Assembly: GCA_035271645.1 (NCBI GenBank)
Contig: DATERJ010000012.1
Span: 93,551-157,550 of the forward strand
Length of the DNA: 64,000 bases
Direction: 5' to 3'
Source: Candidatus Dojkabacteria bacterium
GTDB taxonomy: Bacteria; Patescibacteriota; Dojkabacteria; SC72
Shown: positions 1 through 64,000 of the stretch, one piece after another
Position numbering within the stretch: position 1 is the stretch's first letter
How the letters are laid out: the number at the start of each line of letters is the position of its first letter
Notes under the pieces: generated by a model
Seen by the model: only the letters and a program-made list of their open reading frames with translations
Told to the model about the DNA's origin: nothing
Databases searched by the model: none
Position numbers and translations under genes: made by a program

Positions 1-525
1 TTTAGGGAAGTAATCTTCAGATAGTGGATATGCAATTAAAATCTTTTCAGCATATTTACCAACAATTTTGTTTGAAAGCCCTACTGCAGCTGTTTGTTCA
101 TGGAGATAGATTTTTGCTTTAAAGAAGAATTTCCCAATTAAGCAAACAGGAACAGTTACGAAGCCTCCCGTGGAGATAATTATGTCAGGTTTGTATTTAC
201 TTAATATTTTGTATGAGTCTACAAAACCTAAAATGGTTCTTAGAAGTAGGTAGATTCCTCTTAAGCTAAATCTTCTCTGTAGCTTTCCTCCTCGAATATA
301 TCTTTGATTTATCCTCTCTTTCTTCATCACTTTCATATCTAATGATGAACCAGGTTTTTCTCCTACCATTCCTAAATCACTTCCAATGTAGAGGAGGTTG
401 TCGCTTGTGATTCGAAATCTCTCTTTAATTTCATCAATAATGGCTTTAGCAGCAGAAATATGTCCCCCAGAACCACCTCCTGTTATAATGATTTTCTTCT
501 TCAATTCTTCCCTTTTACTCTGCAT
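1..525 (-). CDS. murG: MurG, UDP-GlcNAc:lipid I GlcNAc transferase (N-terminal part; 3' end runs off the window)
   Basis: Translating the minus strand from the ATG at 523-525 gives MQSKREELKKKIIITGGGSGGHISAAKAIIDEIKERF..., which carries the MurG N-terminal GGTGGH motif. Its start overlaps the ftsW stop, as in dcw clusters. Confidence 0.8.
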   Translation of the reverse strand, partial: MQSKREELKKKIIITGGGSGGHISAAKAIIDEIKERFRITSDNLLYIGSDLGMVGEKPGSSLDMKVMKKERINQRYIRGGKLQRRFSLRGIYLLLRTILGFVDSYKILSKYKPDIIISTGGFVTVPVCLIGKFFFKAKIYLHEQTAAVGLSNKIVGKYAEKILIAYPLSEDYFPK

Positions 526-1714
526 TCTTACTTGTCGAATATTTACTAATGTTTAATAGTATACCAATTCCCACTAGTGTAGTGACAGTACCAGAGCCAC
601 CATAGCTAAGAAGTGGTGCTGGTATTCCTGTGAGTGGTATGAGTCCTACATTGGCAGCCATATTAAGAAGTGCTTGTACTGTCAACCATGTTGATATACC
701 AATAGCGAGGAGTTTACCAGCTTTGTCTGGTGCACTATTAGCAATCTTTATCCCTCTTAAGAAGAACAAGACCCATGTAATTATTAAAATTACTCCACCC
801 AAGAATCCTAGCTCTTCTAAAATGACTGCGAAGATAGAGTCTGTGAATGCTGTACTTTCTACCAAATACCCAAATCTCTGTCTTGATTGCCCAAAACCTT
901 TACCAAAGAAGCCACCAGATCCAATTCCAATTAATATCTGATGTATTTGGTATCCTGCACCTCTAGGATCAGAAACCTCACCGTTTAGGAGAAGATGTAT
1001 GTATGTCTTGATTCTTTCTAATCTATACGGTGCTAATATTGCGGCAATTAAACCTAGTGGTGTGAAAAGAGCAAGAAGACTAAGTATTGAATATTTAGCA
1101 TGATCTTTGTGATTCTTTGCAACAAAGAACATGGCGAATGCAGTAAAGGCAATGATAGCTGTAGTTCCTAGGTCGGGTTCGAGTATGATTAAAACAGCTA
1201 CTAGTCCCAATATCACAAAAAAGCTAATTAGTACCTTCAAGAAATTACCTTTCAAATCTACTTTTACTTCATCTTTGAAGTATGAGGCTTTTGACATCCA
1301 ACTTGAGAAGTAGAGAACTATTGCGAGTTTTGCAAATTCTGCAGGTTGGAAGTTGCCAAATCCTGGTAATGTAAACCACCTTTTTGCACCATTGATATCT
1401 TCTCCTAGAGCAAGGACTAAAACTAACAAGATAATGACAACAATTAATATAGGTAATGAGAGTTTAAGAAGTTTTCTGTAATCCCAGAAGTACATAAGTG
1501 TTGCTAAAAGTCCTCCGATGATTAACCACCCTATCTGTGATTTTAGGAAGTAAAACGGGTCTCCGAAGATTTCATTTGCTTTAAACACACTTGCATCAAA
1601 AATCATGATGGCTCCAAATATTGCCATTATGATAAAGAAAGTGAGTATTACCTTGTCAGGTGAATACTTTTGTTTAATTCTTTTCTTCTTGGGTTGTTTT
1701 GGGTCTCTCGACAT
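515..1714 (-). CDS. ftsW: SEDS-family peptidoglycan glycosyltransferase FtsW/RodA
   Basis: 399-aa polytopic membrane protein with SEDS-like motifs (…PDLGT…, …GYQIHQ…, C-terminal …SYGGSGT…). It sits immediately upstream of murG. Confidence 0.85.
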   Translation of the reverse strand: MSRDPKQPKKKRIKQKYSPDKVILTFFIIMAIFGAIMIFDASVFKANEIFGDPFYFLKSQIGWLIIGGLLATLMYFWDYRKLLKLSLPILIVVIILLVLVLALGEDINGAKRWFTLPGFGNFQPAEFAKLAIVLYFSSWMSKASYFKDEVKVDLKGNFLKVLISFFVILGLVAVLIILEPDLGTTAIIAFTAFAMFFVAKNHKDHAKYSILSLLALFTPLGLIAAILAPYRLERIKTYIHLLLNGEVSDPRGAGYQIHQILIGIGSGGFFGKGFGQSRQRFGYLVESTAFTDSIFAVILEELGFLGGVILIITWVLFFLRGIKIANSAPDKAGKLLAIGISTWLTVQALLNMAANVGLIPLTGIPAPLLSYGGSGTVTTLVGIGILLNISKYSTSKNAE

Positions 1715-1744
1715 ATGTTAATTATTAATATACTATATATACTA

Positions 1745-2344
1745 ATGAATATGAAGAATCTACTTTTTGTTGTAGGTGGTCCCGGTAGTAGTGGTTCATC
1801 TACAATTGCTAAAATGTTAGCTGAGTATTTTAATGTAGAAAGGGTGTATTCGGGGGCTGTTTTTAGAGAGGTTGTTGCATCTCAGGGGTATAAAACTTTG
1901 GATGACTTCTACATTGCAAACAAGGATAACAAAGAGAAGTTTTTTGAGATTGATAGGAAGGTCGACTCTTTTATGTTAGAGAGAGCAAAGGAAGGTAATG
2001 CTTTGATGGATTCAAAGGCTTTTGCAGGTTTGGCCACGATAAATGGGATTTCTTGTACTGCAAAGATATGGTTGGAAGCAAATATTGATACTAGGATAAA
2101 GAGGTTTTTGGGTAAGCAAGAGAATTTAACACCACTTAAAAAAGTATTTCTCTACATTAAGACATTTTTTGATTTGACTAGGAGGAGAAAAGCAGATGGT
2201 AAGAGGTTCAAGGAGTTGTATGGGATAGAATATGGTAATCCAGAGTTGTATAATGATATTGTGTTGGATACTAGTGATATTGGTGTGAAAGAAACATTTG
2301 ATTTAATTTTATCTAAGCTTAAAGATGGAGAATACATCAGTTGA
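1745..2344 (+). CDS. Putative cytidylate kinase, archaeal type (P-loop nucleotide kinase)
   Basis: MNMKNLLFVVGGPGSSGSSTIAKMLA… has a G-rich P-loop without Lys, as in archaeal-type CMP kinases, and a VYSGAVFRE motif. The ATG at 1745 is preferred over the track start at 1670, which overlaps ftsW. Confidence 0.45.
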   Translation: MNMKNLLFVVGGPGSSGSSTIAKMLAEYFNVERVYSGAVFREVVASQGYKTLDDFYIANKDNKEKFFEIDRKVDSFMLERAKEGNALMDSKAFAGLATINGISCTAKIWLEANIDTRIKRFLGKQENLTPLKKVFLYIKTFFDLTRRRKADGKRFKELYGIEYGNPELYNDIVLDTSDIGVKETFDLILSKLKDGEYIS

Positions 2345-2552
2345 AAATATACAAACCCCACCTATTCCACCAAGTGGTGTGCCAATTGAATTTTCTAAAG
2401 AGAATCCAAATCCTGTTAATGAAGATTTAGATAGTATGTGGTTGAGATGGAAGTGTTTGGTTTGTGGTTATGTTCATGAGGGTGCTATACCACTTAAGGT
2501 TTGTCCAAAGTGTGGGAATAGTAATCCTGATAAGTTTGATGATGCTGAATAA
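2325..2552 (+). CDS. Small rubredoxin-like zinc-ribbon protein
   Basis: C-terminal WKCLVCGYVHEG…CPKCG gives a CxxC…CxxC knuckle typical of rubredoxin-like domains. Confidence 0.5.
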   Translation: MENTSVENIQTPPIPPSGVPIEFSKENPNPVNEDLDSMWLRWKCLVCGYVHEGAIPLKVCPKCGNSNPDKFDDAE

Positions 2553-2559
2553 TTGTTAG

Positions 2560-2935
2560 GTTTGTAGTTTTTAGGGAATATGAGGAGAGAGAGAATGCAG
2601 GGGGTGTTGTTACATAGCAAGGCGGTTGTAAACCGGCAGGCAGCTTGCACAAACCCACTTTTTACCGCAAACCTCTCTCCTTTTTGTTCTAAAATTATAT
2701 GTATATAATTTTAGATAGGACCATCTCGGATTCTGTTTCCGTTCATTGTACCTCCATACAATGTTTTTGTTTCTCCACAAACGTGTTTGTGAAGTTGATT
2801 TACAAGGAGAGCAGCCGAGCAGGCATGAAGCCTGATGTCGTGTACGCGGTGCTTCCCTGTTGTTAACTTTTCAGATCTAGTCAGAATCGAGATGACTAGT
2901 TCTTTTTTTAAGAGCTAGGATTTTATTATCCTACA
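2560..2935 (-). ncRNA. Candidate ~380-nt non-coding transcript B driven by a consensus sigma70 promoter (identity unknown)
   Basis: No ORF of 60 aa or more; it lies between convergent genes. The perfect TTGACA-N17-TATAAT promoter at 2939-2967 (minus strand) points into it. It contains a GGAGAGAGAG…CCUCUCUCC long-range pairing and an SRP-helix-8-like stretch. Confidence 0.25.
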
Positions 2936-2938
2936 TAC

Positions 2939-2979
2939 ATTATATAATATTCTTTGAGAAATGTCAATACTATGGGTTG
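2939..2979 (-). promoter_or_regulatory. Consensus sigma70 promoter (TTGACA-17-TATAAT) with upstream CCAACCCATAG motif
   Basis: Minus-strand reading is CCAACCCATAGTATTGACATTTCTCAAAGAATATTATATAATG. The -35 is plus 2962-2967, the -10 is plus 2939-2944, and the spacer is exactly 17 nt. Confidence 0.6.
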
Positions 2980-2994
2980 GGACTTGTAAAGTCC

Positions 2995-3370
2995 ACATTA
3001 CAACTGATTAATTTGGTTATAATAGAGAATACAAGTGATAATAAAGTTTTAGTTTTTAAGGAAATAAGGGTGAGAGGGGCGAGTGCAAACAAATGGGTTT
3101 GTTAACCACTAATGTGGCAACTCGTTGAAGTCCCCTCCCACCAAGCTCTTATTAAGAGTCGTTATCTGCCAATAAGCAGAATAAAATTCCGATTGCAAAG
3201 TAAAGACAGGAGTCACAAGCACCTAGATGATGCAGGACTTCAGTCTATGCCTCACTTAAAAAAATGTAAAGTGGGCACAAGAGCCACAAAACCAATATGG
3301 TTTGGGTCAAAGACGTCTCACGATGTCGGAAAAGTGACACTTTTTAAGAGCTAGGATATATTATCCTACA
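2995..3370 (-). ncRNA. Candidate ~380-nt non-coding transcript A driven by a second copy of the same consensus promoter (identity unknown)
   Basis: Same promoter module at 3374-3416 (minus strand). There is no credible ORF; the 80-aa plus-strand ORF at 3112-3354 lacks an RBS and context. The plus-strand complement holds a 76-nt tRNA-like stretch ending in CCACCA at 3141. Confidence 0.25.
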
Positions 3371-3373
3371 CAC

Positions 3374-3416
3374 ATTATATAATATTCTTTGAGAAATGTC
3401 AACACACTATGGGTTA
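3374..3416 (-). promoter_or_regulatory. Consensus sigma70 promoter (TTGACA-17-TATAAT), copy 2 of the ~90-bp repeat
   Basis: Minus-strand reading is CCTTAACCCATAGTGTGTTGACATTTCTCAAAGAATATTATATAATG. The -35 is plus 3397-3402 and the -10 is plus 3374-3379. Confidence 0.6.
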
Positions 3417-3420
3417 AGGC

Positions 3421-4254
3421 TTACAGTCTAGATCCTTTATACTTAAACAACACGGATGGTCTATGTCCCCCTCCTGTTTTCATATTCTTTGTTTTTGTGA
3501 CTTTATTTTTAATAATTCTTCTAAAGGCAGCATCTAATAACTTCTTACCTAATATCACTTCATAGACTTGTTGTAATTCCCCTAGTGTAAATAACTCAGG
3601 CATCATATTAAAAACAATATCAGTATACTCTATCTTGTTTTTTAATCTTTCAATTCCAAGAGCAATTATAGAAGCGTGATCAAAAGCAAGATACTTGTTT
3701 TCGACAGCATCATACTGATACTTCTCTGTGGTATGTTGGATTAAACGTTTTTCTACAGTAAAGCTAATCTGTTCCTTATCACTTTTTAATTTAATATCAA
3801 TATATTGTCCTCTTTCCTTTATTGTAATATCAAACCAAGCAGCATTAGAAGGCAATTTGTCACTAAGTAGATTTTTATCTATTAATGACATATATGCAAC
3901 ACTTAAAACTCTCATTCTAGGGTCTCTATTAACCTCTCCCATTGTATATAACTGTTCTGTATATATATCATGGAGATTTGCTTCATCTGCCAACACTCTT
4001 TCTACAGCATCTTCTATTGTTTCTTTAACATCAATAAAGCCTCCAGGTAAACACCATTTATCCTTAAAGGGATGAGTATTTCTCTTAACTAGAAGAACGG
4101 AGAAATTCTTTTTGTTAAGCTTTCTATAGTTTGTTGTAGGTGTGTCTGAAACACTAAAAATCAGTATATCAACAGTAGCGGATAAGCGTTCATATTTGCT
4201 AGGATCATAGTGTTTTAGAAACTCCTTTTCTGATTTATATTGTTTTTCTTTCAT
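3421..4254 (-). CDS. nrtR: NrtR-family Nudix-related transcriptional regulator of NAD metabolism
   Basis: Nudix box GGFIDVKETIEDAVERVLADEANL plus a C-terminal winged-helix tail. It is the last gene of the nadD-nadE-pncA-pncB operon, the typical NrtR context. Confidence 0.7.
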   Translation of the reverse strand: MKEKQYKSEKEFLKHYDPSKYERLSATVDILIFSVSDTPTTNYRKLNKKNFSVLLVKRNTHPFKDKWCLPGGFIDVKETIEDAVERVLADEANLHDIYTEQLYTMGEVNRDPRMRVLSVAYMSLIDKNLLSDKLPSNAAWFDITIKERGQYIDIKLKSDKEQISFTVEKRLIQHTTEKYQYDAVENKYLAFDHASIIALGIERLKNKIEYTDIVFNMMPELFTLGELQQVYEVILGKKLLDAAFRRIIKNKVTKTKNMKTGGGHRPSVLFKYKGSRL

Positions 4255-4828
4255 AAAGCTGTTTCTCTCTAATATATTTTAGTATATTTTCATCTAAATG
4301 TCTTTTTAAAATCTTACTATCATCTTTTTTTAATAATTCTTTACGTATAATTGTTGAAGAAATGTTGTAGTTATAGTTGGGTGTTACTAAGGTAATCTTT
4401 TTTTCATACTCTTTCAATTCTTCTGGAAAGAAGAAAGGTTCTCTTTTGATGACAATGAGTGGGTAATTTTCTAATATATACCTATACTCTCTCCATGTTG
4501 TGAAATTTTCAAGGTTGTCACTACCACATATTAGATAGATATCATCAGAAGGATAAAGAGATTGAAAATGGTCTAAGGTTTGGTATGCATATACCAATTC
4601 TTTATTTTGCTCGAAGTTGGAAACAGAAATGTTTTCTTCATCTTCGGTCATAATCTGTAACATTTTATACCTATGTTTGTTAGGTACTAAATCATTTTTG
4701 TCGTACCTATCTCCAGTTGGGACAAAGATAACATTGTCAACGTAGCCTCCGTTTACAATGTTTTTCGCTATTTGATAGTGTGCCTTGTGTGGTGGATTAA
4801 AAGATCCTCCAAATATTCCAATTCTCAT
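4235..4828 (-). CDS. nadD: Nicotinate/nicotinamide mononucleotide adenylyltransferase
   Basis: MRIGIFGGSFNPPHKAHYQIA carries the (H/T)xGH nucleotidyltransferase motif and matches the NadD fold length. Confidence 0.8.
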   Translation of the reverse strand: MRIGIFGGSFNPPHKAHYQIAKNIVNGGYVDNVIFVPTGDRYDKNDLVPNKHRYKMLQIMTEDEENISVSNFEQNKELVYAYQTLDHFQSLYPSDDIYLICGSDNLENFTTWREYRYILENYPLIVIKREPFFFPEELKEYEKKITLVTPNYNYNISSTIIRKELLKKDDSKILKRHLDENILKYIREKQLYERKTI

Positions 4829-5587
4829 CTACCTTCTGTATGTTGGTATACTGAATTTATGTTGTGAGTTCTCATGCATTTTCTTAATCTTCTCTCTAGC
4901 ATCTTTTGACACCTTGTTAGGGTCTTCCATGTAATCAGCAACTTGGTTGTAGTTTATTCCTAACTTCTCTTCATCTGTTTTGCCGGAGAGGCCATCATCT
5001 GGGGTTTTGTAAAGGCAAGCCTTTGGTACCTTTAGATATTCTCCAATCTTAATGACTTCTTCTACTGTATAGTCTGCAATTGTTGCCATGTCACTTGCAC
5101 CATCACCCCATTTTGTAAAGTAGCCAATAAATATTTCGCACTTGTTTGATGTTCCAGCAACGATATGTTGTTTTCCTGTTTTTGCAGTCATATATGCTGC
5201 GATGTAGTAAAGGGTAGCCATTCTCATTCGTGGTTTTACATTGATATCTGCATTAAGCATATATTTTTCATCTTCCCCTACTACCTTTGTGACTTCTTTT
5301 TTAAATGTATCGTATGTTTCTGTAAGTTCAAAGGAGAGTAAATCTACACCATAGTAGTCGGCAACTTCTTGAGCATCTTTCATATCTTGAGATCTAGAAT
5401 GGCAAGGCATCCATACACCAACAACATTCTCCTTGCCAAGTGCTTTAACAAGAAGTCCTAGTACTATTCCACTATCCTTTCCTCCGCTAACTCCAATGAC
5501 TACTCCACCAAGATTATATTTTTTGAAGTGATTTCTGATGAACCGTACTATGTTTTTAGTTTCCTTCTCTGCATCAAACTCTTTCAT
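4829..5587 (-). CDS. nadE: NH3-dependent NAD+ synthetase
   Basis: VVIGVSGGKDSGIV carries the SGGxDS PP-loop; 252 aa. Confidence 0.85.
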   Translation of the reverse strand: MKEFDAEKETKNIVRFIRNHFKKYNLGGVVIGVSGGKDSGIVLGLLVKALGKENVVGVWMPCHSRSQDMKDAQEVADYYGVDLLSFELTETYDTFKKEVTKVVGEDEKYMLNADINVKPRMRMATLYYIAAYMTAKTGKQHIVAGTSNKCEIFIGYFTKWGDGASDMATIADYTVEEVIKIGEYLKVPKACLYKTPDDGLSGKTDEEKLGINYNQVADYMEDPNKVSKDAREKIKKMHENSQHKFSIPTYRR

Positions 5588-5615
5588 TTCATTCTTTTGT
5601 TAATTTAATAAGTTA

Positions 5616-6266
5616 TTAACTAAGAGGGTATGACTCTTCCCATTCGTTGTCAATATCTGTTTCTTGCTTATACTCCGGAACGACTATTACTCCTGCTCCC
5701 TTCATCCATTCTAATGCTTCATGGCTTCTTTCCTCTCTGTTTTTACCATTTACCTCGCCACGGAATGTGTCAACAGCATTTTCTGGAACAATGAGTTTTG
5801 TTTCACTTTTCCTCTCATCTAAATAGTCTTGAAGTGATAATGCTAGGTGTAAAACACAGATATCTGTGCAACAACCGACAATTACAATTTCATCTAGATT
5901 ACTTTCTATTTTTTGTAATTCTTTGCAAAATTCATCACTTTCCATAGCGTTTGTTGAGTCTTTTTTACATATAGTTGCTTCTCCACGCTCTACATATCCC
6001 TTTAACGCATCAATAGGTTCTGCTTCTTCAGTCTTATCGAGACAATGGACAGGATAATTTTTAAACTCTTCGCTATTCTCATTATGTGCATCATTAGCGT
6101 AGATAACACGACCCCCTGCTGTTAAGAATTTGTCTATGAGCTGAGTGATTGCAGGTACTATTTGACCAATATTTGGGTCTGCAAGTGCACCTTTTTCGAC
6201 AAAACCCTTATTCATATCTACTACAACTAGTAGTTTTCGATATTGGTTTAAATCTTTGTTTTTCAT
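5616..6266 (-). CDS. pncA: Nicotinamidase, isochorismatase family
   Basis: Catalytic D (VVVDMNKGF), K (ICKKDSTNA) and C (VGCCTDICV) triad in isochorismatase-like spacing. Confidence 0.75.
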   Translation of the reverse strand: MKNKDLNQYRKLLVVVDMNKGFVEKGALADPNIGQIVPAITQLIDKFLTAGGRVIYANDAHNENSEEFKNYPVHCLDKTEEAEPIDALKGYVERGEATICKKDSTNAMESDEFCKELQKIESNLDEIVIVGCCTDICVLHLALSLQDYLDERKSETKLIVPENAVDTFRGEVNGKNREERSHEALEWMKGAGVIVVPEYKQETDIDNEWEESYPLS

Positions 6267-6441
6267 TTAATGTGAATAATAATTTATTTTGATATTAACA
6301 TTATGACAAAAACAGGGCTTTTTGTCAAGGGGTTGTCTATATTTATGAAAAAAGCACCACTTGAGGTTGGTTTAAGATATTAGAATGTACATTGTTGTAC
6401 ATATATCTTACCTCTTGTGGTGCTTTTCCGTTCCTTATTGT

Positions 6442-7887
6442 TTAGCAGTATTGAACGCCTCTTTGTTCAAAGATCATTCGATTCCTCATATCTGCCAGTT
6501 TGACAGAAAGGTCAACGTAGTAGCCATGCGGATTGTCTAAACGTATGACTTCTGGATAGAGAGTTTGAAATTCTCTTGAACAATAATCCTGGCTCTCTTC
6601 GAGTGATGGGACATTGTAAACTAACTCTCCCTTTTGGAAAATTGGAACTTGAAGTTCTTTCAATATATAATTCGACAGATCTTTGTATTTCCAAGGATGA
6701 TTATGGTCTACTAACCTATACTGGTCGGTAGGAATTACCTCATCTGCTAAGGCAACTAAGTCGCCAAGAGCAAAGCGAGTATCCTTATCGTAGAAACGAT
6801 ATACCTTCTTAAACCCTGGTGTGGTAGTCTTTGTATTGTCTTCGCTCACTTTGATTGTAGGAATGATTAAACGGCCCTTTTTTATTGCAGCAAGCTTGTA
6901 GACACCTCCAAAAACGGGGGTTCTTTTTGAAGTGATGAGGTTTTCACCAACTCCAAAGGAATCGATGGGTGCTCCCTGTGCAAGCAGACTTTGGATAGTG
7001 TACTCATCCAAGGAATTGGATGCTACAATTTTGCAGTCTTGTAATCCTGCCTCATCAAGCATTTTTCTTGCTTGCTTGGCAAGGTAGGCTAAGTCCCCAC
7101 TATCCAAACGAATACCCTTCAATCTTTGACCTAGAGGTTCAAGATATTCCTTTGCTACTCTTATAGCATTAGGTACTCCACTTCTTAGTGTGTCGTATGT
7201 ATCTACGAGTAGCACAGTATTGTGTGGAAACTCTCTTGCATATGCAATGAAAGCTTCATATTCAGTATCAAATTGGGTTACGAGACTATGTGCCATAGTT
7301 CCAAGTAGTGGAACATTGTACTCTAACCCTGTTCCATAGCACGATGTGCCAGCGCACCCTGCCATGTAAGCATATTTCGCGCCGTTGATAGCTGCTGTTA
7401 GTCCTTGTGCTCTTCGAGCTCCGAACTCCATTACTGATCTTCCTGCTGCGGCATGGACAATTCTTTTTGCCTTGGTAGCAATCATTGACCCATGATTGAA
7501 GCGATTCAATATGTCTGTCTCAATGATTTTTGCTTCAATTGCTGGAGCCCATACTGTTATTACAGGCTCGTTTGGGAAAATGGGTGTACCATCTGGAATG
7601 GCATACACATCTCCAGTAAACTTGAATGTTCTTAAATATTCTAAGAACTCTTTTTTCAAGTCACTATTCTTGCTCAGGTAGTCTATTTCTTCCTTAGAGA
7701 ATGACAGGTTCTGAATGTAATCGATGATTTCATTTAAACCTGCACTTATAGAGTACCCCTTCTGTTCTGCTCCTTCTCGTCTATCGTTTCTGAAATAGAC
7801 ATCAAAGCATTGCCATAGGTTTTTGAAGCCGTGAAAGTAATCAACCTGAGCCATTGTTAGCTCATAAAAATCTACAACTTTTTTCAT
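6442..7887 (-). CDS. pncB: Nicotinate phosphoribosyltransferase
   Basis: 481 aa. N-terminal YELTMAQ… and central motifs are typical of class I NAPRTases. It completes the pncA/pncB/nadD/nadE salvage set. Confidence 0.8.
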   Translation of the reverse strand: MKKVVDFYELTMAQVDYFHGFKNLWQCFDVYFRNDRREGAEQKGYSISAGLNEIIDYIQNLSFSKEEIDYLSKNSDLKKEFLEYLRTFKFTGDVYAIPDGTPIFPNEPVITVWAPAIEAKIIETDILNRFNHGSMIATKAKRIVHAAAGRSVMEFGARRAQGLTAAINGAKYAYMAGCAGTSCYGTGLEYNVPLLGTMAHSLVTQFDTEYEAFIAYAREFPHNTVLLVDTYDTLRSGVPNAIRVAKEYLEPLGQRLKGIRLDSGDLAYLAKQARKMLDEAGLQDCKIVASNSLDEYTIQSLLAQGAPIDSFGVGENLITSKRTPVFGGVYKLAAIKKGRLIIPTIKVSEDNTKTTTPGFKKVYRFYDKDTRFALGDLVALADEVIPTDQYRLVDHNHPWKYKDLSNYILKELQVPIFQKGELVYNVPSLEESQDYCSREFQTLYPEVIRLDNPHGYYVDLSVKLADMRNRMIFEQRGVQYC

Positions 7888-7957
7888 TATGTTTCTCCTT
7901 TACTACTTGACTATTTCTATATATTTTTCTAATTTTTAAAGAACAATAAGGAACGAT

Positions 7958-8000
7958 GTGTAAATTCACTAAGTGATATATTTACACATGCATTATATCA
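7958..8000 (-). promoter_or_regulatory. Extended -10 promoter (TGaTATAAT) for the NAD operon, with a nested perfect palindrome that is a candidate NrtR operator
   Basis: Minus-strand CTGATATAAT lies at plus 7992-8000. At 7958-7987 is GTGTAAAT-tcactaagtgatat-ATTTACAC, an 8-bp perfect inverted repeat enclosing the TCACTAAGTGA palindrome, positioned at the expected TSS. Confidence 0.45.
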
Positions 8001-8017
8001 GAAACCCACCACATATG

Positions 8018-8590
8018 CTATAGGGTTTGTGCTTCTAGATATTTTAATGCCTTTTTTAAAATAACTTCCCTGTTTTTCGATGTGTCAAAAAATTTTATAT
8101 TTAAATCTTTACACTCTTTTTCTAAAACTTTGCTGAACTTAATGTTCGAAACCACAATCTTTCTTAGCTTATCTTTACTTAAACCATAGGACCAGGAACA
8201 TTTGGGGTCATGTTTTTGAATTAATTCTATCTTCTTCTCTGTGGTTATATTGGGATAACCAAGGAATATTACTATAGTGTCTTTATTGTTTAGATTTGCA
8301 ACATCTCGAGGGTATAATGTCGGAATATCAAATATGTAAAAATGTTTGTTGATATTAGAGTTGTTTGACCCTGTGATGCTGTTCATAAGCTTTACCAATT
8401 TAGGGCTTGCCTGAGGCCATCTTTTCCCACTAGTTTTGACGAAGTTATTAAATATCCCTCTTTTTATACTATCCATAGGTATGTAATTGTAGTAGGATTT
8501 CTTTTTTCGTATCATGGAAGCTAAGGTGGTTTTACCAGACCTACTAGTTCCTGCAATTATGATATGTTTTTTCTTTTTAGCTTTATTCAT
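8018..8590 (-). CDS. P-loop NTPase/kinase (AAA_18/nucleoside-nucleotide kinase-like), translationally coupled to radical SAM 1
   Basis: Walker A HIIIAGTSRSGKTTLA; 190 aa. Its start overlaps the stop of the upstream radical SAM gene by 8 nt. Confidence 0.6.
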   Translation of the reverse strand: MNKAKKKKHIIIAGTSRSGKTTLASMIRKKKSYYNYIPMDSIKRGIFNNFVKTSGKRWPQASPKLVKLMNSITGSNNSNINKHFYIFDIPTLYPRDVANLNNKDTIVIFLGYPNITTEKKIELIQKHDPKCSWSYGLSKDKLRKIVVSNIKFSKVLEKECKDLNIKFFDTSKNREVILKKALKYLEAQTL

Positions 8591-9608
8591 ACTTCATTAA
8601 AATATCTTCATTATCTACCCAGCTACCATTAAGATTCCCATTTGGATGGAAAACCATTTCATAGACTTTATCTTTATGTTTAGCTTTCTCTGCGTATAGC
8701 TTTTTAAGGTCTGCAGATTCGGAGCATACAACTACATTATTATATTGGTATATCTCTACATAGTAGTAATACCCTAAAATATTTTTGATAGGTACAAATT
8801 TGGGGTTTTTATCAATTTCTTTCCAGATGTCATTCAGTACTACTTTGTTTTCTTTGCAATATTTCATTTTTTCGATATTTGACATAGATTTTTCATCATA
8901 ATCCATCAGTTCTCTGAAGATGACATTATCAATTCCAAGCTTTTCATAGAATTGAATGTAGTTCTCTATGTCTTGCATTGTACTGATACCACTTTTTAGC
9001 AAGAGACAACTTAGTCTTGGTCTTAACTTTCTTTCCAAAGCATATGGTATTATTTGTGCTAAATCTTCATTAGAGCAATACCCTTCTCTATATCTCATTA
9101 TTTTCGTGTTTATATTGTCATCATAATGTGTTTTACTAATATTCAAATGATCAAAGTTATATTTGATTAGTAGATCGAGGATACTTTTACCATTGATTTT
9201 GTGTAATAGGTAGCTTCCATTTGTGGTTATGGTTCTTTTTCTCATATTATGTTTCTCTAAGAGTTCTAGAATACCTGGTAACTTAGGTGATGCAGTTGGT
9301 TCTCCACCAGTTAATGAAACACTTAAATTAAGGGGTTCTAACTTTGTTAGCACTTCATCTAACCTTTTGTAGTATTCATTAGTATTCTTAATTGTTTCTT
9401 TTTTGTAGATTTTAGCCACATTCTCATATCGTAGTTGTGCTACACAGAATTTACAGTCCGCATTACAGAAATCATCAACAAATATTGATAGATTACAATT
9501 CCCGTAGACCTTTTTCTTCAACCCATCAAAGTCAAAATCTATAAGCTCCTTTTGATTTATGTCAAAATTTGCTTGACGTGTATATCTTAGTTTTTCAAAT
9601 TCAGACAT
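8583..9608 (-). CDS. Radical SAM enzyme 1 (MoaA/viperin-like core, no SPASM/twitch Cys cluster)
   Basis: CNADCKFC (CxxxCxxC), then LTGGEPT (SAM glycine-rich motif) and TTNGSYLL. 341 aa; paralogous to 9619..10602. Confidence 0.75.
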   Translation of the reverse strand: MSEFEKLRYTRQANFDINQKELIDFDFDGLKKKVYGNCNLSIFVDDFCNADCKFCVAQLRYENVAKIYKKETIKNTNEYYKRLDEVLTKLEPLNLSVSLTGGEPTASPKLPGILELLEKHNMRKRTITTNGSYLLHKINGKSILDLLIKYNFDHLNISKTHYDDNINTKIMRYREGYCSNEDLAQIIPYALERKLRPRLSCLLLKSGISTMQDIENYIQFYEKLGIDNVIFRELMDYDEKSMSNIEKMKYCKENKVVLNDIWKEIDKNPKFVPIKNILGYYYYVEIYQYNNVVVCSESADLKKLYAEKAKHKDKVYEMVFHPNGNLNGSWVDNEDILMKYE

Positions 9609-9618
9609 GTTTTTATAT

Positions 9619-10602
9619 TTAATAATTTAATAAAACCTTACTTCTGTTATTCCAATCTGTATCCATCAAACGTCCGTCTGCATAGAAAACAAAATCTCTT
9701 ATAATGTCATTGTCGTAATCTTTTTCTGTATAGCACTTAACAATAGAATCTTCATAAGCAAATACTTGTACAGAGTAATAAAGTCCCTCCATATCTCTAA
9801 TATGTTTAAATTTTTGATTTTTTCTTAATTCCTTAACTATTTCTGATATGTCAACAAATTTATTCATGTAATTGTCATAATTAGGTGCAGATTTCTTAAT
9901 GTTGACTAGCTCCCTAAAGAGTGTAGTTTCAACTCCAAGGTTTTTATAGAAATCTCTATAATCTAGTATTTCTTTTAAGTTTGTTACTCCTCCTTTTTGT
10001 AGAGTACATCCCATTCGAACTCCCATTCCGTTTGTGTTACAAAATGTTGCAATCCTTTGTACATCTTCATTAGAGATGGCATATGGAGTCATCATAAGTT
10101 TTGAATTTACTCTTTGGTCTGAATGCATGCGACTAATATTTATATTCTGAACTACATTGTTTTCTAACATATGTTGTAATATTGGCTTGTTGTCAACTAA
10201 ATCTAGCAAGCCACTACCATTGGTTGAGAAACTTTTATATCTGTATCCATATCTTTTAATAAGTTGTAAGGTTGGTACTAATTTTGAACTTTTTGTAGGT
10301 TCTCCACCAGTTATAGCTATTGCTGGGTTTAAATCTTTTAGTTGGTTTAATACATAATCTAGTCTTTCAATATATTCTTTATCACTATTAATCTCTTTGG
10401 AGTAGAGATAATTATCCTCGTACTTATTCATACAGAAAGGACAATTAGCATTACATTTGTTAGTTATATATATTGTCAGAGAAGCATTCCCGTATACTCT
10501 GTATTTCTTTTTATTAAAAATCTTCTCTTTGATGTCATAAACCTCTATATTGTGTGTTTCAGTTCTTTCATTACTTGCTGGTGTAAATTTTATTGTATTC
10601 AT
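9619..10602 (-). CDS. Radical SAM enzyme 2 (paralogue of enzyme 1)
   Basis: CNANCPFC, then ITGGEPT and STNGSGLL. 327 aa. The C-terminal tail (…FYADGRLMDTDWNN) is similar to enzyme 1 (…FHPNGNLNGSWVDN). Confidence 0.75.
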   Translation of the reverse strand: MNTIKFTPASNERTETHNIEVYDIKEKIFNKKKYRVYGNASLTIYITNKCNANCPFCMNKYEDNYLYSKEINSDKEYIERLDYVLNQLKDLNPAIAITGGEPTKSSKLVPTLQLIKRYGYRYKSFSTNGSGLLDLVDNKPILQHMLENNVVQNINISRMHSDQRVNSKLMMTPYAISNEDVQRIATFCNTNGMGVRMGCTLQKGGVTNLKEILDYRDFYKNLGVETTLFRELVNIKKSAPNYDNYMNKFVDISEIVKELRKNQKFKHIRDMEGLYYSVQVFAYEDSIVKCYTEKDYDNDIIRDFVFYADGRLMDTDWNNRSKVLLNY

Positions 10603-11273
10603 TATTTTAACCCCCTTTCATAATTGCTTCTTGCTATTAAATCTTGCTTAAAGTTTTTACCATCGCAGGAGTAAATATACCAATCATCAACATTCTGGAC
10701 AATTACAGGCAAATCATATTCACTTTCGTTTTCATATTTTCCATATCGTTGTAGATAGTAAAGATTTGATATCTTCTCTAAATCTTTTTCTTTTATTAAT
10801 TTTTTTAACCAATCATCTTTTTTTCTCAATCTTACATTTAAAATAATGTTGAAGTCTTTTATGAATTCAGTAGAGAGGTGTAAATCTTTAGCCTCATCTA
10901 TACAATTCTTATTCATGTTATATAACCAATAGTTGATACTAATTTTTATAAGAACAGGTGTTTTGTACCATTTGTGAAGTTCAACTAATCTATGTATATG
11001 TCTTTTAAGTAATATGCCATTTGTTACTATGATTATTTTCTTACATCTATTTGTACTTTGAGCGTATTCTATAAATAGATATAAGTCTTTGTGTAGGAGT
11101 GGTTCTCCGCCTTCGAGTTGAAGTTCGAAGTCATCATCATATGAGTCTATAATTTCTTTAAATTTATCAAATGAGATGAAAGTGGTTTTTGATGATTCGG
11201 ACCACATGCAGCAAAATTCGCAATCCGCATTACACTTGTTGGTTAGATTAATATATATTCTTATTAGTTTCAT
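10602..11273 (-). CDS. Radical SAM enzyme 3 (short, QueE/NrdG-activase-like size)
   Basis: CNADCEFCC, then LEGGEPLL. 223 aa. Its stop overlaps the start of enzyme 2 (ATGA). Confidence 0.7.
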   Translation of the reverse strand: MKLIRIYINLTNKCNADCEFCCMWSESSKTTFISFDKFKEIIDSYDDDFELQLEGGEPLLHKDLYLFIEYAQSTNRCKKIIIVTNGILLKRHIHRLVELHKWYKTPVLIKISINYWLYNMNKNCIDEAKDLHLSTEFIKDFNIILNVRLRKKDDWLKKLIKEKDLEKISNLYYLQRYGKYENESEYDLPVIVQNVDDWYIYSCDGKNFKQDLIARSNYERGLK

Positions 11274-11312
11274 TGTGTTGTTTTAATACAGATATATGTT
11301 ATTTACATTTTG

Positions 11313-11341
11313 ATAATATCACACCTAGGGGTATCTGTCAA
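11313..11341 (-). promoter_or_regulatory. Near-consensus sigma70 promoter (TTGACA-17-TATTAT) for the rSAM3-rSAM2-rSAM1-kinase operon
   Basis: Minus-strand reading is CACTTGACAGATACCCCTAGGTGTGATATTATC. The -35 is plus 11336-11341 and the -10 is plus 11313-11318, about 35 nt upstream of the ATG at 11273. Confidence 0.5.
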
Positions 11342-11396
11342 GTGTGTGAAAATGATTACTAATCTAAGCATGTTATCTAAATTTAAACATTATGGA

Positions 11397-12077
11397 TTAT
11401 ATCTCTATCTGAGAGTTAAAATCCCATGTAGAATATAGATTACCATCTGTTCTGTATACCAGATATCTGTTTGTACTATCCATACATGATTCATCAACCC
11501 ACACATTATATTTCTCTCTTAATGTTTGAGCTTCTGTAGTTGAAAAAGTCTGTCTATGTTCTTCTATATATGCATCTACCTTAGGGTGATGGTTTGATGT
11601 TTTTTGTAAGTATTTAACTGTTATCTGTTTATCATCCCCTGCTCTTTCTCTTAACCTTACGATATCGGTATATGATAATTGATCTGTTAGGATAACTGTA
11701 TATCTAGTAATTCCAAAATCAGCAACTGGAAGCTTAGTTGGAATTTTATTCATAGAATATGCTACTACATCTATTTCAGGAAGACCTTTGAAGTTCTGAT
11801 TAGCTGTTTGTATTTCTACTTTACACTCTTTATGTTTAGAAAGTATTTTTAAGGAGTTGGTTATAAAATCAGGAAAGAGTGTTGGTTCTGTCATTCCTGT
11901 AATGACAACGGTAGATATATTGTGATTGGTTATGACATTGTCTAATCTTTTTAAATATAACTCTGTATTATTATTGTAGAAATCATCGTTATATGGATTC
12001 TCTCCCTCAAAAGCTGATACACAATATGGACAACCATATGGACACTTAATATATGGACTGGTTAGTTGTAGGTTCAT
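11397..12077 (-). CDS. Radical SAM enzyme 4 (divergent; CPYGCPYC cluster)
   Basis: The N-terminal CPYGCPYC fits CxxxCxxC. ITGMTEPTLF replaces the GGEP motif. 226 aa. Confidence 0.6.
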   Translation of the reverse strand: MNLQLTSPYIKCPYGCPYCVSAFEGENPYNDDFYNNNTELYLKRLDNVITNHNISTVVITGMTEPTLFPDFITNSLKILSKHKECKVEIQTANQNFKGLPEIDVVAYSMNKIPTKLPVADFGITRYTVILTDQLSYTDIVRLRERAGDDKQITVKYLQKTSNHHPKVDAYIEEHRQTFSTTEAQTLREKYNVWVDESCMDSTNRYLVYRTDGNLYSTWDFNSQIEI

Positions 12078-12100
12078 TTTTGTTAAAATATTGGTAAGAA

Positions 12101-12184
12101 TGCAGGAAGAGGGAATCGAACCCTCACTCTATTGCTAGAACGGGATTTTAAGTCCCGCGCGTCTGCCTATTCCGCCATTCCTGC
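12101..12184 (-). tRNA. tRNA-Leu (anticodon TAA), long variable arm, CCA not encoded
   Basis: Reverse complement GCAGGAATGGCGGAATAGGCAGACGCGCGGGACTTAAAATCCCGT…GAGGGTTCGATTCCCTCTTCCTGCA shows a cloverleaf with a CTTAAAA anticodon loop. Confidence 0.85.
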
Positions 12185-12227
12185 TAATAGGTGTGTGTAT
12201 TCTATCAAAAAAGACTTAGAAATATAA

Positions 12228-12299
12228 GGTGACGACGGGATTCGAACCCGTGGTAGTGGTTTTGCAGACCACGGCCTTAACCAGCTTGGCTACGTCACC
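12228..12299 (-). tRNA. tRNA-Cys (anticodon GCA)
   Basis: Reverse complement GGTGACGTAGCCAAGCTGGTTAAGGCCGTGGTCTGCAAAACCACTACCACGGGTTCGAATCCCGTCGTCACCT, with discriminator U. Confidence 0.85.
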
Positions 12300-13703
12300 C
12301 TAGAGATTAAGAATATCTTTGACAGTTAAGATTTCTAATATACTATCTGAGTCTTTGTTTTTAATAGAGCTTCCGCTAATTATAGCGATTTTGTCTAATA
12401 AATCCAACTCCCCACTACCATATACTTTTTCTACTGCAAGAATAACGTTGGCATCTCGATCATCAGATAGTTCTTTTATGTGGAATGTTTTTACTCCACG
12501 ATAGATAGCATTCTCTCGGACTGTTTTAATAGAGGAATTAAGAACATAGATTGGTACATTAGGTCTGTGTCTACTAACACTACCTACAATACCTTCTGAA
12601 TTAGATATGATTATGATTCCCTTAATTCCAATTTCCTCAGTTAGTTTACATACTGTTAAACCCAAACAATCTTCATGTTCACCTGCAGATGTTTTTCCTT
12701 CAATTGGTGAGAGCTTCATAATGGCTTCTGTTTTCATTGCAATTCTATTCATTGTTTGGACAGCTTCAACAGGATAATTCCCAGTAGAGGTTTCGGCAGA
12801 GAGCATTACACAGTCAGTTCCATCCATTACTGCGTTTGCTACATCTGACACCTCTGCTCTTGTTGGTCTCTTGTTCTCTCTCATAGACTCCAGCATCTGT
12901 GTTGCAACAATTACTGGTTTACCTGCTTGTCTACATTTGAAGATTAACTGCTTCTGAATAATGGGAACATCTTCTAAATCCATCTCTACTCCCATATCTC
13001 CCCTAGCAATCATTACAGCATCTGTCTCTTTAAGTATCTCATCAAAATTTGCAACACCTTGCTCATTCTCTATCTTCGCAATGACCTTAGTTCCATTCTC
13101 CCCTATCAACTTTCTAACTAAAAGAATATCCTCTTTACTTCTTACAAATGAAGCACTAATGAAGTCAAAGCCATGATTTGCGGCATATATGATATCCTTC
13201 TCATCTTTTTCTGTTAGCGCTGGAAAGTTAAGATTAACAGAAGGAATGTTGACAGTTTTGTTAGGCTTTAGAATACCACTCTGAATGACATCACACAGAA
13301 CCTCAGTACCTTTAATCTGTTTAACTATTAGTTGAATATTTCCATCATCAAGCATAATCTTTGTACCAATTACAACATCTTCATGAAGTGTTGGATATGT
13401 AACTTTAATGATATTTTCATTTGGATTATCTACAGAAGAAAGAACAAGTGTGTCTTTAACCTCAACCTCTTTGGCTAATCCCCTAACTCTAATCTTTGTT
13501 CCTTGTGTATCTAGAATGGTTGCAATTCTGGGAGATATATCCCTAAGTTGTTTTGATACTCTTTCCAATTCCGCTTCATCGGCAAAAGAAGCATTAATTC
13601 TAGCTAGCCTCATGCCATTCTCATACATCTTTTGGAGTATCTCATTATCCCATGTAGAGGGACCTATGGTGGCTACAATTTTTGTTTTTGCGACATTTTT
13701 CAT
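12300..13703 (-). CDS. pyk: Pyruvate kinase
   Basis: 467 aa. MKNVAKTKIVATIGPST… N-terminus and a conserved …MIARGDMGVE… motif. Confidence 0.85.
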   Translation of the reverse strand: MKNVAKTKIVATIGPSTWDNEILQKMYENGMRLARINASFADEAELERVSKQLRDISPRIATILDTQGTKIRVRGLAKEVEVKDTLVLSSVDNPNENIIKVTYPTLHEDVVIGTKIMLDDGNIQLIVKQIKGTEVLCDVIQSGILKPNKTVNIPSVNLNFPALTEKDEKDIIYAANHGFDFISASFVRSKEDILLVRKLIGENGTKVIAKIENEQGVANFDEILKETDAVMIARGDMGVEMDLEDVPIIQKQLIFKCRQAGKPVIVATQMLESMRENKRPTRAEVSDVANAVMDGTDCVMLSAETSTGNYPVEAVQTMNRIAMKTEAIMKLSPIEGKTSAGEHEDCLGLTVCKLTEEIGIKGIIIISNSEGIVGSVSRHRPNVPIYVLNSSIKTVRENAIYRGVKTFHIKELSDDRDANVILAVEKVYGSGELDLLDKIAIISGSSIKNKDSDSILEILTVKDILNL

Positions 13704-13793
13704 TTGAGCAGTTTCTTAATATTTTAGTATACAGCATTGTAAAAGTTTTGGGAATCTAGTATCCTAAGGTTAGTAAATTGTAGGTTTATTTTA

Positions 13794-14201
13794 ATGAAAG
13801 AAGGTTCAAAATTAGTTCTTGTTGGGATGCTAGTGCTCTATTTCGTTCTAAGTTTGTTTGGAGATGCTTTTCAATTACCAGAATCTTTTCTCTATCTCTT
13901 CCTAACTCTTTTAGGAGGTGGGATTGCTTTGCTTCTTGCTTGCCCTGTTCTTAACTTTTTGACAGTTAAATGTAACTTCATAACCTTTCTTTTGATGGGA
14001 ACTTTAATTTTAACAGGAGTATTGCTCTTAATGAACTTAATTATGGTTGGTTTTACTGTTAATGAATTTCAGTTTGCTGGATTGAAATTAGGTAATGTCC
14101 AAATTAATGAATTTAAAGTAATTCCCCTTGTGTCTATCGCTATCGCTTCTTTTCTAGCATCATTGTTAACAGCAATATACAAAGAGCTTGATAGGGAGTA
14201 A
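13794..14201 (+). CDS. Hypothetical membrane protein (4 TM)
   Basis: Hydrophobic 135-aa ORF with no recognisable motif. Confidence 0.4.
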   Translation: MKEGSKLVLVGMLVLYFVLSLFGDAFQLPESFLYLFLTLLGGGIALLLACPVLNFLTVKCNFITFLLMGTLILTGVLLLMNLIMVGFTVNEFQFAGLKLGNVQINEFKVIPLVSIAIASFLASLLTAIYKELDRE

Positions 14202-14215
14202 TTTTTCTTAATTTA

Positions 14216-14458
14216 GTGTATAATTCAATTATGGATACAACAAAAATATTATCGATAGTACAAATAGTGGTCTGTGTAATACTTGTTATCAGTATTCTTC
14301 TTCAAAACAGAGCTGAGGGTTTGGGACAGATGTTTGGAGGAGGTGGTGAGATATTTAGAACTAAGAGGGGTTTAGAAAAATTCCTTTACTATCTAACAAT
14401 TGGAATGATTGCAGTATTAGTTATCACCTCTGTAGTGATTTTGAAGCTCTCTTCTTAG
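14216..14458 (+). CDS. secG: Preprotein translocase subunit SecG
   Basis: An 80-aa two-TM protein with the SecG signature …LLQNRAEGLGQMFGGGG…. Confidence 0.6.
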   Translation: MYNSIMDTTKILSIVQIVVCVILVISILLQNRAEGLGQMFGGGGEIFRTKRGLEKFLYYLTIGMIAVLVITSVVILKLSS

Positions 14459-14481
14459 GTAGATAACCAGCTGGTAATTTT

Positions 14482-16248
14482 ATGAAAAAGAAGAAAAGAG
14501 ATATTGTTGCTGATAATACGATGAAGGATGCTCTTGAGGACTTGAATATTTCAGCTCCTTCAACTTCTCCTGAGAAGAAATTTAGTATTCGTGATGCCAT
14601 TTGGAATTATCCTAAAACCTTCCTCATGCTCTACAAGAAGTTAATTCCACTTAGCTATATTTTCCTTTTTGCAATCGTGGCAGGTATTTTAGTTTTGTTT
14701 TTAAATAGCTCTGTGGTTAGTAAGGTGGGTAAGGAAAGTGTTAGGAAAGACACTTTTGTCGAGGGTTTAGTTGGAACTGTTGATTCTCTAAATCCTTTGT
14801 TTGTGACAAATAACTTTTCGGATAGAGCTATCCAGAGTCTTGTTTTTCAGAAATTTGTTAATATTGATAATGAGGGAAATCCAATAGCAGGTGTGGCAAG
14901 TAGTTGGATTACCAGTGAAAATGGATTGGTTGTAGATTTTAAGATAGATGATGGATTGAAATGGAGTGATGGTAGCGATTTAACAGTAGATGATGTTGTT
15001 TTTACTTTCGAGACTGCCATTGCTCTTGCTAAACGTAGTGGTTTTGACTCTGTGGGAGAGGCTTTTCAGGATATAGGGGTGGAGAAAATTGATAATGAAA
15101 CAGTTAGGTTTCAATTGAAGGAGAGAAATCCTGTTTTTTTTAAAGCGATATCTATATATATAGTTCCAAAATCTAGACTTGAAGAGGTTGATGTTGGGAG
15201 GATGGCATTTGATCACTTTGCTAAATATCCGATGGGAAGTGGAAAATTTCATGTTGTAAAGATAGATGATTACGAGGTTGTGCTCGAGGACAATGAGTAT
15301 GATAAGTATGAGCCAAAGATTAAGAAGCTTGTATTAAAGATATATCCAACATTGGAAGCAGAAGAGATGGCTTTTAGAGTGGGAAATTTAGATGCCGTTG
15401 GTGGATGGGATAGGAAATCGTTTAGGTATACAGAGGAGTACAGGAATTATTCTAAATATTCTATGACTATTAGGGATAGAGAGAAACTAATTTTCTTTAA
15501 TCTTCGTAAGGATTCTTTGAAGAATGAGAATATGCGAAGGGCTCTAAACTATCTGCTTGATAAGGAGAGGTATCTGGAGGAGCTTGATGTTGGAGGTGAG
15601 ATTATGCATGGTCCATTCCCTAAGACTTCTTGGGCATATAGTGATGATTTTGAGAAGTATCAATACAATCCGCAGAAAGCTAAAGAGTTGTTAAAGGATT
15701 TGGGATATGTAATGAATACTGAGAGTGGTTATTATGAAACGGAGAATAAGGAGATTCTTAACTTCACTCTTAGCTATCTTGATACACCTACAAATAGTAG
15801 AATGGCAGAGTTGTTGATTGATTATTACAAAAAGGAGGGAGTATTTCTTAAGGGTAATGGGGTTGGGTATGATCAGATTACACAAGAAATTATTGCAACA
15901 AGAAATTTTGAGATGCTTCTTTATGAAGTGGAGACAGCAATAGACCCAGATCAGTATAATCTATGGCATTCACTTAAAGTTAATTATCCAGATTTGAATC
16001 TTTCAGGATATGATTATGAAAGAGTAGATATTTTGCTTGAGGAGGCTAGACAGACAATAAACAAGGATACAAGAAAACAGAAGTATACTTTGTTTCAGAG
16101 GTATCTAAATAATGACAGTCCTGTGATTTTTCTCTATAACCCATCTTTTGAATATATTGTTGATTCAGGACTTAAAGGAATCGACTTGGAATCTATAAAT
16201 AACTCGTATGATAGATTTCATAATATTGAAGAATGGTATTGGGAGTAA
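14482..16248 (+). CDS. ABC transporter substrate-binding protein, family 5 (peptide/nickel type), membrane-anchored
   Basis: 588 aa with an N-terminal TM helix. Its size and composition are typical of SBP_bac_5 (Opp/Dpp-like) proteins. Confidence 0.55.
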   Translation: MKKKKRDIVADNTMKDALEDLNISAPSTSPEKKFSIRDAIWNYPKTFLMLYKKLIPLSYIFLFAIVAGILVLFLNSSVVSKVGKESVRKDTFVEGLVGTVDSLNPLFVTNNFSDRAIQSLVFQKFVNIDNEGNPIAGVASSWITSENGLVVDFKIDDGLKWSDGSDLTVDDVVFTFETAIALAKRSGFDSVGEAFQDIGVEKIDNETVRFQLKERNPVFFKAISIYIVPKSRLEEVDVGRMAFDHFAKYPMGSGKFHVVKIDDYEVVLEDNEYDKYEPKIKKLVLKIYPTLEAEEMAFRVGNLDAVGGWDRKSFRYTEEYRNYSKYSMTIRDREKLIFFNLRKDSLKNENMRRALNYLLDKERYLEELDVGGEIMHGPFPKTSWAYSDDFEKYQYNPQKAKELLKDLGYVMNTESGYYETENKEILNFTLSYLDTPTNSRMAELLIDYYKKEGVFLKGNGVGYDQITQEIIATRNFEMLLYEVETAIDPDQYNLWHSLKVNYPDLNLSGYDYERVDILLEEARQTINKDTRKQKYTLFQRYLNNDSPVIFLYNPSFEYIVDSGLKGIDLESINNSYDRFHNIEEWYWE

Positions 16249-16331
16249 TGCCAAGGGGGGGAGTTGAACCCCCACCCTATTGCTAGGACTACGTTCTGAA
16301 CGTAGCGTGTCTGCCATTTCACCACCCTGGC
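16249..16331 (-). tRNA. tRNA-Leu (anticodon CAG), long variable arm
   Basis: Reverse complement GCCAGGGTGGTGAAATGGCAGACACGCTACGTTCAGAACGTAGTCCTAGCAATAGGGTGGGGGTTCAACTCCCCCCTTGGCA. It abuts the SBP stop codon. Confidence 0.85.
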
Positions 16332-16333
16332 AA

Positions 16334-17470
16334 CTATTTCTTTGAGGTTAATGATACTTTTACTTTCTTCTTCTCCTTTCCTTTATCATCATCAGGGTCT
16401 TCATGTTTAAAATCCTTAAGGAAATCTATCTTTGTGACAATTCTTTCTTTCTCTTCTTTTTTAGGTTCCTCTTCAGATTTACTGGCAGTCTTTATCTCAT
16501 TTATCACTACTGGTTCTACATTTTCCTCCTCTTCAATAGGTTGCTCTTCAACAGGCTTTTCAAATCCAACTTCTTTATTAATCAATTTCTCTCTTAGTGT
16601 CATAGGTTTTTCCTCGGTGTTAATGGGTTTCTCTAGTGTCTTAGATGCGATTTCAACTACTTTGTTCTCTCTGTTTTTCTGAGAGATTGTTGTAAAAAGT
16701 AAACCGAAAAGTATCCCTAAAACTAATGCAGATGCAAGGAGCATTATTAAATCAGTATTAGTAGAGAAAACTTCTTTGATATTAGTACTATCAATATCTT
16801 TGAAGGAGAAGTGGATTTTCTGTCTTTCATCTTCTTTAATCTCTGGCTTCTGGTTGTTTCCAATATCTAATGTCATCGAATCTGCTAAGTTACTTGCGTA
16901 TCCGTATTTTCTTACATATGCTGTAAAGGAATAGGTTCCTGTTGGTATACTATCAACAACTTCAATTCTCCATTTTCCATCCTCATCAACCTCTCCTACT
17001 TTGGTAATCATTTTTTTATCTGTACTTAGTAGTAGAATTACCTCTGAACCTGCAAGTCCAGAACCAGAGAAGATTATCTGTGATGTTTCTACAGAGGGGG
17101 TATTTAATATTGGAGCTCTAGGAATGATAATAATTTCCTTATCTATTGTTTGTGTTGCACCATATTTGTCTACAAACTTGAATTTAAGTAGGTGATTCCC
17201 AATACTTAGAGCTGGCAATGAGTATGGACTTTTTATTGTAGTAAAGCCTTTTTTATCTATCTCCAAGTGAACACCTTCCTTCTCTGTTGATGGGTCACTA
17301 AATGTAATAATTAGGCTTGGATTATCAGTTATTGTCGGTAGTTCTAGTGCAAGTTCTTCAATTGTAATTGTTTTTCCCTCTTCTTTGTTGTTCTCTGCAA
17401 AAACAAGGAAAGGTGAAAAGATAAATGATAATATTACGAGAACGATTGATGCTTTTTTAAGAAATTTCAT
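16334..17470 (-). CDS. Hypothetical secreted/anchored protein (signal peptide, C-terminal TM, Lys/Glu-rich tail)
   Basis: N-terminal MKFLKKASIVLVILSFIFSPFLVFA signal peptide. A TM helix near residue 250 is followed by a charged low-complexity tail. Confidence 0.4.
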   Translation of the reverse strand: MKFLKKASIVLVILSFIFSPFLVFAENNKEEGKTITIEELALELPTITDNPSLIITFSDPSTEKEGVHLEIDKKGFTTIKSPYSLPALSIGNHLLKFKFVDKYGATQTIDKEIIIIPRAPILNTPSVETSQIIFSGSGLAGSEVILLLSTDKKMITKVGEVDEDGKWRIEVVDSIPTGTYSFTAYVRKYGYASNLADSMTLDIGNNQKPEIKEDERQKIHFSFKDIDSTNIKEVFSTNTDLIMLLASALVLGILFGLLFTTISQKNRENKVVEIASKTLEKPINTEEKPMTLREKLINKEVGFEKPVEEQPIEEEENVEPVVINEIKTASKSEEEPKKEEKERIVTKIDFLKDFKHEDPDDDKGKEKKKVKVSLTSKK

Positions 17471-17496
17471 TTTAGGCAGAATTTAATTAAATTAAT

Positions 17497-17970
17497 TTAT
17501 ATCCTATCGATAAATAATACACCATCTAGGTGGTCAATTTCATGTTGTATAGTAATTGCATTAAAATCACTATATTTTTCTGTATGCCACTGACCCTTTT
17601 TGTCCTGATATTTGATTTTCACCCTCCTATATCTTAATACTTTTTCCTCTCGATTGGGAACACTTAGACAAGATTCCATCTCTTTGCTTTTTACAAAACC
17701 AATTGGTTCTACCGTTGGGTTGATAAAAAGTTTCCACTCATCGGTATCGTAATCTAGAATGTAAAAGATCCTTTTATTTACACCAACCTGTGGTGATGCG
17801 ATTCCACCTGCAGGTTCTTCACTCTCTTGTGCAGTAAGTAGGAGGTCATCTAGAAACTCTTGAAACTCTTTAGAGTTAAACTCTTCCTCTTTAACAGGAA
17901 TACTCGGTGTCCTTAATGAAACCTCATCTTCCTTTTTATCAATTTTTAGTATTCTTAAAGCCTTTGCCAT
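17497..17970 (-). CDS. def: Peptide deformylase
   Basis: PDF motifs GIASPQVG (G-phi-AAxQ), ESCLSVP (EGCLS) and QHEIDHLDG (HExxH). Confidence 0.85.
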   Translation of the reverse strand: MAKALRILKIDKKEDEVSLRTPSIPVKEEEFNSKEFQEFLDDLLLTAQESEEPAGGIASPQVGVNKRIFYILDYDTDEWKLFINPTVEPIGFVKSKEMESCLSVPNREEKVLRYRRVKIKYQDKKGQWHTEKYSDFNAITIQHEIDHLDGVLFIDRI

Positions 17971-18033
17971 AATGAAAGTATATCATATTTAGATGTGAGG
18001 ATTTTGTGATGTTGTTTAATGTAAAATGATTAA

Positions 18034-19137
18034 ATGAGTAATAGAACAAGTATGAAGCTTGAAGACAGCTTAAATGAATATACCTTAACTGTTGTTAAGG
18101 ATCTTTTTCTCTGTACATTAGTAATGTCTTGTCTTAGTCTTCTACTCTGTTTTTATGGTATGGGAGAGCATTACTATCATCTGTCTTGCCTTTTCTTTTT
18201 ACTTGCAATCTTTCTGTTTGTTGTACTCAAAAGAAGAGATAAATGTGGGAAATTTTTGACAAAGATGATAGCTATATTCACTCCACTACTACTTTTGGGT
18301 CTTTTTTTAGTTGATGACTTTGTAATTTCGATAAAACCTTTAGTCTACCTCTATTTCACTTTCTTTTTGATAGAGATTATTAGGATGGCATTTTTGTTAG
18401 ATTCTTATGTAAGGTCTCTTTTAAAGAAACAGCAAGAATATCAGATTGTTGCGAGTTTTGAGAATCGTAACAGGCTTTTAGGTAAGGTTTCTAGGTCATT
18501 ACTTCACGATATCGCTACACCAGTAAGTATTCTTCTTGGTTGTTTAGAATTGTCAGAGGGTAGAAAGTTGAGCAAAATAGAGCGAGAGGATTTATACACC
18601 AATGTTAAAATAGCTGTAAATCAAATGGATTCCATATTGCATAGCACAGATTTTTTGATGAAGAGGTCTTCTTCTGTTGAAAGCTTTTCAATTGATGAGT
18701 GTATAGAGGAGATAGTTACTTTGCTAAGGGTGAGGACTGATGAGGCATGTATTCTAGTTGAAAGAAATTATCATACTAAAGAGAATATTACAGGAGATAG
18801 AAATGTGTTTTTAAGGGTGTTTCTTAATGTTTTTCTGAATGCTATAGAGGAATTGGAGAAAAGGAAGAGAGATGTTAGAAAAATATCAATAAAGACATCA
18901 GAGACACCTGAATTCTTTACAGTATACATCTTTGATAATGGGGACGGTTTCGATTCTAAGTTGCAGAGAGTATTTAACAATGAGGAGTTTATCTTTTCTG
19001 GAAAAGCTTTAGATTTAGGAAGTGGTTTGGTTTTTGTAAAGTATTGTGTGAGAGAGATTTTTAATGGAGATATTAAGATTGAGAATCATAAAGGTGAAAT
19101 GAGGAATTGTTTAAAATTAGTAATCCCTAGGGATTAG
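18034..19137 (+). CDS. Membrane sensor histidine kinase
   Basis: N-terminal TM helices, the H-box LLHDIATPVSIL, and an HATPase region FDNGDGF…LGSGLVF. Confidence 0.7.
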   Translation: MSNRTSMKLEDSLNEYTLTVVKDLFLCTLVMSCLSLLLCFYGMGEHYYHLSCLFFLLAIFLFVVLKRRDKCGKFLTKMIAIFTPLLLLGLFLVDDFVISIKPLVYLYFTFFLIEIIRMAFLLDSYVRSLLKKQQEYQIVASFENRNRLLGKVSRSLLHDIATPVSILLGCLELSEGRKLSKIEREDLYTNVKIAVNQMDSILHSTDFLMKRSSSVESFSIDECIEEIVTLLRVRTDEACILVERNYHTKENITGDRNVFLRVFLNVFLNAIEELEKRKRDVRKISIKTSETPEFFTVYIFDNGDGFDSKLQRVFNNEEFIFSGKALDLGSGLVFVKYCVREIFNGDIKIENHKGEMRNCLKLVIPRD

Positions 19138-19794
19138 TATTCGATACCCTATCCCCGATACAGTTTCAATAATTTCTTCTTCACAATGTCCTAACTTTTT
19201 TCTTAATCTACATATTAGTGTGTCAATACAGTGTAGACTTCTCTCTTCATAGTTAATATTTAATCTTTTTAAAATGTTTTCTCTTGTACATACATGTCCA
19301 TCTGATTCTAATAGATACTCTAGGCAGATTTTTTCCATTTTAGTCAGAGAGATTTCTTTGTTCTTTCTTCTAACTACTCCTTTTGTGATATCGATGAGAA
19401 CATTCTTTGTTTTGAAGATGTTGTTTTTACAATCAGGTACAAGGTTCTCAATTTGAATACCTAAGAGTTCGAAGCAGATAGGTTTTTTGTGGAAGATGTT
19501 AACTCCTTTTTTGTAAATATTTATTTCTTTTTCAATATCTTTGGGTTGTGAAATTGCGATAATGGATAGGTTTTTCTTTACCTCCTTTATTTTTTCAACA
19601 ACCTTTAACCCACATATATCTGGTAATCCAATATCTATGATTGCAAGGCAGATGTCATTTTCTATTCCTAACCTTATACCGTCGCTTCCGTTACATGTAC
19701 ACACTACTTTGTATCCTTGCTTTTTGAGGTACTTTTCTAAAACAAATATTAAACCTGGACTGTCCTCTACAATAAGTATTTCCTTCTTATACAT
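19117..19794 (-). CDS. OmpR-family response regulator
   Basis: REC domain (ILIVEDSP…IIDIGLPD) plus a C-terminal winged helix. Convergent with the histidine kinase, with a 21-nt 3' overlap. Confidence 0.75.
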   Translation of the reverse strand: MYKKEILIVEDSPGLIFVLEKYLKKQGYKVVCTCNGSDGIRLGIENDICLAIIDIGLPDICGLKVVEKIKEVKKNLSIIAISQPKDIEKEINIYKKGVNIFHKKPICFELLGIQIENLVPDCKNNIFKTKNVLIDITKGVVRRKNKEISLTKMEKICLEYLLESDGHVCTRENILKRLNINYEERSLHCIDTLICRLRKKLGHCEEEIIETVSGIGYRILIPRDY

Positions 19795-19971
19795 ACACCA
19801 ATATACAACAAAGGATATTACAAAGTTGTTACAATTCCTCTTCTTCCTCTTCTCTCCTTTCTTCTCCTTTGTCTTTAGGTATGAGAAAGGAGATTAACAG
19901 AAGTATTAGGAGCATTGTAGGAAAAGCGATTACTATCAACCAAAGGTAATTCATGGAATAGTTGACTTAAA

Positions 19972-20361
19972 TTATTTCTCTTCCTCTTTTTTCTTTTTAG
20001 GTTTCTTTGTAAATATGAAGATGCCAGCAAAGAAAATGATAGAAGAGGTTAAAATTAGATAGAAAGAGAATGAGTCTCCGACTAATCCGAATTGATTAAC
20101 TATATTTCCCCCTTGGGCAAGGACAGAAACACTTGCAAAGAATACTGTTAATAAATTAATGAATGCTAGTTGTTTTACATCCAGTTTTTTATATAAGAAT
20201 ATGAGGACTAAAAAGTTAAAAAGGACAATGAGGGAGAGAGCTATTAAAGGTGTTCTAAAATGTGTTAATACCAATGTATGTTCGTTTGTGAGTGTATCCA
20301 TAATTAATTCATGTAAATTTATTTGTATGATTCTATCATTTTCTCCACTAGTGAGAAACAA
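19972..20361 (-). CDS. Small hypothetical membrane protein with Lys-rich tail
   Basis: 129 aa, 3 predicted TM helices and a KKPKKKKEEEK C-terminus. Confidence 0.35.
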   Translation of the reverse strand: MFLTSGENDRIIQINLHELIMDTLTNEHTLVLTHFRTPLIALSLIVLFNFLVLIFLYKKLDVKQLAFINLLTVFFASVSVLAQGGNIVNQFGLVGDSFSFYLILTSSIIFFAGIFIFTKKPKKKKEEEK

Positions 20362-20885
20362 CAGCCACAGTAATTCTGTTTGTAGAAACCACCATGCTTC
20401 TCATTTGAACCTGAATCTATTTCAACAACATTCAGTTCATATTTTTTTCTTAACTCATTGAGTATTGAAAGTATATTCTTTTTTGATTGATAATGGCTAG
20501 TTAGTAGTGTTGTTGTAACATTCTCAATATTATTCTCTTTTGCATATCTTAATGAATACTCAAGTCTTAATCTCCAACACTTCATACACCTCTCTCCTAC
20601 TTCTCTATCTCCTTTCATTATCTCTCCCATATATTCTTTTGGTGAATAGTTGGGTATTACAAGTTTGATATTCCATTTCTCTTGTAATTGAGGAAGTATT
20701 TTTTGTACAGCTTTTAATCTTTCTAAATATTCTGTTCTAGGATGAATGTTGGGGTTGTAAAAGAGGGAGGTTATCTCAGTTTTACTGTTAATTAACTTCT
20801 TATCCTCTAGATTAAGTAATGCATTAAGTAAGCAATCAGCACAGCATGTATGTATTAGTAAGTTTTTCATATTTGATTTTATCAT
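20319..20885 (-). CDS. queH: Epoxyqueuosine reductase QueH (DUF208)
   Basis: LLIHTCCADC N-terminal Cys motif and a C-terminal …YCGCCFS…; 188 aa, typical of QueH. Confidence 0.7.
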   Translation of the reverse strand: MIKSNMKNLLIHTCCADCLLNALLNLEDKKLINSKTEITSLFYNPNIHPRTEYLERLKAVQKILPQLQEKWNIKLVIPNYSPKEYMGEIMKGDREVGERCMKCWRLRLEYSLRYAKENNIENVTTTLLTSHYQSKKNILSILNELRKKYELNVVEIDSGSNEKHGGFYKQNYCGCCFSLVEKMIESYK

Positions 20886-21032
20886 ATAAAGTGACTTGCG
20901 AACTTTTTAAATTAGAGTGCTTGGTGTATAATGAAGGCCCTGTTGAAAAAGAGATGGTAGAATTTCTTTTTAGCAGAAAGAAGATATATTAACTTCTGTT
21001 GAATACTCCCCTATTCAATGTTTTGATTAAAT

Positions 21033-21506
21033 ATGGAGAATATAGTAGAGGAATATTTTGACCAAACAGATACAGATGATTTGTTTGTACGTCCAATTCT
21101 GTTTGTTGGAGAGAATAGGAGCAATATGGCTCAAGAGAAGGACTGGAGTTGGGAAAGATGTCAACTGGAGAAGAAACCTAGGAATTGTGCTAATCAGCTT
21201 TTTGATGCTTTAGAATATTGTGGTATAGATCCATATGATATTTCAAAGATACATTTTATCAACGCCTTTGAAGATGACCTTACTGAGTGGGTGGTGAATG
21301 AAGATTTGCATGACATTTTTCGTTTTTACTGCGAATCTGGTTTTGCGATAGTTTCTTTAGGAAATCGAGTTCACAGACATTTGGAGGAAATTGATATACC
21401 ACATATTCAATTAATACATCCTGCTGCAAGGGGAAAGATAAGGAAGAAGGAGAATTATAGAGAGCATGTAAGAGAGAGACTATTTGAAGGTTTGACTCAT
21501 TGGTAG
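21033..21506 (+). CDS. Hypothetical protein, possibly uracil-DNA-glycosylase-like superfamily
   Basis: ILFVGENRS (GEAPG-like motif A) and HPAARG (HPSP-like motif B) in UDG-like spacing. The similarity is weak. Confidence 0.3.
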   Translation: MENIVEEYFDQTDTDDLFVRPILFVGENRSNMAQEKDWSWERCQLEKKPRNCANQLFDALEYCGIDPYDISKIHFINAFEDDLTEWVVNEDLHDIFRFYCESGFAIVSLGNRVHRHLEEIDIPHIQLIHPAARGKIRKKENYREHVRERLFEGLTHW

Positions 21507-21635
21507 TTCCCCTGTTTACATTCTCCAATTTATGGTATAATTAAAATAGCTATGGAAGCTTTCTGTGATAGACTGCTTAGAGTGTAATCTCCCATATTTA
21601 TGGTGTAGCAAATTTAATTTTTATTTATATAAATA

Positions 21636-21896
21636 ATGGGTAAAAAGTTATTTGTAGGCAACCTCAGCTGGAACGTTAGAGACGAGGAGTTGAAGGAAGC
21701 ATTTGCTCCATTTGGTACTGTTGAAGAAGCAGTCGTTATCATGGATAGAATGAAGAACAGATCTAAAGGATTTGGCTTTGTTACAATGTCCACAGAGGAT
21801 GAAGCACAGAAAGCAATGACTGAAATGGATGGTAAAGAGATTGATGGTAGACCTGTCAATGTCTCATTGGCCAGAGAAGAGAAAAAGGAAGAGTAA
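21636..21896 (+). CDS. RRM-type RNA-binding protein
   Basis: RNP2 LFVGNL and RNP1 KGFGFVTM; 86 aa. Confidence 0.8.
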   Translation: MGKKLFVGNLSWNVRDEELKEAFAPFGTVEEAVVIMDRMKNRSKGFGFVTMSTEDEAQKAMTEMDGKEIDGRPVNVSLAREEKKEE

Positions 21897-21918
21897 TCCT
21901 TTTTAATCTAGGAATTGC

Positions 21919-21950
21919 AGAGGGGGTAGAAATACCTCCTCTTTTTTTTT
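21919..21950 (+). terminator. Rho-independent terminator of the RRM gene
   Basis: AGAGGGGGTA-GAAA-TACCTCCTCT stem-loop followed by T9. Confidence 0.7.
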
Positions 21951-22170
21951 GTATATGTACGACTTTTTTAGGGTCTGCTTTAAGGTCTGACCTAGGTCTG
22001 TCCTCCATTTTCCTTAGCTATCTACCTACTTATCAAGGTTTGTTGGTTTGGACACTTCTGATTTCGGCTTACAAAGTTCAACCGAAATACGACGCCGTGG
22101 ACTAGGAAACGGTTGTACAATGTGAAAACCGAAGGGAATTTAAGGTCTGACCTAGACCAGATCCTTAGGG

Positions 22171-24081
22171 CTATTCCTCTGCGTTTAGCTTGTCGAGCTG
22201 TTGTTTTGCATAGAAGGTGAGGTTCTCTCTCTTTGCCCATATCCTTTCGGTACTTTTAAGAAGCTTCTTTCTAAGTCGGATATGCTTAGGTGTTACCTCT
22301 ATCAACTCGTCATCTTTTATAAATGACAATGCATATTCAATGGTAAGTTGGATTGGTGTTTTAAGTGCAATCTCTGTCACCTGTGCATGGGACATCCTAA
22401 CATTTGTCTTATGCCTCTCCTTACATGGGTTTACCTCTATATCATCCGTTGTGTTAGTAACACCAATTATCATACCCTCATATACCTCTGTTGAACCTGA
22501 TATAAAGAGTCTACCTCTCTCTTGAACACTCATAAGGGCATATGCAAGAGCTGTACCAGTCTCTGATGATATGATAACTCCTTTTCTAAATAGTTCATCT
22601 CCTTTCTCATGAGGGACATATTCTAAAACAGCACTGTTGATAATGGCAGTACCCTTTGTTGCTGTCATTAAGTTCCTATGCAACCCAATTAAATTCCTAG
22701 TTAGAATATGATATGTAAACCTACTCTGTCCCTCTTCACTCTCCATATTAACCATCTTTCCTTTTCTCCCACTAACTTCTTCTGTAATTGCACTTAGGTA
22801 TTCTTCTGGTGCATCAATGATTAACTCCTCTAATGGCTCACACTCTACACCATCAATGTTTTGCAAAATAACCTCAGGCTTTCCTAATTCAAACTCATAT
22901 CCTTCTCTTCTTAACTGTTCAACCAAGATTGCAAGTTGTAGTTCCCCTCTTCCAGAAACATAGTGGGCATTTGCACCTTTACTTTCAATCTTTAGACTAA
23001 TATTTAACCTTTTCTCTTGGTCTAACCTCTGTTGTAATTGTTTTGCAGTAACGAACTTACCTTCTTTTCCAACAAATGGAGATGTGTTAGCAGAGAACTT
23101 TACTCTAACTGTTGGAGGTGTAATCTTAATATCAGGCAATGGCTCTGGATTATCAACACTACAAAGTGTGGCACCAATATCTGTAGAATCAATACCAGTA
23201 ACTGCAACAATCTCCCCTACTCCAGCTTCATTAATTGGAGTCCATTCTAACCCAACTTTAGTAAAAAGCTCATTAACTCTTCCCTGTTTCTTTTCAAAAT
23301 CTTCTTGGTTAGAAACAAGAACAATTGGATCTCCTACCTTTACTTTTCCATTTGATATCTTTCCAATCAAGTATCTTCCTAGATGTTCATCATATTCAAT
23401 ACTTGTTATCTGCATCTGAAATGGTTTGTTAATATCCCCACTTGGTGCAGGAAGGTTTGTAACTATCTCATCTAATATTGGAGTTAGATCTCCACTTGTG
23501 GTTTCTGGTACTGTTAAATCTCCTTTTGGCATCTCTTTGAAAACTTTTCCTTCTCTGGAGATACCATAATATATTGGGAAGTCTAATTGTTCTTCTTTGG
23601 TAGCTAATGAAAGGAAAAGATCATTGATTTTAGATGTTGTCTTTTCAATGTTAGCTAGCTTCTTATCTATCTTGTTAATTATCACAACTGGCTTTAATCC
23701 TAACTCTAATGCCTTCTTAAGAACAAACTTTGTTTGAGGCATCGTTCCTTCTTTTGCATCTACAAGTAGAAGACAACTATCTGCCATATTAAGAGTTCTT
23801 TCTACCTCTCCACCAAAGTCAGAGTGTCCGGGTGTGTCAATAATGTTTATCTTTACTCCTTTGTATTTAATAGCGATATTCTTTGCATTGATTGTAATAC
23901 CTTTCTCTTTTTCTAGTTCTCCTTTGTCTAGTATTCTTGTTTGTTTCATCTCCTCTTGGTTATCTCTAAAGAGGTGTGTTTGCTTCATGAAGGCATCAAC
24001 CAAGGTTGTTTTGCCATGGTCTACATGTGCGATGATAGCAATGTTTCTTAGGTTGTTTTTGTCATTCATATTCTCTGACAT
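22171..24081 (-). CDS. typA: Ribosome-associated GTPase TypA/BipA
   Basis: IRNIAIIAHVDHGKTTLVD G1 motif and DTPGHSDF; 636 aa with EF-G-like domain order. Confidence 0.85.
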   Translation of the reverse strand: MSENMNDKNNLRNIAIIAHVDHGKTTLVDAFMKQTHLFRDNQEEMKQTRILDKGELEKEKGITINAKNIAIKYKGVKINIIDTPGHSDFGGEVERTLNMADSCLLLVDAKEGTMPQTKFVLKKALELGLKPVVIINKIDKKLANIEKTTSKINDLFLSLATKEEQLDFPIYYGISREGKVFKEMPKGDLTVPETTSGDLTPILDEIVTNLPAPSGDINKPFQMQITSIEYDEHLGRYLIGKISNGKVKVGDPIVLVSNQEDFEKKQGRVNELFTKVGLEWTPINEAGVGEIVAVTGIDSTDIGATLCSVDNPEPLPDIKITPPTVRVKFSANTSPFVGKEGKFVTAKQLQQRLDQEKRLNISLKIESKGANAHYVSGRGELQLAILVEQLRREGYEFELGKPEVILQNIDGVECEPLEELIIDAPEEYLSAITEEVSGRKGKMVNMESEEGQSRFTYHILTRNLIGLHRNLMTATKGTAIINSAVLEYVPHEKGDELFRKGVIISSETGTALAYALMSVQERGRLFISGSTEVYEGMIIGVTNTTDDIEVNPCKERHKTNVRMSHAQVTEIALKTPIQLTIEYALSFIKDDELIEVTPKHIRLRKKLLKSTERIWAKRENLTFYAKQQLDKLNAEE

Positions 24082-24257
24082 ACCAGCGGTGATTCTATCA
24101 CTGTTTTTGGTTTATGGAAAGGTGGTTACAATGAGGTATACATGGGTATTGCAAATCTATGGGACATTTGGTATAATTCGGTAATAATTAATTTAAATTA
24201 GGTGTGTTGTCTTTACATACCATTAGATAATATTTATTAATTTTTAATTACAAATTA

Positions 24258-27200
24258 ATGAAGTTCAACAAAAAATCTTTTTGGAAGTCTTTGTACAAGA
24301 TTTCGACAGTCCTATTTTTAGTAGGATATAACTTTGCCCCTGTTGCTTTAGCAGCTGAAGAAATTTCTAACCTTGAACCTGATTCTAATCAATCGGTATC
24401 TGTTACAACCGAAGATACTAGTGAAGACATTCTTGATGAAGGTATATCTAACCCAGAGGGAATTGCTAAAGGAGAGAATGTAAAAGGGGAAGAAGCACAG
24501 AAATCAGTTTCATTGCAAGACACTGTATCTAAGAAAGAGAATGACAGTCAAACGAAAATAGAACTCAAAGCTTCTCCTATGGGAAATTCTGATTTTATTA
24601 ATATCACTTCTGTTACTGTTGATAACCAGTCACACACCACTGTTGTACGTCCGGGCACAGTCAGAGTAAGGGTAGATGCTACAAAGAATATCCCTTGGGG
24701 ATCTACTTATTATAAGTTGAGTAACAACAAGTATGCATGTGTGGTTAAAAGTGATACAGAAGGCACAACACATGAGTTTGACCTTGATATTGGAATGGAT
24801 GTTGGACTTGGTGAATATGATTTGAGTATAACAGCTTACGAGAGATCGGATTGTTCTACAGGTTGGTTCTGGAATCCTAGTTACAAATCAGATACAAAAG
24901 TTCTAGCGAAAGCTGTTAAAGTACAAGATGCTCCTAACCCGTTACTAGGTCAAACTTGTGGCTTAGATATCTCTTTGGTTTTAGATACATCAGGTAGTAT
25001 CGGTTCGACAAAGCTTCAACAGATGAAAGAGGCTTTCTATCTGTTGATTGATTCCTTAAAAGGTACTCCTACTAGGTTCTCTTTAGTAGAGTTTAATACT
25101 AAAGCATATGTGAGACAAGACTTTACTGATGATTTTGATTTAGTAAAAACTAAAATAGCACAATTCCAAAGTAGTGGTAGAACAAACTGGTACGATGCTC
25201 TTTTAAAGTCTGAAAGTACATTTGACCCAAGACTTGATAAAGCTGATTTAATAGTGTTCGCTTCTGACGGAAATCCAAACGAACCATCGAATGCATTAAA
25301 TAAAGCTATTGAACAAGCAAACTTAATCAAAGGTGATGATATAAGAATTTTAGGAATAGCAATTGGTATGAATGTGAACTTGAACAATATGAAAGCTATT
25401 ACTGGTCCAAATCTAAATACTGGTGATTTCCGAACATCAGATGTCATATCCGCTGATTTTGATACTCTTGCAGACCAGTTAGGTAAATTTGCAAGTGATA
25501 CTTGTGGTGGTTCAATTTCCATAAATAAGTATATTGGAAGTCTTGGAACAAAAGGTGGTGCAGGTTGGGAGTTTACAGTAACACCTTCTGACCCTCTTCT
25601 GAAATTGGTAACAGATGAGAATGGACAAGTTAACTCTGGAGAGTTATCTGTAGGAACATATTCTGTAATAGAAACCTCTTTAAGTGGTCATAATTTTGTT
25701 TCAGCTTCTTGTAAAAAGGGCAGTGGGATATTAGTTGGTCAACCTACTAAGAATGGTGTTAAGAATATTCCTGTTAATGCAGATGATATTATAACTTGTG
25801 ACTTTATTAACGACTTGTCATGTAAGGCTGGACAACATACATTAGAAGGACAGATAAAAGGAAATGGGTATACAACAGGGCAACTTTGTGCAGGTAGTGG
25901 TGCTTGTTGGGCAGAAGGTGATAATGTCCCCGCACGATTAACAATAACAGGATTAGAAGTTGGTACATCTTACTCTGCGATTGTATCTCACGATTTTGAA
26001 AATGCATACGGTAAAGTTGGTTATGTCAATTTTAACAATGTGCATAGTGGAAATAATACCGCGACAAACATCACTCTGTCAGAACCTACTATTGAAGGAA
26101 CAGGTCCGACAACAAAGAAGTACACGATTACATTTACTCCTACAAATAGTACAGTTCAGTTAGATTGGAATGCATTATTAAGTGATGAGGCTGGAGAATG
26201 GAGTGGTGGTTCATTACACTATCGATTGGAGGATGGGGTTTGTGGTGGTCTTGGTAAAAGAGAAATACCTATAAACCCAAATCAGATTCAAATAAAAGGT
26301 TCTATTAAACCTATCAAATCAAGTGAAAACAATATCAATCCAACACAGTGGTCATTTAACATCTCTGGTTTGGTAAATGTAAATAATGTTGCTAGTGGTG
26401 AAAAGGCTACAGGTTTACCTCTTGGTGATAAGAATGCAGATGCAACATATACAATAACTGAGACAGGATTAAGTGGATATGAATTAGTTTCTGTTAGTGA
26501 GCCTTGTGTTTTAGATGACGATGGAAAAGTCACTGTTACTTTAACTAAAGCTAATCCTGATGTTGAATGTACATTTGTTAATAAGTTAATGGTTGGAAAT
26601 ATCATTGTAAAGAAAGTAACAGAACCTTCTGGAAGTACAGAAGTATTTACATTTACTACAACTGGAACGGGGTATAATGGCTTTACTTTGACAGATGCAA
26701 CCTCAAATACTCAGACTTTAGTTCCTGGTACATATACAGTCTCCGAGTCTCTAACTGAGCTACAAAAAGATAGCTGGTATTTAAAGAGTTCTACTTGTGA
26801 TAGCTCTATCGTTGGGAAGTCACAGTCTCCTTCAAACTTGAATTTAGCAAGTGGTGAGACTGTGACTTGTACATTTACCAACACACAATATGGCTCTATC
26901 TCAGGTCATAAATGGAATGATGCAGACGGTTCTGATCTTACAACAGATGATAGGACAGGAGTTAAAAATTGGAGGATTTTCATAGATGAAAACGGAGATG
27001 AAAAATATGATGAAGGTGAGAAAGTTCTTCTAACTGATGAGAATGGCTTCTATAAATTCGAAGATCTCAAACCAGGTACATATGTAATTGTAGAAGATAT
27101 GAACTCTTTAGATGGGTGGTATGGCTTAAAGGAGGGTATCAGTCATACAGTATATGTAGGGCCAGGAAAGGATGTGGAAGATGTTGACTTTGTTAATGTT

Positions 27201-30200
27201 AAATATGGAAGCATTACAGTCTTAAAGAATGTTGATGGTAATGGAGATGGGGATTTAGATGATGAGGTTGATGTAAAAGGTTCAGACCAGTGGAATTGGA
27301 CAATTAATAGTGCTGATGCAGGTAAAACTGGAAGTACTCAGTCTAACTTAAAGACAGGTGAGTATATTATTAATGAAAAAGATGGTCCAGTAGGTTACTC
27401 TCTGGTTTCAGTAGAATGTACAGGTAGTGAAGGTATGAAAACAGATGCGGATGGTACAACTACAGTAAACCTAAAGTCAGGTGAAAATGTAACATGTACA
27501 TATACTAACGCAAGAGATACAGGCACATTGATTGTTGAGAAAATAGTTGTAGATGCTGATGGTGGAATTCTCCAAGCAAAAGACTTCTCATTTAAGGTTG
27601 ATATGATAAATGAGGATGAAAGTACTACAGAATATATTTCTCCTACTTACTTTACTCCAAATACAGAGAACCCTCTATCAGGTAAAAATACAATTACACT
27701 AGTTCCAACAGGTACCTACTCTATTACAGAAGTAGAGGCAAATCAGAGAGGATATACAACAACATATAGTGATAATTGTACTAATAATGTAAATATCCAA
27801 AAAGGGGACACAGTTACTTGTACTATTACTAATACGCCCAGTGCTCCAACATTGAAGATAGTTAAGGATGTTATTAATGATAATGGTGGTAATGCAACAA
27901 TATCAACCTTTGGTATTACATTAACAGATACACCATTAACATTTGGAGATGGAACACCTGTTAATGAGACTACTACTAGATATGAAGCTACTCCAACAGT
28001 TGTTGCTAATAAGACATATACCTTGTCAGAGTTAGATAAAACAAAAACAGGATATGAGCAAAAGAAACTTGAGTGTTTAGATACAGATACAAATACAAGA
28101 GTTGATAACAAAGGTGTATTTAGATTAAATCTTGGTCAAAACATAGAGTGTAAGATTGTAAATGATGATATCGTACCAGTATTAATTCTTGACAAGGAAG
28201 TCAATAACAAAGATCTTCCATGGTATTTAAGAAAATCAGCATCAGCTTGGACATTAACGGCTACTGGTCCTACTACATTAAGTGGTAAAGGTAGGAGTAA
28301 CTATGCAAATGATGTTCCGAGTGGAAAGAAATTCAAGGCTGGTACATATACTCTTTCAGAAACAAATATCCCAGGATTTAAATCAGTTAATGGTTGGGTT
28401 TGTAATGGTGTAGCTTTAGGAGAGGATAATAAGATAACTCTTGGGGTTGGAGATAGAGTTACTTGTAAGATTGTTAATGAAAGTGTTTACGGTAAGATAA
28501 TTGTCAAGAAGTTAGTTGAACCTAAAACAGATCCTACTTTGTTTACTTTTACAGGTGATGTGGCTGGAATAATTGGTCATAATGGAGAAATTTCAAAATA
28601 TGTAATTCCTGGAGAGTACTCTGTAACAGAAAAATCTAAAGATGGTTGGAATCTAAGAGATTTAACATGTACAGATCCTACAAATAACAGCTCTCAAGAT
28701 TCTACCAATAAGTATAAAGCAAACATCAATGTAGGAGATAATGAGACAGTCCGATGTACATTTACTAATGAAAAGTTAGGAATAATTTCTGGCTTCAAAT
28801 ATGAAGATAAAAATGGAAACGGAAAATGGGATGTTTTACCACTATTCTCAGAATTACCATTAAGAGGTTGGAGAATCTTCATTGATTTGAACAACGATGG
28901 TGTTCTAAATGTAGGAGAGCCATCTACCACAACAGATGTGTTTGGATCTTACACATTCACTAATCTACCAGTAGGAGGCACATATGTTGTTCGTGAAGTA
29001 CAGCAAGATGGTTGGACTCAAACAACTGCAGATCCTGCTCCTATCACAATTGCAGCAGGAGATGTGAGATTGTTGGTCAACTTTGGTAACTTCAAAGATG
29101 CTACAATCAATGTAACTAAAGATGTTGTTGGAATTGACGGTAAAGCAAATGTTGCAGACACACATGAATTTACTGCACTTTTAAACGATGAAACAGTTGG
29201 TAAGATAATTGCAGAAGGAACCACAGCTACATACAAAGTAGCAAATGGTGCACATACAATAACAGAAGCAGAAGATGAGGACTACACATCTCTGGGTTGT
29301 TTCATTGGTGATGAAGAGTTTACTAATTACTCGGTAAAGAGTGGTCAAACATACAATGTAGTATGTAAGAATGCACAACTACCAGCAACACTAATCGTTA
29401 GAAAGAATGTAGTCAACAGCGAAGGAAAGGATGAGGGTGTGTTCTCAGATGATCAGTTTGATATTGTCTTGGGTGAAGAAACACAACAGATTGCGGATAC
29501 TGCAAATGGTAAACAACCAGCAATATTTGAAGGATTACAGCCAGGTGTTCATACATTCACAGAAACACCAAAAGAAGGATATATCTTCGAAGGATGTACA
29601 GATGATGGTGAGGTTACATTAGGAAGTAATCAAACTCTTGAAGTTGTATGTACCAACAAAGTAATTGATCCAATCCTTAAGATTGAAAAGAGTAATGATG
29701 CAGTAAGTTCATTGTTAGCAGGTGATATGGTTACATACACAATTACAGTAACAGCACCTATTGATGATATAGAGGAAGGTACATATGTTCTAAATAATGT
29801 AGTAGTCTCAGACATTGCTCCAGCAGGATTCAAATATATCCTTGGCTCATGGACAGTAGAGAAAAACAGTGTTGATATTACAGATGAAGTTCCAGAACCA
29901 ACATACAATGATACAAATGTAGCACAGTGGATGATTGGAGATATGAAAGAAGGGGATGTTGTAGTACTAACATACAGAACTAGAATCTCTCTCTTACAAG
30001 ATCCTGGTAACTATCCAGACATTGCATGGGTAGCAGGTACATCACTAATAGATGGTGCAGTACTAGGTGCTTCTACAGTAGACCCACTAACACCATTTGT
30101 AGGGACAGATGTAACAGTCATAGAGCCTGATATTGTAGAAGAAGGAGAAGTATTAGGTGCTTCCATCACCCTGCCAGATACAGGTGCAAGCACATATCTA

Positions 30201-31193
30201 ACATTAGGTGCATTAATTATGATGATTCTAGGTGTAATTGCCCTACTCTTTAAACCATTCAAGAAGCTAAACTATGCTCTTCTTACTGGTCTAATGGCAG
30301 TATCATTTGTAACCCTACTTACTCCTAACAGAGTATTAGCAGAAGACAGTGATATTAAGGTAAGAATTATGCAACCAGCAACTCCAACAAACAAGAGTAG
30401 CTTTAATGTCGGATTTGTAGCATTAGACCTTAAGAACAATCCAATTACAGTAGAATGTTACAAAGATGCAGTCCTGTTTGAAACACTTCCAAATGTAAAT
30501 ACAGGTAATTGTCCAGCAAAAGTAGATGCAAGTGGTACATATACTTTCTATGTCATTGCAAAATCTACTTCAGGTGAGCAAAAATCAGCAGATGTAACAG
30601 TAGTGGTAGATTTAGAAAAACCATCACCCGTAATTGATTACTCAAAAGCAGGTAATGTATTAAAGTTCAAAACAGCAAATGATGGTAAAACAAAGAAGGT
30701 TGAAATCCATAGGTCTACAACACCAAAATATACTGCAAATGAAAGTACAAGAATTCATACCATGGATGTATTACCAAATACAGAATACTCATGGACAGAT
30801 ACAACAGCAGAAACAGGAAAAACATACTACTATGCTCTTAGAACAGTAGATGCAGTTGGAAACGTATCTACAATAGTATCAGACCCTGAGGTTAAGATTG
30901 TACCACCTACTACAACAGGTACAGGAACAACAGCTACTGTTACTACTCCAACAGAAGGTGAAGTAGCTGGTCAAACAGATACCAAGAAAGAAGGAGAAGT
31001 AGCAGGTGAAGCAGATGACCTTGTAGAGGGAGAAGAAAAAGATGTAGAGAAGAAAGAAGAAACAAAAGAGGATACAAAGGCTGATTTGAAAGAAACAGGA
31101 AAGAAGATTTTAAACAAATGGTACATCTGGGTTGTAGCAATCCTAGTACTTGGAGGAGTAGCATTCTATGTCAAAAAACAAAAGAGTAATTAA
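24258..31193 (+). CDS. Giant cell-surface adhesin/pilus-tip-like protein with an internal sortase signal and a membrane-anchored C-terminal module
   Basis: Signal peptide, then a vWA domain (MIDAS DTSGS at ~aa 240). About 10 Ig-like isopeptide (CnaB/SpaA) repeats carry E-box motifs (YTITETGLSGYE, YSVIETSLSGH, YTLSETNIPGF…), with SdrD-B-like Ca-binding inserts (DENGDEKYDEGE, DKNGNGKWD). LPDTG lies at aa 1972 (nt 30171-30185), followed by TM plus KPFKK. A further ~335 aa carries a signal-like segment, an FN3-like domain, a Thr-rich linker, an acidic tract and a TM plus KKQKSN. Confidence 0.8.
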   Translation: MKFNKKSFWKSLYKISTVLFLVGYNFAPVALAAEEISNLEPDSNQSVSVTTEDTSEDILDEGISNPEGIAKGENVKGEEAQKSVSLQDTVSKKENDSQTKIELKASPMGNSDFINITSVTVDNQSHTTVVRPGTVRVRVDATKNIPWGSTYYKLSNNKYACVVKSDTEGTTHEFDLDIGMDVGLGEYDLSITAYERSDCSTGWFWNPSYKSDTKVLAKAVKVQDAPNPLLGQTCGLDISLVLDTSGSIGSTKLQQMKEAFYLLIDSLKGTPTRFSLVEFNTKAYVRQDFTDDFDLVKTKIAQFQSSGRTNWYDALLKSESTFDPRLDKADLIVFASDGNPNEPSNALNKAIEQANLIKGDDIRILGIAIGMNVNLNNMKAITGPNLNTGDFRTSDVISADFDTLADQLGKFASDTCGGSISINKYIGSLGTKGGAGWEFTVTPSDPLLKLVTDENGQVNSGELSVGTYSVIETSLSGHNFVSASCKKGSGILVGQPTKNGVKNIPVNADDIITCDFINDLSCKAGQHTLEGQIKGNGYTTGQLCAGSGACWAEGDNVPARLTITGLEVGTSYSAIVSHDFENAYGKVGYVNFNNVHSGNNTATNITLSEPTIEGTGPTTKKYTITFTPTNSTVQLDWNALLSDEAGEWSGGSLHYRLEDGVCGGLGKREIPINPNQIQIKGSIKPIKSSENNINPTQWSFNISGLVNVNNVASGEKATGLPLGDKNADATYTITETGLSGYELVSVSEPCVLDDDGKVTVTLTKANPDVECTFVNKLMVGNIIVKKVTEPSGSTEVFTFTTTGTGYNGFTLTDATSNTQTLVPGTYTVSESLTELQKDSWYLKSSTCDSSIVGKSQSPSNLNLASGETVTCTFTNTQYGSISGHKWNDADGSDLTTDDRTGVKNWRIFIDENGDEKYDEGEKVLLTDENGFYKFEDLKPGTYVIVEDMNSLDGWYGLKEGISHTVYVGPGKDVEDVDFVNVKYGSITVLKNVDGNGDGDLDDEVDVKGSDQWNWTINSADAGKTGSTQSNLKTGEYIINEKDGPVGYSLVSVECTGSEGMKTDADGTTTVNLKSGENVTCTYTNARDTGTLIVEKIVVDADGGILQAKDFSFKVDMINEDESTTEYISPTYFTPNTENPLSGKNTITLVPTGTYSITEVEANQRGYTTTYSDNCTNNVNIQKGDTVTCTITNTPSAPTLKIVKDVINDNGGNATISTFGITLTDTPLTFGDGTPVNETTTRYEATPTVVANKTYTLSELDKTKTGYEQKKLECLDTDTNTRVDNKGVFRLNLGQNIECKIVNDDIVPVLILDKEVNNKDLPWYLRKSASAWTLTATGPTTLSGKGRSNYANDVPSGKKFKAGTYTLSETNIPGFKSVNGWVCNGVALGEDNKITLGVGDRVTCKIVNESVYGKIIVKKLVEPKTDPTLFTFTGDVAGIIGHNGEISKYVIPGEYSVTEKSKDGWNLRDLTCTDPTNNSSQDSTNKYKANINVGDNETVRCTFTNEKLGIISGFKYEDKNGNGKWDVLPLFSELPLRGWRIFIDLNNDGVLNVGEPSTTTDVFGSYTFTNLPVGGTYVVREVQQDGWTQTTADPAPITIAAGDVRLLVNFGNFKDATINVTKDVVGIDGKANVADTHEFTALLNDETVGKIIAEGTTATYKVANGAHTITEAEDEDYTSLGCFIGDEEFTNYSVKSGQTYNVVCKNAQLPATLIVRKNVVNSEGKDEGVFSDDQFDIVLGEETQQIADTANGKQPAIFEGLQPGVHTFTETPKEGYIFEGCTDDGEVTLGSNQTLEVVCTNKVIDPILKIEKSNDAVSSLLAGDMVTYTITVTAPIDDIEEGTYVLNNVVVSDIAPAGFKYILGSWTVEKNSVDITDEVPEPTYNDTNVAQWMIGDMKEGDVVVLTYRTRISLLQDPGNYPDIAWVAGTSLIDGAVLGASTVDPLTPFVGTDVTVIEPDIVEEGEVLGASITLPDTGASTYLTLGALIMMILGVIALLFKPFKKLNYALLTGLMAVSFVTLLTPNRVLAEDSDIKVRIMQPATPTNKSSFNVGFVALDLKNNPITVECYKDAVLFETLPNVNTGNCPAKVDASGTYTFYVIAKSTSGEQKSADVTVVVDLEKPSPVIDYSKAGNVLKFKTANDGKTKKVEIHRSTTPKYTANESTRIHTMDVLPNTEYSWTDTTAETGKTYYYALRTVDAVGNVSTIVSDPEVKIVPPTTTGTGTTATVTTPTEGEVAGQTDTKKEGEVAGEADDLVEGEEKDVEKKEETKEDTKADLKETGKKILNKWYIWVVAILVLGGVAFYVKKQKSN

Positions 31194-31830
31194 CAAAAAG
31201 GTTCTAGTAGGAGTAATATTACTCCTACTAGGCCTCACTGCCCTTCTCTTGACATACTGGCCAGTAATTAGGGCTAAGATATCTCAATGTAGGTTCTCAG
31301 AACCATCTACAACCAATGTAGTTATATCCGAAAATCAAGATATTACCAAAGAGATTACCCCAGATACAGAAGAAGTAATCCTAGATCCAAAGTTCGGTTT
31401 GTATATTCCTAAGATTAAATCTAATGCATCAGTTGTAGCTGATGTAAATGCATATGACAAGGGGGAGTATATCAAGGCATTAGAGACGGGTATTGCTCAT
31501 GCAAAAGGTACAGTAACACCTAACAAAGAAGGTAATGTATTTCTTTTTGCACACTCTGCTGTTAATTTCTATGAAAGAAACAAATATGATGTATACTTCT
31601 ACCTTCTTCATGAATTGAAAAAAGATGATGAAATATTTGTAAGTTATGATGGCATTATCTACAAATACAGAGTTCAAGAGGTAAAAATTGTAAACAGAGA
31701 TGAAGTTAAATACTTAAGTAAATACTCTGATGAAGATACCCTAACCTTAATGACCTGCTATCCTGCAGGTACAGACTGGAAGAGAACCATAGTGATTGCA
31801 CACAGAGACAATACGACTCCTTTTCTTTAG
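31168..31830 (+). CDS. Sortase (transpeptidase), membrane-anchored
   Basis: N-terminal TM helix, catalytic TLMTCYP (TLxTC), upstream His (LFAHSAV) and Arg (VIAHRD). It overlaps the adhesin 3' end by 26 nt. Confidence 0.8.
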   Translation: MSKNKRVINKKVLVGVILLLLGLTALLLTYWPVIRAKISQCRFSEPSTTNVVISENQDITKEITPDTEEVILDPKFGLYIPKIKSNASVVADVNAYDKGEYIKALETGIAHAKGTVTPNKEGNVFLFAHSAVNFYERNKYDVYFYLLHELKKDDEIFVSYDGIIYKYRVQEVKIVNRDEVKYLSKYSDEDTLTLMTCYPAGTDWKRTIVIAHRDNTTPFL

Positions 31831-31905
31831 AGTTACCACCTTGTTCGTTTTTTCCACATAGTAGTGTATACTGAAATTGGTTAATTAAATTATTAGTTAA
31901 TACAT

Positions 31906-32289
31906 ATGACAAAAAGATATCAAGTATACAAATGTAATATCTGTGGAAATATTGTAGAAGTATTACATGAAGGAGGTGGTACGCTAGTATGTTGTGCTCA
32001 AGATATGGTCCTTTTTGAAGAGAAAAAAGAAGATGAAGGTAATGAAAAACATCTACCTGTTGTAAAGATAGAAGGTAACAAAGTAGTTGTAGAGGTTGGT
32101 TCAGTCCCCCACCCTATGGAAGAAGTACACTACATTGAATGGATTGAGGTAATCAATGGTGATGAAAGCAAGAAAGTGTTTCTTAAACCAGGTCAAGAAC
32201 CTAAAGCAGAGTTCCTTTTTGAAAATATTGGTAAATTAAGAGTCAGAGAATACTGCAATCTTCACGGTTTGTGGGAAGTAGAGGTTTAA
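31906..32289 (+). CDS. dfx: Desulfoferrodoxin-type superoxide reductase
   Basis: N-terminal desulforedoxin CNICGN…CC motif and a C-terminal neelaredoxin domain (HPMEEVHYIEWIE). Confidence 0.8.
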   Translation: MTKRYQVYKCNICGNIVEVLHEGGGTLVCCAQDMVLFEEKKEDEGNEKHLPVVKIEGNKVVVEVGSVPHPMEEVHYIEWIEVINGDESKKVFLKPGQEPKAEFLFENIGKLRVREYCNLHGLWEVEV

Positions 32290-32293
32290 TTTT

Positions 32294-32719
32294 CTACTGA
32301 TTTGAAACTACAAAGGAAACAGTAGCTTCAGAACTCGCAGAAAATGTTCCTCTTTCTGTAAACTCCTCTATCACCTGTATACAGTTTGTATCTGGCTCAG
32401 GTGATAGTACAGAGAGATTAACAGTTACTTGTTCAGGAAGGCTTTCGTTAATGAACACCTCATGTTTTATTTCATGACAAGGACTTGGTTTGGTTCCAGT
32501 AATTGTATACTCCCAGGTGTTCTTTTCTTTGTATTTTGCATCAAACTGATATCCATCCTGTTCTATACTAACACTCTTCTGCTCTATTTTAACGATATTA
32601 TTATCTACAGCATCATCAGCCTTGTTTTTATCTAAAACAAAAACCTTAACCAATATTCCTCCAATGATTGTTAGAATTATGATTAACATACCTACTCCAA
32701 ATACATTGTTTCTGTTCAT
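32294..32719 (-). CDS. Hypothetical secreted protein
   Basis: Signal anchor plus a small domain containing two Cys. Confidence 0.35.
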   Translation of the reverse strand: MNRNNVFGVGMLIIILTIIGGILVKVFVLDKNKADDAVDNNIVKIEQKSVSIEQDGYQFDAKYKEKNTWEYTITGTKPSPCHEIKHEVFINESLPEQVTVNLSVLSPEPDTNCIQVIEEFTERGTFSASSEATVSFVVSNQ

Positions 32720-33351
32720 TTCTTTCCTTTCTTATTATTTGAAATATGACTCTTCCTTTTCTCAACAGTAAATATTGCTAATACTGCGAGACTACCTAGC
32801 ATCATTACAATGCCAGCACTGACTATTACAAAATCAAAATACACTTTGTTTAAACTTGCCAAACTTCCAATCAATATACTAAGCCCTGCTGTAAAGAGGC
32901 TGATAATTGTTTCGTAAAATCCATATTGTAGCCCCTCTATACCACTATCTACATTCATAGCAAAAAGCTTTCTCCAGTTTGTAACACTTAGTGCAACTCC
33001 AAAACCAAATACAAATTGTAGAAGATAGTAGTGCCAAGGTTCTGTTATATGAGGATAGAAGGTATATGGAAGACCCATTAGTATCGTACCTGCTGCAAGA
33101 AGAAGTATCTCATCTTTATCACTCTCAATCTTATCAGTAAGATAGCCCATTGGAATTTGTAATATGGCTCTTGTGAAGAAGTATATTGATGTCCCTATTC
33201 CAACAAATTTTACTGCATCAACACCTAGCTTGTCAGAAAGGTAGATACCAGAGAGCGCGGAAATGATGAGAAAAGGTCCCCATGAAAGCATATCTGAGAG
33301 AGTTAAGAGCATGACTACTTTGTTCGGTCTTTTTCTTTCATGTTTCTCCAT
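32716..33351 (-). CDS. Hypothetical 6-TM membrane protein (half-MFS-like)
   Basis: 211 aa, about 6 predicted TM helices and no diagnostic motif. Confidence 0.35.
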   Translation of the reverse strand: MEKHERKRPNKVVMLLTLSDMLSWGPFLIISALSGIYLSDKLGVDAVKFVGIGTSIYFFTRAILQIPMGYLTDKIESDKDEILLLAAGTILMGLPYTFYPHITEPWHYYLLQFVFGFGVALSVTNWRKLFAMNVDSGIEGLQYGFYETIISLFTAGLSILIGSLASLNKVYFDFVIVSAGIVMMLGSLAVLAIFTVEKRKSHISNNKKGKK

Positions 33352-33403
33352 ATATATAGATTACAATGTTGGAAAATATTTATCAATATGTTAAATTGGA
33401 ATC

Positions 33404-35026
33404 ATGAATCTGTCCACTTCTGAAAGTATATCTCTTTATCTATCTGCATTGGCAGGTATTGTTCTTTTCCTCTTCTCAATTCAATCACTTGGACATGAAG
33501 TACAAGCATTAGCCACTGAGAAGTTTCGAAAGAACTTAGTCAAGTGGGTCAAGAACAGGTTTAGTGGTGCGTTAGCAGGGGCTCTATCTACGGCACTTGT
33601 TCATTCTAGCACCGCTATTACAACAATTACTGTTGCTTTGGTGAACTCTGGTGTTATCTCTTTTCATAGTAGCTTAGGAGTTATCTTAGGAAGTGGAGTT
33701 GGTACAACTATTACAGCACAGATTGCACTATTAAGTGACACCCCTATTGCCCCTATTTTAGTAATATTAGGTTTTCTGATGCAATTTCTAGGAAAGAAAG
33801 TTAAGAAGTACAGTAATACGGTTCTATATATCGGCCTTATCCTTCTCTCTTTAGGTTTAGTTTCATCTTCGGTTACTACATTAAGCCAAAATCAGGTTTT
33901 TGACTCCCTATTTACCTCATTCTCCAGTCCTCTTCTTGCATTCCTCATCGCCTTTATATTTACTGTTTTAGTAAACTCTAGCTCCATTACTACTGGTCTT
34001 TTGGTTATTCTGGCCAGTACAGGGGCTATACCTGCAAATATGGCGATAGCGATGGTTTTAGGAGCTAATATGGGGACAAGTATTACCTCTTTAATTGTAA
34101 CTCATGATTACTCTCTCTTTGCAAAAAGAGCTGGATATGCAAACTTCTTCTTTAAAGCGATAGGGTCTTTAATATTCTTGCTTCTCATTAAACCATTTAC
34201 CCACCTTATGACAATGATAACTCCTGATATTGCAGCTCAAGTTGCCCTCTCTCACTTGATTTTTAACCTAGTTAATACCTTCATCTTCTTGCTATTCCTA
34301 ACACCTTTTGAGAAATTTATAAAAATTGTAGTTCCTGGTGATGAGAAAGAGGTTTTGCTAGAGACAAGATATATTGATGAGAGGAAAGATAAGGAGTTTA
34401 AGGAAGAGATTGAGGATATTAAGAATGAGCTAGTATATGCTGTTGATAATACAATACGAATATATGAGAAGAGTCTTGGAATATATTACAATCCTACTGA
34501 AAGGCTAAGATTGGAGATTGAGAAGTATGAGACACTTAACGACTACTTAGATGATGCCATTACAAAAGCACTTCTAGGACTTTCTAGGTACAAGCTATCT
34601 AGGAAAGTAGCTAAAGAGAGTGTTGTGTTAGTTAAGATATCCAATACGATTGAACAACTGGGTGATTTGGGGATAGATTTTGGTGATGTATTTAGAAGGA
34701 TGCACAAGTCTGCTATCTCTCCAGATGAAATACCTCTACAACGACTTACAGACCTCTATGACAAACTCATGGAGCTTTTTGAGGGTATTAAGGTACAGAT
34801 TAAGAAACAGGATATAGATGAGTTAAAGGCTATGAAGGAGTATGAGGAAGAAATCTATGCAATTACTCGAGAGGAGTATGATAGGCATGTACAGAGATTA
34901 CAGGAGAGTACTAGCTATGATGGTAATGTCTTTGTAGATGCTGTCTCTGTTATTGAACTTTCTGTCTCTAAGCTCAGAGATATTAGGAAACTGTTACTAG
35001 GATTTGCTAGAGAGTTTAGTAAATGA
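33404..35026 (+). CDS. Na+/phosphate cotransporter family protein (NptA-like) with PhoU-like C-terminal domain
   Basis: Duplicated Na_Pi_cotrans hydrophobic halves, followed by a ~200-aa charged helical domain. Confidence 0.65.
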   Translation: MNLSTSESISLYLSALAGIVLFLFSIQSLGHEVQALATEKFRKNLVKWVKNRFSGALAGALSTALVHSSTAITTITVALVNSGVISFHSSLGVILGSGVGTTITAQIALLSDTPIAPILVILGFLMQFLGKKVKKYSNTVLYIGLILLSLGLVSSSVTTLSQNQVFDSLFTSFSSPLLAFLIAFIFTVLVNSSSITTGLLVILASTGAIPANMAIAMVLGANMGTSITSLIVTHDYSLFAKRAGYANFFFKAIGSLIFLLLIKPFTHLMTMITPDIAAQVALSHLIFNLVNTFIFLLFLTPFEKFIKIVVPGDEKEVLLETRYIDERKDKEFKEEIEDIKNELVYAVDNTIRIYEKSLGIYYNPTERLRLEIEKYETLNDYLDDAITKALLGLSRYKLSRKVAKESVVLVKISNTIEQLGDLGIDFGDVFRRMHKSAISPDEIPLQRLTDLYDKLMELFEGIKVQIKKQDIDELKAMKEYEEEIYAITREEYDRHVQRLQESTSYDGNVFVDAVSVIELSVSKLRDIRKLLLGFAREFSK

Positions 35027-36071
35027 TATTTACTTCTGGAATGAGTTCAATATCATACTGTTCCTTCACATCTCTCTGCATCTCCTTAATGAAATTTAAT
35101 ATCTCCTCTCCTGTTGCATTCATATTTGTAACAACACAGAGAGCATGTCTTTCAAATGTTGCTACATTGCCAATCTTTTTTCCTTTCCAACCTAGCTCAT
35201 CTAGTAATCTTCCAGCAGGAATCTTCAAATATTCATCACTATACCCCTCTGCGGGATATGATTGAAGTTCCTCTATTATCTTAGAAAGGTCATTAAACTT
35301 CTCTACTGTTACAATTGGATTGGCAAAGAAACTACCTGCTGTTCCATATTCTTCAACACTTGGTAATCTTTTGCCTCTCTGTCTTACTATCGCTTCCATC
35401 ACATCTTGAATACTGTATGGTTCTTTAGCGAAAGAATCTAACTCTTCCTTCAATGATCCATATCTTCCGGCTCTTTCATGATAGCTAAGTTCAAATTCTT
35501 TAGTATGTTTCGTTAGTTTAAATATGGTTGATGTAATTAAATATCTATTTTGCCATATATTCTTAAAATTACTCTTTCTGTATCCATATGCACAGTCCTT
35601 AGGTTTTAATCTTTTCTCTTCAAATGTTTCAATATCCAACACCTTTATCTCTTCAATAACCTTACTTATCTCTTGTCCATATGCACCGATATTTTGTGAT
35701 ACTCCTCCACCAACAGTACCAGGTATCATTACCATATTCTCAATTCCTGCATAATCATTCTTAACACACCATCTTACAAACTCATCCCAAATCTCTCCTG
35801 CACTAGCTTGAACATATACATGTTTATCATCTTCTTTAACCACATTTATTCCCTTTAGATTAGGAATTAGTACTAATCCATCCCAATCTTTTGTGAACAA
35901 AACATTACTTCCACCACCGAGGATAATTAGTTTTTCATCTTTGAACTTTTCTAAAACCCCTTTTATCTCTTCAATTGTTTTGGGTATTGCTAGATATTTA
36001 GCTTTTACATCTACTTTAAATGTATTGTAATTTTTTAATGAGGTGTTCTCCTCAATTTTTAAGTTTTTCAT
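35016..36071 (-). CDS. murB: UDP-N-acetylenolpyruvoylglucosamine reductase MurB
   Basis: FAD-binding ILGGGSNVLF, …GTAGSFFANP… and the C-terminal MurB domain. Confidence 0.75.
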   Translation of the reverse strand: MKNLKIEENTSLKNYNTFKVDVKAKYLAIPKTIEEIKGVLEKFKDEKLIILGGGSNVLFTKDWDGLVLIPNLKGINVVKEDDKHVYVQASAGEIWDEFVRWCVKNDYAGIENMVMIPGTVGGGVSQNIGAYGQEISKVIEEIKVLDIETFEEKRLKPKDCAYGYRKSNFKNIWQNRYLITSTIFKLTKHTKEFELSYHERAGRYGSLKEELDSFAKEPYSIQDVMEAIVRQRGKRLPSVEEYGTAGSFFANPIVTVEKFNDLSKIIEELQSYPAEGYSDEYLKIPAGRLLDELGWKGKKIGNVATFERHALCVVTNMNATGEEILNFIKEMQRDVKEQYDIELIPEVNIIY

Positions 36072-36152
36072 TAGTTAATATTACAATTTTCAAAGAGATA
36101 TGTTAAGTGGTAGAATGTATAGGTAGTTTAATTAAATTTATTAAATAAATAT

Positions 36153-36554
36153 ATGAAAGGATATGTAGATGATATTGAGAAGATTACAGAAGAGAATACA
36201 AACTTTAGAAAGGTTGTATATACTGGAAATCATCTTCAGTTAGTAGTTATGTCTCTAAAACCAGGTGAGGATATTGGTGAGGAAGTTCATCCTAAGGTAG
36301 ATCAATTCTTTAGAGTTGAAGAAGGTAAAGGAAAGGTAATTATGGATGGTGAAGAGACAGAGTTTGAGGATGGTTTTGCAATTGTAGTTCCTTCTGGTGT
36401 AAGTCATAATGTGATTAATACTGGTGATGAGGATTTAAAGCTTTACACAATCTATACTCCAGCTAATCATATTGATGGTATTGTGCATGCTACTAAGGAA
36501 GATGCTATGGCAGATGAAGAGGATGAGGCATTCTCTGAGAGTGTTAATGCATAG
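36153..36554 (+). CDS. Cupin-domain protein
   Basis: 133 aa, beta-rich, with conserved His in HPKVDQFF…HNV. Confidence 0.45.
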   Translation: MKGYVDDIEKITEENTNFRKVVYTGNHLQLVVMSLKPGEDIGEEVHPKVDQFFRVEEGKGKVIMDGEETEFEDGFAIVVPSGVSHNVINTGDEDLKLYTIYTPANHIDGIVHATKEDAMADEEDEAFSESVNA

Positions 36555-36739
36555 TACTGAGAAAGGAAAGAAGTGGGTCAAATCTGAGCTTAGTCTTGGA
36601 AAAGACCCACTTGTCCTGTAAAATTTAACTTACTAGAAGCTTTGTCTTGTAGTATATTAACTAATCGTAACAAAACAGATATAGTCCTTACTGTATATAG
36701 AGAAATTGATAAGGTAACCACAATCAAGTATAATCTGTT

Positions 36740-37495
36740 ATGCTTGAAAAACTACTTATAGAGAAGAATATATCTTCCATAGGGTTTGATTTGGATAATA
36801 CGCTTCTTGACACAGATCCGTACTATATAAGGGTGAAGGATGCTGTGTTTAAGGAGTTTGTTGATACATATTTTGATGGTAATGATAAGGAAACAATAGT
36901 TGAGAAGTTGGCAGGTGCTGCAGATTTTAGATATAAACATGAGCATCGACATGGTCTTAAACCCACCCTAATCTTTGATGAATGTTACAGTACTATATCA
37001 GATACCTTTCCCAATATCTTAGATGATAGAGTAGATGCTATCTTAGAGAAACATACAAAGGATTTTTACAAAAAGTCTCCTGATTTGTATCCAGAAGCGA
37101 TAGAGTTTTTAAATATACTTACAGAGATGGATAATGTAAAGCATATTTTTGGGGCTACAGATGCACAGGAGGAGTGGTCAAGAATCAAGGTTGAGTATAT
37201 ACTTAAAAGTACTAATTTGAGTAAATTCCCCTACTTCTCAACTGATTTAAAGGTACGAAAGAATCCTACATGGTGGTTGTCTGTTTTTTCAAATCTGCAT
37301 GTTAAACCAGAGAATATTTTGATTGTTGGAGATAATTACTATACAGATGTGTATAGCTCACTTCTTGCAGGTGTAAAGCATGCCGTATGGGTTAATAGAT
37401 ATGGAAAGAGTATTGATGAGTTTGGTGAATATCCCCTACCCGAGCATGCAGAGGTAATGGTTGTACGTAGTATTGATGAAATATTGAAATTATGA
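36740..37495 (+). CDS. HAD-superfamily hydrolase
   Basis: Motif I GFDLDNTLLDT (DxDxT). Confidence 0.6.
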   Translation: MLEKLLIEKNISSIGFDLDNTLLDTDPYYIRVKDAVFKEFVDTYFDGNDKETIVEKLAGAADFRYKHEHRHGLKPTLIFDECYSTISDTFPNILDDRVDAILEKHTKDFYKKSPDLYPEAIEFLNILTEMDNVKHIFGATDAQEEWSRIKVEYILKSTNLSKFPYFSTDLKVRKNPTWWLSVFSNLHVKPENILIVGDNYYTDVYSSLLAGVKHAVWVNRYGKSIDEFGEYPLPEHAEVMVVRSIDEILKL

Positions 37496-37596
37496 AATAA
37501 TAATATGCAACACTACCATTAATCCGCAGCATATATCTATTGGTTGTTGCAAAGCAACCTCTTTTGGTTGCTAAAAATAACTTTAGAAATATATAA

Positions 37597-38772
37597 ATGA
37601 GAAATGTCGGAACTGTGGTCAGAGGAATTAGAACTCCAATAATTAAGAATGGTGATAATCTTGTAGATGTGGTTGTTGATTCATTAATTAGAGCTTCAGA
37701 GAGTGAAGGTTTTGAGTTTAACGATAGGGATGTTGTTGGGATTACGGAGGCAGTTGTATCTATATGTGATTCTAATTATGTAACTGTGGATGATGTTGCA
37801 AAAGAGATTGGAAAGAAATTTGGTAACAAAGAGATTGGGCTTGTCTTTCCAATACTGAGTAGAAATAGGTTCTCAATGATACTTGAGGCTGTTCTGAAGG
37901 CTTGTAAGAAGGTGTATATTCTGTTCAGTTTCCCATCTGATGAGGTTGGTAACCATATTGTTGATCCAAAAATGATGGAGGATGTGAGCTTAGATGATTC
38001 TTTTGATGAGAGATGTTTTAGGGATATTTTTGGATATGACTTTAGGCATGAGTTTACAGGTATGGACTACATTGAATACTACAAAAGTTTAGGAAAGGAA
38101 GGACAAGTTATTCCTCATTTCTCAAATGATCCAAGGGAAATATTAAATCTAACAAAGAATGTTTTAGTTTGTAATATTCATGCTAGAGAAAAAACAAAAA
38201 GGTTGGTCAAGGAAGCTGGTGGTGAGATTGTATATGGTTTAGAAGATATTTGTAATGAGGTTGTAGAGGGAAGGGGTTACAATGTAGATTATGGTCTTCT
38301 AGGTGCTAATAAGGTTGGTGATGGAAGCATGAAGTTGTTTCCAAGGGCTAAAGAAGGAAGAGATTTAGTGGTGAAGATACAGGATGAATTATTAGAGAAA
38401 ACAGGTAAGAAAGTAGAGGTTATGATATATGGTGATGGTGCTTTTAAAGATCCTGTTGGACAGATTTGGGAATTAGCAGATCCTGTTGTTTCTCCTGCAT
38501 ATACTGATGGGCTTGTTGGTAGACCTAAGGAGATAAAATTGAAAGTAATATCTGAAAATTGGGATGGTAATGGTGATATTGAGGAGTATGTTAAAAATGC
38601 AATTAATGAGAAGAAAAAGAGTGAGTACAATGGGGAGAATTCTTTAGGAACTACTCCTAGACAGTTAACAGACCTTTTAGGAAGCCTTATGGATCTAACA
38701 AGTGGTAGTGGTGATAAGGGAACGCCTGTGGTATTAGTACAGGGGTATTTCGATGATTATACTGTAAAGTAG
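37597..38772 (+). CDS. CofE-like (F420-0:gamma-glutamyl ligase family) protein with C-terminal extension
   Basis: PIIKNGDNLVDVVV…DVVGITEAVVS resembles the CofE N-terminal signature; 391 aa. Confidence 0.35.
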   Translation: MRNVGTVVRGIRTPIIKNGDNLVDVVVDSLIRASESEGFEFNDRDVVGITEAVVSICDSNYVTVDDVAKEIGKKFGNKEIGLVFPILSRNRFSMILEAVLKACKKVYILFSFPSDEVGNHIVDPKMMEDVSLDDSFDERCFRDIFGYDFRHEFTGMDYIEYYKSLGKEGQVIPHFSNDPREILNLTKNVLVCNIHAREKTKRLVKEAGGEIVYGLEDICNEVVEGRGYNVDYGLLGANKVGDGSMKLFPRAKEGRDLVVKIQDELLEKTGKKVEVMIYGDGAFKDPVGQIWELADPVVSPAYTDGLVGRPKEIKLKVISENWDGNGDIEEYVKNAINEKKKSEYNGENSLGTTPRQLTDLLGSLMDLTSGSGDKGTPVVLVQGYFDDYTVK

Positions 38773-39140
38773 GCAACAAAAAAGGATGGCAGTCCCAATA
38801 TACCCCATCCAACGGTAGCATTGCATGTATTACTACATACATATTCGGACCTTAGAGACGAAGAAGAGAGAGTGATTCTCAAATCCCGCCACTAAGGCAT
38901 TAATGTTGCAATCATTAATATATCATCTAAAACCTCAGAAGCAAAGATACAGGAAATTGGTCCTATACCAAGGCTTGGTACCAATCTGATAGGATTTAAA
39001 TGTGCTAGTAATTTATGCTAAGCATAATAAAAAGATATGTCAATGATTAAATACTAAAGGTTTGTTTCATAGGGAATGCCAAAGTGTAGGATTCTTTGTT
39101 AGTACTTGTGGAGTGGTTGTTTTTAGATGTGTGCTATAAC

Positions 39141-39200
39141 ATACTAAAAAGAGAGTACACATTTGATAAAATATTATCAATTGGTCGCGTGTACTCTCTC
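39141..39200 (-). terminator. Rho-independent terminator downstream of 39207..39845
   Basis: An 11-bp perfect stem (AGAGAGTACAC/GTGTACTCTCT) followed on the minus strand by TTTTT. Confidence 0.55.
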
Positions 39201-39206
39201 TAGCAC

Positions 39207-39845
39207 TTAATCAATCATTCTGAGAAGAATGAACAACCTCTCAGAAGAATGTGGGTTTGAAGGTTCTATGCAAGTTACCAAGACAAAGTCATTGGTTTGT
39301 AATATTGGGAATAGGTCAAATGATGAGACACTTCTGTTTGTATGACTAGCAACGACTGCATCTACTACTTGTAGACATTTTGTGTTAGTAATACAAATCA
39401 GTGCATCTTGAAGAGAATCTTTGAGATATAATTGTCGGAGGACTTCTCCAAATTCCATATCCCATGGGAGATTTGTAAATCTACCTGAATGGGTATGTAA
39501 GATTTGATGATCCTGAACAATTTTCCAATGACTCTCTTGATACCTAAACAATTCTGTTATCTCCTCATAGTCACATTCATCAGAACATGTTAAGATTTCA
39601 AGATCTTTTAACATATCTTCTCCATTTAGAGTTACTTCATATATTCCTTCTTCTAGTATCTCTAATGTAGGGATAGGAGTTGGAGATGGTGTAACTGTTG
39701 GAGTAGGCTCTATAGTTAGAGTCGGAATGTTTGTACTTGTAGGGATAACAGTTGGAATGTACACTTCAATAGTGGGAGTAGGCTCCTCTATCGTAGGTGC
39801 ATATCCAGCAGTTGTTTTTACTGCTGCCATGGATAGTGATAGCAA
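39207..39845 (-). CDS. Hypothetical Pro/Thr-rich protein (no signal peptide; TTG start in the track, ATG at 39830)
   Basis: N-terminal PT-rich segment, then a Cys-containing ~130-aa domain. It lies 26 nt downstream of the PT-repeat gene. Confidence 0.35.
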   Translation of the reverse strand: MLSLSMAAVKTTAGYAPTIEEPTPTIEVYIPTVIPTSTNIPTLTIEPTPTVTPSPTPIPTLEILEEGIYEVTLNGEDMLKDLEILTCSDECDYEEITELFRYQESHWKIVQDHQILHTHSGRFTNLPWDMEFGEVLRQLYLKDSLQDALICITNTKCLQVVDAVVASHTNRSVSSFDLFPILQTNDFVLVTCIEPSNPHSSERLFILLRMID

Positions 39846-39870
39846 TATTGCTATCAGTATGAAAAACCGT

Positions 39871-40707
39871 TTACCTAATTTTCTTCCGAAAAAACATTAA
39901 AACGAATATTCCTCCAAGTATAAGCGCACCAATTCCTATGTCCTTATAAAAGACATTAGGATTACCACTACCTCCCGAGGGGGGGATAATGATATCAGGA
40001 GTTGGTGTCATTGGAGGATCTGTAGGTTCCTCCGTAGGCACTTCAGTTGGCTCCTGTGTTGGAGCATTCGTTGGCGTTGCCGTCGGAGATTCCGTAGGCG
40101 TCGCTGTCGGAGATTCCGTAGGCGTCGCTGTTGGAGATTCCGTAGGTGTTGCCGTCGGAGATTCTGTAGGTGTTGCCGTTGGAGGTTCCGTAGGCGTCGC
40201 TGTCGGAGGTTCCGTAGGTGTTGCCGTTGGAGATTCTGTAGGTGTTGCTGTTGGAGATTCTGTAGGCGTCGCTGTTGGAGATTCCGTAGGTGTTGCTGTT
40301 GGAGCTTCCGTAGGCGTCGCTGTCGGACATATTTCTAAATAACTCACATGACTTAGGTCATGTCGGCACGGAGACAAAACAAAATGATATGGCATCTCCT
40401 CAGGTGGGTCTAGATATATCGGTCCTGGGCAGTCGTTACCAGCCTTCCAACAATATCCAGCAAGAAGACAACCATCTTGACTGGGATTGAACCAGTATTC
40501 ACAAGGTTCCGTTGGATTATCATCCTTAATCCAACCATTACCTTCAGGACATGTCTGTTGCCCTGGTTTAGTTGGAGTTGGGGATGAAATTGTATAGATA
40601 TTACCTAATTGCTCTTTTGCAGAGACATTTGTATCTGCAGATGTAAAGATGCTAAGAGAAAGTAGGATTACAAACAATACGATAGAAATTGAAATGAATT
40701 TTTTCAT
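39871..40707 (-). CDS. Secreted Pro/Thr-repeat surface protein with C-terminal TM anchor
   Basis: Signal peptide and a Cys-rich N-terminal domain. About 12 tandem PTATPTES octapeptide repeats, then …GALILGGIFVLMFFRKKIR. Confidence 0.6.
   Translation of the reverse strand: MKKFISISIVLFVILLSLSIFTSADTNVSAKEQLGNIYTISSPTPTKPGQQTCPEGNGWIKDDNPTEPCEYWFNPSQDGCLLAGYCWKAGNDCPGPIYLDPPEEMPYHFVLSPCRHDLSHVSYLEICPTATPTEAPTATPTESPTATPTESPTATPTESPTATPTEPPTATPTEPPTATPTESPTATPTESPTATPTESPTATPTESPTATPTNAPTQEPTEVPTEEPTDPPMTPTPDIIIPPSGGSGNPNVFYKDIGIGALILGGIFVLMFFRKKIR
40036..40330. repeat. 24-bp tandem repeat array (~12 units) encoding the PTATPTES repeats
   Basis: Unit gtcggagattccgtaggcgtcgct with wobble variants. 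It explains the antisense GVAVGDSV ORF at 39989..40342. Confidence 0.85.
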
Positions 40708-40869
40708 TTAAACCTCTTCTTTCTTTTTTTATAGTTTCCTATTCTCAATATTCAACTTTTAAAGTGCTATATTAAAATCATAAAGCGATTAAATATTTAG
40801 CGACCAAGCTCGTATCTAATCAGATTTCAACATCATATTATATCACAAAAGTGGACAGAACACAGCACA

Positions 40870-42048
40870 CTATGGGGTGATAGTGTATCTAATTTTTGTT
40901 TCAAGAATCTTTAGGACTTTTTGATCAACATTTATCTCTTTTGTCTTAACTGCATCTAAAAGTGATTGATATGCTACTCTTTGTGAATATCTATCATCAT
41001 TAGAATATTGAATATACATTAACATATCCATACCGCTTTCTATCGATTGCCTTGCTAGATTTGAAGGAGTGTTTAAGTTCTTTAATGCTCTCATCTCCAT
41101 ATCATCAGAGATTATGAGACCTTGGTATCCTAAATCATTGACTAATCTGTTTGTAATTATTTCTTTTGAGATAGAGGCTGGTAAAGAAGCGATATTAGGA
41201 AAGAGAATATGTCCAACCATAATACCATCAATATCTTCCTCTCTGATGACTTGACTAAAAGGTCTAATGTAGTTATCCCATTGTTTTTTAGTAATATTAA
41301 CACTAGGTAGTTTCTTATGTGGGTCCGTAGTTGTTTCCCCATGTCCAGGGAAGTGTTTAAGTACAGCTAGTACATTGGTATCCTTGTACCCTCTTACGGA
41401 AGAGATGGTTTTTTGTACAGTCTCTTCCATATCTCCTCTGTATGTTCTTTGGTACATAAAGGAGGTTGTTGAATTACTAAATTCAGCAACTGGTGCTAGG
41501 TTCATGTTAATGCCTAAACCTCTTAATATCTCTCCTCTACTCTTTGCAATCTGATATGCTTCTTCTGGGCTGGATATATTCCCTTGAGGTTTGGTTAAGG
41601 TTTCATTCCATTTTAATCTTGATACTACCCCACCCTCTTGATCTATGGAGATAAAAAGGGGAATGGTGGGGTTTGTAGATTGAATTTCAGCAATGAGGTT
41701 CTTTAACTGTTTTTCATTAGTGATGTTTTTAGAGAAGAGTATTACTCCTCCAGGTTTTGTATCTATGAGAAATTGTTTATTTTGTGGGTTTAGAGATTTA
41801 TTTCCTTCAATACCAAAGATGAATAATTGTCCTACTTTTTCTTCAGGTGTCATTTGAGATAGGAGTACTTCTTCATATGGTTTTGGAGGTTCTGATTCCT
41901 CTGTTTTGTCTATTATAATTTCTTCAACATTGGGCTGTTCTATTTCAATCACTACACTCTTCTTTTGATAGTGTTGATATATGCGAAGCGATATGAGCGA
42001 GATAATTGAAAGTATTAATAGAACAAGAAGTACTGTCTTTCGTCTCAT
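40870..42048 (-). CDS. nagZ: Beta-N-acetylhexosaminidase, GH3 family (NagZ-like), membrane-anchored
   Basis: GH3 KHFPGHGETTTDPH motif and N-terminal TM helix. Confidence 0.75.
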   Translation of the reverse strand: MRRKTVLLVLLILSIISLISLRIYQHYQKKSVVIEIEQPNVEEIIIDKTEESEPPKPYEEVLLSQMTPEEKVGQLFIFGIEGNKSLNPQNKQFLIDTKPGGVILFSKNITNEKQLKNLIAEIQSTNPTIPLFISIDQEGGVVSRLKWNETLTKPQGNISSPEEAYQIAKSRGEILRGLGINMNLAPVAEFSNSTTSFMYQRTYRGDMEETVQKTISSVRGYKDTNVLAVLKHFPGHGETTTDPHKKLPSVNITKKQWDNYIRPFSQVIREEDIDGIMVGHILFPNIASLPASISKEIITNRLVNDLGYQGLIISDDMEMRALKNLNTPSNLARQSIESGMDMLMYIQYSNDDRYSQRVAYQSLLDAVKTKEINVDQKVLKILETKIRYTITP

Positions 42049-42092
42049 GGCTAATTATATCATTACGGTTAAGATATATGGTATAATATGCT

Positions 42093-42797
42093 ATGGGTTG
42101 TGAAAACATTGAAAATCACAATTTAGGTAATGAGCCAAGAGATTTAGATGATATGAGAGGTGAATATGATGTAGCTATCATTGTTTTAAGTGGTCCTGAT
42201 GAAGATGAAAAGTTTAGGGAGTATGCAGCAACACTAGCTCATTTTGAAGCAGGGCTAATGGGTAAGAAAGCTGTTATCATTACTGCTGGTAGTCGTTCTC
42301 ATTTGATAAAAGACAGGCTTGTTAATGAAAGAGATATTCCTGAAGAGGATATAGTTGTTGAGAACCATTCCTATGATACTTCTAGCAATGCTATTTTTAC
42401 TAGTGAGATGTTAATGAGATTAGGATTTGAGGAGCAAGGGGATGTTCTGTTGATAACAAATGGATATCATTTACCTAGGTCAGAGATGTTGTTTAGAAGA
42501 TATTGGGGACCTAGTTTTAAGCCTATCAATGCTGAGAGGTTTCTTTATGAGAATCGTCCTGATAGTTATTCTTTACCAGGTGATACAGAGCCTTATCCAT
42601 ATGGTTTAGATGCAAAGAATCATGAGAATGAACCTAGAACCAGAATCCTTAAGTTTATAGATAGTGTTGTATTCAAAACTATTTATAAATATCCTGCAGG
42701 AGAGTTACTTATGAGAAGTTTAGCTAAAAATAGGTTGCAACAGAGAAAGAAATCACGTAGTCAAATTAATCAAGAAAACCTTCACTTTTCTTCTTAA
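42093..42797 (+). CDS. DUF218 (YdcF/ElyC/SanA-like) protein
   Basis: LLITNGYHLPRSEMLF matches the DUF218 signature. The track ATG lies inside the GCTATGGGTTG motif; the true start may be the ATG at 42153 (MRGEYDV…). Confidence 0.55.
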   Translation: MGCENIENHNLGNEPRDLDDMRGEYDVAIIVLSGPDEDEKFREYAATLAHFEAGLMGKKAVIITAGSRSHLIKDRLVNERDIPEEDIVVENHSYDTSSNAIFTSEMLMRLGFEEQGDVLLITNGYHLPRSEMLFRRYWGPSFKPINAERFLYENRPDSYSLPGDTEPYPYGLDAKNHENEPRTRILKFIDSVVFKTIYKYPAGELLMRSLAKNRLQQRKKSRSQINQENLHFSS

Positions 42798-43886
42798 ATC
42801 CTCTTCACAATTCTTTTTAATTTCATCAAATGTTTGATTTGGAGAAGCTACTTCATATATATCTTGTATTAGATATTCTTTCTTTAACTTACCATCATCT
42901 AATTCATTCCTACCAGCAAAGATAACTAAAGGTATATTTCTTTTAACAGTTCTTTTTGCAATACCACTAATTGTTTTACCCATCATAGATTGTTTATCAA
43001 ACTTCCCCTCCCCTGTTATCACTAAATCAGCATTTTTTAGGGCATTATCAAAATCACAGATATCCAAGATTAGGTCTATACCATGTACAATTTCTGCATT
43101 AAGAAAGAATGAACATGATGCACCTATACCACCAGCAGCACCTCCTCCTTCTATTGTTGATAAATCAACACCAAATTGTTCTTTTACAATTTTTGAGAAG
43201 TGTTGTAGTCCTTCATCAAGAAGTACAACTTCACTATCACTTGCACCTTTTTGTTTGGCATATATGTATGCTGCACCGTTCTTTCCATAGAGGGGATTAA
43301 GGACATCACAGAGGAGAGTAAATTCAACATCTTTTATTCTTTCATCTAGTAAGGTTTTATCAATCCTTACAATATCTTTTAATGTAGATCCTACTGGTAT
43401 GAATTCTTTGTTCTCTTTATCTAAAAACTTAACACCTAAAGCTGATAATAGACCTGTACCTGCATCATTTGTAGCACTTCCACCTAATGCAATGTATATT
43501 TTCTTTACACCTGAAGATATTGCATGGTCAATCTGTTCTCCCATACCTAAGCTAGTTGTATACATTGGGTTTTTAGACTTTGCAAAGAGTAATCCTGCAC
43601 ATTGTCCTGCTTCTATAACCGCAGAGTTATTAAACTTTACATATTTAAAATTTTTCTTAGTAAAATTTGGGGAGGTAAAGGTATCTTCTACATACTCTCC
43701 ATTGAGGTTTTCATGGAAGGTATCTATTGTCCCTTCTCCTCCATCTGCTACTGAGAATCGAATAGTTTCTATATTAGGTATCCCTTTCTCTATCTCTTCC
43801 TGAATAATCCTACCTGCTGTAAGGGAGGTCATTGTTCCTTTGAATGAGTCAGGAGCTATTACAATCTTTATCCTTTTCTTTTCCAT
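42753..43886 (-). CDS. Glycerate kinase
   Basis: KIVIAPDSFKGTMTS N-terminal motif; 377 aa. Confidence 0.8.
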   Translation of the reverse strand: MEKKRIKIVIAPDSFKGTMTSLTAGRIIQEEIEKGIPNIETIRFSVADGGEGTIDTFHENLNGEYVEDTFTSPNFTKKNFKYVKFNNSAVIEAGQCAGLLFAKSKNPMYTTSLGMGEQIDHAISSGVKKIYIALGGSATNDAGTGLLSALGVKFLDKENKEFIPVGSTLKDIVRIDKTLLDERIKDVEFTLLCDVLNPLYGKNGAAYIYAKQKGASDSEVVLLDEGLQHFSKIVKEQFGVDLSTIEGGGAAGGIGASCSFFLNAEIVHGIDLILDICDFDNALKNADLVITGEGKFDKQSMMGKTISGIAKRTVKRNIPLVIFAGRNELDDGKLKKEYLIQDIYEVASPNQTFDEIKKNCEEDLRRKVKVFLINLTT

Positions 43887-45103
43887 AGTTCTCTTTCAAA
43901 TACATTTTGTCCTAAATTTTTTGATTTTTTAGACCAATATCTAGGTAGTTGTTTGTAATCAAATGCATTGATTTTATCAATATATTGATTTACTAAATCT
44001 TCTTCTTTTTGGCTACATCTTTTTGAGAATTCTACTAGTTCTGTATATGTGGCGTTTTGTGAGGCGAGTTTTCTGTCTTCTTCTATGAATTCTTTTTCTA
44101 GTGTTCTTGCTTTTTGCATCCATTCACCTATATCTATGTTGTTTGTATATATTAATCTGTTTAGTTTTTCTCTTTTTAACCAGTATTGGAGACTTTCTTG
44201 CTCGTTTGTAAAGCATGGTGGTACTACAAAGTCTCCTGTGGGGTTGAAGTAGAGAGGTTTGAAGATTGAGAGACATGGTGTTGAACTTCCTGTTATCCAT
44301 ACTGTTATACTTTTGTCATTTACGATTGATACCATACTACCTGTTGAGTGGTCTGTTAGTATTCCTGCATGCATACATATGCTAGTAGATGTTCCATTTT
44401 TGATTGCTTTTTCTTGTGTGGTTGTATGTAGTCTTAGAATATTGAAGTATTGTTCTAAGTTATGTTCTTCTATCTTCTTTATATTCTCTGTACCCATATC
44501 CATTCTACTTTTAGATCCTGAGAAGAATGTTACTATTGGTTCTGTGTGTTTTTGTGCGAAGTTATCTAATGATAGTCTGTTAGAGATGTTTGCACATTGT
44601 TCTACTTTTTTGAGTTGGTATTCTTTTCCTGCTGTTTCTAGTATGTATGCTTCTTCTTTGTCTGCAATTATATATGAGTTGTCATAGTAGAATTCATTAT
44701 CAAAGCCACAGTTTCCACCTTGTCCGTATTCTAGTAGTAGTCTAATTATTTCTTCTGATGCTTGTTTAGCTGTTTTAGTTCTTTCAAGAGCTAGTCTTAT
44801 GAAGTCCATACCTATTAGGGATGGTGTTTTTTTGTTTTTAGATTTTGTAAATACTGCTTCATTCCCTATACTTACTCCATATTCGTTTATTCCCATTTCG
44901 GCTCCCCATATCCATGATGGTTTTACAAGTAATACAGCACAGTGTTCTTTGGGATCAGGTATGGATATGTATGTACATTGTACTTCTCCTCTAGCATTAC
45001 CTGATGGAAAGAAGAGTACTAGATTGGGTTCATTTACAGATCTATCACTGTTTTTAAGGAGTACAGAGTATTGGTTTTGTTTCGTCCATAGTGTATCACA
45101 CAT
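43868..45103 (-). CDS. Ntn-hydrolase peptidase, C69 (dipeptidase)-like
   Basis: MCDT… N-terminal nucleophile Cys directly after Met, and LLKNSDRSVNE; 411 aa. Confidence 0.5.
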   Translation of the reverse strand: MCDTLWTKQNQYSVLLKNSDRSVNEPNLVLFFPSGNARGEVQCTYISIPDPKEHCAVLLVKPSWIWGAEMGINEYGVSIGNEAVFTKSKNKKTPSLIGMDFIRLALERTKTAKQASEEIIRLLLEYGQGGNCGFDNEFYYDNSYIIADKEEAYILETAGKEYQLKKVEQCANISNRLSLDNFAQKHTEPIVTFFSGSKSRMDMGTENIKKIEEHNLEQYFNILRLHTTTQEKAIKNGTSTSICMHAGILTDHSTGSMVSIVNDKSITVWITGSSTPCLSIFKPLYFNPTGDFVVPPCFTNEQESLQYWLKREKLNRLIYTNNIDIGEWMQKARTLEKEFIEEDRKLASQNATYTELVEFSKRCSQKEEDLVNQYIDKINAFDYKQLPRYWSKKSKNLGQNVFERELWKRKG

Positions 45104-45192
45104 ATGTTATTTAAAGATATCATATGGGGGTGGAGGGTGTAAATGATAAAAAGACATTTCTAAAAATATTTGTTAAAATCATGTTGATTTAA

Positions 45193-46134
45193 TTGTTAAG
45201 AAATGTGTTAATGATAGATTTCTCAAAAACACTTCAGTCTTTTTTAAAACAAGCTAATACTTCAGATTTGAAGACTAGTTTGTATCCTAAAGTTTACAAT
45301 GACTTAACAGTAAAAGTCTCTTTTGGACAAGGATCTTCGGCTAGAATTCCTTGGATTGCTTTTCTTACTGATGGAATCCAGGTTAGCAATGGTTTTTATC
45401 CTGTTTATCTCTATTACAAAGAATACAATACACTTATTCTTTCTTATGGTATAAGCGAAACTAATGAATTTAGTTCTACATGGCCACCTGAAGTAATTGG
45501 ACTAGCTCCAACGATTTTTGATTTTTTTAGTCATAAAGTAGCTCGATATGGAAGTTCATATGTTTACAAAGCGTATAATGTTGAAATTACTAATAACGAG
45601 GTTTTCTTGTTAGATACACATGATGGAAAGAAAAAAAATAGTGATGAGATAAATAATGATTTGCTAACTATTTTAAATAAATATAAAAAAGTGTTTGATG
45701 AGGGTGAGCATACTGAAACAGTAGAAAATATAGGTATAGGACTCTTTTACATGGAAAAACAACTCGAGGACTTCCTTATTCAGAATTGGGATAATACAGA
45801 GTTTGGAGAGAAATATGAATTGATCATAGAGGAAGGTGAGATTGTTAGTCAACAATACAGAACAGATGTCGGGCCAATAGATATACTTGCTAAAGATAAG
45901 GTTAACGGTAATTATGTAGTAATAGAATTGAAAAAAGATCAAACCAATGATAACACCATTGGGCAACTAACTCGATATATGGGTTGGGTAAAAGAAAAAT
46001 TAGGGGATAACAATGTTAAAGGTATTATTATCTCAGGAGGATATAATAAGCAACTAGATTATTCTGCAAAGATGGTACCTAATGTTGAGGTATATTCTTA
46101 TAAAATAGATTTTAGAGTTAAGAAGGAGAATTAA
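45193..46134 (+). CDS. Modification-dependent (type IV-like) restriction endonuclease candidate: McrB-N/DUF3578-like reader fused to a NucS/DUF91-like PD-(D/E)xK nuclease
   Basis: N-terminal half has VSFGQGSSARIPWIAF (PWI motif). C-terminal half has GPIDILAKD…YVVIELKKD (D…E-x-K nuclease core). Confidence 0.5.
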   Translation: MLRNVLMIDFSKTLQSFLKQANTSDLKTSLYPKVYNDLTVKVSFGQGSSARIPWIAFLTDGIQVSNGFYPVYLYYKEYNTLILSYGISETNEFSSTWPPEVIGLAPTIFDFFSHKVARYGSSYVYKAYNVEITNNEVFLLDTHDGKKKNSDEINNDLLTILNKYKKVFDEGEHTETVENIGIGLFYMEKQLEDFLIQNWDNTEFGEKYELIIEEGEIVSQQYRTDVGPIDILAKDKVNGNYVVIELKKDQTNDNTIGQLTRYMGWVKEKLGDNNVKGIIISGGYNKQLDYSAKMVPNVEVYSYKIDFRVKKEN

Positions 46135-46148
46135 TTCTTCAAACTCCC

Positions 46149-47585
46149 CTACTGCAACCTCTCAAATTTACCATCTTCTAATTGTCTATAATATCCTGAT
46201 CCCTCTGGTCCATATAGACTCCATGAGTTAATAGGAACTTGATATGCTTGACCTGTACTTGGTGAAGATAATGTCTCATATCCTCTCATACCCTCTACCC
46301 ATTTCTCACTAGATTCAGTTATTAAACCTTTATGATAAGCACTACTTTGAACAGTAATAGAAGCTCTTGTATTCTCAGTAGGTTCAACTATTGGTAGTAA
46401 TGTATTCTTCCTTATCATACTACTATCAACAAAATCAAAACTATCTTGCATCTTCTGTAAGGTATCTTTTACATTATCCCAATTCTCAGCTAATGTCATC
46501 TGTCCAAATCCATAAGCTGATGCATATTTAGTCTCACCTGCAGAGTATGGAGGCTGATATATTCCTACAGTTATTTTACCTAGAATAGGTATACCTTGCA
46601 TCTTAGCACTAAGGTTAAACTCCTGTACACTATACCCTAATACCTGAGAAGGTAATACTGTTTCATCTGTTAATGTAAGATCTGTTATTTCCTTAACCTC
46701 TGCGAACGTCTCTTCTACCCAAAATTTAGGTGTATAGTCACCTTTTAATTCTGTTGTGTACATGTAGCTAAGTAATGTTCTTTGATCAGGTCCTACTAAT
46801 TGAATAAAACCTTCTTTCTCTTCTGAGATGGTGTAACCGGTAGCCTTATCTAACTGGAAGTATTTTCCTTTGTATTTCTTAAAACCTTCTGGAGTCTCTT
46901 CCTTTACTTCTTCTTTGGGTTTTGCTGTTAAAATTTCATCTGTAAGTACTTTTGTTCTTGCAAAACACCCAGTAATTTCCTTTAAGAAACCTTCTCTCTC
47001 TTCAAATATCTCTGCAGGTGCCCAATATGCTTTAAATGTAACAAAATCTTTTGTTTTAGAAATATGCATCTTCCCCTTAATATCATATTCGTTGATTTGA
47101 GCTATGACATCTGCATAAATCTCGTCCTCTAACTCTTCTATCTCTTGAATCTCCTGCATCTCAAATGTCCCACCTCCTTCTTCAGTAGTTTCTTTTAAGA
47201 TTTTAGAGAATGTATTTAGGAAATCCTCTTTTGTTAATTCTGGCTGTAATTTAGCAGTATATATGAGTACTGCAGTAGTATTTGTCTCATCTTCCATTAT
47301 TGAGACAGTACCGCTTTCAACCGCATAATACCATCCATTTGGAACACCAATACTAAAGGCGTTCTCAGGATACTCTATCCTCTTCAACGAACAACTAGGG
47401 TTGTCGTTTTCTACAGTCTCAGCATAATACTCATCCCTACCAATACCTAAGTCCTTTAGAATTGTTTCTAAAGATCCTGTTAGGTAGAGAGCACCTAAGA
47501 GTGCAACTACGAGGATTATTATGATTGAAATAATTATAGATTTCTTGTGTTTTGTAAAGAAATCTGTAGACTGGGCTTCTTTCAT
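46149..47585 (-). CDS. Hypothetical N-terminally anchored extracytoplasmic protein
   Basis: TM helix at aa 18-40, then a 430-aa acidic domain with no known motif. Confidence 0.35.
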   Translation of the reverse strand: MKEAQSTDFFTKHKKSIIISIIIILVVALLGALYLTGSLETILKDLGIGRDEYYAETVENDNPSCSLKRIEYPENAFSIGVPNGWYYAVESGTVSIMEDETNTTAVLIYTAKLQPELTKEDFLNTFSKILKETTEEGGGTFEMQEIQEIEELEDEIYADVIAQINEYDIKGKMHISKTKDFVTFKAYWAPAEIFEEREGFLKEITGCFARTKVLTDEILTAKPKEEVKEETPEGFKKYKGKYFQLDKATGYTISEEKEGFIQLVGPDQRTLLSYMYTTELKGDYTPKFWVEETFAEVKEITDLTLTDETVLPSQVLGYSVQEFNLSAKMQGIPILGKITVGIYQPPYSAGETKYASAYGFGQMTLAENWDNVKDTLQKMQDSFDFVDSSMIRKNTLLPIVEPTENTRASITVQSSAYHKGLITESSEKWVEGMRGYETLSSPSTGQAYQVPINSWSLYGPEGSGYYRQLEDGKFERLQ

Positions 47586-47694
47586 ATTATTTAAATATAA
47601 AAAATTAAGTCCTTAGATAAATAATAGCAGATATGTGAGTGGTGTCAAATAGATTGCATAGGTTACAAATATATGAATTCTAAAGCCATACAGT

Positions 47695-49347
47695 TTATCC
47701 CTTAGCCACTAAAACAAATCTTTCTATTGTATCTCTACTCATATTCAATGATTTGGGAAGTTGTTCCTCTATTCTATCAACCCACCTACCTTCTAGAAGA
47801 TGTATGTTCTTAATTTCACTTACACTCTCCCCAACACTCATATACAGTTCATCTAAAGTATCCTTACCCTCTTTAGCAGAATGTAAGATTGTATCTTGCA
47901 TAGACTTGCTAACAGAATACTTACCAAAATCTCCAACAAATATATTTGAAAAATATTCTTTTAGGTATGAGGTAGTTATAGAGGTAGTAGGAAATATACC
48001 ATCTTTATTTCTTATCCCATTCAATACCACTTTAGGTTTAACAACCCTATCAAACCCTGCAGAGAGTCTAAGATAATCCAAAGTATTACTATCAGCACCT
48101 GTTGTTTTTAAATATTCCAACACCTCATCAACCTTGCTCTCAAATGAAAGTAGTTCACCTAAGTTACTGTTGCTATCTCTCACTTGTGAGTACTTAAAAA
48201 TATCACTAATCTTTTTAATAATATTATTAGGAATATTACTGTCTCCTACAATCTCTACTATATCATCATCTGATAGGATCCTATCAACATCTTCAGTTGT
48301 ATACTCCTTCTTAACCTCATACTCTAGATTGTAATCATTCTTAAGAAGATACTTTATCTCATTGTACAAAACTACTCCTAATATCGGTTCATCTTTAGTA
48401 AATTCTCCAATCCACATTCTAAGATTTCGCCCTATCCTGTTCTGCTCTTTTGTACTTTTTGTACCCATTCTCTCTTTAAGAGCATTAGCCATCTCTCTAG
48501 CTATCTCTGTATGTACTAACTTCTCAGGCTCATATTGGCCTGGAAAAGTAATGACTTCATTGGTTGATAGTACAAATTTGTATTGTAATGGCTTCTTATC
48601 TCCATCACGACTTTTTTGTTCCACTTCTATTTTGTAGAATGAGGAAGTTAATGATTTATCCTCAAGAAGTAATTTTAAAGCCAGAACACTATCAAATCCA
48701 TGTTTTTCAACAGAATGACCATCGTATGATATTCTTTCTGGATTATCTAAATATATCTGGAAGTACTCTTGTATCTTTGACATATCACCTTTCACATTGG
48801 ATAGGTTAAAACCATACTCTAATTTATTAGAACGGTATACTGGTATTTCTAATCCATTCTTGTCTAAGACAGCAGTACCATCTTCATATCTATATATCTT
48901 CTTCCTTTTTCCATTTGGTCCATTCTCATATTGTAAATATCTAGCTTCTTCCTCATTACTATTTATATGCGAAAGGTCTGGTTTGAGTATTCCGTATGAT
49001 AAATCTCTTCTTCTTACAAATATCATATCTCCATTAAATTTTATACCTTTTGTATGTCTTAAGTATTCTTCTGTAACGATAGTAATACCTTTAGATCTGT
49101 ATACATGAGTATTTACAAAAGCATTACTAACCTCATTACTATCTATACCTTCAATTCTGTTAATATCTAAATTCTTAGTTTCGTATGTCTGAACTCCAAT
49201 TACTAAAGGAAAAGGAAGGTTCTCCTTTATCAGTCGATTGAACTGATCAACTTCTACAGAATTAGAACCAGGTGTTATTAATGATACTGGGGTTGTATCT
49301 AGTTCTGTTTCTTCAGTTTGTAATGTTGGATCATCATCTATACCCAT
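47695..49347 (-). CDS. Hypothetical 550-aa protein (orphan)
   Basis: Long ORF with ordinary coding composition and no recognisable motif. The GCTATGGGTTG promoter module lies ~50 nt upstream. Confidence 0.35.
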   Translation of the reverse strand: MGIDDDPTLQTEETELDTTPVSLITPGSNSVEVDQFNRLIKENLPFPLVIGVQTYETKNLDINRIEGIDSNEVSNAFVNTHVYRSKGITIVTEEYLRHTKGIKFNGDMIFVRRRDLSYGILKPDLSHINSNEEEARYLQYENGPNGKRKKIYRYEDGTAVLDKNGLEIPVYRSNKLEYGFNLSNVKGDMSKIQEYFQIYLDNPERISYDGHSVEKHGFDSVLALKLLLEDKSLTSSFYKIEVEQKSRDGDKKPLQYKFVLSTNEVITFPGQYEPEKLVHTEIAREMANALKERMGTKSTKEQNRIGRNLRMWIGEFTKDEPILGVVLYNEIKYLLKNDYNLEYEVKKEYTTEDVDRILSDDDIVEIVGDSNIPNNIIKKISDIFKYSQVRDSNSNLGELLSFESKVDEVLEYLKTTGADSNTLDYLRLSAGFDRVVKPKVVLNGIRNKDGIFPTTSITTSYLKEYFSNIFVGDFGKYSVSKSMQDTILHSAKEGKDTLDELYMSVGESVSEIKNIHLLEGRWVDRIEEQLPKSLNMSRDTIERFVLVAKG

Positions 49348-49866
49348 ATTTCATATTAACAAAATTAGATGGATATTAGTAGGTAGAAATGATATAATGC
49401 TATGGGTTGAGATCGTTGAAAATGGAGGTGTAGTATTACAAAAAAGATAGTTATTTGGATTGTTGGGAATCAGTACATTGGGGCAAAAGATACATCTGGG
49501 TTAATTTATATTAATTTAACTCAAAATGATTTAATAATTCCCCAATCTGGACATATTGCATATGTTCTTGAAAAGAAGATCATCGGACTTCCTCCGAGGG
49601 TGGATAATGTTCGTTTTGTTGTAGATAACTTTGTTCTTCTTATGTCAGGAAGAAAAGATTTGGTATCTATTGATACTGTAGAACAATTACTATCAAACTC
49701 AACCTAATTGGTAGGTATCTTATATTTTTAACAAGAAGATGCCTACCTTTTCTTTATTCCACCTAGATAGCATATTGATTTACAAAAAAAAGGAGCACCT
49801 CCGGTATAATCACTCAAATGAGTAGATATTGTTTTACCATCAACGGTGCTCGTCTTGCATTAATAG

Positions 49867-50247
49867 TTATTCTGGTGCAATGGTTGCATCCACTTCCTCG
49901 TTTAGTATTTGTACTAATTCGGTTATGGGGTCTATGTGTAGATGAGAGCCAACTGGAAGTGGTTTAACTTCATGGGTTTCACCATACTTCTGAACAATTG
50001 CATTTAGCCAAGTTTCAAAGTTCTCCTTGGTTACTCCCTCTGCTGAAATATCTGCCAACCAAGGCATTTGTTCCAAAAGAAATGGTTGGCACTCTTTAGA
50101 TGCTCTTGGTAATTGGTGGGTAAATAGGTTGTCATTTGTCATAAAGTTGAGTATTGCATAAACACCCTCCATATGACTAGGGGCCAGTAGATATCCAGTG
50201 GTGACTGACAAAATATCCCCAATGTGAAAAGCTTTAGATTTAGACAT
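49867..50247 (-). CDS. Hypothetical 126-aa protein (orphan)
   Basis: Preceded by duplicated promoter/leader module copy A. Confidence 0.35.
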   Translation of the reverse strand: MSKSKAFHIGDILSVTTGYLLAPSHMEGVYAILNFMTNDNLFTHQLPRASKECQPFLLEQMPWLADISAEGVTKENFETWLNAIVQKYGETHEVKPLPVGSHLHIDPITELVQILNEEVDATIAPE

Positions 50248-50284
50248 ATTTTTATTCTCCTTGTTTCTTTGTTGTTTTTAACAT

Positions 50285-50585
50285 ATCCGAATGGATAGCT
50301 TATTAACTATTAGATTAGTAATAAGTAATAGGCTACCCACTCAAGATTAAAAAAGAGAGAACCCCAATAAACTATTAAAGTGCAAGTATTTATATTATAT
50401 CATAAAATGAAGAGAAATGCTATGGGTTGTGAGTTGGTTGACATAATTATGAACTTAGAACTGTAAGAGATTTTTTATCTTGAAAATGTGCTTAAGGAAA
50501 GAATGTTGTTTTATAAAGAAGAAAAGCCTGAAGGTTTATGAGATAGATGGATAGTATACACTACACGGGAATCCCTACTTCAGGC
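50285..50585. repeat. ~300-bp promoter/leader/3'-hairpin module, copy A
   Basis: Shares with copy B ATCCGAATGGATAGC…GCTACCCACTC (a hairpin-forming leader), TTAAAGTGCAAGT, the ATTATATCATAAAA -10, CTATGGGTTG and a near-identical 165-nt tail ending in the AGCCTGAAG…CTTCAGGCT stem. Confidence 0.8.
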
Positions 50586-50603
50586 TATTCTTGCACTTAT
50601 TTA

Positions 50604-51215
50604 TTAATCAAATGTGGAAGTTACCTCCAAGACATACTTTTTGTCAGCATTTTTTACGATTGCTGCTGTAGTTAGTGCTCCCCCTCCTATTGCAAGGATA
50701 ACTAATAAGATTATTAGGAATCCTGCAGCAGAGTCCTTACTACTACGTCTTTTATTACTTTTACTACCCCCTAAGAAGAAATCTGTAACACTTTGAAATG
50801 CTCCAGGTGTATGTTTAGCTGCAGACCATATATTTCGTGCCTGAGCGTAAGTATTCCAGCCAGCTACAGCAATATCTCCAAATTGTCTTTTTTTCCAAGC
50901 ATTAATAATAGAGTGAACCCAAATCACAGTTCCACTTGTAAGTAATGCAGGGATTAAAATGAGATATCCTAGGTTGAACATCACCGAGGCTTGATCGGGA
51001 GTTAAATATTCTAATGCTGTAGCACCAATTGTCAGAATAGTCAGATATACCCAAGTAAATCCAACTGCTGACATAACAACACTGGCCCAAACAAGAACTC
51101 TTGGCCAGCCTTTGATAATCTTTACTTCGGTCCAAAATCGACCAGCACTCCAAGCATTCCACCACGAAATGCCGAAGTTCAACAACAGACATAACAACAA
51201 AATTAATGGGTTCAT
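50604..51215 (-). CDS. Hypothetical 5-TM membrane protein (Trp-rich)
   Basis: 203 aa with hydrophobic helices. It is flanked on both sides by the duplicated module. Confidence 0.4.
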   Translation of the reverse strand: MNPLILLLCLLLNFGISWWNAWSAGRFWTEVKIIKGWPRVLVWASVVMSAVGFTWVYLTILTIGATALEYLTPDQASVMFNLGYLILIPALLTSGTVIWVHSIINAWKKRQFGDIAVAGWNTYAQARNIWSAAKHTPGAFQSVTDFFLGGSKSNKRRSSKDSAAGFLIILLVILAIGGGALTTAAIVKNADKKYVLEVTSTFD

Positions 51216-51262
51216 TATTTATTCTTCTCCTTTACATGGTAATTTACTGCAATTTGCAGGCA

Positions 51263-51569
51263 ATCCGAATGGATAGCTTCTGAGGTATTAGGAGATTACT
51301 TAATACCGTAGAAGCTACCCACTCTTTTTGAGAGTAAAATGAGAAGTAACCTTCCATCGATTGTTAAAGTGCAAGTGGTTACATTATATCATAAAACGAG
51401 AAACAACACTATAGGTTGTAGGTCAATTGGTTGACATAATTATGAACTTGGAACGGTCAGAGATTTTTTTATCTTGAAAATGTGCTTAAGGAAAGAATGT
51501 TGTTTTATAAAGAAGAAAAGCCTGAAGGTTTATGAGATAGATGGGTAGTATACACTACACGGGAATCCC
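51263..51569. repeat. ~300-bp promoter/leader/3'-hairpin module, copy B
   Basis: See copy A. The distal 165 nt are ~97% identical, and the leader hairpin keeps its base-pairing through compensatory substitutions. Confidence 0.8.
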
Positions 51570-51601
51570 TACTTCAGGCTCTGTCTTTAACAAACTGATA
51601 T

Positions 51602-52030
51602 TTACTCTTTCCTGTGGCTAATATGGCCATAGATACGATATGGATAACCATTTCCGCGGTTGACACCAGCAATTATATGAACCAATTGAAGAGCAGGATT
51701 GTTATAATACCTTCTCAAATAATCTTCATATAATGCAGGGGTTCCTTCTGGGAAATTCTTACTTGCTTCCTGAAAAGACTCTTGAGATTTCTTGTAATCC
51801 CATTCATACAGTTGGTCAGAATAAACGTAATTGACACCAACCACAATATCGCTCCCGAATGAGGAAATCAATTCATTGCCAGGGGCTAGAAAGATGGTTT
51901 GCTCGTTGTTGTGAAAGCGACCGTCTGAGTAATGGGGATTCAAGAGATTCCAAGTTATAGGCGTGTTTTTATCTGTTTCAACATGAATAATTTGTCGAGT
52001 CATTTTCTTTTCCTTTCTAGTTGAGAACAA
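51602..52030 (-). CDS. Hypothetical 142-aa protein (orphan)
   Basis: Located immediately downstream (on the minus strand) of tRNA-His and the GCTATGGGTTG/TATAAT module. Confidence 0.35.
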   Translation of the reverse strand: MFSTRKEKKMTRQIIHVETDKNTPITWNLLNPHYSDGRFHNNEQTIFLAPGNELISSFGSDIVVGVNYVYSDQLYEWDYKKSQESFQEASKNFPEGTPALYEDYLRRYYNNPALQLVHIIAGVNRGNGYPYRIYGHISHRKE

Positions 52031-52106
52031 ACGGATCGAGTAAACTTTTTAGTTGTTAAATAACTCTATAATTATATCAAAGAACAGGGGAAATTGCTAT
52101 GGGTTG

Positions 52107-52184
52107 TGGGGTGGAAGATGGGACTTGAACCCACAACCTCTGGTGCCACAAACCAGCGCTCTAACCAGTTGAGCTACATCCACC
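52107..52184 (-). tRNA. tRNA-His (anticodon GTG), G-1 and CCA encoded
   Basis: Reverse complement G-GTGGATGTAGCTCAACTGGTTAGAGCGCTGGTTTGTGGCACCAGAGGTTGTGGGTTCAAGTCCCATCTTCCACC-C-CCA. The extra 5' G pairs with C73, as is typical of tRNA-His. Confidence 0.85.
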
Positions 52185-52310
52185 ATATTCGTATATATTA
52201 TTATACTACATAATCTGTCCCTTAGCTATTGGTACTTGTGATTTTATCTCTTGAGTGTTATGATTATCTGCTATTTGATTTCCAAATATTTTAATTAGCT
52301 ATTTAATACA

Positions 52311-52772
52311 ATGAAAGACAACAAACTAATCATCTCTAAAGATATGTTTGCTAAACTTAAAGAAGAACTCAGGAAGCTCCTAGAGACTAGGAAGGAACTA
52401 AACAAAAACTTGGAACATGCTAGACAGAGTGATGTTAGCGAAGATACTGATTCCATTGCTGCTGTTACAGATGAGATAAGTAAGATTAATATGAAGGTTG
52501 AGGATATTGAGGAAACTCTCGAGCACGCAACTGTTATGGAGAAGAAAGGAAAAAAGACATGTGTTGATATAGGGTCTGTTGTAAAAGTAAAAACTAATGG
52601 TAAGACTCAGGAGTTTACAGTAGTTTCTGATGTAGAAGCTAATCCCTTAGAAAGAAAGATTTCAGATAAATCTCCATTAGGTAAACAATTGATGAATGGT
52701 AAAAAGGGGAAGAAAGTTGTAGTTAAAACAGAAGATGGAGATGTTGAATATGAGATAGTCGAGGTTTCTTAG
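52311..52772 (+). CDS. greA: Transcription elongation factor GreA
   Basis: N-terminal coiled-coil plus C-terminal FKBP-like ISDKSPLGKQLMNGKKGKKVVVKTEDGDVEYEIVEV. Confidence 0.8.
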   Translation: MKDNKLIISKDMFAKLKEELRKLLETRKELNKNLEHARQSDVSEDTDSIAAVTDEISKINMKVEDIEETLEHATVMEKKGKKTCVDIGSVVKVKTNGKTQEFTVVSDVEANPLERKISDKSPLGKQLMNGKKGKKVVVKTEDGDVEYEIVEVS

Positions 52773-54082
52773 GCTATATATTCATCTAAATCCTCAATCT
52801 TTACTCTTTCCTGTTTCATTGTATCTCTATCTCTTACAGTAACAGTATTGTTTTCTAATGTCTCATAATCAATTGTGATACAGTAAGGTGTCCCAATTTC
52901 ATCTTGATATCTGTATCTCTTACCAATATTTCCTCTACCATCCCATACAACTTTGTAAGAATCAGAGAGCAAGTCAAAGACCTCTCTTGCTTTCTTAACA
53001 ATATCTTCCTTGTTTCCAACAAGTGGAAATATTGCAGCTCTGTATGCAGCAATATCTTTGTGTATCTTTAATACTGTCCTAATATTTCCTCCACCCAAAT
53101 CTTCTTCTTCGTATGCATCAAGGAGAAGGTAGAGGAATGTTCTAGTAACACCACCAGATGTTTCTACAATGTTTGGAATATATTTTTCATTTGTAATTGG
53201 GTCTGTATATGTTAAATCTGTTCCTGAGAACTTCATATGTTGTGTTAAATCATAGTCACCTCTCCAATGTATACCTTCATTCTCAGCCCATCCCCAAGGA
53301 GTTAAATATTCAATATCGTATGCATCTTTAGCATAGAAGACTAACTTGTCTTTTGGATGCTGATAGAATCTAAGATTGTCATGTTTTCTGTAAAGTTCTT
53401 TGTAGAACTTCATTCTTTCTTCTTTCCAATATTCAAAATATTTCCCCATATCATTAGGATGCACAAAGAATTGTAAATCCCACTGTTCAAACTCTCTCAC
53501 TCTAAAGGTAAATCTTCCAGGAGTAATCTCATTTCTAAATGCTTTACCTATCTGTGCAATACCAAAAGGAATCTGTTGCCTTGTACTATCTACAACATTC
53601 TTAAAGTTTAGATATATATTTTGGCATGCTTCACCTCTTAGATATGCTTTTACTTTAGAACCTTCAATTACACCAACTTCTGTTGCAAAGAGAAGATTAT
53701 ATGACCTGGGTTCTGTAAAATCTTTCTTACCACAGTTTGGACACTTCTCTTCAATATCTTCAGGTCTAAATCTCTGATGACAACCCTTACATTCAACTAC
53801 CTCATCACCAAAATTTTCTACATGACCTGATGCTTCCCAAACCTTAGGATGTGTAATGATTGTTCCATCAATTCCAACAACATTCTCCCTTTTATCAACC
53901 ATATTCTTCCACCAGTACCTCTTAAGGTTGTTCAACATCTCAACACCTACAGGACCGTAGTCATAGAAGCCCCCTATACCTCCATATATCTCTGAATTTG
54001 GGTATATTATCCCTCTTCTCTTACAAAGGGCAACTATATTATCAAGTGTATTTTTATCTTCCATGGATTTATTATATATCAA
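52769..54082 (-). CDS. glyQS: Glycine--tRNA ligase, dimeric alpha2 type
   Basis: N-terminal …CKRRGIIYPNSEIYGGIGGFYDYGPVG… and class II aaRS motifs; 437 aa. Confidence 0.85.
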   Translation of the reverse strand: MIYNKSMEDKNTLDNIVALCKRRGIIYPNSEIYGGIGGFYDYGPVGVEMLNNLKRYWWKNMVDKRENVVGIDGTIITHPKVWEASGHVENFGDEVVECKGCHQRFRPEDIEEKCPNCGKKDFTEPRSYNLLFATEVGVIEGSKVKAYLRGEACQNIYLNFKNVVDSTRQQIPFGIAQIGKAFRNEITPGRFTFRVREFEQWDLQFFVHPNDMGKYFEYWKEERMKFYKELYRKHDNLRFYQHPKDKLVFYAKDAYDIEYLTPWGWAENEGIHWRGDYDLTQHMKFSGTDLTYTDPITNEKYIPNIVETSGGVTRTFLYLLLDAYEEEDLGGGNIRTVLKIHKDIAAYRAAIFPLVGNKEDIVKKAREVFDLLSDSYKVVWDGRGNIGKRYRYQDEIGTPYCITIDYETLENNTVTVRDRDTMKQERVKIEDLDEYIA

Positions 54083-54159
54083 ATATTTAAGTAAACCAAT
54101 ATTTTTAATTAAAAACTATACATCATTGCTTCTTTCTTCATATTCCAATATATTAATAT

Positions 54160-55110
54160 ATGTCTTCATTAAAGAAACCTAAGGAAACAGTATCCATATC
54201 TCTAGGAGCAGTATTAGGTATTGTGGTAAGTATTCTCTTAGTTCCCCTCTCCCTTTACCTTGTTCATAGGGAAGAACAGAGGTATGTAAAGCAGGTGGAA
54301 GGTCCTGATGTCAAAGGAGTTGAAATAGATAGTACAGAAAGTATCCCTGCTTCCGAAGTAATAGAAGGGATTAATCTTCTAGGCAAAACAGAAGAATACT
54401 TTGTAAGAATGAGTTTTGAGGGAGTGTACAAAACAATATCACATGAGGATTTCTCTACATTCATTACAGATACAGATTTAGATAGGGAGAAGTTTGATGA
54501 TTATGTAAATGAGAAAATAGCCCCATATTTTGATACAATCTTTGGAGAGAAGGAGCTAGTGAAGAACAGTAAAGGACAATTCTATACTCGTAAGGGCGAC
54601 ATTGCTCCTGACTTTTCAACTCTTTATGACAAAGTAAATAGTGCTTATCTTAATGGTGAAAAGGATATACGTGTTCAGATAGATGGTGGACAGATGCCAG
54701 GAACAGATGGTAGGTATGCAGGGAAATATATGGAGGTAGATAATTCTCAACAGAAGCTTTATGTCTGGAAAGATGGAGTTGTTGAGAAGGTAATTGGTTT
54801 GTCAGGTCCAGTATATGGTTTTCAGGTGTATGGTGTTTTTCCCATTGTTGACAAAGGGAGAGAACCGATAGCACCAGGAGGAAAATATATGCCATATTGG
54901 ATGGCTTTCCATTATAGTCGCAAGCAGGACTCTTGGTATGGATTACACGGATTAATCTGGATGTACAAAGAAGATGGAAGTAAATGGTTTGAACCTGAGA
55001 GCAACATATATACTCGACAGAGTGCAGGATGTATTAGAATGGTTGTAAAAGATGCTAAGTATCTCTATGAGAATTTTCAGAAAGGAGACCTTCTGCTAAT
55101 ACATGAGTAG
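54160..55110 (+). CDS. L,D-transpeptidase (YkuD domain), membrane-anchored
   Basis: C-terminal catalytic HGL…SAGCIRM motif and N-terminal TM helix. Confidence 0.75.
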   Translation: MSSLKKPKETVSISLGAVLGIVVSILLVPLSLYLVHREEQRYVKQVEGPDVKGVEIDSTESIPASEVIEGINLLGKTEEYFVRMSFEGVYKTISHEDFSTFITDTDLDREKFDDYVNEKIAPYFDTIFGEKELVKNSKGQFYTRKGDIAPDFSTLYDKVNSAYLNGEKDIRVQIDGGQMPGTDGRYAGKYMEVDNSQQKLYVWKDGVVEKVIGLSGPVYGFQVYGVFPIVDKGREPIAPGGKYMPYWMAFHYSRKQDSWYGLHGLIWMYKEDGSKWFEPESNIYTRQSAGCIRMVVKDAKYLYENFQKGDLLLIHE

Positions 55111-55123
55111 TTTTTACTTCCCC

Positions 55124-56908
55124 CTATTTAACTGTAACAGATTTTGCTAAGTTCCTAGGTTTATCTATATTATTCCCTAATACAAGCGAGAGATAGTATG
55201 AGATCAATTGAAAAGGTATTACATTAGCAATACTTGAGATATTCTCTATCTGTGGAACAACAATATATCTATCAAACACCTCATTCTTCTGGAAATCTTT
55301 TGAACCTACCCCTATGGTAAGAGCTCCCCTACTTTTAACCTGTTCCATTGCACTAATTAGGTCACTACTTTCATTATGTTTTTTCTCTGGCATTATTCCA
55401 AACACTACTGTCCCCTTCTCTATCAGCGCTATGACACCGTGCTTTAACTCACCAGCAGCGAAGCCTTCTACATGTTTGTAAGATATCTCTTTAATCTTTA
55501 GAGCACCTTCTAGGGCAATACAGGAGTTCTCACCTTTACCTAAGATAAAGGCATGGTCTTTCTTTTTCATTAAGTTACCAACAGATTTAGTTTGTGCAAG
55601 AGCTTCTTTTGTGAATAGTTTACTTAACTGTCTTGTAAGCTTTTTGATATTCATTTGAGCTTCTTTGTATTGCTTAACTAAGACCATTGCAAGTAAGTAT
55701 CCCCATGCACATTGAGCAGTAAAGACCTTTGTCGAAGCAACACATATCTCTGGACCCGAGTTAGTGTAGTATTCATAGTCTGACATTCGACTAATTGTTG
55801 TACCAAACATATTAACAATACTGGCTACTTTACATCCTTTCTTCTTCAAGGCATCTATGGCTTCAATTGTATCAGCTGTTTCCCCACTTTGAGAGAATGC
55901 AATTACAACATCTCTCTTCTTAATTATCGGTAAGTATGAATTATATTCATAGCTCTTTATCTCTTGAGCATCTATCTTTGCAATATTTCTTAAGAAATAT
56001 GCAACTTGTCCTGCAGCAAAACCAGCTGTTCCTGCTCCTACTGTATATACCCTTTTAGCTTTCTTAATTGCTTGTGTAAGGGGTTTTAAGTCCTTCTCAG
56101 TATATTCTGTTGCTAAAGGTATTGTTTTCTTTTGATCTACAATTTCTTTGATCATAAAATGCTTGAATTTACCTTTGTCTATTTCACTAAATTGGTGCTT
56201 TAATTCTTTTACCACTATATTCTTCTTCCCTTTTTTCATTAAGTTTTTAATCTTAATATCTGTTCCGTCTATCTCAACCATATCGTAGTCATCTAAGAGA
56301 ATAACCTTGTTTGTTGCTGTTGAGAAAGAGAGGGTGTCAGATGCTAAATATGTACCATCTTCAGCTACACCTAATACTAAAGGTGAACCATTCCTAACTG
56401 CATATATCTTTCCACTCTTACTATCTAAAACAGCAATGGTATTTCTTCCTTCTAGTCTCTTAAAAACAGTTACAATTGCATCTTTTAATGTTTTTTTCTT
56501 AACTAATTCTTGTTCAATTAGTTTTACTATTACCTCTGTATCTGTTTGGGATACAAACTTTTCTTTCTTTTTTAGTAATTCTTTTTTTAATGAATCAAAA
56601 TTCTCAACAATACCATTCTGAACAAGTGTAAATTCATTGTGAGATGAGAGATGAGGATGAGCATTTTTTACAGTAACACCACCATGTGTAGCCCATCTAG
56701 TGTGACCTATACCTACAATTCCATCTTGAAGTTTTGTTAACTTATCATCTTTTTTAATCTCTCCGATATTCTTGTATTGATATATCTTGTTTTCATTAAG
56801 TATTGCTATCCCCCACGAATCATATCCTCTATATTCCAACCTCTTTAATCCATTAAATATCGCTTCTTTAGTTTTCTTCTCTCCTGAATATCCAAAAATA
56901 CCGCACAT
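55124..56908 (-). CDS. glmS: Glutamine--fructose-6-phosphate aminotransferase
   Basis: MCGIFGY N-terminal nucleophile and two SIS domains; 594 aa. Confidence 0.9.
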   Translation of the reverse strand: MCGIFGYSGEKKTKEAIFNGLKRLEYRGYDSWGIAILNENKIYQYKNIGEIKKDDKLTKLQDGIVGIGHTRWATHGGVTVKNAHPHLSSHNEFTLVQNGIVENFDSLKKELLKKKEKFVSQTDTEVIVKLIEQELVKKKTLKDAIVTVFKRLEGRNTIAVLDSKSGKIYAVRNGSPLVLGVAEDGTYLASDTLSFSTATNKVILLDDYDMVEIDGTDIKIKNLMKKGKKNIVVKELKHQFSEIDKGKFKHFMIKEIVDQKKTIPLATEYTEKDLKPLTQAIKKAKRVYTVGAGTAGFAAGQVAYFLRNIAKIDAQEIKSYEYNSYLPIIKKRDVVIAFSQSGETADTIEAIDALKKKGCKVASIVNMFGTTISRMSDYEYYTNSGPEICVASTKVFTAQCAWGYLLAMVLVKQYKEAQMNIKKLTRQLSKLFTKEALAQTKSVGNLMKKKDHAFILGKGENSCIALEGALKIKEISYKHVEGFAAGELKHGVIALIEKGTVVFGIMPEKKHNESSDLISAMEQVKSRGALTIGVGSKDFQKNEVFDRYIVVPQIENISSIANVIPFQLISYYLSLVLGNNIDKPRNLAKSVTVK

Positions 56909-57163
56909 ATTTGTGTAGCTTTAATTTATCTAAAAGGGAATTGTTGATTACCTCTTTGTTGAATTGTAGGTAATCTTTAGGTCAACAATATGACCTGAGA
57001 GTATCCGCTGATTATCCGACTGCTCTCTCCTCGTAGTAGTTCCTAGCTACCCATACGCTATTTATGTTAAATATCCCTTGGGTATATATTACAGGATTAA
57101 AGTTTTAGGTCAAGTTTGCTATATATCCTTTGTCATATTAATATCAATATTGTATATTTAAAT

Positions 57164-58012
57164 ATGGAATTTAAGAAAGGTCAAAAATATATCTGTCTTC
57201 TTGCACCATCTTTCATTACAGAATATGAATACCCTAACATTATTTACAGATTAAGAAAGCTTGGGTTTGATAAGGTGATGGAAGTTACTTTTGGTGCAAA
57301 AATGACTAATATTACATACTACTCCCTTCTCAAAGAGAGTTTAGAGAAAGGAGAAAAGAAAACATGGATAGCTAGTCCTTGTCCTACAATTGTTAACTTC
57401 ATTAGAGTAAAGTATCCGCATTTAGTTGAGAATCTTGTTTCTGCACACTCTCCGATGGGTTGTATGGGATTGTATGTAAAAAAGAAGTATCCTAAACGCA
57501 AGGTTGTTTTCATAGGTCCATGTATGACTAAGAAGCTTGAAGCAGGAGAAACAGGTGTGGTTGATGATGTTCTAACTTTCAAGGAGCTTGAGGAACTTTT
57601 TAAGAAGTACAATATTGAAGAGGAGGTTAAAGAGAACAAGTACTGTATTGGGTTTGATAAGTTGTACAATGACTATACTAAGATATATCCAGTCTCAGGA
57701 GGACTCTCAGATACATTGCATGGTGGTTTGCTTAAGGACAAGGACATTTTGATAATGGAAGGTCTTAACAATCTAATGCCTGTTTTTGATGCTTTTAAGG
57801 ATGGTGTTTACAAACATTACAAGTTTTTAGATATTCTTAATTGTGATGGTGGTTGTATTAATGGTCCAGGTATGATTAGTGAGAAGAATATTAAAGAGAG
57901 AAGGAAGAAGGTCTTTAAGTACAGGGATTATGCAAGAAGATATGAGAAGGATTTGGGAAGGACAGGTCTTAAAGCTCATGCTAAGGGTATTAATTTCAAA
58001 AGGGAGTTCTAA
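57164..58012 (+). CDS. [FeFe]-hydrogenase H-cluster-domain-like protein (Fe_hyd_lg_C/Narf-like), lacking ferredoxin-like N-terminal domains
   Basis: Motifs in H-cluster order: IASPCPTIV (L1-like), FIGPCMTKKLE (L2, MPCxxKxxE-like) and DILNCDGGCINGPGM (L3, CxxGCxxG-like). Start placed at MEFKKG (57164) rather than the track start 57116. Confidence 0.5.
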   Translation: MEFKKGQKYICLLAPSFITEYEYPNIIYRLRKLGFDKVMEVTFGAKMTNITYYSLLKESLEKGEKKTWIASPCPTIVNFIRVKYPHLVENLVSAHSPMGCMGLYVKKKYPKRKVVFIGPCMTKKLEAGETGVVDDVLTFKELEELFKKYNIEEEVKENKYCIGFDKLYNDYTKIYPVSGGLSDTLHGGLLKDKDILIMEGLNNLMPVFDAFKDGVYKHYKFLDILNCDGGCINGPGMISEKNIKERRKKVFKYRDYARRYEKDLGRTGLKAHAKGINFKREF

Positions 58013-58014
58013 GA

Positions 58015-58451
58015 TGAATGAGTTTATGCAATTAGCTATATACAAAGCCCGAGAAGGTATGCAGAGGGGTCACGGAGGTCCTTTTGGTGCTGTTATTGTA
58101 AAAGATGGTCAAGTTATTGCCTCTGCACATAATGAGGTTTTGAAAGAGGATGATCCTACTTCTCATGCAGAGATTCAAGCAATTAGAGAAGCAAGTGAGA
58201 AATTAGATACACATGACCTTTCAGGTTGTGAGTTATATACAACAGGTAAGCCTTGTCCTATGTGTAAGAGTGCTATACAGTGGGCAAAGATAGAGAAGGT
58301 GTATTACGGTTGTGATTATGAAGATGCTAAGAGAATAGGTTTTGATGAAGTAAGTGGTAATAGTGAGAGCTATACAGAAGAACAGATTGATCATAAAGAG
58401 TGTCAAGAACTTTATGATGAATATCTATCTTCAGATAGAGAAACCTATTAG
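58015..58451 (+). CDS. CDA-fold nucleotide/tRNA deaminase (TadA/guanine-deaminase-like)
   Basis: HAEIQAIR (H-A-E zinc ligands) and PCPMCKSAI (PCxxC). An RBS aagggag lies before the ATG at 58015. Confidence 0.7.
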
Positions 58452-58552
58452 CCTTTATATTTCCTATAAGAAAAAGCCTGAGATTGTTGAGGTTAGTGAT
58501 GGTCTTAACCAATCATTGTAACCTCTCTCAGGCTATCATACTTTAATATAAT

Positions 58553-59047
58553 CTATTGGTTCGGTTTTAATTCAACAAGTTTACACTCATTGAAATGGTA
58601 AATATCATAACAACCAAGACGGGTTGGCCCACTTTCGTATTCACATATTTGTTGTAAATCTCTGGTACATACGAAAGAGGCTATCTCACCAGCTTTTAAT
58701 GCCATAACCCTTAAGTCGTTGGCTGTAATAATATTGATATCTCCTTTTGATACAAAATCAACAGGAGGGTTTACCTCTAAGACTTCACCGCGTATGATTT
58801 GGTTATTGTCTTGAAAGAAATCCCCTATTGTTCCATGCCTCATAGAACCAATTAGTTCTGTTGGGTAGTTTTCTGGTTCTTCTGTGAGTTTCATGGTAAC
58901 GAGATGAAGTTTTGTATCACGAACTTGGTTTGCTTGGGTGGTTTGCGGTACTGGACCACAACCACTAAGAGCAATCAGTAAAGATAGGGCAAGAATAAGA
59001 GATATTCTTTTAAACATTTTGATACTCCTTTTTAATAATCTCTCCAA
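58553..59047 (-). CDS. Hypothetical lipoprotein
   Basis: Signal peptide with LSGC lipobox; 164 aa. Confidence 0.45.
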   Translation of the reverse strand: MERLLKRSIKMFKRISLILALSLLIALSGCGPVPQTTQANQVRDTKLHLVTMKLTEEPENYPTELIGSMRHGTIGDFFQDNNQIIRGEVLEVNPPVDFVSKGDINIITANDLRVMALKAGEIASFVCTRDLQQICEYESGPTRLGCYDIYHFNECKLVELKPNQ

Positions 59048-59580
59048 ATTTTCCTACATTCCTCTAAAACACCCCACGCTTTTTCAACAAACTTAGGATT
59101 AAAACGAGGTTTTCTTCGCAGTAATTCTGGTACAATCATTTTTGAACCAGATAACGGGTATTCAAATCTTTTCATATAGTGTAGACAACTAAGGATTTCC
59201 ATCCATTCTACTTTACTAGTTGGTAACCCATGGTCCAGAACTTTTAAATCTTTTCGTACTTGTATTACGATTGCTTTATACTCTTCAGTTAAATTGATGT
59301 TATCAAGATCAGCACCGTTCTTTATTTTCTCATCAAGAGATTGTAGGTCCCAGTCAAGACGAGTTGAGTAAGGCCCTGACCAATTCCATGAAAAGCTGAA
59401 ATCTTTAAATTCTCCAACAATAAACATTTTCAGGAAATAGCACATTTTTTGTGCCATGTCATGAACAACTGCGAACCTACGATTTCCCTTATCTGTAGGA
59501 TAAGCGGAATAGTCTTCTTCGTAAAATAATGCGAAAAGTGTCAAGAACTTCTTTTCATTAAAATCAAGTGTTGTATCCAT
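59032..59580 (-). CDS. Hypothetical 182-aa protein
   Basis: Its start overlaps the downstream lipoprotein gene. A promoter module with TTATAAT and GCACTTTAACAA lies upstream. Confidence 0.35.
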   Translation of the reverse strand: MDTTLDFNEKKFLTLFALFYEEDYSAYPTDKGNRRFAVVHDMAQKMCYFLKMFIVGEFKDFSFSWNWSGPYSTRLDWDLQSLDEKIKNGADLDNINLTEEYKAIVIQVRKDLKVLDHGLPTSKVEWMEILSCLHYMKRFEYPLSGSKMIVPELLRRKPRFNPKFVEKAWGVLEECRKIWRDY

Positions 59581-59703
59581 CTTTTTTCTCCTTTTTTATA
59601 TATTTTTTGTGATTACTTCTAACCAATAGATTGTTAAAGTGCGACAAGGTATTATAACAATCTGAACGGGACAAAACAAGGCTATGGGATTGGTTGTGTG
59701 GGA

Positions 59704-61815
59704 TTACTTCTTCACATATAGTTTGATATCAACAGCATATGCCTTCTCTTCATTAAGCATAACTGGATTGATATCCATTGATATTATCTCAGGGTATGTA
59801 ATGAGCAAACTCTGTATTTTCATTATAATATCAACAAACTTCTCTCTAGCTAGTTTTGGTTTACCCCTATACCCATCAATTATCTTAGAAACACTTGTTT
59901 CAGAAAGTATATGGTCTACCTTCTCTCTCATCTCTGGGATAAGGACATGTTTAATATCTTTGTAAACCTCTGTGTATACACCACCCTTACCAATTGCCAT
60001 TAGATGGCCAAAACCTACTCCATCTTTCTCGTAAATATGACTATCTCCATCTCTATTTGCACCTATGAACATCTCAATCTTACTGTTTTCTATCATCTCC
60101 TGTACAAGTATCTTCGGAGAGGGATTCCCTGTTATCTTTGTAATACCTTCTTTAAGTTCAGTATATTTCTCTTCGAACTCAGTAATCGTTCTAATATCCA
60201 AATGTAATGCTTTAAAATCTGTTTTGTGTGCTAAGTCTTGAGATGTTGCTTTAATTGCTACTGGGAAAATAGTTGCTGCAAAGTCTCTAGCCTCTTCTAA
60301 ACTACTTGCAACCAGTTGTTTTGGCATCTCAATACCAAATTCTTCAAATATTGCAATTGCCAACTCATCAGGTAGTACAGCCGTTTCTGTATTGTTGTTC
60401 ACAAATTCTTGAATTTCTCTCTTGTTTCTAGTTCTTCTAACATATTCCTTGCTATTTATCAGCTTGTTTAATCCTTTTCTCATCTCGAAATCTGCAAGTT
60501 TAGCAATAAGGTGCATGGTTTCTTCTACATCATTAAACCACCCTATTCCATTACTTTGTAAAATCTTGTATGCAGGTCTAACATCTTTTCCTCCTAGAAA
60601 ACAGGCGTAGATTGGTTTGGAGTTCTTTTTGGAAAGTTCCACTATTGCCTCAGCCGTACCTTCAATATCGGTCATTAGTTGTGGTGTAAGAAGGACTACT
60701 ACACTGTCAACATTTACATCTTCTAAAACTGTTGCGATTGCAGCTGAGTATCTGTCGCTTTTACCATCACCTAAGACATCAACAGGGTTTCGTGTAGAAG
60801 CCTCAACAGGTAGAATGGTTCTTAATTTCTGTTCTGTTTTCTCTCCTAAATCTACAATATTTAAACCTTCTATCTCTGCCCTATCTACTGCTGTTATACC
60901 AGGACCACCTGCATTAGAAACTATTGCAACATTCTTGCCTTTTGGTGTAAATCCTGTGTTAATTAATTCCATGAGCTTGTAGAGCTCTTCAGAGTTCTCT
61001 GCAAGAATGATATTTGCCTTCTTGACTGCAGCTAGTACAGCATCGTAAGAAGATGCAAGTGAACCGGTATGGGATGAGATAGCTTGTTTTGACTTTTCAG
61101 AACTACCAGGAGCAATTAGTAATACTGGCTTCTTAGACCTTTGTACAATTGATACGAATTCTTTTCCATCAGCAAATTCCTCTAGATATATTGCCACAGC
61201 TTTTACAGAATTGTTGTTTAAAAAGTATGGAAGTAGTTCATTTTCATTAATATCTGCTTTGTTACCTACGGATATGACATGTGAGAAACCCATTCCTGTT
61301 TCTGCTGCCATATCTAAAATGGCTGTACAGAATGCTCCAGATTGTGATATGAAAGCGATATTACCATCACCTGGGTTTGATCTAGCAAATGTTAGGTCTA
61401 TCTTAGCTTTGTTGTTGATAAAGCCAAGGCAGTTCGGTCCAATGAGGCGAATGTTCGCTCCTCTTAGTTTGTTTGTAATCCTTTCTTCTAATTCTTTTCC
61501 TTCATCTCCTGTTTCTGCAAATCCTGCAGACACTATTAATACCGACTTAACCTTTTTCTCTATACATTGGTCTACTACTTCTTCAACGAATTGGTAAGGT
61601 AAGGCTATTGCTACCATATCTATCTCTTCATTAACTTCAAGAATGGTTGGGTATGCTTTTCTACCTTGTAGTTCTGTATATTTAGGATTTATTGGATATA
61701 TTCTTCCATTGTATCCAGTCTCAAGAAGGTTTTGCATCATGACAGAACCTACTTTCTCAGGGTTCTCTGAGACTCCAACTATTGCAACAGACTTAGGTGA
61801 GAGTATTGTTTCCAT
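59704..61815 (-). CDS. Acetyl-CoA synthetase (ADP-forming), fused alpha/beta (NDP-forming acyl-CoA synthetase family)
   Basis: N-terminal CoA-binding KSVAIVGVSENPEKVGSVMMQNL…, a succinyl-CoA-synthetase-like ligase domain and a C-terminal ATP-grasp; 703 aa. Confidence 0.8.
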   Translation of the reverse strand: METILSPKSVAIVGVSENPEKVGSVMMQNLLETGYNGRIYPINPKYTELQGRKAYPTILEVNEEIDMVAIALPYQFVEEVVDQCIEKKVKSVLIVSAGFAETGDEGKELEERITNKLRGANIRLIGPNCLGFINNKAKIDLTFARSNPGDGNIAFISQSGAFCTAILDMAAETGMGFSHVISVGNKADINENELLPYFLNNNSVKAVAIYLEEFADGKEFVSIVQRSKKPVLLIAPGSSEKSKQAISSHTGSLASSYDAVLAAVKKANIILAENSEELYKLMELINTGFTPKGKNVAIVSNAGGPGITAVDRAEIEGLNIVDLGEKTEQKLRTILPVEASTRNPVDVLGDGKSDRYSAAIATVLEDVNVDSVVVLLTPQLMTDIEGTAEAIVELSKKNSKPIYACFLGGKDVRPAYKILQSNGIGWFNDVEETMHLIAKLADFEMRKGLNKLINSKEYVRRTRNKREIQEFVNNNTETAVLPDELAIAIFEEFGIEMPKQLVASSLEEARDFAATIFPVAIKATSQDLAHKTDFKALHLDIRTITEFEEKYTELKEGITKITGNPSPKILVQEMIENSKIEMFIGANRDGDSHIYEKDGVGFGHLMAIGKGGVYTEVYKDIKHVLIPEMREKVDHILSETSVSKIIDGYRGKPKLAREKFVDIIMKIQSLLITYPEIISMDINPVMLNEEKAYAVDIKLYVKK

Positions 61816-61820
61816 ATGGT

Positions 61821-62699
61821 TTAACTATTCGTGTATTTTAATAGCTCTTTAATATTATATTCCTTGACCTCCTCTGCTAATTCAGAAATTATTCCTTTTC
61901 TACTGTGTAGGTTGTCATAGAAGGTGGGAATGGTGGTATCTTGGAATATTATGCCTGTATATATCTTCTTTGTTTTGTTTGCAGTTTCTAGGAGTTCTTT
62001 TGCAGCTTCCATTGAGTTTGAGGAGTATTCAGGTAGTGTATCGAGTTTGATAATGTTTTCTTTAAACCATTGAGGTGTCATCTCTCTGTTGTATGTAGGA
62101 CAAGATTGTGAGATGTTGATAACGCTACATCCTTTGTGTTGTATTCCTTTCTTGATTATCTCAGTTAGTTGTAGTGGGTCTCCAGAGTATGCTTTAGCGA
62201 AGAATGTTGGATGGAGATTGAGAATGAAGCTGTCAACATCTAGATTTCTCTCTGGACTTCCATGTGGTTGAGCGTACATCTTTTTTCCTTTAGGTGTGGT
62301 TACAGTTGCCTGTCCTGTTGTAAGAGCAAAGTTCTGATTGTTGTGTATGAGGATTGTAATGTCATAGTTGGATTTAATAGCATTTACTAGGTGGTCTAAT
62401 CCTTCATGAAAACACCCACCATCACCAATATCTGCAATTACTGTGAACTTTCTGTTTGCAAGATGTACACCAGAAGCAACTGCTATTGATCTGCCGTGTA
62501 GACCCTTGAAGGCATATGTACCTACTGTATCAGCACCATTTCCATTACAACCGATATCAAAGGATATTAGTGCTTCTGATGGTTCAATATTTAACTCAAT
62601 GAGTGCTTTTTTTAGTGCTGTGTGTATAGCAAAGTTTCCACATCCTGGACACCAGGTAGGAAGTGTTGTTGAGTTGTAGTCTTTTAGTTCTAGTGCCAT
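61821..62699 (-). CDS. korB: 2-oxoacid:ferredoxin oxidoreductase beta subunit (TPP-binding)
   Basis: TWCPGCGNF N-terminal motif and TPP-binding GDGG…. Confidence 0.85.
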   Translation of the reverse strand: MALELKDYNSTTLPTWCPGCGNFAIHTALKKALIELNIEPSEALISFDIGCNGNGADTVGTYAFKGLHGRSIAVASGVHLANRKFTVIADIGDGGCFHEGLDHLVNAIKSNYDITILIHNNQNFALTTGQATVTTPKGKKMYAQPHGSPERNLDVDSFILNLHPTFFAKAYSGDPLQLTEIIKKGIQHKGCSVINISQSCPTYNREMTPQWFKENIIKLDTLPEYSSNSMEAAKELLETANKTKKIYTGIIFQDTTIPTFYDNLHSRKGIISELAEEVKEYNIKELLKYTNS

Positions 62700-63995
62700 C
62701 TATTTATTTAAGTAATCTAATATATCATCTACAAAGAAAGGTCTTCCATCATACTTGAGAAGTTTCTCTTTGAACTCGTAACTACATTTCTCTCTAATGA
62801 GGTTTCCTAGTTGTCCTGTCTGGTTGTTTTCAATTAATATCATTCTTTTTCCTTTCTCTGCAAGCTTAAGCAGAGTGCCTGTTTTTAGTGGAAGGATATA
62901 TTCATATGAGAGGTATGCGATATTTTCTCCTGTTGATTGTGCATCTAATACTGCATTCTTTGTGCTTCCACTTCCTATAAATATTGCTTCTGCGTTCTCA
63001 CTTCCAAAAAGTATTGGTTCTGGTATCTCTTGTTCGAGTGTTTGCATCTTTCTTGCTCTCTTTTCGGACATTTCCTTAACTTCATCCGCAACATCAGTAG
63101 AATGTCCGTTTTCTGTATGTTCATCGCTTGTGCTAATGTATGGTTTTAATCCTTTTGTTGGCATCCATCTAGGAGAGATTCCTGATTCTGTAATTTGGTA
63201 TCTAAACTCTCCTGTTGAGAGTCCTCTGTCTACTTTTTGTATCGGTGGTAGAGAGGATGTTGAGTATATTGATTCTGCTATCTGCTTCTCTGTGAGGATT
63301 ATAACTGGTAGTTGATATTTATCTGCAATGTTAAATGCTTTTTGTGTTAGTTCAAATGCTGAGTTAATGTCTGATATTGAGATTACACATCGTGGGTAAT
63401 CTCCGTGTCCTCCCTTAGTGGCTACAGATATATCTCCACTTCCAGTCCATGTGGGTACACCTGTTCCAGCTCCTATTCTTTGTGCTAGGACTATAACAAG
63501 AGGGGTTTCTGAGATTCCAGCACATGAGAGTGTTTCTGTCATTAAGTCAAATCCTCCTCCTGAGGTTGCAACTAAGACTCTTGTACCCATGTACATACTT
63601 CCAAGTGCCATTAGGGCTGCTGTTATCTCGTTTTCTGCTTGTTTGACTAGTATCTTTGTTTCATCAGCTGTTTCTCCTAAAAATTTCTGTATTGATGTAG
63701 CTGGTGTCATTGGGTATCCATAATATGCGCGTACTCCTCCTGCTAACGCTCCTAGTGCTACAGCTTCATTACCTGTCATGAGAAGTTTACGTTGTAGTGA
63801 TTTGGAAGGAAGTTCTATATCTTCCCCCAATGTATTCCTATATGATGGATGACTGTATCCCGCTACTATACATGCTTTCTCTGCTTCTATATCAATCTTT
63901 TTACCTTCCAAGAGTTCTAGTACTTCCTCAATGAGAATATTTACATCCTGTTTTAATATTTTCCATATATATCCTAGAAGGACGACATTGGCCAT
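62700..63995 (-). CDS. korA: 2-oxoacid:ferredoxin oxidoreductase alpha subunit (with N-terminal gamma-like domain)
   Basis: 431 aa with a POR/KOR alpha pyrimidine-binding domain. It is directly upstream of korB. Confidence 0.8.
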   Translation of the reverse strand: MANVVLLGYIWKILKQDVNILIEEVLELLEGKKIDIEAEKACIVAGYSHPSYRNTLGEDIELPSKSLQRKLLMTGNEAVALGALAGGVRAYYGYPMTPATSIQKFLGETADETKILVKQAENEITAALMALGSMYMGTRVLVATSGGGFDLMTETLSCAGISETPLVIVLAQRIGAGTGVPTWTGSGDISVATKGGHGDYPRCVISISDINSAFELTQKAFNIADKYQLPVIILTEKQIAESIYSTSSLPPIQKVDRGLSTGEFRYQITESGISPRWMPTKGLKPYISTSDEHTENGHSTDVADEVKEMSEKRARKMQTLEQEIPEPILFGSENAEAIFIGSGSTKNAVLDAQSTGENIAYLSYEYILPLKTGTLLKLAEKGKRMILIENNQTGQLGNLIREKCSYEFKEKLLKYDGRPFFVDDILDYLNK

Positions 63996-64000
63996 AATCT

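Follow-up and report, generated by a model that had tools for sequence, protein, structure and literature searches.

The window, meaning the whole 64-kb stretch of Dojkabacteria DNA that was analysed, contains an 867-bp gap (2553-3420) between a rubredoxin-like gene (2325-2552, plus strand) and nrtR (3421-4254, minus strand). An earlier description, the sequence-only reading, had called this gap free of genes, and no conventional gene is found there. It holds only mechanical ORFs of at most 80 aa, and nine of these gave no Pfam match. Relatives have a neighbouring PedC-like gene that is absent from the window, and tblastn with their PedC-like proteins detects no remnant of it in the gap. With both Pfam and tblastn negative, a decayed protein gene at this position was rejected.

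What the gap does contain is a pair of promoter-led units, whose features are as follows.

3341-3422 and 2905-2985: direct repeats of ~85 bp
3413..3374, minus strand: promoter A, with CCCATAG at 3413..3407, -35 TTGACA at 3402..3397, a 17-nt spacer and -10 TATAAT at 3379..3374
3050..3367, minus strand: predicted transcript of unit A (~320 nt), its start (TSS) placed from the -10 position
3367..3353, minus strand: 5' leader hairpin of unit A, AGGAUAAUAUAUCCU
3352..3345 / 3151..3144, minus strand: long-range closing helix of unit A, AGCUCUUA / UAAGAGCU, enclosing a multi-branch body
3069..3142, minus strand: 3' hairpin of unit A, GGUGGGAGGGG / CCCCUCUCACC, 11 bp, closing two inner hairpins
to 3050, minus strand: tail of unit A, CUUAUUUCCUUAAAAACUA, after the 3' hairpin
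2976..2939, minus strand: promoter B, with CCCATAG at 2976..2970, -35 TTGACA at 2967..2962 and -10 TATAAT at 2944..2939
2565..2932, minus strand: predicted transcript of unit B (~370 nt), with the same leader as unit A and then a closed body
2894..2882 with 2735..2722, minus strand: body-closing helix of unit B, 13 bp, holding three hairpins
2879..2911, plus strand: terminator-like hairpin CTAGTCA-N9-TGACTAG followed by TTCTTTTTTT; the scan reports an overlapping site at 2896-2918
2711..2755, minus strand: micro-ORF with its SD (GGAGG 2755..2751, 4-nt spacer, ATG..TAA 2746..2711)
2688..2715, minus strand: perfect 13-bp AT-rich hairpin beginning at the micro-ORF stop codon
2581..2680, minus strand: 3' hairpin of unit B, closed by GGAGAGAGG / CUCUCUCUCC
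to 2565, minus strand: tail of unit B, UCAUAUUCCCUAAAAACUA, after the 3' hairpin

The two exact-consensus promoters claimed by the sequence-only reading are confirmed, on the minus strand and pointing into DNA without a conventional gene. Their 29-mers (3402..3374 and 2967..2939) are identical and both read TTGACA-N17-TATAAT exactly, with 0 matches expected in shuffled sequence. They are the only 12/12 promoters in the window, and both lie inside the direct repeats, which had also been correctly recognized. The repeats match in blocks of 47 nt (96%), 17 nt (100%) and 17 nt (82%). Many metagenome contigs break 48 nt past nrtR, as a genuine repeat of ~85 bp would lead one to expect; the organism has been assembled from SRR13001971, ERR14232083, ERZ27250651 and JGI 3300010351, among other samples. 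Promoter A begins 8 nt past the nrtR stop codon. The CCCATAG motif does precede both promoters, as had been described, but it is not specific to the repeats. The minus strand of the window contains it 10 times, often immediately upstream of other promoters, and the plus strand 0 times.

From each promoter runs a unit of about 320-380 nt. Units A and B have in common a 5' leader, a closed multi-helix body, a GA/CU-closed hairpin and a UUCCYUAAAAACUA tail. Leader and 3' tail are conserved between the copies whereas the bodies can barely be aligned. Folding of the predicted transcripts is far more stable than that of shuffled sequence, in keeping with the earlier claim of structured RNA. Whole units reach z = -7.3 and -5.4, and their bodies, taken without the terminators, still reach -5.4 and -5.3. 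The U-tracts of the minus-strand terminator hairpins are weak. Covariation, which the sequence-only reading had proposed as a check and whose absence it had named as counting against its account, did not add convincing support. RNAalifold on five relatives gave a positive covariation term (+3.87) with only 6 of 114 pairs compensated, although so small a set of such similar sequences does not make this decisive. One clue to the transcribed strand comes from G-U pairs. The G-U pair in the closing stem of the unit A 3' hairpin is valid only on the minus strand, and G-U substitutions in a hairpin of the relatives (L108 versus L091) likewise fit only the minus (nrtR) strand.

Some of the pairing had been noticed before. 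The long-range stem GGAGAGAGAG/CCTCTCTCC (2581-2680) is real, and GGAGAGAG pairs with CCUCUCUCC to close the unit B 3' hairpin. On the plus strand this hairpin is followed by TTTTTGTTCT. It looks like a two-way terminator that would also serve the convergent rubredoxin-like/cmk operon. The plus-strand hairpin at 2879..2911 would halt read-through from the convergent operon ahead of promoter B; read on the minus strand, it offers an alternative to the body-closing helix of unit B.

The history of the element can be followed in related Dojkabacteria. Relatives whose NrtR is 72% and 71% identical have gaps of 5 and 14 bp and no element, whereas relatives at 81-83% identity have a 500-555-bp gap with one unit at the same position. 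The site therefore holds 0 copies in some Dojkabacteria, 1 in others and 2 in the window, and the empty site at 71-72% next to one unit at 81-83% shows that the element is young. In a strain with 96% identical nrtR DNA the downstream context differs. The homologue set amounts to about six closely related sequences of roughly three types. A metagenome scan added three useful loci, and 80 genome-contig loci were Bacilli-type nrtR neighbourhoods without shared gene order. An nhmmer search with the gap against 98 loci matched only strains more than 99% identical. The similarity between window and relatives is below nhmmer detection and rests on ordered short features and one peptide. These features are, in order, CCCATAGT with TTG..N17..TATAAT, a UCUUUAAAAGAA leader, ORF3, a perfect hairpin, an A-rich linker, a GAGAGG/CCUCUC hairpin and a UUCCYU tail.

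The single unit of the relatives is ~400 nt long and carries three SD-led micro-ORFs of 8-11 codons. Their peptides are (M)NNSAFPVGFV (ORF1), MI[RK]YPVGFT (ORF2) and M[HYN]RIRNPT, or MNRIRNPPL in L095 (ORF3). When six distinct relatives are compared, 19 of the 93 ORF columns vary, 12 of them at codon position 3 (p = 0.007), and 0 contain indels. Between the ORFs, 76 of 295 columns are variable and 91 contain indels. This pattern indicates that the micro-ORFs are under selection at the amino-acid level. The homologous gap thus encodes tiny conserved peptides, an outcome that the sequence-only reading had itself named as counting against its account. The 3' half of the unit is 92% identical among the six sequences, and the interior of the 3' hairpin, with its 18-nt apical loop rich in pyrimidines, hardly varies whereas the ORF spacers decay. 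In the predicted helices, ORF1 codons pair with the SD of ORF3, and the segment just past the ORF1 stop pairs with the SD of ORF2, which implies that translation of the ORFs is coupled. Hairpins similar to the one at the micro-ORF stop in unit B lie just past ORF2 and past ORF3.

The micro-ORF of unit B encodes MNGNRIRDGPI, a hydrophilic peptide of 11 aa, and is homologous to ORF3. The R-I-R codons are AGA AUC CGA in the window versus AGG AUU AGA in the relatives. A short SD-led ORF with at least 5/7 identity to ORF3 arose in 5 of 20,000 gap shuffles (p about 2.5e-4), and the motif RIR[NDE][PG][PT] is found nowhere else in six frames across 1.5 Mb of compared loci. The predicted fold places the SD within the loop of a hairpin, encloses the AUG in a stem of 7-8 bp and pairs codons 4-9 as part of the body-closing helix. 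Micro-ORFs of the PVGF type (ORF1 and ORF2) are absent from the window. No SD-led ORF was found in unit A, where CAAUCGGAAUUUUAUUCUG resembles the SD/start region of the relatives' ORF3 and may be a decayed ORF. With unit A lacking such an ORF and the PVGF ORFs missing from the window, coding cannot be the whole function here.

Perhaps the best explanation, with a probability of about 0.5, is that the gap contains a duplicated, lineage-specific orphan gene for a dual-function RNA or micro-mRNA. Each unit would start at its consensus sigma-70-type promoter on the minus strand, be transcribed away from nrtR, adopt a compact multi-helix fold closed end to end, and finish at a long hairpin with a GA-rich/CU-rich stem and a UUCCYU tail. 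The ancestral form would be the single copy of the sister Dojkabacteria, a ~400-nt tricistronic micro-mRNA or dual-function RNA. In the lineage of the window, which lacks the PedC-like neighbour, the gene would have been duplicated. Unit B would retain only the third micro-ORF, in a translationally locked fold, and unit A would retain promoter, leader, fold and terminator. The analysis shows the promoters, the repeats, the predicted folding, the homology with the unit of the relatives and the coding-type conservation of the micro-ORFs; transcription, termination, translation and peptide function are all predictions. As in dual-function sRNAs, each unit has a predicted promoter and terminator of its own and no downstream cistron; an SD-led ORF with signs of amino-acid selection is present in unit B and the relatives, but not in unit A. 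The most likely mode of action, we infer, is that of a translation-coupled riboregulator or a micropeptide producer. The R-x-G/P-P end of the ORF, which is RAGP/RAPP-like, together with the hairpin at the stop codon, suggests that the RNA would be remodelled when a ribosome initiates or pauses on the micro-ORF. An observation that does not fit easily is that the micro-ORF start is buried in a stem, which could equally signal that there is no translation.

What if the micro-ORF of unit B is an untranslated relic, and both units are purely non-coding sRNAs that act by base pairing or protein binding, for example through CU-rich loops and a UUCCYU tail that pair with Shine-Dalgarno regions? This is possible, if rather unlikely. 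Although it lacks any ORF, unit A retains the leader, folds strongly and has a perfect promoter, the AUG and codons 4-9 of unit B are sequestered in helices, and it is the interior of the relatives' 3' hairpin, not the ORF spacers, that hardly changes. However, the ORFs of the relatives differ mainly at third codon positions and never by an indel, synonymous codon changes leave the R-I-R-[ND] peptide intact, the folds have no covariation support, and no base-pairing target of significant complementarity turned up in the window, where the best candidate is 13 nt to the ftsW mRNA (E = 0.68, chance level). A bleaker view, and an unlikely one, is that the gap is evolutionary debris: a recently duplicated promoter-terminator cassette and decaying intergenic DNA, both left behind by rearrangement at a labile locus that lost the PedC-like gene, with transcripts, if any, that have no function. 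The absence of the element at 71-72% NrtR identity and the different downstream context at 96% nrtR identity are compatible with a labile site, as are the barely alignable bodies, the loss of ORF1 and ORF2 and the seeming decay of ORF3 in unit A. Debris would not be expected, though, to maintain two perfect 12/12 promoters, bodies that fold at z of about -5.3 even without terminators, and a conserved leader and 3' tail, and the relatives' unit is under clear purifying selection.

The remaining alternatives fare worse. The sequence-only reading proposed an abundant housekeeping structural RNA (SRP, RNase P, tmRNA or 6S) together with a tRNA-like element, for which the very strong promoters and strong predicted structure might seem to speak. 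Perfect promoters and strong folds are no proof of a housekeeping RNA, and this proposal now deserves almost no credence. A scan of 2300-3700 on both strands against 4227 Rfam families, in E-value mode up to E=10, returned only three chance-level matches (MIR535, Bp1_738 and HOTAIR_2). None of the families that were to be sought, SRP, RNase P, tmRNA, 6S or tRNA, was matched there or in the relatives' unit at E up to 10, and the sequence-only reading had itself listed the lack of an Rfam match as counting against its account. RNase P RNA has a conserved CR-I to CR-V core and 6S RNA is a long rod with a central bubble; both are further rejected because the predicted bodies are multi-branched closed domains, not rods, and the element is absent from close relatives. 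ARAGORN places four tRNAs in other parts of the window, and in the gap it detects neither a tRNA nor a tmRNA. Rfam has no match to RF00005 or RF00023 either, and tRNA/tmRNA identity is also rejected. The strings that had been quoted at ~2806-2857 and 3068-3142 do occur in the gap, but the SRP-like one lies on the plus strand, antisense to the proposed transcript, and matches neither RF00169 nor RF01854 in cmscan, models to which the helix 8 GNAR tetraloop and the symmetric/asymmetric loops belong. What had been taken for a "tRNA-like CCA-ending fold" is the unit A 3' hairpin read as its reverse complement; in segment 3069-3142 a closing stem encloses two inner hairpins. Moreover, the element is missing from related Dojkabacteria with the same gene order (those at 71-72% NrtR identity), which argues that it is not a housekeeping RNA. 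It is also highly improbable that the direct repeats mark the ends of a small mobile insertion or of a module akin to type I toxin-antitoxin systems. Type I systems combine an overlapping antisense RNA with a toxin that is a hydrophobic membrane peptide of about 20-60 aa, and hok/fst-type toxin mRNAs are locked by long-range 5'-3' pairing. Such pairing "locks" the micro-mRNA here as well, presence varies among relatives, and the terminators look two-way. Nevertheless, the peptide has 11 hydrophilic residues and no membrane segment, and the scan reported no promoter for an antisense RNA across the micro-ORF. A mobile, phage or plasmid origin is rejected: the locus shows no terminal inverted repeats, transposase or integrase and no copies elsewhere in the window, blastn against phages and plasmids found no match, and of the scans of viral contigs one gave a single chance match inside a phage coding region and one was empty. 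A RiPP-precursor link between the micro-ORFs and the four radical SAM genes at 8583-12077 was rejected as well. These genes score far below every NCBIfam cut-off, and in the L091-type relatives, which do carry the RNA, the upstream ~6 kb contains no called radical SAM gene.

The locus matters for several reasons. To our knowledge, almost nothing is known of small RNAs and micropeptides in CPR bacteria, and we know of no gene caller that reports ORFs of 8-11 codons. The locus offers a clean comparative case, with the site empty or occupied by one or two copies, and with coding-type conservation in tiny frames while the surrounding RNA decays. The predicted RNA folding looks built to gate translation of the micro-ORFs. 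If translated, they would be among the shortest conserved bacterial genes; if untranslated, the units would still form a well-delimited, duplicated orphan sRNA gene. It is tempting to go further and propose a CPR-specific gene class, in which stand-alone structured RNAs have coupled micro-ORFs of 8-11 codons as their only coding content, the products or nascent chains (FPVGFV, YPVGFT and R-I-R-x-P/G-P) act on the ribosome, and the RNA senses or modulates translation with no downstream gene. Such a class is quite unlikely. Proline-rich ribosome-binding peptides have an RRIRPRPP head, and the R-I-R-x-P/G-P peptide resembles this head as well as RAPP/RAGP arrest cores.

Comparison with known systems gives partial likenesses. 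Ribosome arrest peptides of the RAPP/RAGP type include SecM, ApdA, ApdP and ApcA (PMC12992588, PMC10951233, PMC7897499). They have a C-terminal core, R-[A/G/S]-P-P or R-A-G-P, and are encoded ahead of a regulated gene with which they are co-transcribed. For the x position, Asp and Ser are reported as partly permissive, whereas Asn is not reported. The micro-ORF ends in R-D-G-P-I* in the window and R-N-P-P-L* in L095, with the spacing of I-R-A-G-P and R-A-P-P and with the motif near the C-terminus of a very small product. However, most relatives have R-N-P-T, and the product has neither a signal or transmembrane segment nor a nascent chain long enough to fill the exit tunnel. Nor is there a co-directional downstream gene: the window, like every relative, has a convergent gene next.

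Stalling motifs of the +x+ kind (R/K-x-R/K) occur in short regulatory leader ORFs such as ErmDL and the msr/mef leaders. An ORF of 8-11 codons that has a strong SD, carries R-I-R near its N-terminus and is directly followed by a hairpin recalls these leaders, but no resistance gene or other gene lies downstream and the host is a CPR bacterium without an antibiotic link. The hairpins here are also without U-tracts, so they are not attenuators. Another very short gene is mccA, the 7-codon gene for the microcin C precursor. It shares with the micro-ORFs a length below 12 codons, an SD of its own and structured RNA 3' of the ORF. Unlike its product, the peptides here do not end in Asn, and no gene for an MccB-like adenylating enzyme or an exporter lies nearby.

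Dual-function sRNAs of Gram-positive bacteria include RNAIII of S. aureus with delta-hemolysin and SR1 of B. subtilis with SR1P, whose ORFs have 26-39 codons. The ORFs considered here have 8-11 codons, with three in the ancestral form and none in unit A, there is no sequence or Rfam relationship to these RNAs, and target matches in the window are at chance level. Nevertheless, like RNAIII and SR1, the predicted RNA is a stand-alone, strongly promoted and structured molecule of a few hundred nucleotides with an SD-led small ORF, its own terminator and no downstream gene.

The best-supported reading of the gap at 2553-3420, between two convergent genes, is that of a small orphan transcription unit, duplicated and with predicted expression, whose ancestral form would have been a tricistronic micro-mRNA or dual-function RNA. 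As the sequence-only reading held, the gap contains no conventional gene: no ORF exceeds 80 aa and none of nine gap ORFs has a Pfam match. One of its neighbors, nrtR, is the last gene of the NAD-salvage operon pncB, pncA, nadE, nadD, nrtR.

2325-2552, plus strand: rubredoxin-like gene, 75 aa, Pfam RUBY_RBDX
3421-4254, minus strand: nrtR, 277-aa Nudix-type regulator
2905-2985 and 3341-3422: direct repeats of ~85 bp around the promoters

The promoter pair described by the same reading is also present. The minus strand reads exactly TTGACA-N17-TATAAT at both 3402..3374 and 2967..2939, and the two 29-nt sequences are identical to each other. The exact pattern had no match in 100 shuffles. Allowing one mismatch adds just three further sites across the 64-kb window, so the gap promoters are its only perfect ones. 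Many independent metagenome contigs with an identical nrtR end exactly 48 nt past the gene, inside the repeat, which is the assembler behavior expected at a true repeat.

CCCATAG, taken to be a component of the repeat, does accompany both promoters, but it is not specific to them. The window has ten copies on the minus strand and none on the plus strand.

CTATGGG on plus (CCCATAG on minus): 2970, 3407, 24157, 24577, 40870, 42091, 49400, 50420, 52097, 59682
Minus strand, leaders with GCACTTTAA-type sequence: 50340-50400, 59620-59660, about 40740-40770
56936-57070, minus strand: glmS ribozyme/riboswitch, Rfam 45.6 bits against a gathering score of 37

The majority have the form (A)ACCCATAG(C/T) and are placed in intergenic DNA, with a (TGA)TATAAT box 20-31 nt downstream. 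One directly follows tRNA-His. In relatives (Dojkabacteria loci with one homologous unit) the motif likewise precedes the homologous promoter. In this lineage it may serve as a promoter-upstream element, mark transcript ends or bind a regulator. At three CCCATAG-associated promoters the leaders share a GCACTTTAA(Y)A(R)T(Y)TATTGG-like sequence, perhaps a leader or operator motif, with ordinary protein genes downstream. Elsewhere in the window, the glmS element is directly upstream of a 594-aa ORF (55124-56908, minus strand).

The gap promoters head two tandem predicted RNA units, A and B, each with four parts on the minus strand: promoter, leader, multi-branch body and long 3' hairpin.

Leader common to A and B, minus strand: GUAGGAUAAUA(U/A)AAUCCUAGCUCUUAAAAA
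Unit A 3' hairpin, purine-rich/pyrimidine-rich closing stem, minus strand: GGUGGGAGGGG/CCCCUCUCACC
Unit B 3' hairpin, purine-rich/pyrimidine-rich closing stem, minus strand: GGAGAGAGG/CUCUCUCUCC

Leader and promoter are ~90% identical between the copies, and a tail, UUCCYUAAAAACUA, stands directly 3' of the long hairpin in both; the bodies can hardly be aligned. Each body is predicted to fold as a closed multi-branch domain. Folding is far stronger than in shuffled controls: z is -7.3 (B) and -5.4 (A) for the whole units, and -5.4 and -5.3 for the bodies without the terminator hairpins. A G-U pair in the unit A closing stem becomes a mismatch when read on the plus strand, and G-U substitutions between two relatives (L108 and L091) in their hairpin are compatible with the nrtR strand only. 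Both observations suggest that the RNA strand is that of nrtR. On the plus strand the unit B hairpin is followed by TTTTTGTTCT and its equivalent in relatives by ATTTTTTCAAGG, immediately past the convergent gene's stop codon, and for this reason the 3' hairpins are predicted to be two-way terminators. The leader sequence AAUCCUAGCUCUU, common to both units, is a perfect complement to the ftsW mRNA coding region (window 804-816), over 13 nt for 2910-2922 and 12 nt for unit A (3346-3357), with an E-value of 0.68 that is chance level on its own.

What kind of RNA might this be? The sequence-only reading favored a housekeeping RNA (RNase P RNA, tmRNA, SRP RNA or 6S RNA), citing an SRP-like stretch and a tRNA-like fold ending in CCA. 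An Rfam scan of 2300-3700 (both strands, E up to 10, lax filters) returned three chance-level matches only (MIR535, Bp1_738 and HOTAIR_2) and none to those RNAs or to tRNA. The scan, repeated on a relative's homologous unit, was likewise empty, and ARAGORN placed no tRNA in the gap and four elsewhere in the window. The quoted strings are in the sequence, but the SRP-like one is a plus-strand string, antisense to the proposed transcript, and the tRNA-like segment (3069-3142) is the reverse complement of the unit A 3' hairpin. Neither identity is supported. The long-range GGAGAGAGAG/CCUCUCUCC pairing exists as the stem that closes the unit B 3' hairpin.

Although nhmmer makes no connection between the relatives' gap and that of the window, the order of features is the same in their unit and in the window units. 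Their body contains three ORFs, each with a Shine-Dalgarno (SD) site ahead.

Promoter region: CCCATAGT, then TTG(T/C)AA-N17-TATAAT
Leader hairpin: UCUUUAAAAGAA (window equivalent UCUUAAAAAAAGAA)
Body: long-range closing helix, AAGGAAUAUC with GAUAUUCCUU
After the body helix: perfect AT-rich hairpin and A-rich linker
Long 3' hairpin: closed by GAGAGAGGG/CCCUCUCUC, with UUCCYU tail
ORF1: SD AAAGGAGG, start TTG, (M)NNSAFPVGFV or NNTVFPVGFV
ORF2: SD GAAAGGA, start ATG, MIRYPVGFT or MIKYPVGFT
ORF3: SD UCGGAGG, start ATG, MHRIRNPT, MYRIRNPT or MNRIRNPPL

Coding signal was compared in six distinct relatives' sequences, a small and narrow set. The micro-ORFs have 19 variable columns out of 93 and no indel, with 12 of the 19 at codon position 3 (binomial p = 0.007). 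The inter-ORF regions have 76 variable and 91 indel columns out of 295 (Fisher's test for indel columns, p = 3e-13, the columns clustering into fewer events than the count suggests). Between the most distant types, L091 and L095, ORF1 and ORF2 together differ at 11 nt, nine of them third positions (p = 0.001). At the sequence level, this pattern is a signature of selection on the predicted peptides. In the consensus fold, the ORF3 SD is paired with the F-P-V-G codons of ORF1 and the ORF2 SD with a segment just past the ORF1 stop. This pairing of ORF1-side segments with both SD sites suggests that the ORFs may be translationally coupled. Covariation in these homologous gaps, as scored by RNAalifold, is not convincing (term +3.87, 6 of 114 pairs compensated), the sequences being too few and too similar.

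One micro-ORF is left in the window. The gap's minus strand has a single SD-led short ORF (GGAGG-N4-ATG, 2746..2711, unit B), which encodes MNGNRIRDGPI and occupies the ORF3 position, directly 5' of a perfect hairpin (2715..2688) that leads, as in relatives, through an A-rich linker to the terminator hairpin. It has N-R-I-R-[ND]-[GP]-P in common with ORF3, and the R-I-R codons differ (AGA AUC CGA in the window, AGG AUU AGA in ORF3). Among 20,000 dinucleotide-shuffled versions of the gap, 5 produced a short ORF behind an SD that reached 5/7 or better identity to ORF3, and RIR[NDE][PG][PT] has no further occurrence in six frames of 1.5 Mb of loci. In the minimum-energy fold the SD is inside a hairpin loop, the AUG inside a 7-8-bp stem and codons 4-9 inside the 13-bp body-closing helix (2894..2882 with 2735..2722), so the frame looks locked in the model. 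The window lacks the PVGF micro-ORFs. In unit A, which carries no ORF behind an SD, CAAUCGGAAUUUUAUUCUG is similar to CAAUCGGAGACAAAAUGAAC of L095 and looks like a decayed ORF3 start.

The surroundings of nrtR bear on the age of the element.

NrtR 72% identical (L096, L097): 5 bp after nrtR, then rubredoxin-like gene
NrtR 71% (L099-L101): 14 bp after nrtR, PedC-like gene, rubredoxin-like gene
NrtR 81-83% (L091-L095, L103-L106, L108, L189): 500-555-bp gap, PedC-like gene, rubredoxin-like gene
NrtR 100% (window): 867 bp with two units after nrtR, without PedC-like gene
PedC-like gene: L091 7378-7992; L095 6373-6996; L099 4843-5493
8018-12077, minus strand: radical SAM cluster, four genes (341/327/223/226 aa) plus a 190-aa P-loop protein

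The relatives' PedC-like protein is membrane-anchored and thioredoxin-like (CPWC), encoded by a gene that is flanked by the RNA unit and the rubredoxin-like gene. The window's gap has no remnant of that gene and carries the second RNA unit in this position. In contig L187 (1886-2416, set against window 3447 and 52107-52206) the nrtR DNA matches the window at 96% but departs from it 26 nt ahead of the stop codon, through either a real rearrangement at this locus or a chimeric assembly. The contig thereby encodes a 284-aa NrtR and continues into a tRNA-His-like gene with 85% identity to tRNA-His of the window. From the synteny series and the L187 divergence, the element is young, lineage-restricted and at a labile site. 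This argues by itself against a housekeeping RNA, an identity that now deserves almost no credence.

In NCBI the identical NrtR protein is recorded from a Candidatus Dojkabacteria MAG, in line with the CPR organism supposed by the sequence-only reading. The species-representative genomes (L011-L090, set against window 3421-7887, minus strand) yielded Bacilli-type nrtR loci only, without matching downstream genes; the best NrtR matches are from gut Bacilli/Mollicutes-like MAGs (60-68% identity). NrtR of other Dojkabacteria is only 71-83% identical. There are hints that the NAD-salvage/nrtR module may have been exchanged horizontally between CPR and Bacilli. The radical SAM cluster adjoins this operon, just upstream. 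Its proteins score far below every NCBIfam family cut-off (weak best matches MoaA, viperin and HxsC-like). L096 has the cluster as well. In L091-type relatives, the roughly 6 kb upstream of nrtR contain no called radical SAM gene, so the cluster is not linked to the RNA element.

Could the units be purely non-coding sRNAs? Unit A, without an SD-led ORF, and the relatives' 3' hairpin, whose interior hardly varies, favor this possibility, set against the third-position bias of the relatives' ORFs, and it is the most serious of the alternatives while still improbable. Decaying debris at a rearranged locus would suit a labile site and is less likely again. A type I toxin-antitoxin module or mobile insertion is a distant prospect.

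On the best-supported reading, the window version of the duplicated unit is partly reduced to RNA only. Its predicted mode is that of a translation-coupled riboregulator or micropeptide producer, in which a ribosome that enters the micro-ORF or pauses on it would reshape the RNA. The locked micro-ORF, the hairpin at its stop codon and the R-x-(G/P)-P end together suggest such remodelling. That peptide end is like the RAGP/RAPP arrest cores, in resemblance only. In these cores Asp or Ser at x is reported to be partly permissive, and motifs of this type are reported to cluster toward the C-terminal end of very small proteins (PMC12992588). However, most relatives have R-N-P-T, the nascent chain here is very short and no gene lies downstream. 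The units match no known family. Among known kinds they come nearest to the dual-function sRNA, from which they differ in that the ORFs are several-fold shorter, the ancestral form has three of them and the organism belongs to the CPR.

What the first reader, a model, noticed from the sequence alone, without database searches (positions are those of the whole stretch)
24258..31830. 2311-aa vWA plus isopeptide-domain adhesin whose LPDTG sorting signal is internal, followed in-frame by a second signal-like segment, FN3 domain and TM anchor; a sortase overlaps the gene
The protein is built like a Gram-positive pilus tip adhesin: signal peptide, vWA with MIDAS DTSGS, about 10 CnaB/SpaA-type Ig folds with E-box motifs, and SdrD-B Ca-binding inserts. 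The canonical LPDTG plus TM plus KPFKK signal sits at aa 1972-2005, not at the C-terminus. The ORF continues for ~300 aa with a signal-peptide-like segment (MAVSFVTLLTPNRVLA|EDS), an FN3-like domain, a Thr-rich linker, an acidic tract and a terminal TM plus KKQKSN. Either sortase cleavage releases a sizeable membrane-anchored C-terminal remnant with its own ectodomain, which is an unusual arrangement, or two genes have fused or lost a stop. The sortase start overlaps the 3' end by 26 nt, which fits a dedicated sortase-substrate pair.
Basis: seen in the sequence. Interest (0 to 1): 0.6.

Follow-up and report, generated by a model that had tools for sequence, protein, structure and literature searches.

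The report
Adhesin fused to its sortase-cassette partner
In this candidate-phyla-radiation (CPR) bacterium, a giant cell-surface adhesin is joined in one reading frame to the next gene of its operon, so its wall-anchoring signal lies inside the protein; the same layout recurs in dozens of related species, so it is a real, apparently undescribed variant of a known surface-display system.

Summary
ORF 24258-31193 encodes 2311 aa. LPDTG is at aa 1972-1976, followed by TM1, KPFKK, a second hydrophobic segment ending VLA|EDS, a folded ectodomain, a linker and a last TM. A sortase gene overlaps the 3' end by 26 nt.

It is not an assembly error or a lost stop. The same in-frame layout occurs in 46 of 66 species-level CPR/Patescibacteria genomes and in about 145 of 147 cluster representatives at 50% identity. 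In 16 other species the two halves are separate genes whose stop and start overlap. There the adhesin ends in LPxTG-TM-basic tail and the downstream gene starts with an ordinary signal peptide. Fused and split forms interleave on a rough tree. A sortase gene abuts the module in 61 of 66 loci, and no fourth gene is conserved.

Best reading: a polyprotein form of a three-part cassette (adhesin, tandem Ig/FN3 membrane protein, dedicated sortase). Sortase would cut at LPDT|G and signal peptidase I after A2028. These cleavages are inferred, not shown, and the module's role is unknown.

The closest precedent is the LPXTG / two-TM / second signal-peptidase-site device of streptococcal IgA1/Zmp proteases. 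I rate it a new variant of a known kind, interest about 0.6.

The parts
24258..31193 (+). Fused adhesin-module ORF, 2311 aa plus stop
24258..24353 (+). N-terminal signal peptide (aa 1-32, ...PVALA|AEE)
   Evidence: Read from the translation; inferred from the n/h/c-region pattern
24966..25415 (+). vWA domain (aa 237-386), with MIDAS DTSGS at nt 24984-24998
   Evidence: Pfam VWA E=2.7e-13; motif position
25515..30137 (+). Stalk of isopeptide-type Ig folds: SpaA, SpaA_2, SpaA_4, SdrD_B, and a last CLIPPER/DUF11 domain around aa 1790-1960
   Evidence: CLIPPER is a CnaA-like isopeptide domain (PMC12617251)
30144..30158 (+). GEVLG motif, 4 aa upstream of the sorting motif
   Evidence: present in 120 of 151 family members at this position
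30171..30185 (+). LPDTG sortase motif (aa 1972-1976)
   Evidence: LPxTG is conserved in about 150 of 151 fused homologues
30186..30251 (+). TM1 (aa 1977-1998), the stop-transfer helix of the sorting signal
   Evidence: AF2 helix 1977-1997; family median is 24 aa from the motif to the first K/R
30252..30266 (+). KPFKK cytoplasmic loop. It serves as both the basic tail of the sorting signal and the n-region of the internal signal peptide.
   Evidence: family loop median 6 aa, net charge +4
30267..30341 (+). TM2 / internal signal peptide (aa 2004-2028). The predicted signal peptidase I site VLA|E lies between nt 30341 and 30342.
   Evidence: AF2 helix 2004-2021 followed by a low-confidence stretch. 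It is homologous to the N-terminal signal peptide of stand-alone modules. Small-x-small sites are retained across the family.
30354..30608 (+). Module domain 1: Ig-like beta-sandwich with the conserved Cys2067-Cys2085 pair
   Evidence: AF2 pLDDT above 90; both Cys are 99% conserved
30633..30881 (+). Module domain 2: FN3, with YYYAxRxxDxxGNxS and the near-invariant Lys2130
30888..31109 (+). Disordered Thr-rich and acidic linker with two GEVAG motifs (nt 30957-30971 and 30993-31007)
31119..31190 (+). TM3 plus the cytoplasmic tail KKQKSN
   Evidence: AF2 helix at model residues 261-283
31152..31158 (+). Shine-Dalgarno GGAGGAG for the sortase, inside the module coding region
31168..31830 (+). Sortase, 220 aa, N-terminal TM, catalytic residues H129, C197 and R206. 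Overlaps the adhesin-module ORF by 26 nt.

Best explanation
The gene is the fused (polyprotein) form of a self-contained three-part surface-display cassette that is widespread in CPR/Patescibacteria. The three parts are (1) a giant vWA plus isopeptide-domain adhesin ending in an LPxTG sorting signal, (2) a roughly 300-aa protein made of a signal peptide, an Ig-like domain, an FN3 domain, a disordered linker and a C-terminal TM, and (3) a dedicated sortase whose start overlaps gene 2.

In other lineages genes 1 and 2 overlap by 8-14 nt in different frames, so a one-base frame change joins them. In the fused protein, the basic tail of the sorting signal and the n-region of the module's signal peptide merge into a short cytoplasmic loop (KPFKK).

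The inferred pathway has five steps.
- Sec exports the adhesin.
- TM1 stops transfer.
- TM2, the former signal peptide, restarts export of the module, and TM3 anchors it.
- Sortase cuts LPDT|G and transfers the adhesin to the envelope, most likely to peptidoglycan.
- Signal peptidase I cuts after VLA2028, releasing a type I membrane protein and leaving a hairpin peptide of about 52 aa.

The end products would equal those of the split cassette, made in a fixed 1:1 ratio.

Shown: the anatomy, the conservation, the split/fused homology and the sortase linkage. Inferred: both cleavages, the acceptor, and the module's role, which I take to be a stoichiometric membrane-proximal partner of the adhesin and sortase.
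For: Fused junctions are found from 88% down to 29% identity.

A profile search of 1.84 billion representatives gives 634 hits at E<=1e-30. Nearly all of the top 150 have GEVLGAS-LPxTG-TM1-basic loop-TM2-AxA-module, with LPxTG 330-400 aa from the C-terminus.

Among 66 GTDB species loci, 46 are fused and 16 split. Every split adhesin ends in LPxTG-TM-basic tail at the module's start codon (junction DNA).

Split forms fall in at least 5 clusters interleaved with fused forms.

A sortase lies within 100 nt of the module's end in 61 of 66 loci, and there is no other conserved neighbour.

The junction is under purifying selection: 17 synonymous against 7 nonsynonymous codon changes over 87 codons versus L009.

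AF2 predicts helix-loop-helix and then a confident tandem beta-sandwich.

The sortase catalytic H/C/R residues are conserved in 70 cassette sortases.

MurB is encoded in the window, so a peptidoglycan acceptor is plausible.

Precedent: streptococcal Zmp/IgA1 proteases have LPXTG, two TM segments and a second presumed signal-peptidase site (PMC3518915).
Against: No cleavage has been observed; there are no proteomic or biochemical data for any family member.

Signal peptidase use of an internal signal peptide is inferred only from homology to the split form and from retention of small-x-small sites. My site-finder was crude.

The module's fold is a generic tandem Ig/FN3 and gives no functional clue.

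Repeated fusion and fission could mean the fusion is merely neutral, with no stoichiometric meaning.

The conserved GEV[LA]G motif in both halves is not explained by this model.
Confidence: 0.7

Rival explanations
1. Artefact or pseudogene: a missed stop, a frameshift or a mis-assembly joined two genes in this window only.
For: Some database gene calls in close relatives start at MMILG, giving 318-324 aa stand-alone proteins. One contig splits the gene inside TM2.
Against: Those calls are caused by N-run scaffold gaps, or lie on a 1.9x-coverage contig whose adhesin is shattered into five ORFs. The junction DNA is identical in an independent assembly. The fusion recurs in 46 species-level genomes and about 145 cluster representatives. 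Codon changes at the junction are mostly synonymous.
Confidence: 0.02
2. The fusion is real, but TM2 is an uncleaved membrane helix. After sortase cleavage, a three-TM remnant (G1976-TM1-loop-TM2-ectodomain-TM3) persists as such.
For: Internal signal peptides are not always cleaved. The loop is very short, which could hinder signal peptidase access. AF2 confidence for the hairpin is only moderate.
Against: TM2 is homologous to a normal N-terminal cleavable signal peptide in the split forms. Fused forms keep its c-region: a helix breaker (P or N) and a small-x-small site 2-8 residues before the conserved VRIExP start of the module. Frequent switching between fused and split forms suggests equivalent mature products.
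Confidence: 0.15
3. The module is the nucleophile acceptor. The class-C-like sortase transfers the adhesin from LPDT to an amine of the module (candidate: the near-invariant Lys2130 in P-x-x-P-x-x-Y-x-K), not to peptidoglycan. This would give a covalent adhesin-module conjugate held by the module's TM.
For: The nearest solved homologues of the sortase are pilus-polymerising class C enzymes. Lys2130 is 94% conserved at an FN3 A-strand position that is usually hydrophobic (the last point is from general FN3 knowledge). Fusion enforces 1:1 stoichiometry, and the hairpin places LPDTG next to the module. No pilin or other acceptor gene is in the cassette.
Against: The module is FN3/Ig-like, not a CnaA/CnaB pilin, and its resemblance to the pilin motif is weak. 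A direct fusion lacking the hairpin would give the same topology without a sortase, yet none of about 150 homologues has lost the hairpin. That argues the sortase step does something a fusion cannot, such as wall linkage. The N-terminal residue after the signal-peptidase site is not conserved. The sortase scores far below the class C cut-off.
Confidence: 0.12
4. LPDTG is not used in the fused form, and the protein stays as one polytopic membrane-anchored adhesin.
For: One family member (P0082) lacks LPxTG yet keeps the hairpin and module.
Against: LPxTG is conserved in about 150 of 151 fused proteins with canonical spacing to TM1. A sortase gene with an intact H/C/R triad abuts 61 of 66 cassettes.
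Confidence: 0.04

Closest known systems
[quoted passage not shown]
   Same: A non-C-terminal LPXTG is followed by two hydrophobic membrane-spanning segments and a second presumed signal-peptidase site, then a large exported domain. One precursor therefore yields two surface-associated pieces.
   Different: In those proteins the LPXTG is near the N-terminus and the large passenger follows it. Here about 1970 aa precede the motif and a small tandem Ig/FN3 protein with its own C-terminal TM follows. There is no sequence relationship. Here the downstream part is a separate gene in related lineages, and a dedicated sortase is part of the cassette.
Canonical LPXTG cell-wall sorting signal of Gram-positive surface proteins
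   Same: N-terminal signal peptide, LPxTG, a hydrophobic helix of about 21 aa and a basic stretch (KPFKK). There are weak hits to Pfam Gram_pos_anchor and TIGR01167.
   Different: The signal is not C-terminal: 308 aa follow the basic stretch. The organism belongs to the Patescibacteria, not the Firmicutes or Actinobacteria.
Sortase-assembled pilus tip adhesins (SpaC, RrgA, GBS104 type) with a class C sortase (own knowledge)
   Same: An N-terminal vWA domain with a MIDAS motif, a stalk of isopeptide-type Ig folds, an adjacent sortase whose nearest solved homologues are class C, and operon coupling.
   Different: The cassette has no major or basal pilin gene with a pilin motif and LPXTG. The sortase is far below the class C cut-off (66 bits against 160). 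The partner protein is FN3-like and TM-anchored.
Proteobacterial dedicated sortase system (class GN sortase TIGR03784 plus VWA target TIGR03788) (own knowledge of the TIGRFAM definitions)
   Same: One sortase is genetically dedicated to one vWA-containing target, together with an accessory envelope protein.
   Different: Both models score far below cut-off (34 bits against 158; 20 against 552). The accessory protein is different, and that system has no fusion.
SafA-SrtA pairing in Actinobacteria (PMC9282373)
   Same: A membrane protein is genetically coupled to a sortase gene and acts at the sortase / signal-peptidase interface.
   Different: SafA is a small proteolipid with an FPW motif encoded after srtA. 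The module here is a 280-aa ectodomain protein encoded before the sortase, and its interaction with the sortase is untested.
Pam pilus accessory proteins PamR, PamC and PamD of CPR bacteria (bioRxiv 10.64898/2026.03.03.709456)
   Same: CPR-specific envelope proteins with a signal peptide, Ig/FnIII-type ectodomains and a C-terminal TM, proposed to tether or assemble surface filaments at the membrane.
   Different: That is a donor-strand-exchange system without sortase or LPXTG. No homology was tested or found here.

Membership tests
LPXTG sortase substrate (cell-wall sorting signal) | N-terminal Sec signal peptide | tested here: met
   aa 1-32 show the n/h/c pattern, ending ALA|AEE (translation). 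No dedicated predictor was available.
LPXTG sortase substrate (cell-wall sorting signal) | LPXTG motif followed by a hydrophobic helix and a positively charged stretch | tested here: met
   LPDTG at aa 1972, helix 1977-1997, KPFKK at 1999-2003. Gram_pos_anchor scores 18.1 bits, just under its cut-off of 20. TIGR01167 scores 18.4 against 15.9.
LPXTG sortase substrate (cell-wall sorting signal) | The sorting signal is at the extreme C-terminus | tested here: not met
   308 aa follow KPFKK. This holds in 46 of 66 species loci.
LPXTG sortase substrate (cell-wall sorting signal) | Cleavage between T and G, with linkage to peptidoglycan | not testable with these tools
   Needs biochemistry. MurB in the window shows only that peptidoglycan synthesis is encoded.
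Sortase (PF04203 / TIGR01076) | Sortase fold with a His-Cys-Arg triad and TLxTC | tested here: met
   PF04203 at E=3.6e-24. TIGR01076 scores 60.2 against 39.35. H129, C197 (TLMTC) and R206 are conserved in 70 cassette sortases.
Class C (pilus) sortase | Score above the NCBIfam class C cut-off | tested here: not met
   66.3 bits against a cut-off of 160. All class models (C, D, E, F, GN) fall below their cut-offs. The nearest PDB entries are class C, but only at E about 5e-8.
Sortase-assembled pilus locus | A major or basal pilin gene with a pilin-motif Lys and its own LPXTG | tested here: not met
   Only the adhesin/module and the sortase are conserved across 66 loci. The module has no LPXTG, and its fold is FN3/Ig.
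Streptococcal Zmp-type internal LPXTG anchor | LPXTG, then two TM segments, then a second signal-peptidase site, then an exported domain | tested here: met
   architecture as described in PMC3518915. This is an architectural analogy only.
Streptococcal Zmp-type internal LPXTG anchor | Homology to the Zmp family (HExxH metalloprotease passenger, N-terminal placement of the motif) | tested here: not met
   No protease domain is present. The motif lies at aa 1972 of 2311.
Proteobacterial dedicated sortase system | Sortase matches TIGR03784 and the target matches TIGR03788 | tested here: not met
   34.2 bits against 158.25, and 20.3 against 551.65.
CPR adhesin-module-sortase cassette (defined here) | The module (VRIExPxSPT start, Cys pair, FN3 YYYAxRAxDxxGNxS, linker, C-terminal TM) lies directly after an LPxTG protein and directly before an overlapping sortase | tested here: met
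   The window matches all of these elements. 61 of 66 loci show the sortase adjacency.

The most novel reading that the evidence does not exclude
The tandem Ig/FN3 module may be the covalent acceptor rather than a bystander. The cassette's class-C-like sortase would move the 2000-aa adhesin from LPDT onto an amine of the module encoded on the same polypeptide (candidate Lys2130). Signal peptidase would excise the TM hairpin. The result would be a self-contained 'cut-and-paste' polyprotein that builds a branched, membrane-anchored fibre without peptidoglycan. The shared GEV[LA]G motif would then act as a common docking or release site in both pieces.
Probability: 0.12. Interest if true: 0.85.

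Novelty: new variant of a known kind. Interest (0 to 1): 0.6.

Why it matters
Sortases are encoded in more than half of CPR genomes and are near-universal in Microgenomates (PMC6744442). Yet nothing in the searchable literature describes what they do there.

This finding defines a compact, CPR-wide unit that can be recognised from sequence alone: giant adhesin, Ig/FN3 membrane protein, sortase. That unit is probably a major host-attachment device of these episymbionts.

It shows that the rule 'the sorting signal is C-terminal' fails for a family with hundreds of sequence clusters. Annotation pipelines and LPXTG predictors will therefore miss or mis-split these genes.

It also gives a natural fused/split pair of states, which makes the processing model directly testable. 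Finally, it flags an uncharacterised protein family (no Pfam or NCBIfam model) and a conserved GEV[LA]G motif as candidates for new sortase-pathway biology.

Tried and rejected
Assembly error or lost stop. Rejected.

Stand-alone 318-324-aa gene calls in Dojkabacteria as evidence of separate genes. Rejected, because they start just after N-run gaps.

Module as a pilin-like CnaA/CnaB fold. Foldseek against the PDB gives only generic tandem FN3/Ig matches such as cytokine receptors, CbhA Fn3 and SiiE.

Module family models. There is no Pfam or NCBIfam hit for the module at E<0.01.

The terminal 'LKETG' before TM3 as a second sorting motif. Rejected, because it is not conserved in homologues (IKETA, VKETT, ELTPS).

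The module's new N-terminus as sortase nucleophile. Disfavoured, because the +1 residue and the spacing vary.

A fourth conserved cassette gene such as a protease, signal peptidase or oxidoreductase. None was found: the next most common neighbour occurs in 11 of 66 loci and is a DNA-alkylation repair protein.

First genome scan. The 19-sequence alignment was too diverse for a DNA pattern, so I repeated the scan with 6 sequences.

Literature searches. Searches for an internal LPXTG, for the EVLGA/VLGARR motifs, and for CPR sortase cassettes found nothing relevant.

Cleavage-site finder. My regex finder was crude and picks the site nearest the anchor. I use it only as a presence check.
Full report
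OBSERVATION

The ORF list and translation confirm a 2311-aa ORF at 24258..31193 (+) and a 220-aa ORF at 31168..31830 (+) that overlaps it by 26 nt. Motif positions are MIDAS DTSGS at aa 243, GEVLG at 1963, LPDTG at 1972-1976 (nt 30171), KPFKK at 1999-2003, VLA|EDS at 2026-2031, GEVAG at 2234 and 2246, and KKQKSN at 2306-2311.

Pfam and NCBIfam find VWA (237-386), SpaA, SpaA_2, SpaA_4 and SdrD_B, a DUF11/CLIPPER repeat, and a borderline LPXTG-anchor hit at 1970-1999. The downstream ORF is a sortase (PF04203, E=3.6e-24). CLIPPER/DUF11 is a CnaA-like isopeptide domain (PMC12617251).

The DNA between 30060 and 30420 has no stop or frame change. A GGAGGAG Shine-Dalgarno sequence sits 9 nt upstream of the sortase ATG, inside the coding region for the last TM.

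The surroundings are ordinary chromosome: BipA, desulfoferrodoxin, MFS transporter, Na/Pi cotransporter and MurB.

IS IT AN ARTEFACT?

A homologue search with aa 1937-2311 returned proteins with the same in-frame junction at 69%, 65%, 46%, 40% and 29% identity. They come from Candidatus Dojkabacteria and other Patescibacteria. The search also returned stand-alone proteins of about 300-330 aa with their own N-terminal signal peptide.

Three apparent stand-alone proteins of 318-324 aa start at 'MMILG', inside TM1. In L001 and L081 this is caused by runs of N just upstream, and the reading frame continues through LPxTG into the module. A fourth split (P0010/P0005) lies on a 1.9x-coverage contig whose adhesin is broken into five ORFs.

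Across the 87-codon junction, window versus L009 shows 17 synonymous and 7 nonsynonymous codon changes, mostly at third positions.

The fusion is therefore real and under purifying selection.

WHAT THE DOWNSTREAM PART IS

In a Woesebacteria genome (L002) a 1252-aa SpaA/SdrD_B/CLIPPER protein ends ...ELPATG-TM-KLREKRTKHAKN*. The module gene (P0013) starts at an ATG 14 nt before that stop, in another frame.

In L005-L007 a 2104-aa adhesin ends ...ELPATG-TM-GKYTRRLHA*. The module starts in the overlapping ATGCTTAA, and a 220-aa sortase overlaps the module's end by 38 nt.

So the window's 'second signal-like segment' is the module's signal peptide. A one-base frame change at the stop/start overlap is enough to fuse the two genes.

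HOW COMMON IS IT?

A profile search of 1.84 billion cluster representatives found 6440 hits at E<=1e-3 and 634 at E<=1e-30. The profile covered the last CLIPPER domain, the sorting signal, the hairpin and the module.

Among the 147 new sequences listed, about 145 have LPxTG (mostly LPATG), then about 24 aa to the first K/R, a loop of about 6 aa with net charge +4, a second hydrophobic segment ending in a small-x-small site, and the module. LPxTG lies 330-400 aa from the C-terminus of proteins of 500-3090 aa. That ranking favours fused proteins, because they match more of the profile.

A module-only word-indexed search instead returned mostly stand-alone proteins of about 300 aa, so both forms are abundant.

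The least biased sample is a scan of one genome per GTDB species with a module-only pattern. It gave 66 loci, all CPR or plausibly mislabelled CPR MAGs: Dojkabacteria/WS6, Shapiro-, Roizman-, Gottesman-, Chisholm-, Collier-, Levyi-, Moranii-, Parcu- and Paceibacterota. Of these:
- 46 are fused;
- 16 are split, each with an upstream ORF ending in EVLGAS-LPxTG-TM-basic tail at the module start;
- 4 are indeterminate.

On a rough neighbour-joining tree of module sequences the split forms fall in at least five clusters interleaved with fused forms. This implies repeated interconversion.

THE CASSETTE

In 61 of 66 loci a sortase begins within 100 nt of the module ORF's end, typically overlapping by about 28-50 nt. 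The exceptions are contig ends or a sortase elsewhere in the locus.

All-against-all clustering of neighbouring ORFs finds only the adhesin/module (63 loci) and the sortase (60 loci) as conserved. The next family occurs in 11 loci and is a DNA-alkylation repair protein. The unit is therefore self-contained.

The sortase has conserved H129, C197 (TLMTC) and R206. It passes the general sortase model but none of the class-specific cut-offs. Its nearest solved homologues are class C pilus sortases at E about 5e-8.

THE MODULE

AlphaFold2 with 13 homologues gives pLDDT above 90 for two beta-sandwich domains (aa 2033-2117 and 2126-2208). These are followed by a disordered linker (2211-2284) and a terminal helix.

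Foldseek against the PDB returns only generic tandem FN3/Ig pairs. No Pfam or NCBIfam family matches, and source names are 'hypothetical' or 'fibronectin type III domain-containing'.

Over 158 sequences the conserved features are:
- a Cys pair in domain 1 (C2067 and C2085, 99%);
- P2040 and P2122;
- the FN3 signature YYYAxRAxDxxGNxS;
- Lys2130 (94%);
- a Gly of the GEVxG motif (91%), inside the region predicted to be disordered.

For aa 1937-2311, AF2 predicts helix 1977-1997, a break at KPFKK, helix 2004-2021, and a low-confidence stretch over the predicted cleavage site.

MECHANISM (INFERRED)

The split form must yield two products: an adhesin with a classical sorting signal, and a type I membrane protein matured by signal peptidase.

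Three observations bear on the fused form. The fused and split forms interconvert often. The fused forms keep LPxTG, the basic loop, and the h- and c-regions and small-x-small site of the signal peptide. The sortase stays attached to the cassette. The simplest model is therefore that the fused precursor is inserted as TM1 (out-to-in), a cytoplasmic loop, TM2 (in-to-out), the ectodomain and TM3. It would then be cut twice, by sortase at LPDT|G and by signal peptidase I after A2028.

This is the same device proposed for streptococcal IgA1/Zmp proteases: LPXTG, two TM segments and a second signal-peptidase site (PMC3518915). Here the large passenger is on the other side of the motif.

The acceptor is probably peptidoglycan, since MurB is in the window, but this is not shown.

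The module's role is open. Fusion, translational coupling and strict linkage argue for a stoichiometric partner of the adhesin and/or sortase. SafA (PMC9282373) and the membrane-anchored Ig/FnIII proteins of CPR Pam pili are functional analogies only.

RIVALS
- Artefact: about 2%.
- Uncleaved TM2, leaving a three-TM remnant: about 15%.
- The module as covalent acceptor through Lys2130: about 12%. This is attractive because of the class-C-like sortase and the geometry. It is weakened by the FN3 fold and by the fact that no lineage has replaced the hairpin with a direct fusion.
- LPDTG unused: about 4%.

UNEXPLAINED

GEV[LA]G occurs three times in the whole window, all in this gene. One copy lies 4 aa before LPDTG and two lie in the module linker.

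Family-wide it is present just upstream of LPxTG in 120 of 151 proteins and in the linker of 72 of 144. By comparison, there are 23 copies in 190,984 aa of adhesin body. No literature was found on it.

A release-protease site is one possibility, as with the ZmpI/PPEP-1 sites directly upstream of the C. difficile PPKTG motif (PMC4591827). However, no protease is conserved in the cassette.

NOVELTY AND SCORE

The components (sortase, LPXTG substrate, isopeptide stalk, FN3) are known, and so is the hairpin plus second signal-peptidase-site device. What I could not find described is a CPR-wide three-gene cassette with an uncharacterised module family, predominantly fused, so that the sorting signal is internal.

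I rate it a new variant of a known kind with interest 0.6. It is solid and widespread, testable, and relevant to how episymbiotic CPR bacteria attach. The processing steps and the module's function are still inferences.

Noticed in passing
window 30144-30158, 30957-30971, 30993-31007: A GEV[LA]G motif is shared by the adhesin (4 aa before LPDTG) and the module's disordered linker. It is about 70-fold enriched there family-wide relative to the adhesin bodies. Its function is unknown.
   Followed up: partly
window 56936-57070 (-): A glmS ribozyme (Rfam RF00234, 45.6 bits against a gathering score of 37) lies just upstream of the 594-aa ORF 55124-56908 (-).
   Followed up: no
window 32294-32719 (-) and 32716-33351 (-): An MFS transporter region appears as two ORFs of 141 and 211 aa that overlap by 4 nt. 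Only the 211-aa ORF hits MFS_1. The same two-ORF layout is present in relative L001 (138 and 206 aa).
   Followed up: no
window 12101-12300, 16248-16332, 52107-52183 (-): Four tRNA genes: Leu-taa, Cys-gca, Leu-cag and His-gtg.
   Followed up: no
window 18034-19137 (+) and 19117-19794 (-): A convergent, overlapping pair about 4.5 kb upstream of the adhesin: a histidine-kinase-like ORF (weak HATPase_c hit) and an OmpR-type response regulator. The response regulator is also present near the cassette in L082.
   Followed up: no
L001:9800 region; L081:8663-8878; L082:3682-9798: The database gene calls that make the module look like a separate gene in the Dojkabacteria clade are artefacts. They come from N-run scaffold gaps (L001, L081) or from a 1.9x-coverage contig with many frameshifts (L082).
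   Followed up: yes
L082:10608-12335: A second, 575-aa gene with a faint Gram_pos_anchor hit lies directly after the sortase in one Dojkabacteria relative. It is absent from the window.
   Followed up: no
L002:2277-3640: In the Woesebacteria locus a gene with a weak Peptidase_M10 hit abuts the sortase, which there lies upstream of the adhesin. It is not conserved in other loci.
   Followed up: partly
P0082 (760 aa); P0069 (1576 aa): Two atypical family members. P0082 keeps the hairpin and module but has lost LPxTG. P0069 has LAQTG and extra domains after the module.
   Followed up: no
window aa 2186 (nt 30813-30815): The window has Thr where 89% of the family has Cys. A second disulfide, in the FN3 domain, appears to have been lost in the Dojkabacteria clade.
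   Followed up: no
L019, L021, L024, L025, L027, L031, L039-L041 and others: Many MAGs titled 'uncultured Gammaproteobacteria', 'Pseudomonadales' or 'Bdellovibrionales' carry this CPR-type cassette. Their taxonomic labels are probably wrong.
   Followed up: no

Follow-up and report, generated by a model that had tools for sequence, protein, structure and literature searches.

The window analysed here, a single 64-kb stretch of the genome of an uncultivated Dojkabacteria (CPR) bacterium, was compared with ~80 kb of sequence from close relatives. Next to tRNA-His it contains an array of small units of 0.7–1.7 kb, bounded by copies of a short motif that all have one orientation, in the order tRNA-His, motif-A, motif-B, motif-C, motif-D, degenerate motif. 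Cassettes A–C are single genes with promoters of their own; genes B and C are members of phage protein families and have a leader of ~150 nt in common, a long hairpin with a T-run lies ~60 nt upstream of the motif in both of these cassettes, and genes A and B each end in a hairpin/T-run terminator downstream. A terminator-promoter-leader module of ~210 nt is reused before unrelated genes, and the cassette content varies by strain (L016, L024). Promoters carrying the motif also precede an orphan gene pair, the gene of a PT-repeat surface protein, two putative ncRNAs and an NAD-salvage operon, and they mainly drive accessory or horizontally acquired units (Table 1).

Read on the minus strand the motif is CAACCCATAGC, an 11-mer found in four exact copies in the window against 0.01 expected. 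Its plus-strand form, GCTATGGGTTG, occurs exactly at 42090, 49399, 50419 and 52096, in every case on the plus strand as written. Together with five variants carrying one or two mismatches (2969, 3406, 8017, 51408 and 59681), these copies bear out the nine sites listed in an initial annotation of this DNA, and we added copies at 40869 (CACCCCATAGT), at 24157–24163 (core only) and at 47656–47664 (the degenerate AACCTATGC). With variants included, the core CCYATAGY has 10 copies in the window, all on a single strand. The uniform orientation that had been claimed is likewise real: CCCATAG is split 10:0 between minus and plus strand in the window, and 17:0 when the strain variant L034 and the loci of close relatives are tallied in the same chromosomal orientation. 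Nine of the 10 CCCATAG copies fall at gene boundaries, in intergenic DNA ± 8 nt, which makes up ~11% of the window. The loose 8-mer CCYATAGY is not over-represented as such (10 found versus 6.9 ± 2.7 in shuffles), and the non-random part of the signal is its strand, its location and its partner elements. The motif occurs about once per 6 kb, with its G-rich form on the strand that has positive replication-associated GC skew. Because 2969 and 3406 are copies of one promoter module, and because 50419 and 51408 (probably 59681 too) share the terminator-promoter-leader module, the sites are not all independent, and we count about seven that are.

Table 1. Motif copies, associated promoter elements and leader words in the window
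Feature	Position	Strand	Context
Exact motif CAACCCATAGC	52096–52106	-	Directly after encoded CCA of tRNA-His (at 52107); 19 nt upstream of TATAAT
Extended -10 TGATATAAT, promoter of gene A (142 aa), no -35 hexamer	52071–52079	-	
Motif variant CAACCTATAGT	51408–51418	-	TATAAT 19 nt downstream
Extended -10 TGATATAAT, cassette gene B (membrane protein, phrog_37671)	51383–51391	-	
Exact motif CAACCCATAGC	50419–50429	-	TATAAT 19 nt downstream
Extended -10 TGATATAAT, cassette gene C (DUF7736, phrog_15963)	50394–50402	-	
Exact motif CAACCCATAGC, upstream of gene D (550 aa)	49399–49409	-	On the plus strand directly after TGATATAAT (49390–49398)
Extended -10 TGATATAAT adjoining the motif	49390–49398	+	
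Exact motif CAACCCATAGC	42090–42100	-	nagZ TATAAT 30 nt downstream
Extended -10 TGATATAAT, leaderless nagZ	42054–42062	-	TATAAT-N5-ATG
Extended -10 TGGTATAAT, DUF218 gene	42079–42087	+	
Motif variant CACCCCATAGT	40869–40879	-	TAG is the nagZ stop codon; TATAAT 26 nt downstream; kept in L040 and L042
Extended -10 TGATATAAT, PT-repeat surface protein gene (39871–40707)	40837–40845	-	
Motif variant AATCCCATAGC	59681–59691	-	12 nt past stop of acetyl-CoA synthetase (ADP-forming type); TATAAT 24 nt downstream
Extended -10 TGTTATAAT, orphan pair (59032–59580 and 58553–59047)	59651–59659	-	
Motif variant AACCCTATAGC	8017–8027	-	TAG is the stop of the upstream P-loop gene; 19 nt to TATAAT of pncB (NAD salvage) operon; kept in L046
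Extended -10 TGATATAAT, pncB operon	7992–8000	-	Conserved inverted repeat downstream, a putative NrtR operator
Motif variant TAACCCATAGT (CAACCCATAGC in strain L034)	3406–3416	-	4 nt past nrtR stop; 3 nt upstream of perfect TTGACA (3397–3402)
Motif variant CAACCCATAGT, promoter of second putative ncRNA	2969–2979	-	Perfect TTGACA (2962–2967) 1 nt downstream
Core-only CCCATAG, typA/giant-gene divergent region; doubtful member	24157–24163	-	Inside spacer of plus-strand TTGCAA-N17-TATAAT promoter
Degenerate copy AACCTATGC	47656–47664	-	TTGACA of promoter of 478-aa gene 7 nt downstream; at end of homology to relative L042
Leader word GCACTTTAA	50375–50383, 51364–51372, 59634–59642, 40759–40767	-	All four exact copies, each within the 5' leader of a motif-type promoter

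The motif is tied to a particular promoter element. Each of the seven TGATATAAT 9-mers in the window has a motif no more than 30 nt away; of 200,000 random placements in intergenic DNA, not one reproduced this result. The distances from motif to TATAAT are 19, 19, 19, 19, 24, 24, 26, 26 and 30 nt, a range of 19–30 nt that replaces the 0–23 nt given previously. Exact 19-nt spacing is seen at 8017, 50419, 51408 and 52096, which represent three independent sites (P about 0.02); measured to the TG of the extended -10, the derived gaps are 16, 21, 23 and 27 nt, with 16 nt at four sites, and at position 6550 of the relative locus L040 the motif stands 1 nt from the -10. The common architecture is a C/A-rich tract, CAACCCATAG(C/T), 16 nt and TGATATAAT, with the -35 hexamer absent: a two-hexamer scan of 40001–60000 found no TTGACA-like partner for the minus-strand TGATATAAT elements located there, the -35 position of the 19-nt-spaced promoters reads TAGCAT, TAGCAA or TAGTGT (at most 2/6 matches), and at 59681 it reads TTGTTT. 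A second arrangement is found in the two ncRNA promoters, where, as had been noticed before, the motif lies 1–3 nt upstream of a perfect TTGACA that is separate from it and placed between motif and -10. The -10 of the motif class is the consensus sigma-70 extended -10 and is class-specific only in the base after TG (A not G); other promoters in the window and in relatives mostly have TGGTATAAT or TGGTAGAAT as -10, and canonical TTGACA/TATAAT promoters coexist with motif promoters in the same genome. Relative to the predicted transcription start the motif spans -42 to -32 or -47 to -37, and about -57 to -47 at the HU promoter of distant relatives (L050/L052). The word GCACTTTAA, reported earlier downstream of the -10, was seen there at three sites, with a fourth copy in the leader at 40759.

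Promoters bearing the motif are unevenly distributed, numbering 11 of 25 on the minus strand versus none of ~15 on the plus strand (P = 0.003). Among minus-strand junctions, 8–9 of 13 co-directional ones that hold a promoter have the motif, compared with 2–3 of 12 divergent promoters (P = 0.015 for 9/13 versus 2/12). No copy was found at the convergent gene ends tallied in the window (at least eight) or at the four plus-strand co-directional junctions. Since the motif is absent at convergent ends and present at co-directional promoter junctions, it tracks promoters rather than gene ends. The association with promoters proposed in the initial annotation is supported by the seven-of-seven link to TGATATAAT, the recurrent 19-nt spacing and footprints at the promoters of pncB and the ncRNAs. 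The motif is not a core-promoter feature of the lineage at large, given the ~15 plus-strand promoters without it, the low share of divergent minus-strand promoters and the lack of enrichment at distant loci. The statement that every copy points into a minus-strand gene is right for the strand, but it is not the sole reading at 42090 and 49399, where the motif also lies at +1 of strong plus-strand promoters (TGGTATAAT-at-GCTATGG and TGATATAAT-GCTATGG, respectively); both plus-strand forms continue with TTGAAAAT. At 42090 the plus-strand form begins 2 nt past TGGTATAAT and includes the ATG that opens the longest DUF218 ORF, and TGATATAAT at 49390 probably drives an unannotated ORF of ~90 codons (49435–49707) that has GGAGG upstream and no standard start codon.

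Comparison with relatives shows which parts of these promoters are retained. In the pncB promoters of the window and of L046, whose PncB proteins are 71% identical, both sequences have AACCC(T/C)ATAG(C/T) and TGATA(T/G)AAT the same distance apart and retain the inverted repeat that follows, whereas the sequence of the spacer and the upstream flank have diverged. The L044 pncB promoter has TTGACA-N17-TATTAT and no motif; the presence of TTGACA where the window has the motif fits a motif that substitutes for the -35. The motif of the ncRNA promoter is kept in L044 and in strain L034, where its edge bases shift towards the consensus, and the site at the nagZ end is common to the window, L040 and L042. 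L046 has a motif-like CCACATAGT directly after the nrtR stop, with neither a downstream promoter nor the ncRNA units. In the strain variant L016, the stretch aligned to 51263–52340 contains two exact matches to CAACCCATAGC followed by TGATATAAT. Among the loci compared, the motif is enriched only in the species of the window and its closest relatives: the distant Dojkabacteria loci retrieved through GlyRS (L049, L050, L052, L057 and L058) showed no enrichment, no tRNA-His beside greA and a different synteny. Scans of collections for CAACCCATAGC-N15-30-TGATATAAT returned 8 matches in genomes (GTDB representatives), 17 in metagenomes and 2 in viral sequences, all single matches in unrelated organisms at about the chance level; the same scans also found three contigs of the window's own loci and no further genomic copies. 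The species of the window was also recorded in JGI 3300010351 and 3300009681, ERZ27250651 and SRR13001971. In the viral collection, TGATATAAT-N6-14-GCACTTTAA gave 20 matches, none with the motif upstream. Relatives of the cassette genes in viral contigs and GenBank phages were only distant (31–42% identity; high-GC jumbo phage contigs and phages of unrelated hosts), and the motif was absent from all three viral-contig loci examined around such homologues.

We consider the motif to be a promoter-proximal protein-binding element, probably the site of an activator or dual regulator, that would mark a class of promoters used mainly for accessory genes; judged from the sequence, we give this reading a probability of roughly 0.45. 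It has the marks of a transcription-factor site in its excess in promoter regions (9/10 intergenic, 7/7 TGATATAAT) and in its conservation in orthologous promoters amid flank divergence. Working from the observed motif, its strand, position, partner elements and conservation, we infer protein binding, activation and the kind of factor concerned. The motif would be a double-stranded DNA element belonging to a separate class of promoters in this lineage of Dojkabacteria. The protein that would recognise its sequence may be a monomeric or otherwise asymmetric transcription factor or, less likely, the C-terminal domain of the RNA polymerase alpha subunit. The bound protein would recruit or stabilise a housekeeping, sigma-70-type holoenzyme on the extended -10 and so replace the missing -35 contact. 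Where the motif covers the +1 or the spacer of an opposing promoter (42079, 49390 and 24169), the same protein would be expected to repress, hence a dual regulator. Of the options in the initial annotation, a regulator-binding site fits best, shorn of the word global. NrtR and an OmpR-type response regulator were the only regulators found in the window, neither of them linked to motif sites, and searches of the window ORFs by Pfam, PHROGs and context gave no candidate.

The promoter-element model predicts that most copies stand 16–27 nt upstream of TGNTATAAT, co-oriented with the downstream gene and on both replichores. The restriction of all sites to one chromosomal strand is not something that a simple regulon predicts, and the spacings of 19, 24, 26 and 30 nt, which share no single helical face, are awkward for one activation geometry. 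Also counted against the promoter-element reading were the enrichment at co-directional junctions, the abutment of stop codons and the tRNA end, the promoterless CCACATAGT of L046 and the coincidence with variable-region boundaries.

Alternatively the motif could be a boundary (insulator) element, at which a bound protein acts in a polar manner to halt RNA polymerase arriving from the upstream co-directional gene and may also set up the downstream promoter. Its role would be to keep transcription units apart in a compact genome where intrinsic terminators are scarce. Five upstream units (the nrtR, nagZ, P-loop and acetyl-CoA synthetase genes and tRNA-His) have the motif 0–12 nt past their stop or mature end, as does the Nuc-deoxyribosyltransferase gene in L044; the orientation is always co-directional with the incoming gene, the junction counts are biased in the same sense (9/13 against 2/12), the distance to the -10 varies, and L046 has the motif-like word behind nrtR but no promoter after it. 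In the scanned region, intrinsic terminators of the canonical kind show no enrichment (11 versus 9.8 expected). However, the at least eight convergent ends and the four plus-strand co-directional junctions have no motif, abutment of stop codons is expected anyway in a streamlined genome, and the exclusive link to TGATATAAT and the recurrent 19-nt spacing are left unexplained. Within the scanned region, none of the motif copies coincides with a terminator-like site. Cassettes B and C already have the hairpin and T-run ahead of the motif, so that a terminator or processing role would be redundant there. We judge this reading rather unlikely, and its stricter form, in which one dedicated protein both stops incoming RNA polymerase and nucleates the downstream -35-less promoter, distinctly so. 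Were it true, the motif would partition a terminator-poor, streamlined CPR genome while travelling with accessory cassettes, and would correspond in bacteria to the promoter-proximal roadblock terminators of eukaryotic systems, such as Reb1/TTF-I or mTERF.

The array beside tRNA-His raises the question of mobility, with the motif as the crossover point of a site-specific recombinase or as the conserved end of mobile, promoter-bearing cassettes; this would account for direct repeats that bound single-gene units by tRNA-His and at insertion points. In keeping with it, same-orientation copies bound the 0.7–1.7-kb units, the boundaries of insertions or variable regions fall at several copies, homology to L042 stops at the degenerate copy at 47656–47664, cassette content differs between strains, genes B and C are of phage families, and L046, at a site without the ncRNA units, has just one motif-like copy. 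One motif copy each is carried by the DUF218 gene, inserted relative to L042, and by the Nuc gene, inserted in L044 relative to the window, but the empty sites of both are without the motif. In L016 the sequence is 99.3% identical to the gene C-type module through the motif and as far as a shared 116-nt repeat of 99% identity, which places the breakpoint of the cassette-B indel in the repeat and not at the motif. The pncB motif is kept at fixed spacing in L046 with no insertion, and no integrase or recombinase family was matched among the window ORFs scanned with Pfam. Like integron cassettes, these are units of about 1 kb with one gene, bounded by direct repeats in one orientation; unlike them, they have their own promoters and terminators, the plus-strand GTTG(T/A/G)(G/A)(A/G) fits the GTTRRRY/RYYYAAC cores poorly, and there is no consistent hairpin of the attC palindrome kind. 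A role of the motif in cassette mobility seems improbable to us.

Two further readings are very unlikely. In one the motif acts at the RNA level: present as CAACCCAUAGC in transcripts, on the 3' side of the genes upstream, it would be an endonuclease or processing site that frees tRNA-His, ncRNA1 and mRNAs. The initial annotation was correct in that the copy at 52096 abuts the 3' end of tRNA-His, adjoining the encoded CCA at 52107, and the contact with the ends of five genes, the constant orientation along the upstream transcript and the absence from divergent promoter regions that are untranscribed in that sense would all suit such a signal. Against it, folding of 66-nt windows at ten sites gave no shared hairpin (Z from -2.9 to +2.5, the lowest being the tRNA itself), a result that also speaks against a REP/BIME-type repeat; the motif lies downstream of the terminators at cassettes B and C, keeps a fixed distance to the -10 at pncB, has no adjacent upstream co-directional gene end at 42090 and does not follow plus-strand genes on their own strand. 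Rfam at the gathering threshold recognised only four tRNAs and the glmS ribozyme in the whole window, and permissive scans of 2300–3500 (ncRNAs) and 49300–52300 (cassette leaders) added nothing at or near the sites.

The other is a core promoter element read by RNA polymerase itself, be it a divergent -35, the -35 of an alternative sigma factor with GATATAAT as -10, or a UP-like site for the alpha C-terminal domain, as the initial annotation had variously proposed. The pairing with a specific -10 variant, the 16-nt gap to TG at four sites and the placement at -47 to -37 and about -57 to -47, which coincides with UP-element subsites, would agree with this. Gaps to TG of 16, 21, 23 and 27 nt nevertheless exceed the tolerance of ± 1–2 nt of the sigma-70 family, the -10 is a sigma-70 consensus, the TTGACA of the ncRNA promoters gives sigma region 4 a site of its own, canonical TTGACA promoters coexist in the genome and most promoters lack the motif; these points speak against a -35 variant or an alternative-sigma -35. 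UP elements are A/T-rich and degenerate and are bound by the RNA polymerase alpha C-terminal domain. Like a UP element (-40 to -60), the motif lies upstream of or overlaps the -35 region of apparently strong promoters (the ncRNAs, and HU in L050/L052) at about -37 to -57; it differs in being an almost invariant, C-rich 11-mer flanked upstream by C/A-rich sequence, and in also overlapping the -35 position, its full range of -32 to -57 overlapping -40 to -60 only partly.

Finally, it is extremely unlikely that GCTATGGGTTG acts on the plus strand, as a transcript start (initial transcribed sequence or leaderless AUG) or as a strand-skewed word of the Chi/KOPS type: the copies at 42090 and 49399 do directly follow strong plus-strand extended -10s and run on into TTGAAAAT, the 42090 ATG opens an ORF, and the 10:0 and 17:0 strand skew, the density and the GC-skew strand are of the Chi/KOPS kind, yet only 2–3 of 11 sites have a plus-strand promoter or sense target, transcripts made elsewhere would be antisense to tRNA-His or to the 3' ends of genes, Chi/KOPS words are distributed regardless of coding status whereas 9/10 copies here are intergenic, and the link to minus-strand TGATATAAT would have no explanation.

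The promoter architecture and regulation of CPR/Patescibacteria are almost unstudied; a cross-phylum compilation of transcription start sites includes a single CPR organism (PMC12641261), and our literature search on CPR or Dojkabacteria promoter motifs found nothing specific. An 11-mer tied to -35-less extended -10 promoters offers a handle for annotating transcription units and accessory cassettes in these MAGs, would aid identification of a CPR regulator by DNA affinity or DAP-seq, and, if a co-culture of Dojkabacteria proves tractable, would help in designing expression signals. The strict strand bias and co-directional preference could point to an insulation mechanism. As a lineage-specific cis-regulatory site the motif is plausibly an ordinary kind of feature, useful rather than surprising, and its novelty is modest.

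Judged by eye against consensus sequences, several known elements were rejected. The core of a T7/SP6-type promoter (cACTATAGG, plus strand) fails in that the 12–17 nt upstream are not conserved, and the sigma-32 -10 (CCCCATnT) has no TTGAAA at the right distance upstream; the ECF -35 'AAC', pho-box direct repeats, MraZ TGGG repeats, CRP half-sites, the IHF consensus, the RfaH ops element and integron core sites fit inconsistently. We know of no described box with sequence similarity to the motif. Moron-type or 'mobile promoter' modules resemble cassettes A–C in being self-contained, with two phage-family genes and a reused terminator-promoter-leader module. They differ in that the 11-mer is found also at non-duplicated promoters with dissimilar spacers and is kept at the chromosomal pncB promoter, so that module duplication does not by itself account for it.

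In architecture the motif resembles class II activator sites and the T4 MotA box, which are likewise short asymmetric words in fixed orientation at the -35 position, with a near-consensus (extended) -10 and no TTGACA; its placement with respect to the -10 varies more than theirs. A further parallel is Pcauto of acetogens, a promoter motif confined to that lineage, at which a TetR-family protein activates together with sigma-A (PMC6873888). Pcauto was defined from mapped transcription start sites and tested in vivo, whereas the present motif was recognised in the sequence, and the gene set there is central metabolism as opposed to accessory cassettes and ncRNAs. Both are promoter motifs of one lineage serving a subset of genes, and at Pcauto the housekeeping sigma factor works together with an accessory protein that binds DNA and RNA polymerase.

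In the window, whose G+C content is 35%, the 11-mer GCTATGGGTTG occurs in four exact copies compared with 0.01 in shuffled sequences, and with its variants it bears out the recurrence reported in the initial annotation. The minus-strand consensus is a C/A-rich flank followed by CAACCCATAG(C/T). The loose 8-mer CCYATAGY occurs at chance frequency (10 copies versus 6.9 ± 2.7); the non-random features are strand and place. CCCATAG is split 10:0 between the strands, 9 of its 10 copies fall in intergenic DNA (±8 nt), which makes up roughly 11% of the window, and it is the top intergenic-specific 7-mer among those that are not AT-rich. The sites at 2969 and 3406 belong to one duplicated promoter module, and a terminator-promoter-leader module is common to 50419 and 51408 and probably 59681, leaving about seven independent sites. 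The analysis covered 64 kb of this genome plus about 80 kb of sequence belonging to close relatives. Apart from the window's own loci, pattern scans of genome and metagenome collections gave matches at chance level only.

Coordinates of motif copies (read on the minus strand) and associated features, in window positions unless a relative's locus is named
Feature	Position	Strand	Gap to TATAAT (nt)	Remark
Motif, exact	42090	minus	30	
Motif, exact	49399	minus		
Motif, exact	50419	minus	19	
Motif, exact	52096	minus	19	
Motif, variant	2969	minus	24	
Motif, variant	3406	minus	26	
Motif, variant	8017	minus	19	
Motif, variant	51408	minus	19	
Motif, variant	59681	minus	24	
Motif, variant	40869	minus	26	added in this analysis
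Motif, core only	24157-24163	minus		added in this analysis
Motif, degenerate (AACCTATGC)	47656-47664	minus		added in this analysis
Motif, new copy	L044:9075		24	
Motif, new copy (CCTATAGT)	L040:6550			between cas12a and next gene; abuts TGTTATAAT
Leader with GCACTTTAA(C)	50250-50400	minus		
Leader with GCACTTTAA(C)	51220-51390	minus		
Leader with GCACTTTAA(C)	59585-59650	minus		
Leader with GCACTTTAA(C)	40710-40835	minus		
Apparent leaderless start	42048-42062			
Apparent leaderless start	42079-42095			
Apparent leaderless start	20868-20884			
Candidate ncRNA	2580-2940	minus		
Candidate ncRNA	3030-3370	minus		
nrtR	3421-4254			
pncB-leader inverted repeat	7950-7990	minus		
Hairpin/T-run module	50471-50586			
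Hairpin/T-run module	51465-51580			
Predicted surface protein gene	39871-40707			24-nt repeats at 39971-40354
glmS	55124-56908			
glmS ribozyme	56936-57070	minus		
cas12a-cas4?-cas1-cas2 locus	L040:2660-8345			

The motif is closely tied to the 9-mer TGATATAAT. No window copy of this 9-mer is more than 30 nt away from a motif: of the seven, six are minus-strand copies downstream of a motif, and the seventh is a plus-strand copy that abuts one. When the seven sites were placed at random in intergenic DNA with the motifs fixed, 0 of 200,000 placements matched this proximity. Other promoter-like extended -10 elements in the window and its relatives are mostly TGGTATAAT, TGGTAGAAT or TGTTAAAAT. 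Recurrence of one motif-to-TATAAT spacing at three independent sites has a P of about 0.02 under a uniform model. A two-hexamer scan of 40001-60000 detected canonical promoters (e.g. TTGACA-16-TATTAT at 47648) but paired none of the minus-strand TGATATAAT elements in that range with a -35. Both ncRNA promoters, as initially annotated, have a perfect TTGACA just downstream of the motif, at a distance of 1 or 3 nt.

Loci from relatives were obtained via NagZ, PncB and GlyRS homologues. The best named relatives of NagZ and glycyl-tRNA synthetase belong to Candidatus Dojkabacteria (WS6), a lineage of the CPR/Patescibacteria. Several metagenomes, from digesters, sludge and other sources, contain the window's species at 99-100% identity. 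The promoter of pncB (NAD salvage) keeps AACCC(T/C)ATAG(C/T), a spacer of equal length, TGATA(T/G)AAT and, further downstream, an inverted repeat between the window and the close relative L046 (71% PncB identity), with a diverged spacer sequence and upstream flank and a different upstream gene. This repeat, TGTGTAAAT-N13-ATTTACACA, is probably an operator for NrtR (Nudix-related), whose gene ends the same operon. In another close relative, L044 (78% identity), the motif is missing from the pncB promoter, which carries TTGACA-N17-TATTAT and is homologous to a second window promoter near 11330; the latter precedes four genes at 8018-11273 (three radical SAM, one P-loop kinase-like), which lie between a 226-aa radical SAM gene and pncB and are missing from both relatives. 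The ncRNA-promoter motif is kept in L044, with edge bases nearer the consensus in the strain variant L034, and the site at the nagZ end is kept in the relatives L040 and L042. L040 also has a cas12a locus directly upstream of nagZ that is missing from the window. Over the window, L034 and the close relatives, CCYATAGY lies on the window-minus-equivalent strand in 17 of 17 cases. Five loci from more distant Dojkabacteria show no enrichment of the word, which falls there mostly in coding sequence; as far as seen among these loci, the motif is confined to the species of the window and its nearest relatives. The only suggestive case among the five is in L050 (~16700) and L052 (~16630), where the HU promoter TTGAC(G/T)-N17-TATTTT has CCCATA(G/A)T 11 nt upstream of its -35 in otherwise diverged sequence; a related upstream element may occur more widely at a few strong promoters.

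Promoters of this type precede three single-gene cassettes (A-C) beside tRNA-His and the neighboring gene D. They also precede the pncB operon, a leaderless nagZ, the gene for a PT-repeat surface protein, a pair of orphan genes behind the acetyl-CoA synthetase gene and two candidate RNAs of ~350 nt without an Rfam match. Genes B and C have phage-family matches (phrog_37671; phrog_15963/DUF7736). All four exact window copies of GCACTTTAA lie in leaders of such promoters; the ~150-nt leader common to cassettes B and C, for which no Rfam match was found, also contains GAGTGGGTAGC-(hairpin)-GCTATCCATTCGGAT, and the word or the leaders may be a cis-regulatory RNA or else an operator. Genes A and B are each followed by a long hairpin and T-run, within a 116-nt module 99% identical between the cassettes.

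Much of the DNA served by these promoters is variable. L042, ~95% identical elsewhere, lacks a counterpart of the region 47656-52106 and has a gene for a restriction-modification methyltransferase at that point. The region is a variable island beside tRNA-His in which each unit is a single gene with a promoter of its own; cassette B is apparently missing in strain variant L016, and a B-like gene apparently lies upstream in L024. Within it, a ~90-codon plus-strand open frame (49420-49707), downstream of the plus-strand TGATATAAT at 49390, has GGAGG 6 nt before an ATT and its first ATG, GTG or TTG at codon ~56; it has no Pfam or PHROG match and may be a pseudogene or a gene that starts at a non-standard codon. 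The DUF218 gene and its motif are likewise an insertion relative to L042 (~720 bp; 42049-42797), in which the glycerate kinase-nagZ gap is 6 nt and the nagZ -10 lies within the kinase gene. Since nagZ is only ~85% identical to that of L042 and its flanks ~95%, recombinational replacement is suggested. The tandem, partly paralogous candidate ncRNAs, each with a perfect TTGACA-N17-TATAAT promoter, a common 5' hairpin (GTAGGATAAT..ATCCTAGCTCTTAAAAA) and a similar 3' end, gave no Rfam match even at E<=1; they occur in L044 and are missing from L046, which has a PedC-like gene in their place. The nagZ, DUF218 and queH genes look leaderless (TATAAT, 5 nt, ATG; tabulated above in this order), and most other genes have a GGAG-type Shine-Dalgarno. 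Eleven tandem repeats in the surface protein gene encode TPTE(S/A/P)PTA units, whose number varies among relatives, and a glmS ribozyme above the Rfam gathering score lies upstream of glmS.

Three other roles remain candidates because of where the motif lies: it could be a polar boundary or roadblock element, a signal for RNA processing or the core of a recombination site. It is present in ~11 of 25 minus-strand promoter regions and 0 of 15 on the plus strand (P = 0.003), and at 8-9 of 13 co-directional junctions versus 2-3 of 12 divergent minus-strand promoters (P = 0.015). It often abuts or overlaps an upstream stop codon or tRNA CCA end, and in L046 the motif-like CCACATAGT directly follows the nrtR stop, with the next gene convergent. 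Motif copies also bound the cassette units, the degenerate one lying at the end of L042 homology. However, the motif is missing from all of the window's convergent gene ends that were tallied (at least eight), terminators already lie upstream of it in cassettes B and C, no RNA structure is common to the sites, and no recombinase was found among the scanned window ORFs. For two insertions, the motif is missing from the empty site; one cassette indel between strains falls in the 116-nt repeat and not at the motif; and stop-codon abutment is expected anyway in a streamlined genome. We consider a transcription-unit boundary or cassette element improbable, though more interesting if true.

The initial annotation had the motif always pointing into minus-strand genes; a plus-strand reading, in which it starts a transcript or supplies a leaderless AUG, suits 42090 and 49399 alone. 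The motif's intergenic confinement contradicts a Chi/KOPS-like strand word, even though the G-rich form lies on the strand whose replication-associated GC skew is positive. The -35 variant, alternative sigma factor and UP element also proposed initially are argued against by the variable spacing to the -10, the separate TTGACA found in both ncRNA promoters, the canonical promoters that this genome also has, the C-rich motif and the many promoters, most of the total, that lack it.

The motif is a genuine cis element, conserved and lineage-restricted, that goes with one specific class of promoters. Of the readings first proposed, a regulator binding site is the one that we favor: from its sequence context, the motif would be a promoter-proximal protein-binding site defining a -35-less extended -10 promoter class. 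Most likely, the bound protein would activate transcription by contacting the holoenzyme, and it would repress where the motif overlaps an opposing plus-strand promoter (42079, 49390 and 24169). Such activation through holoenzyme contact, which we infer here, would resemble that of class II activators and the T4 MotA box.
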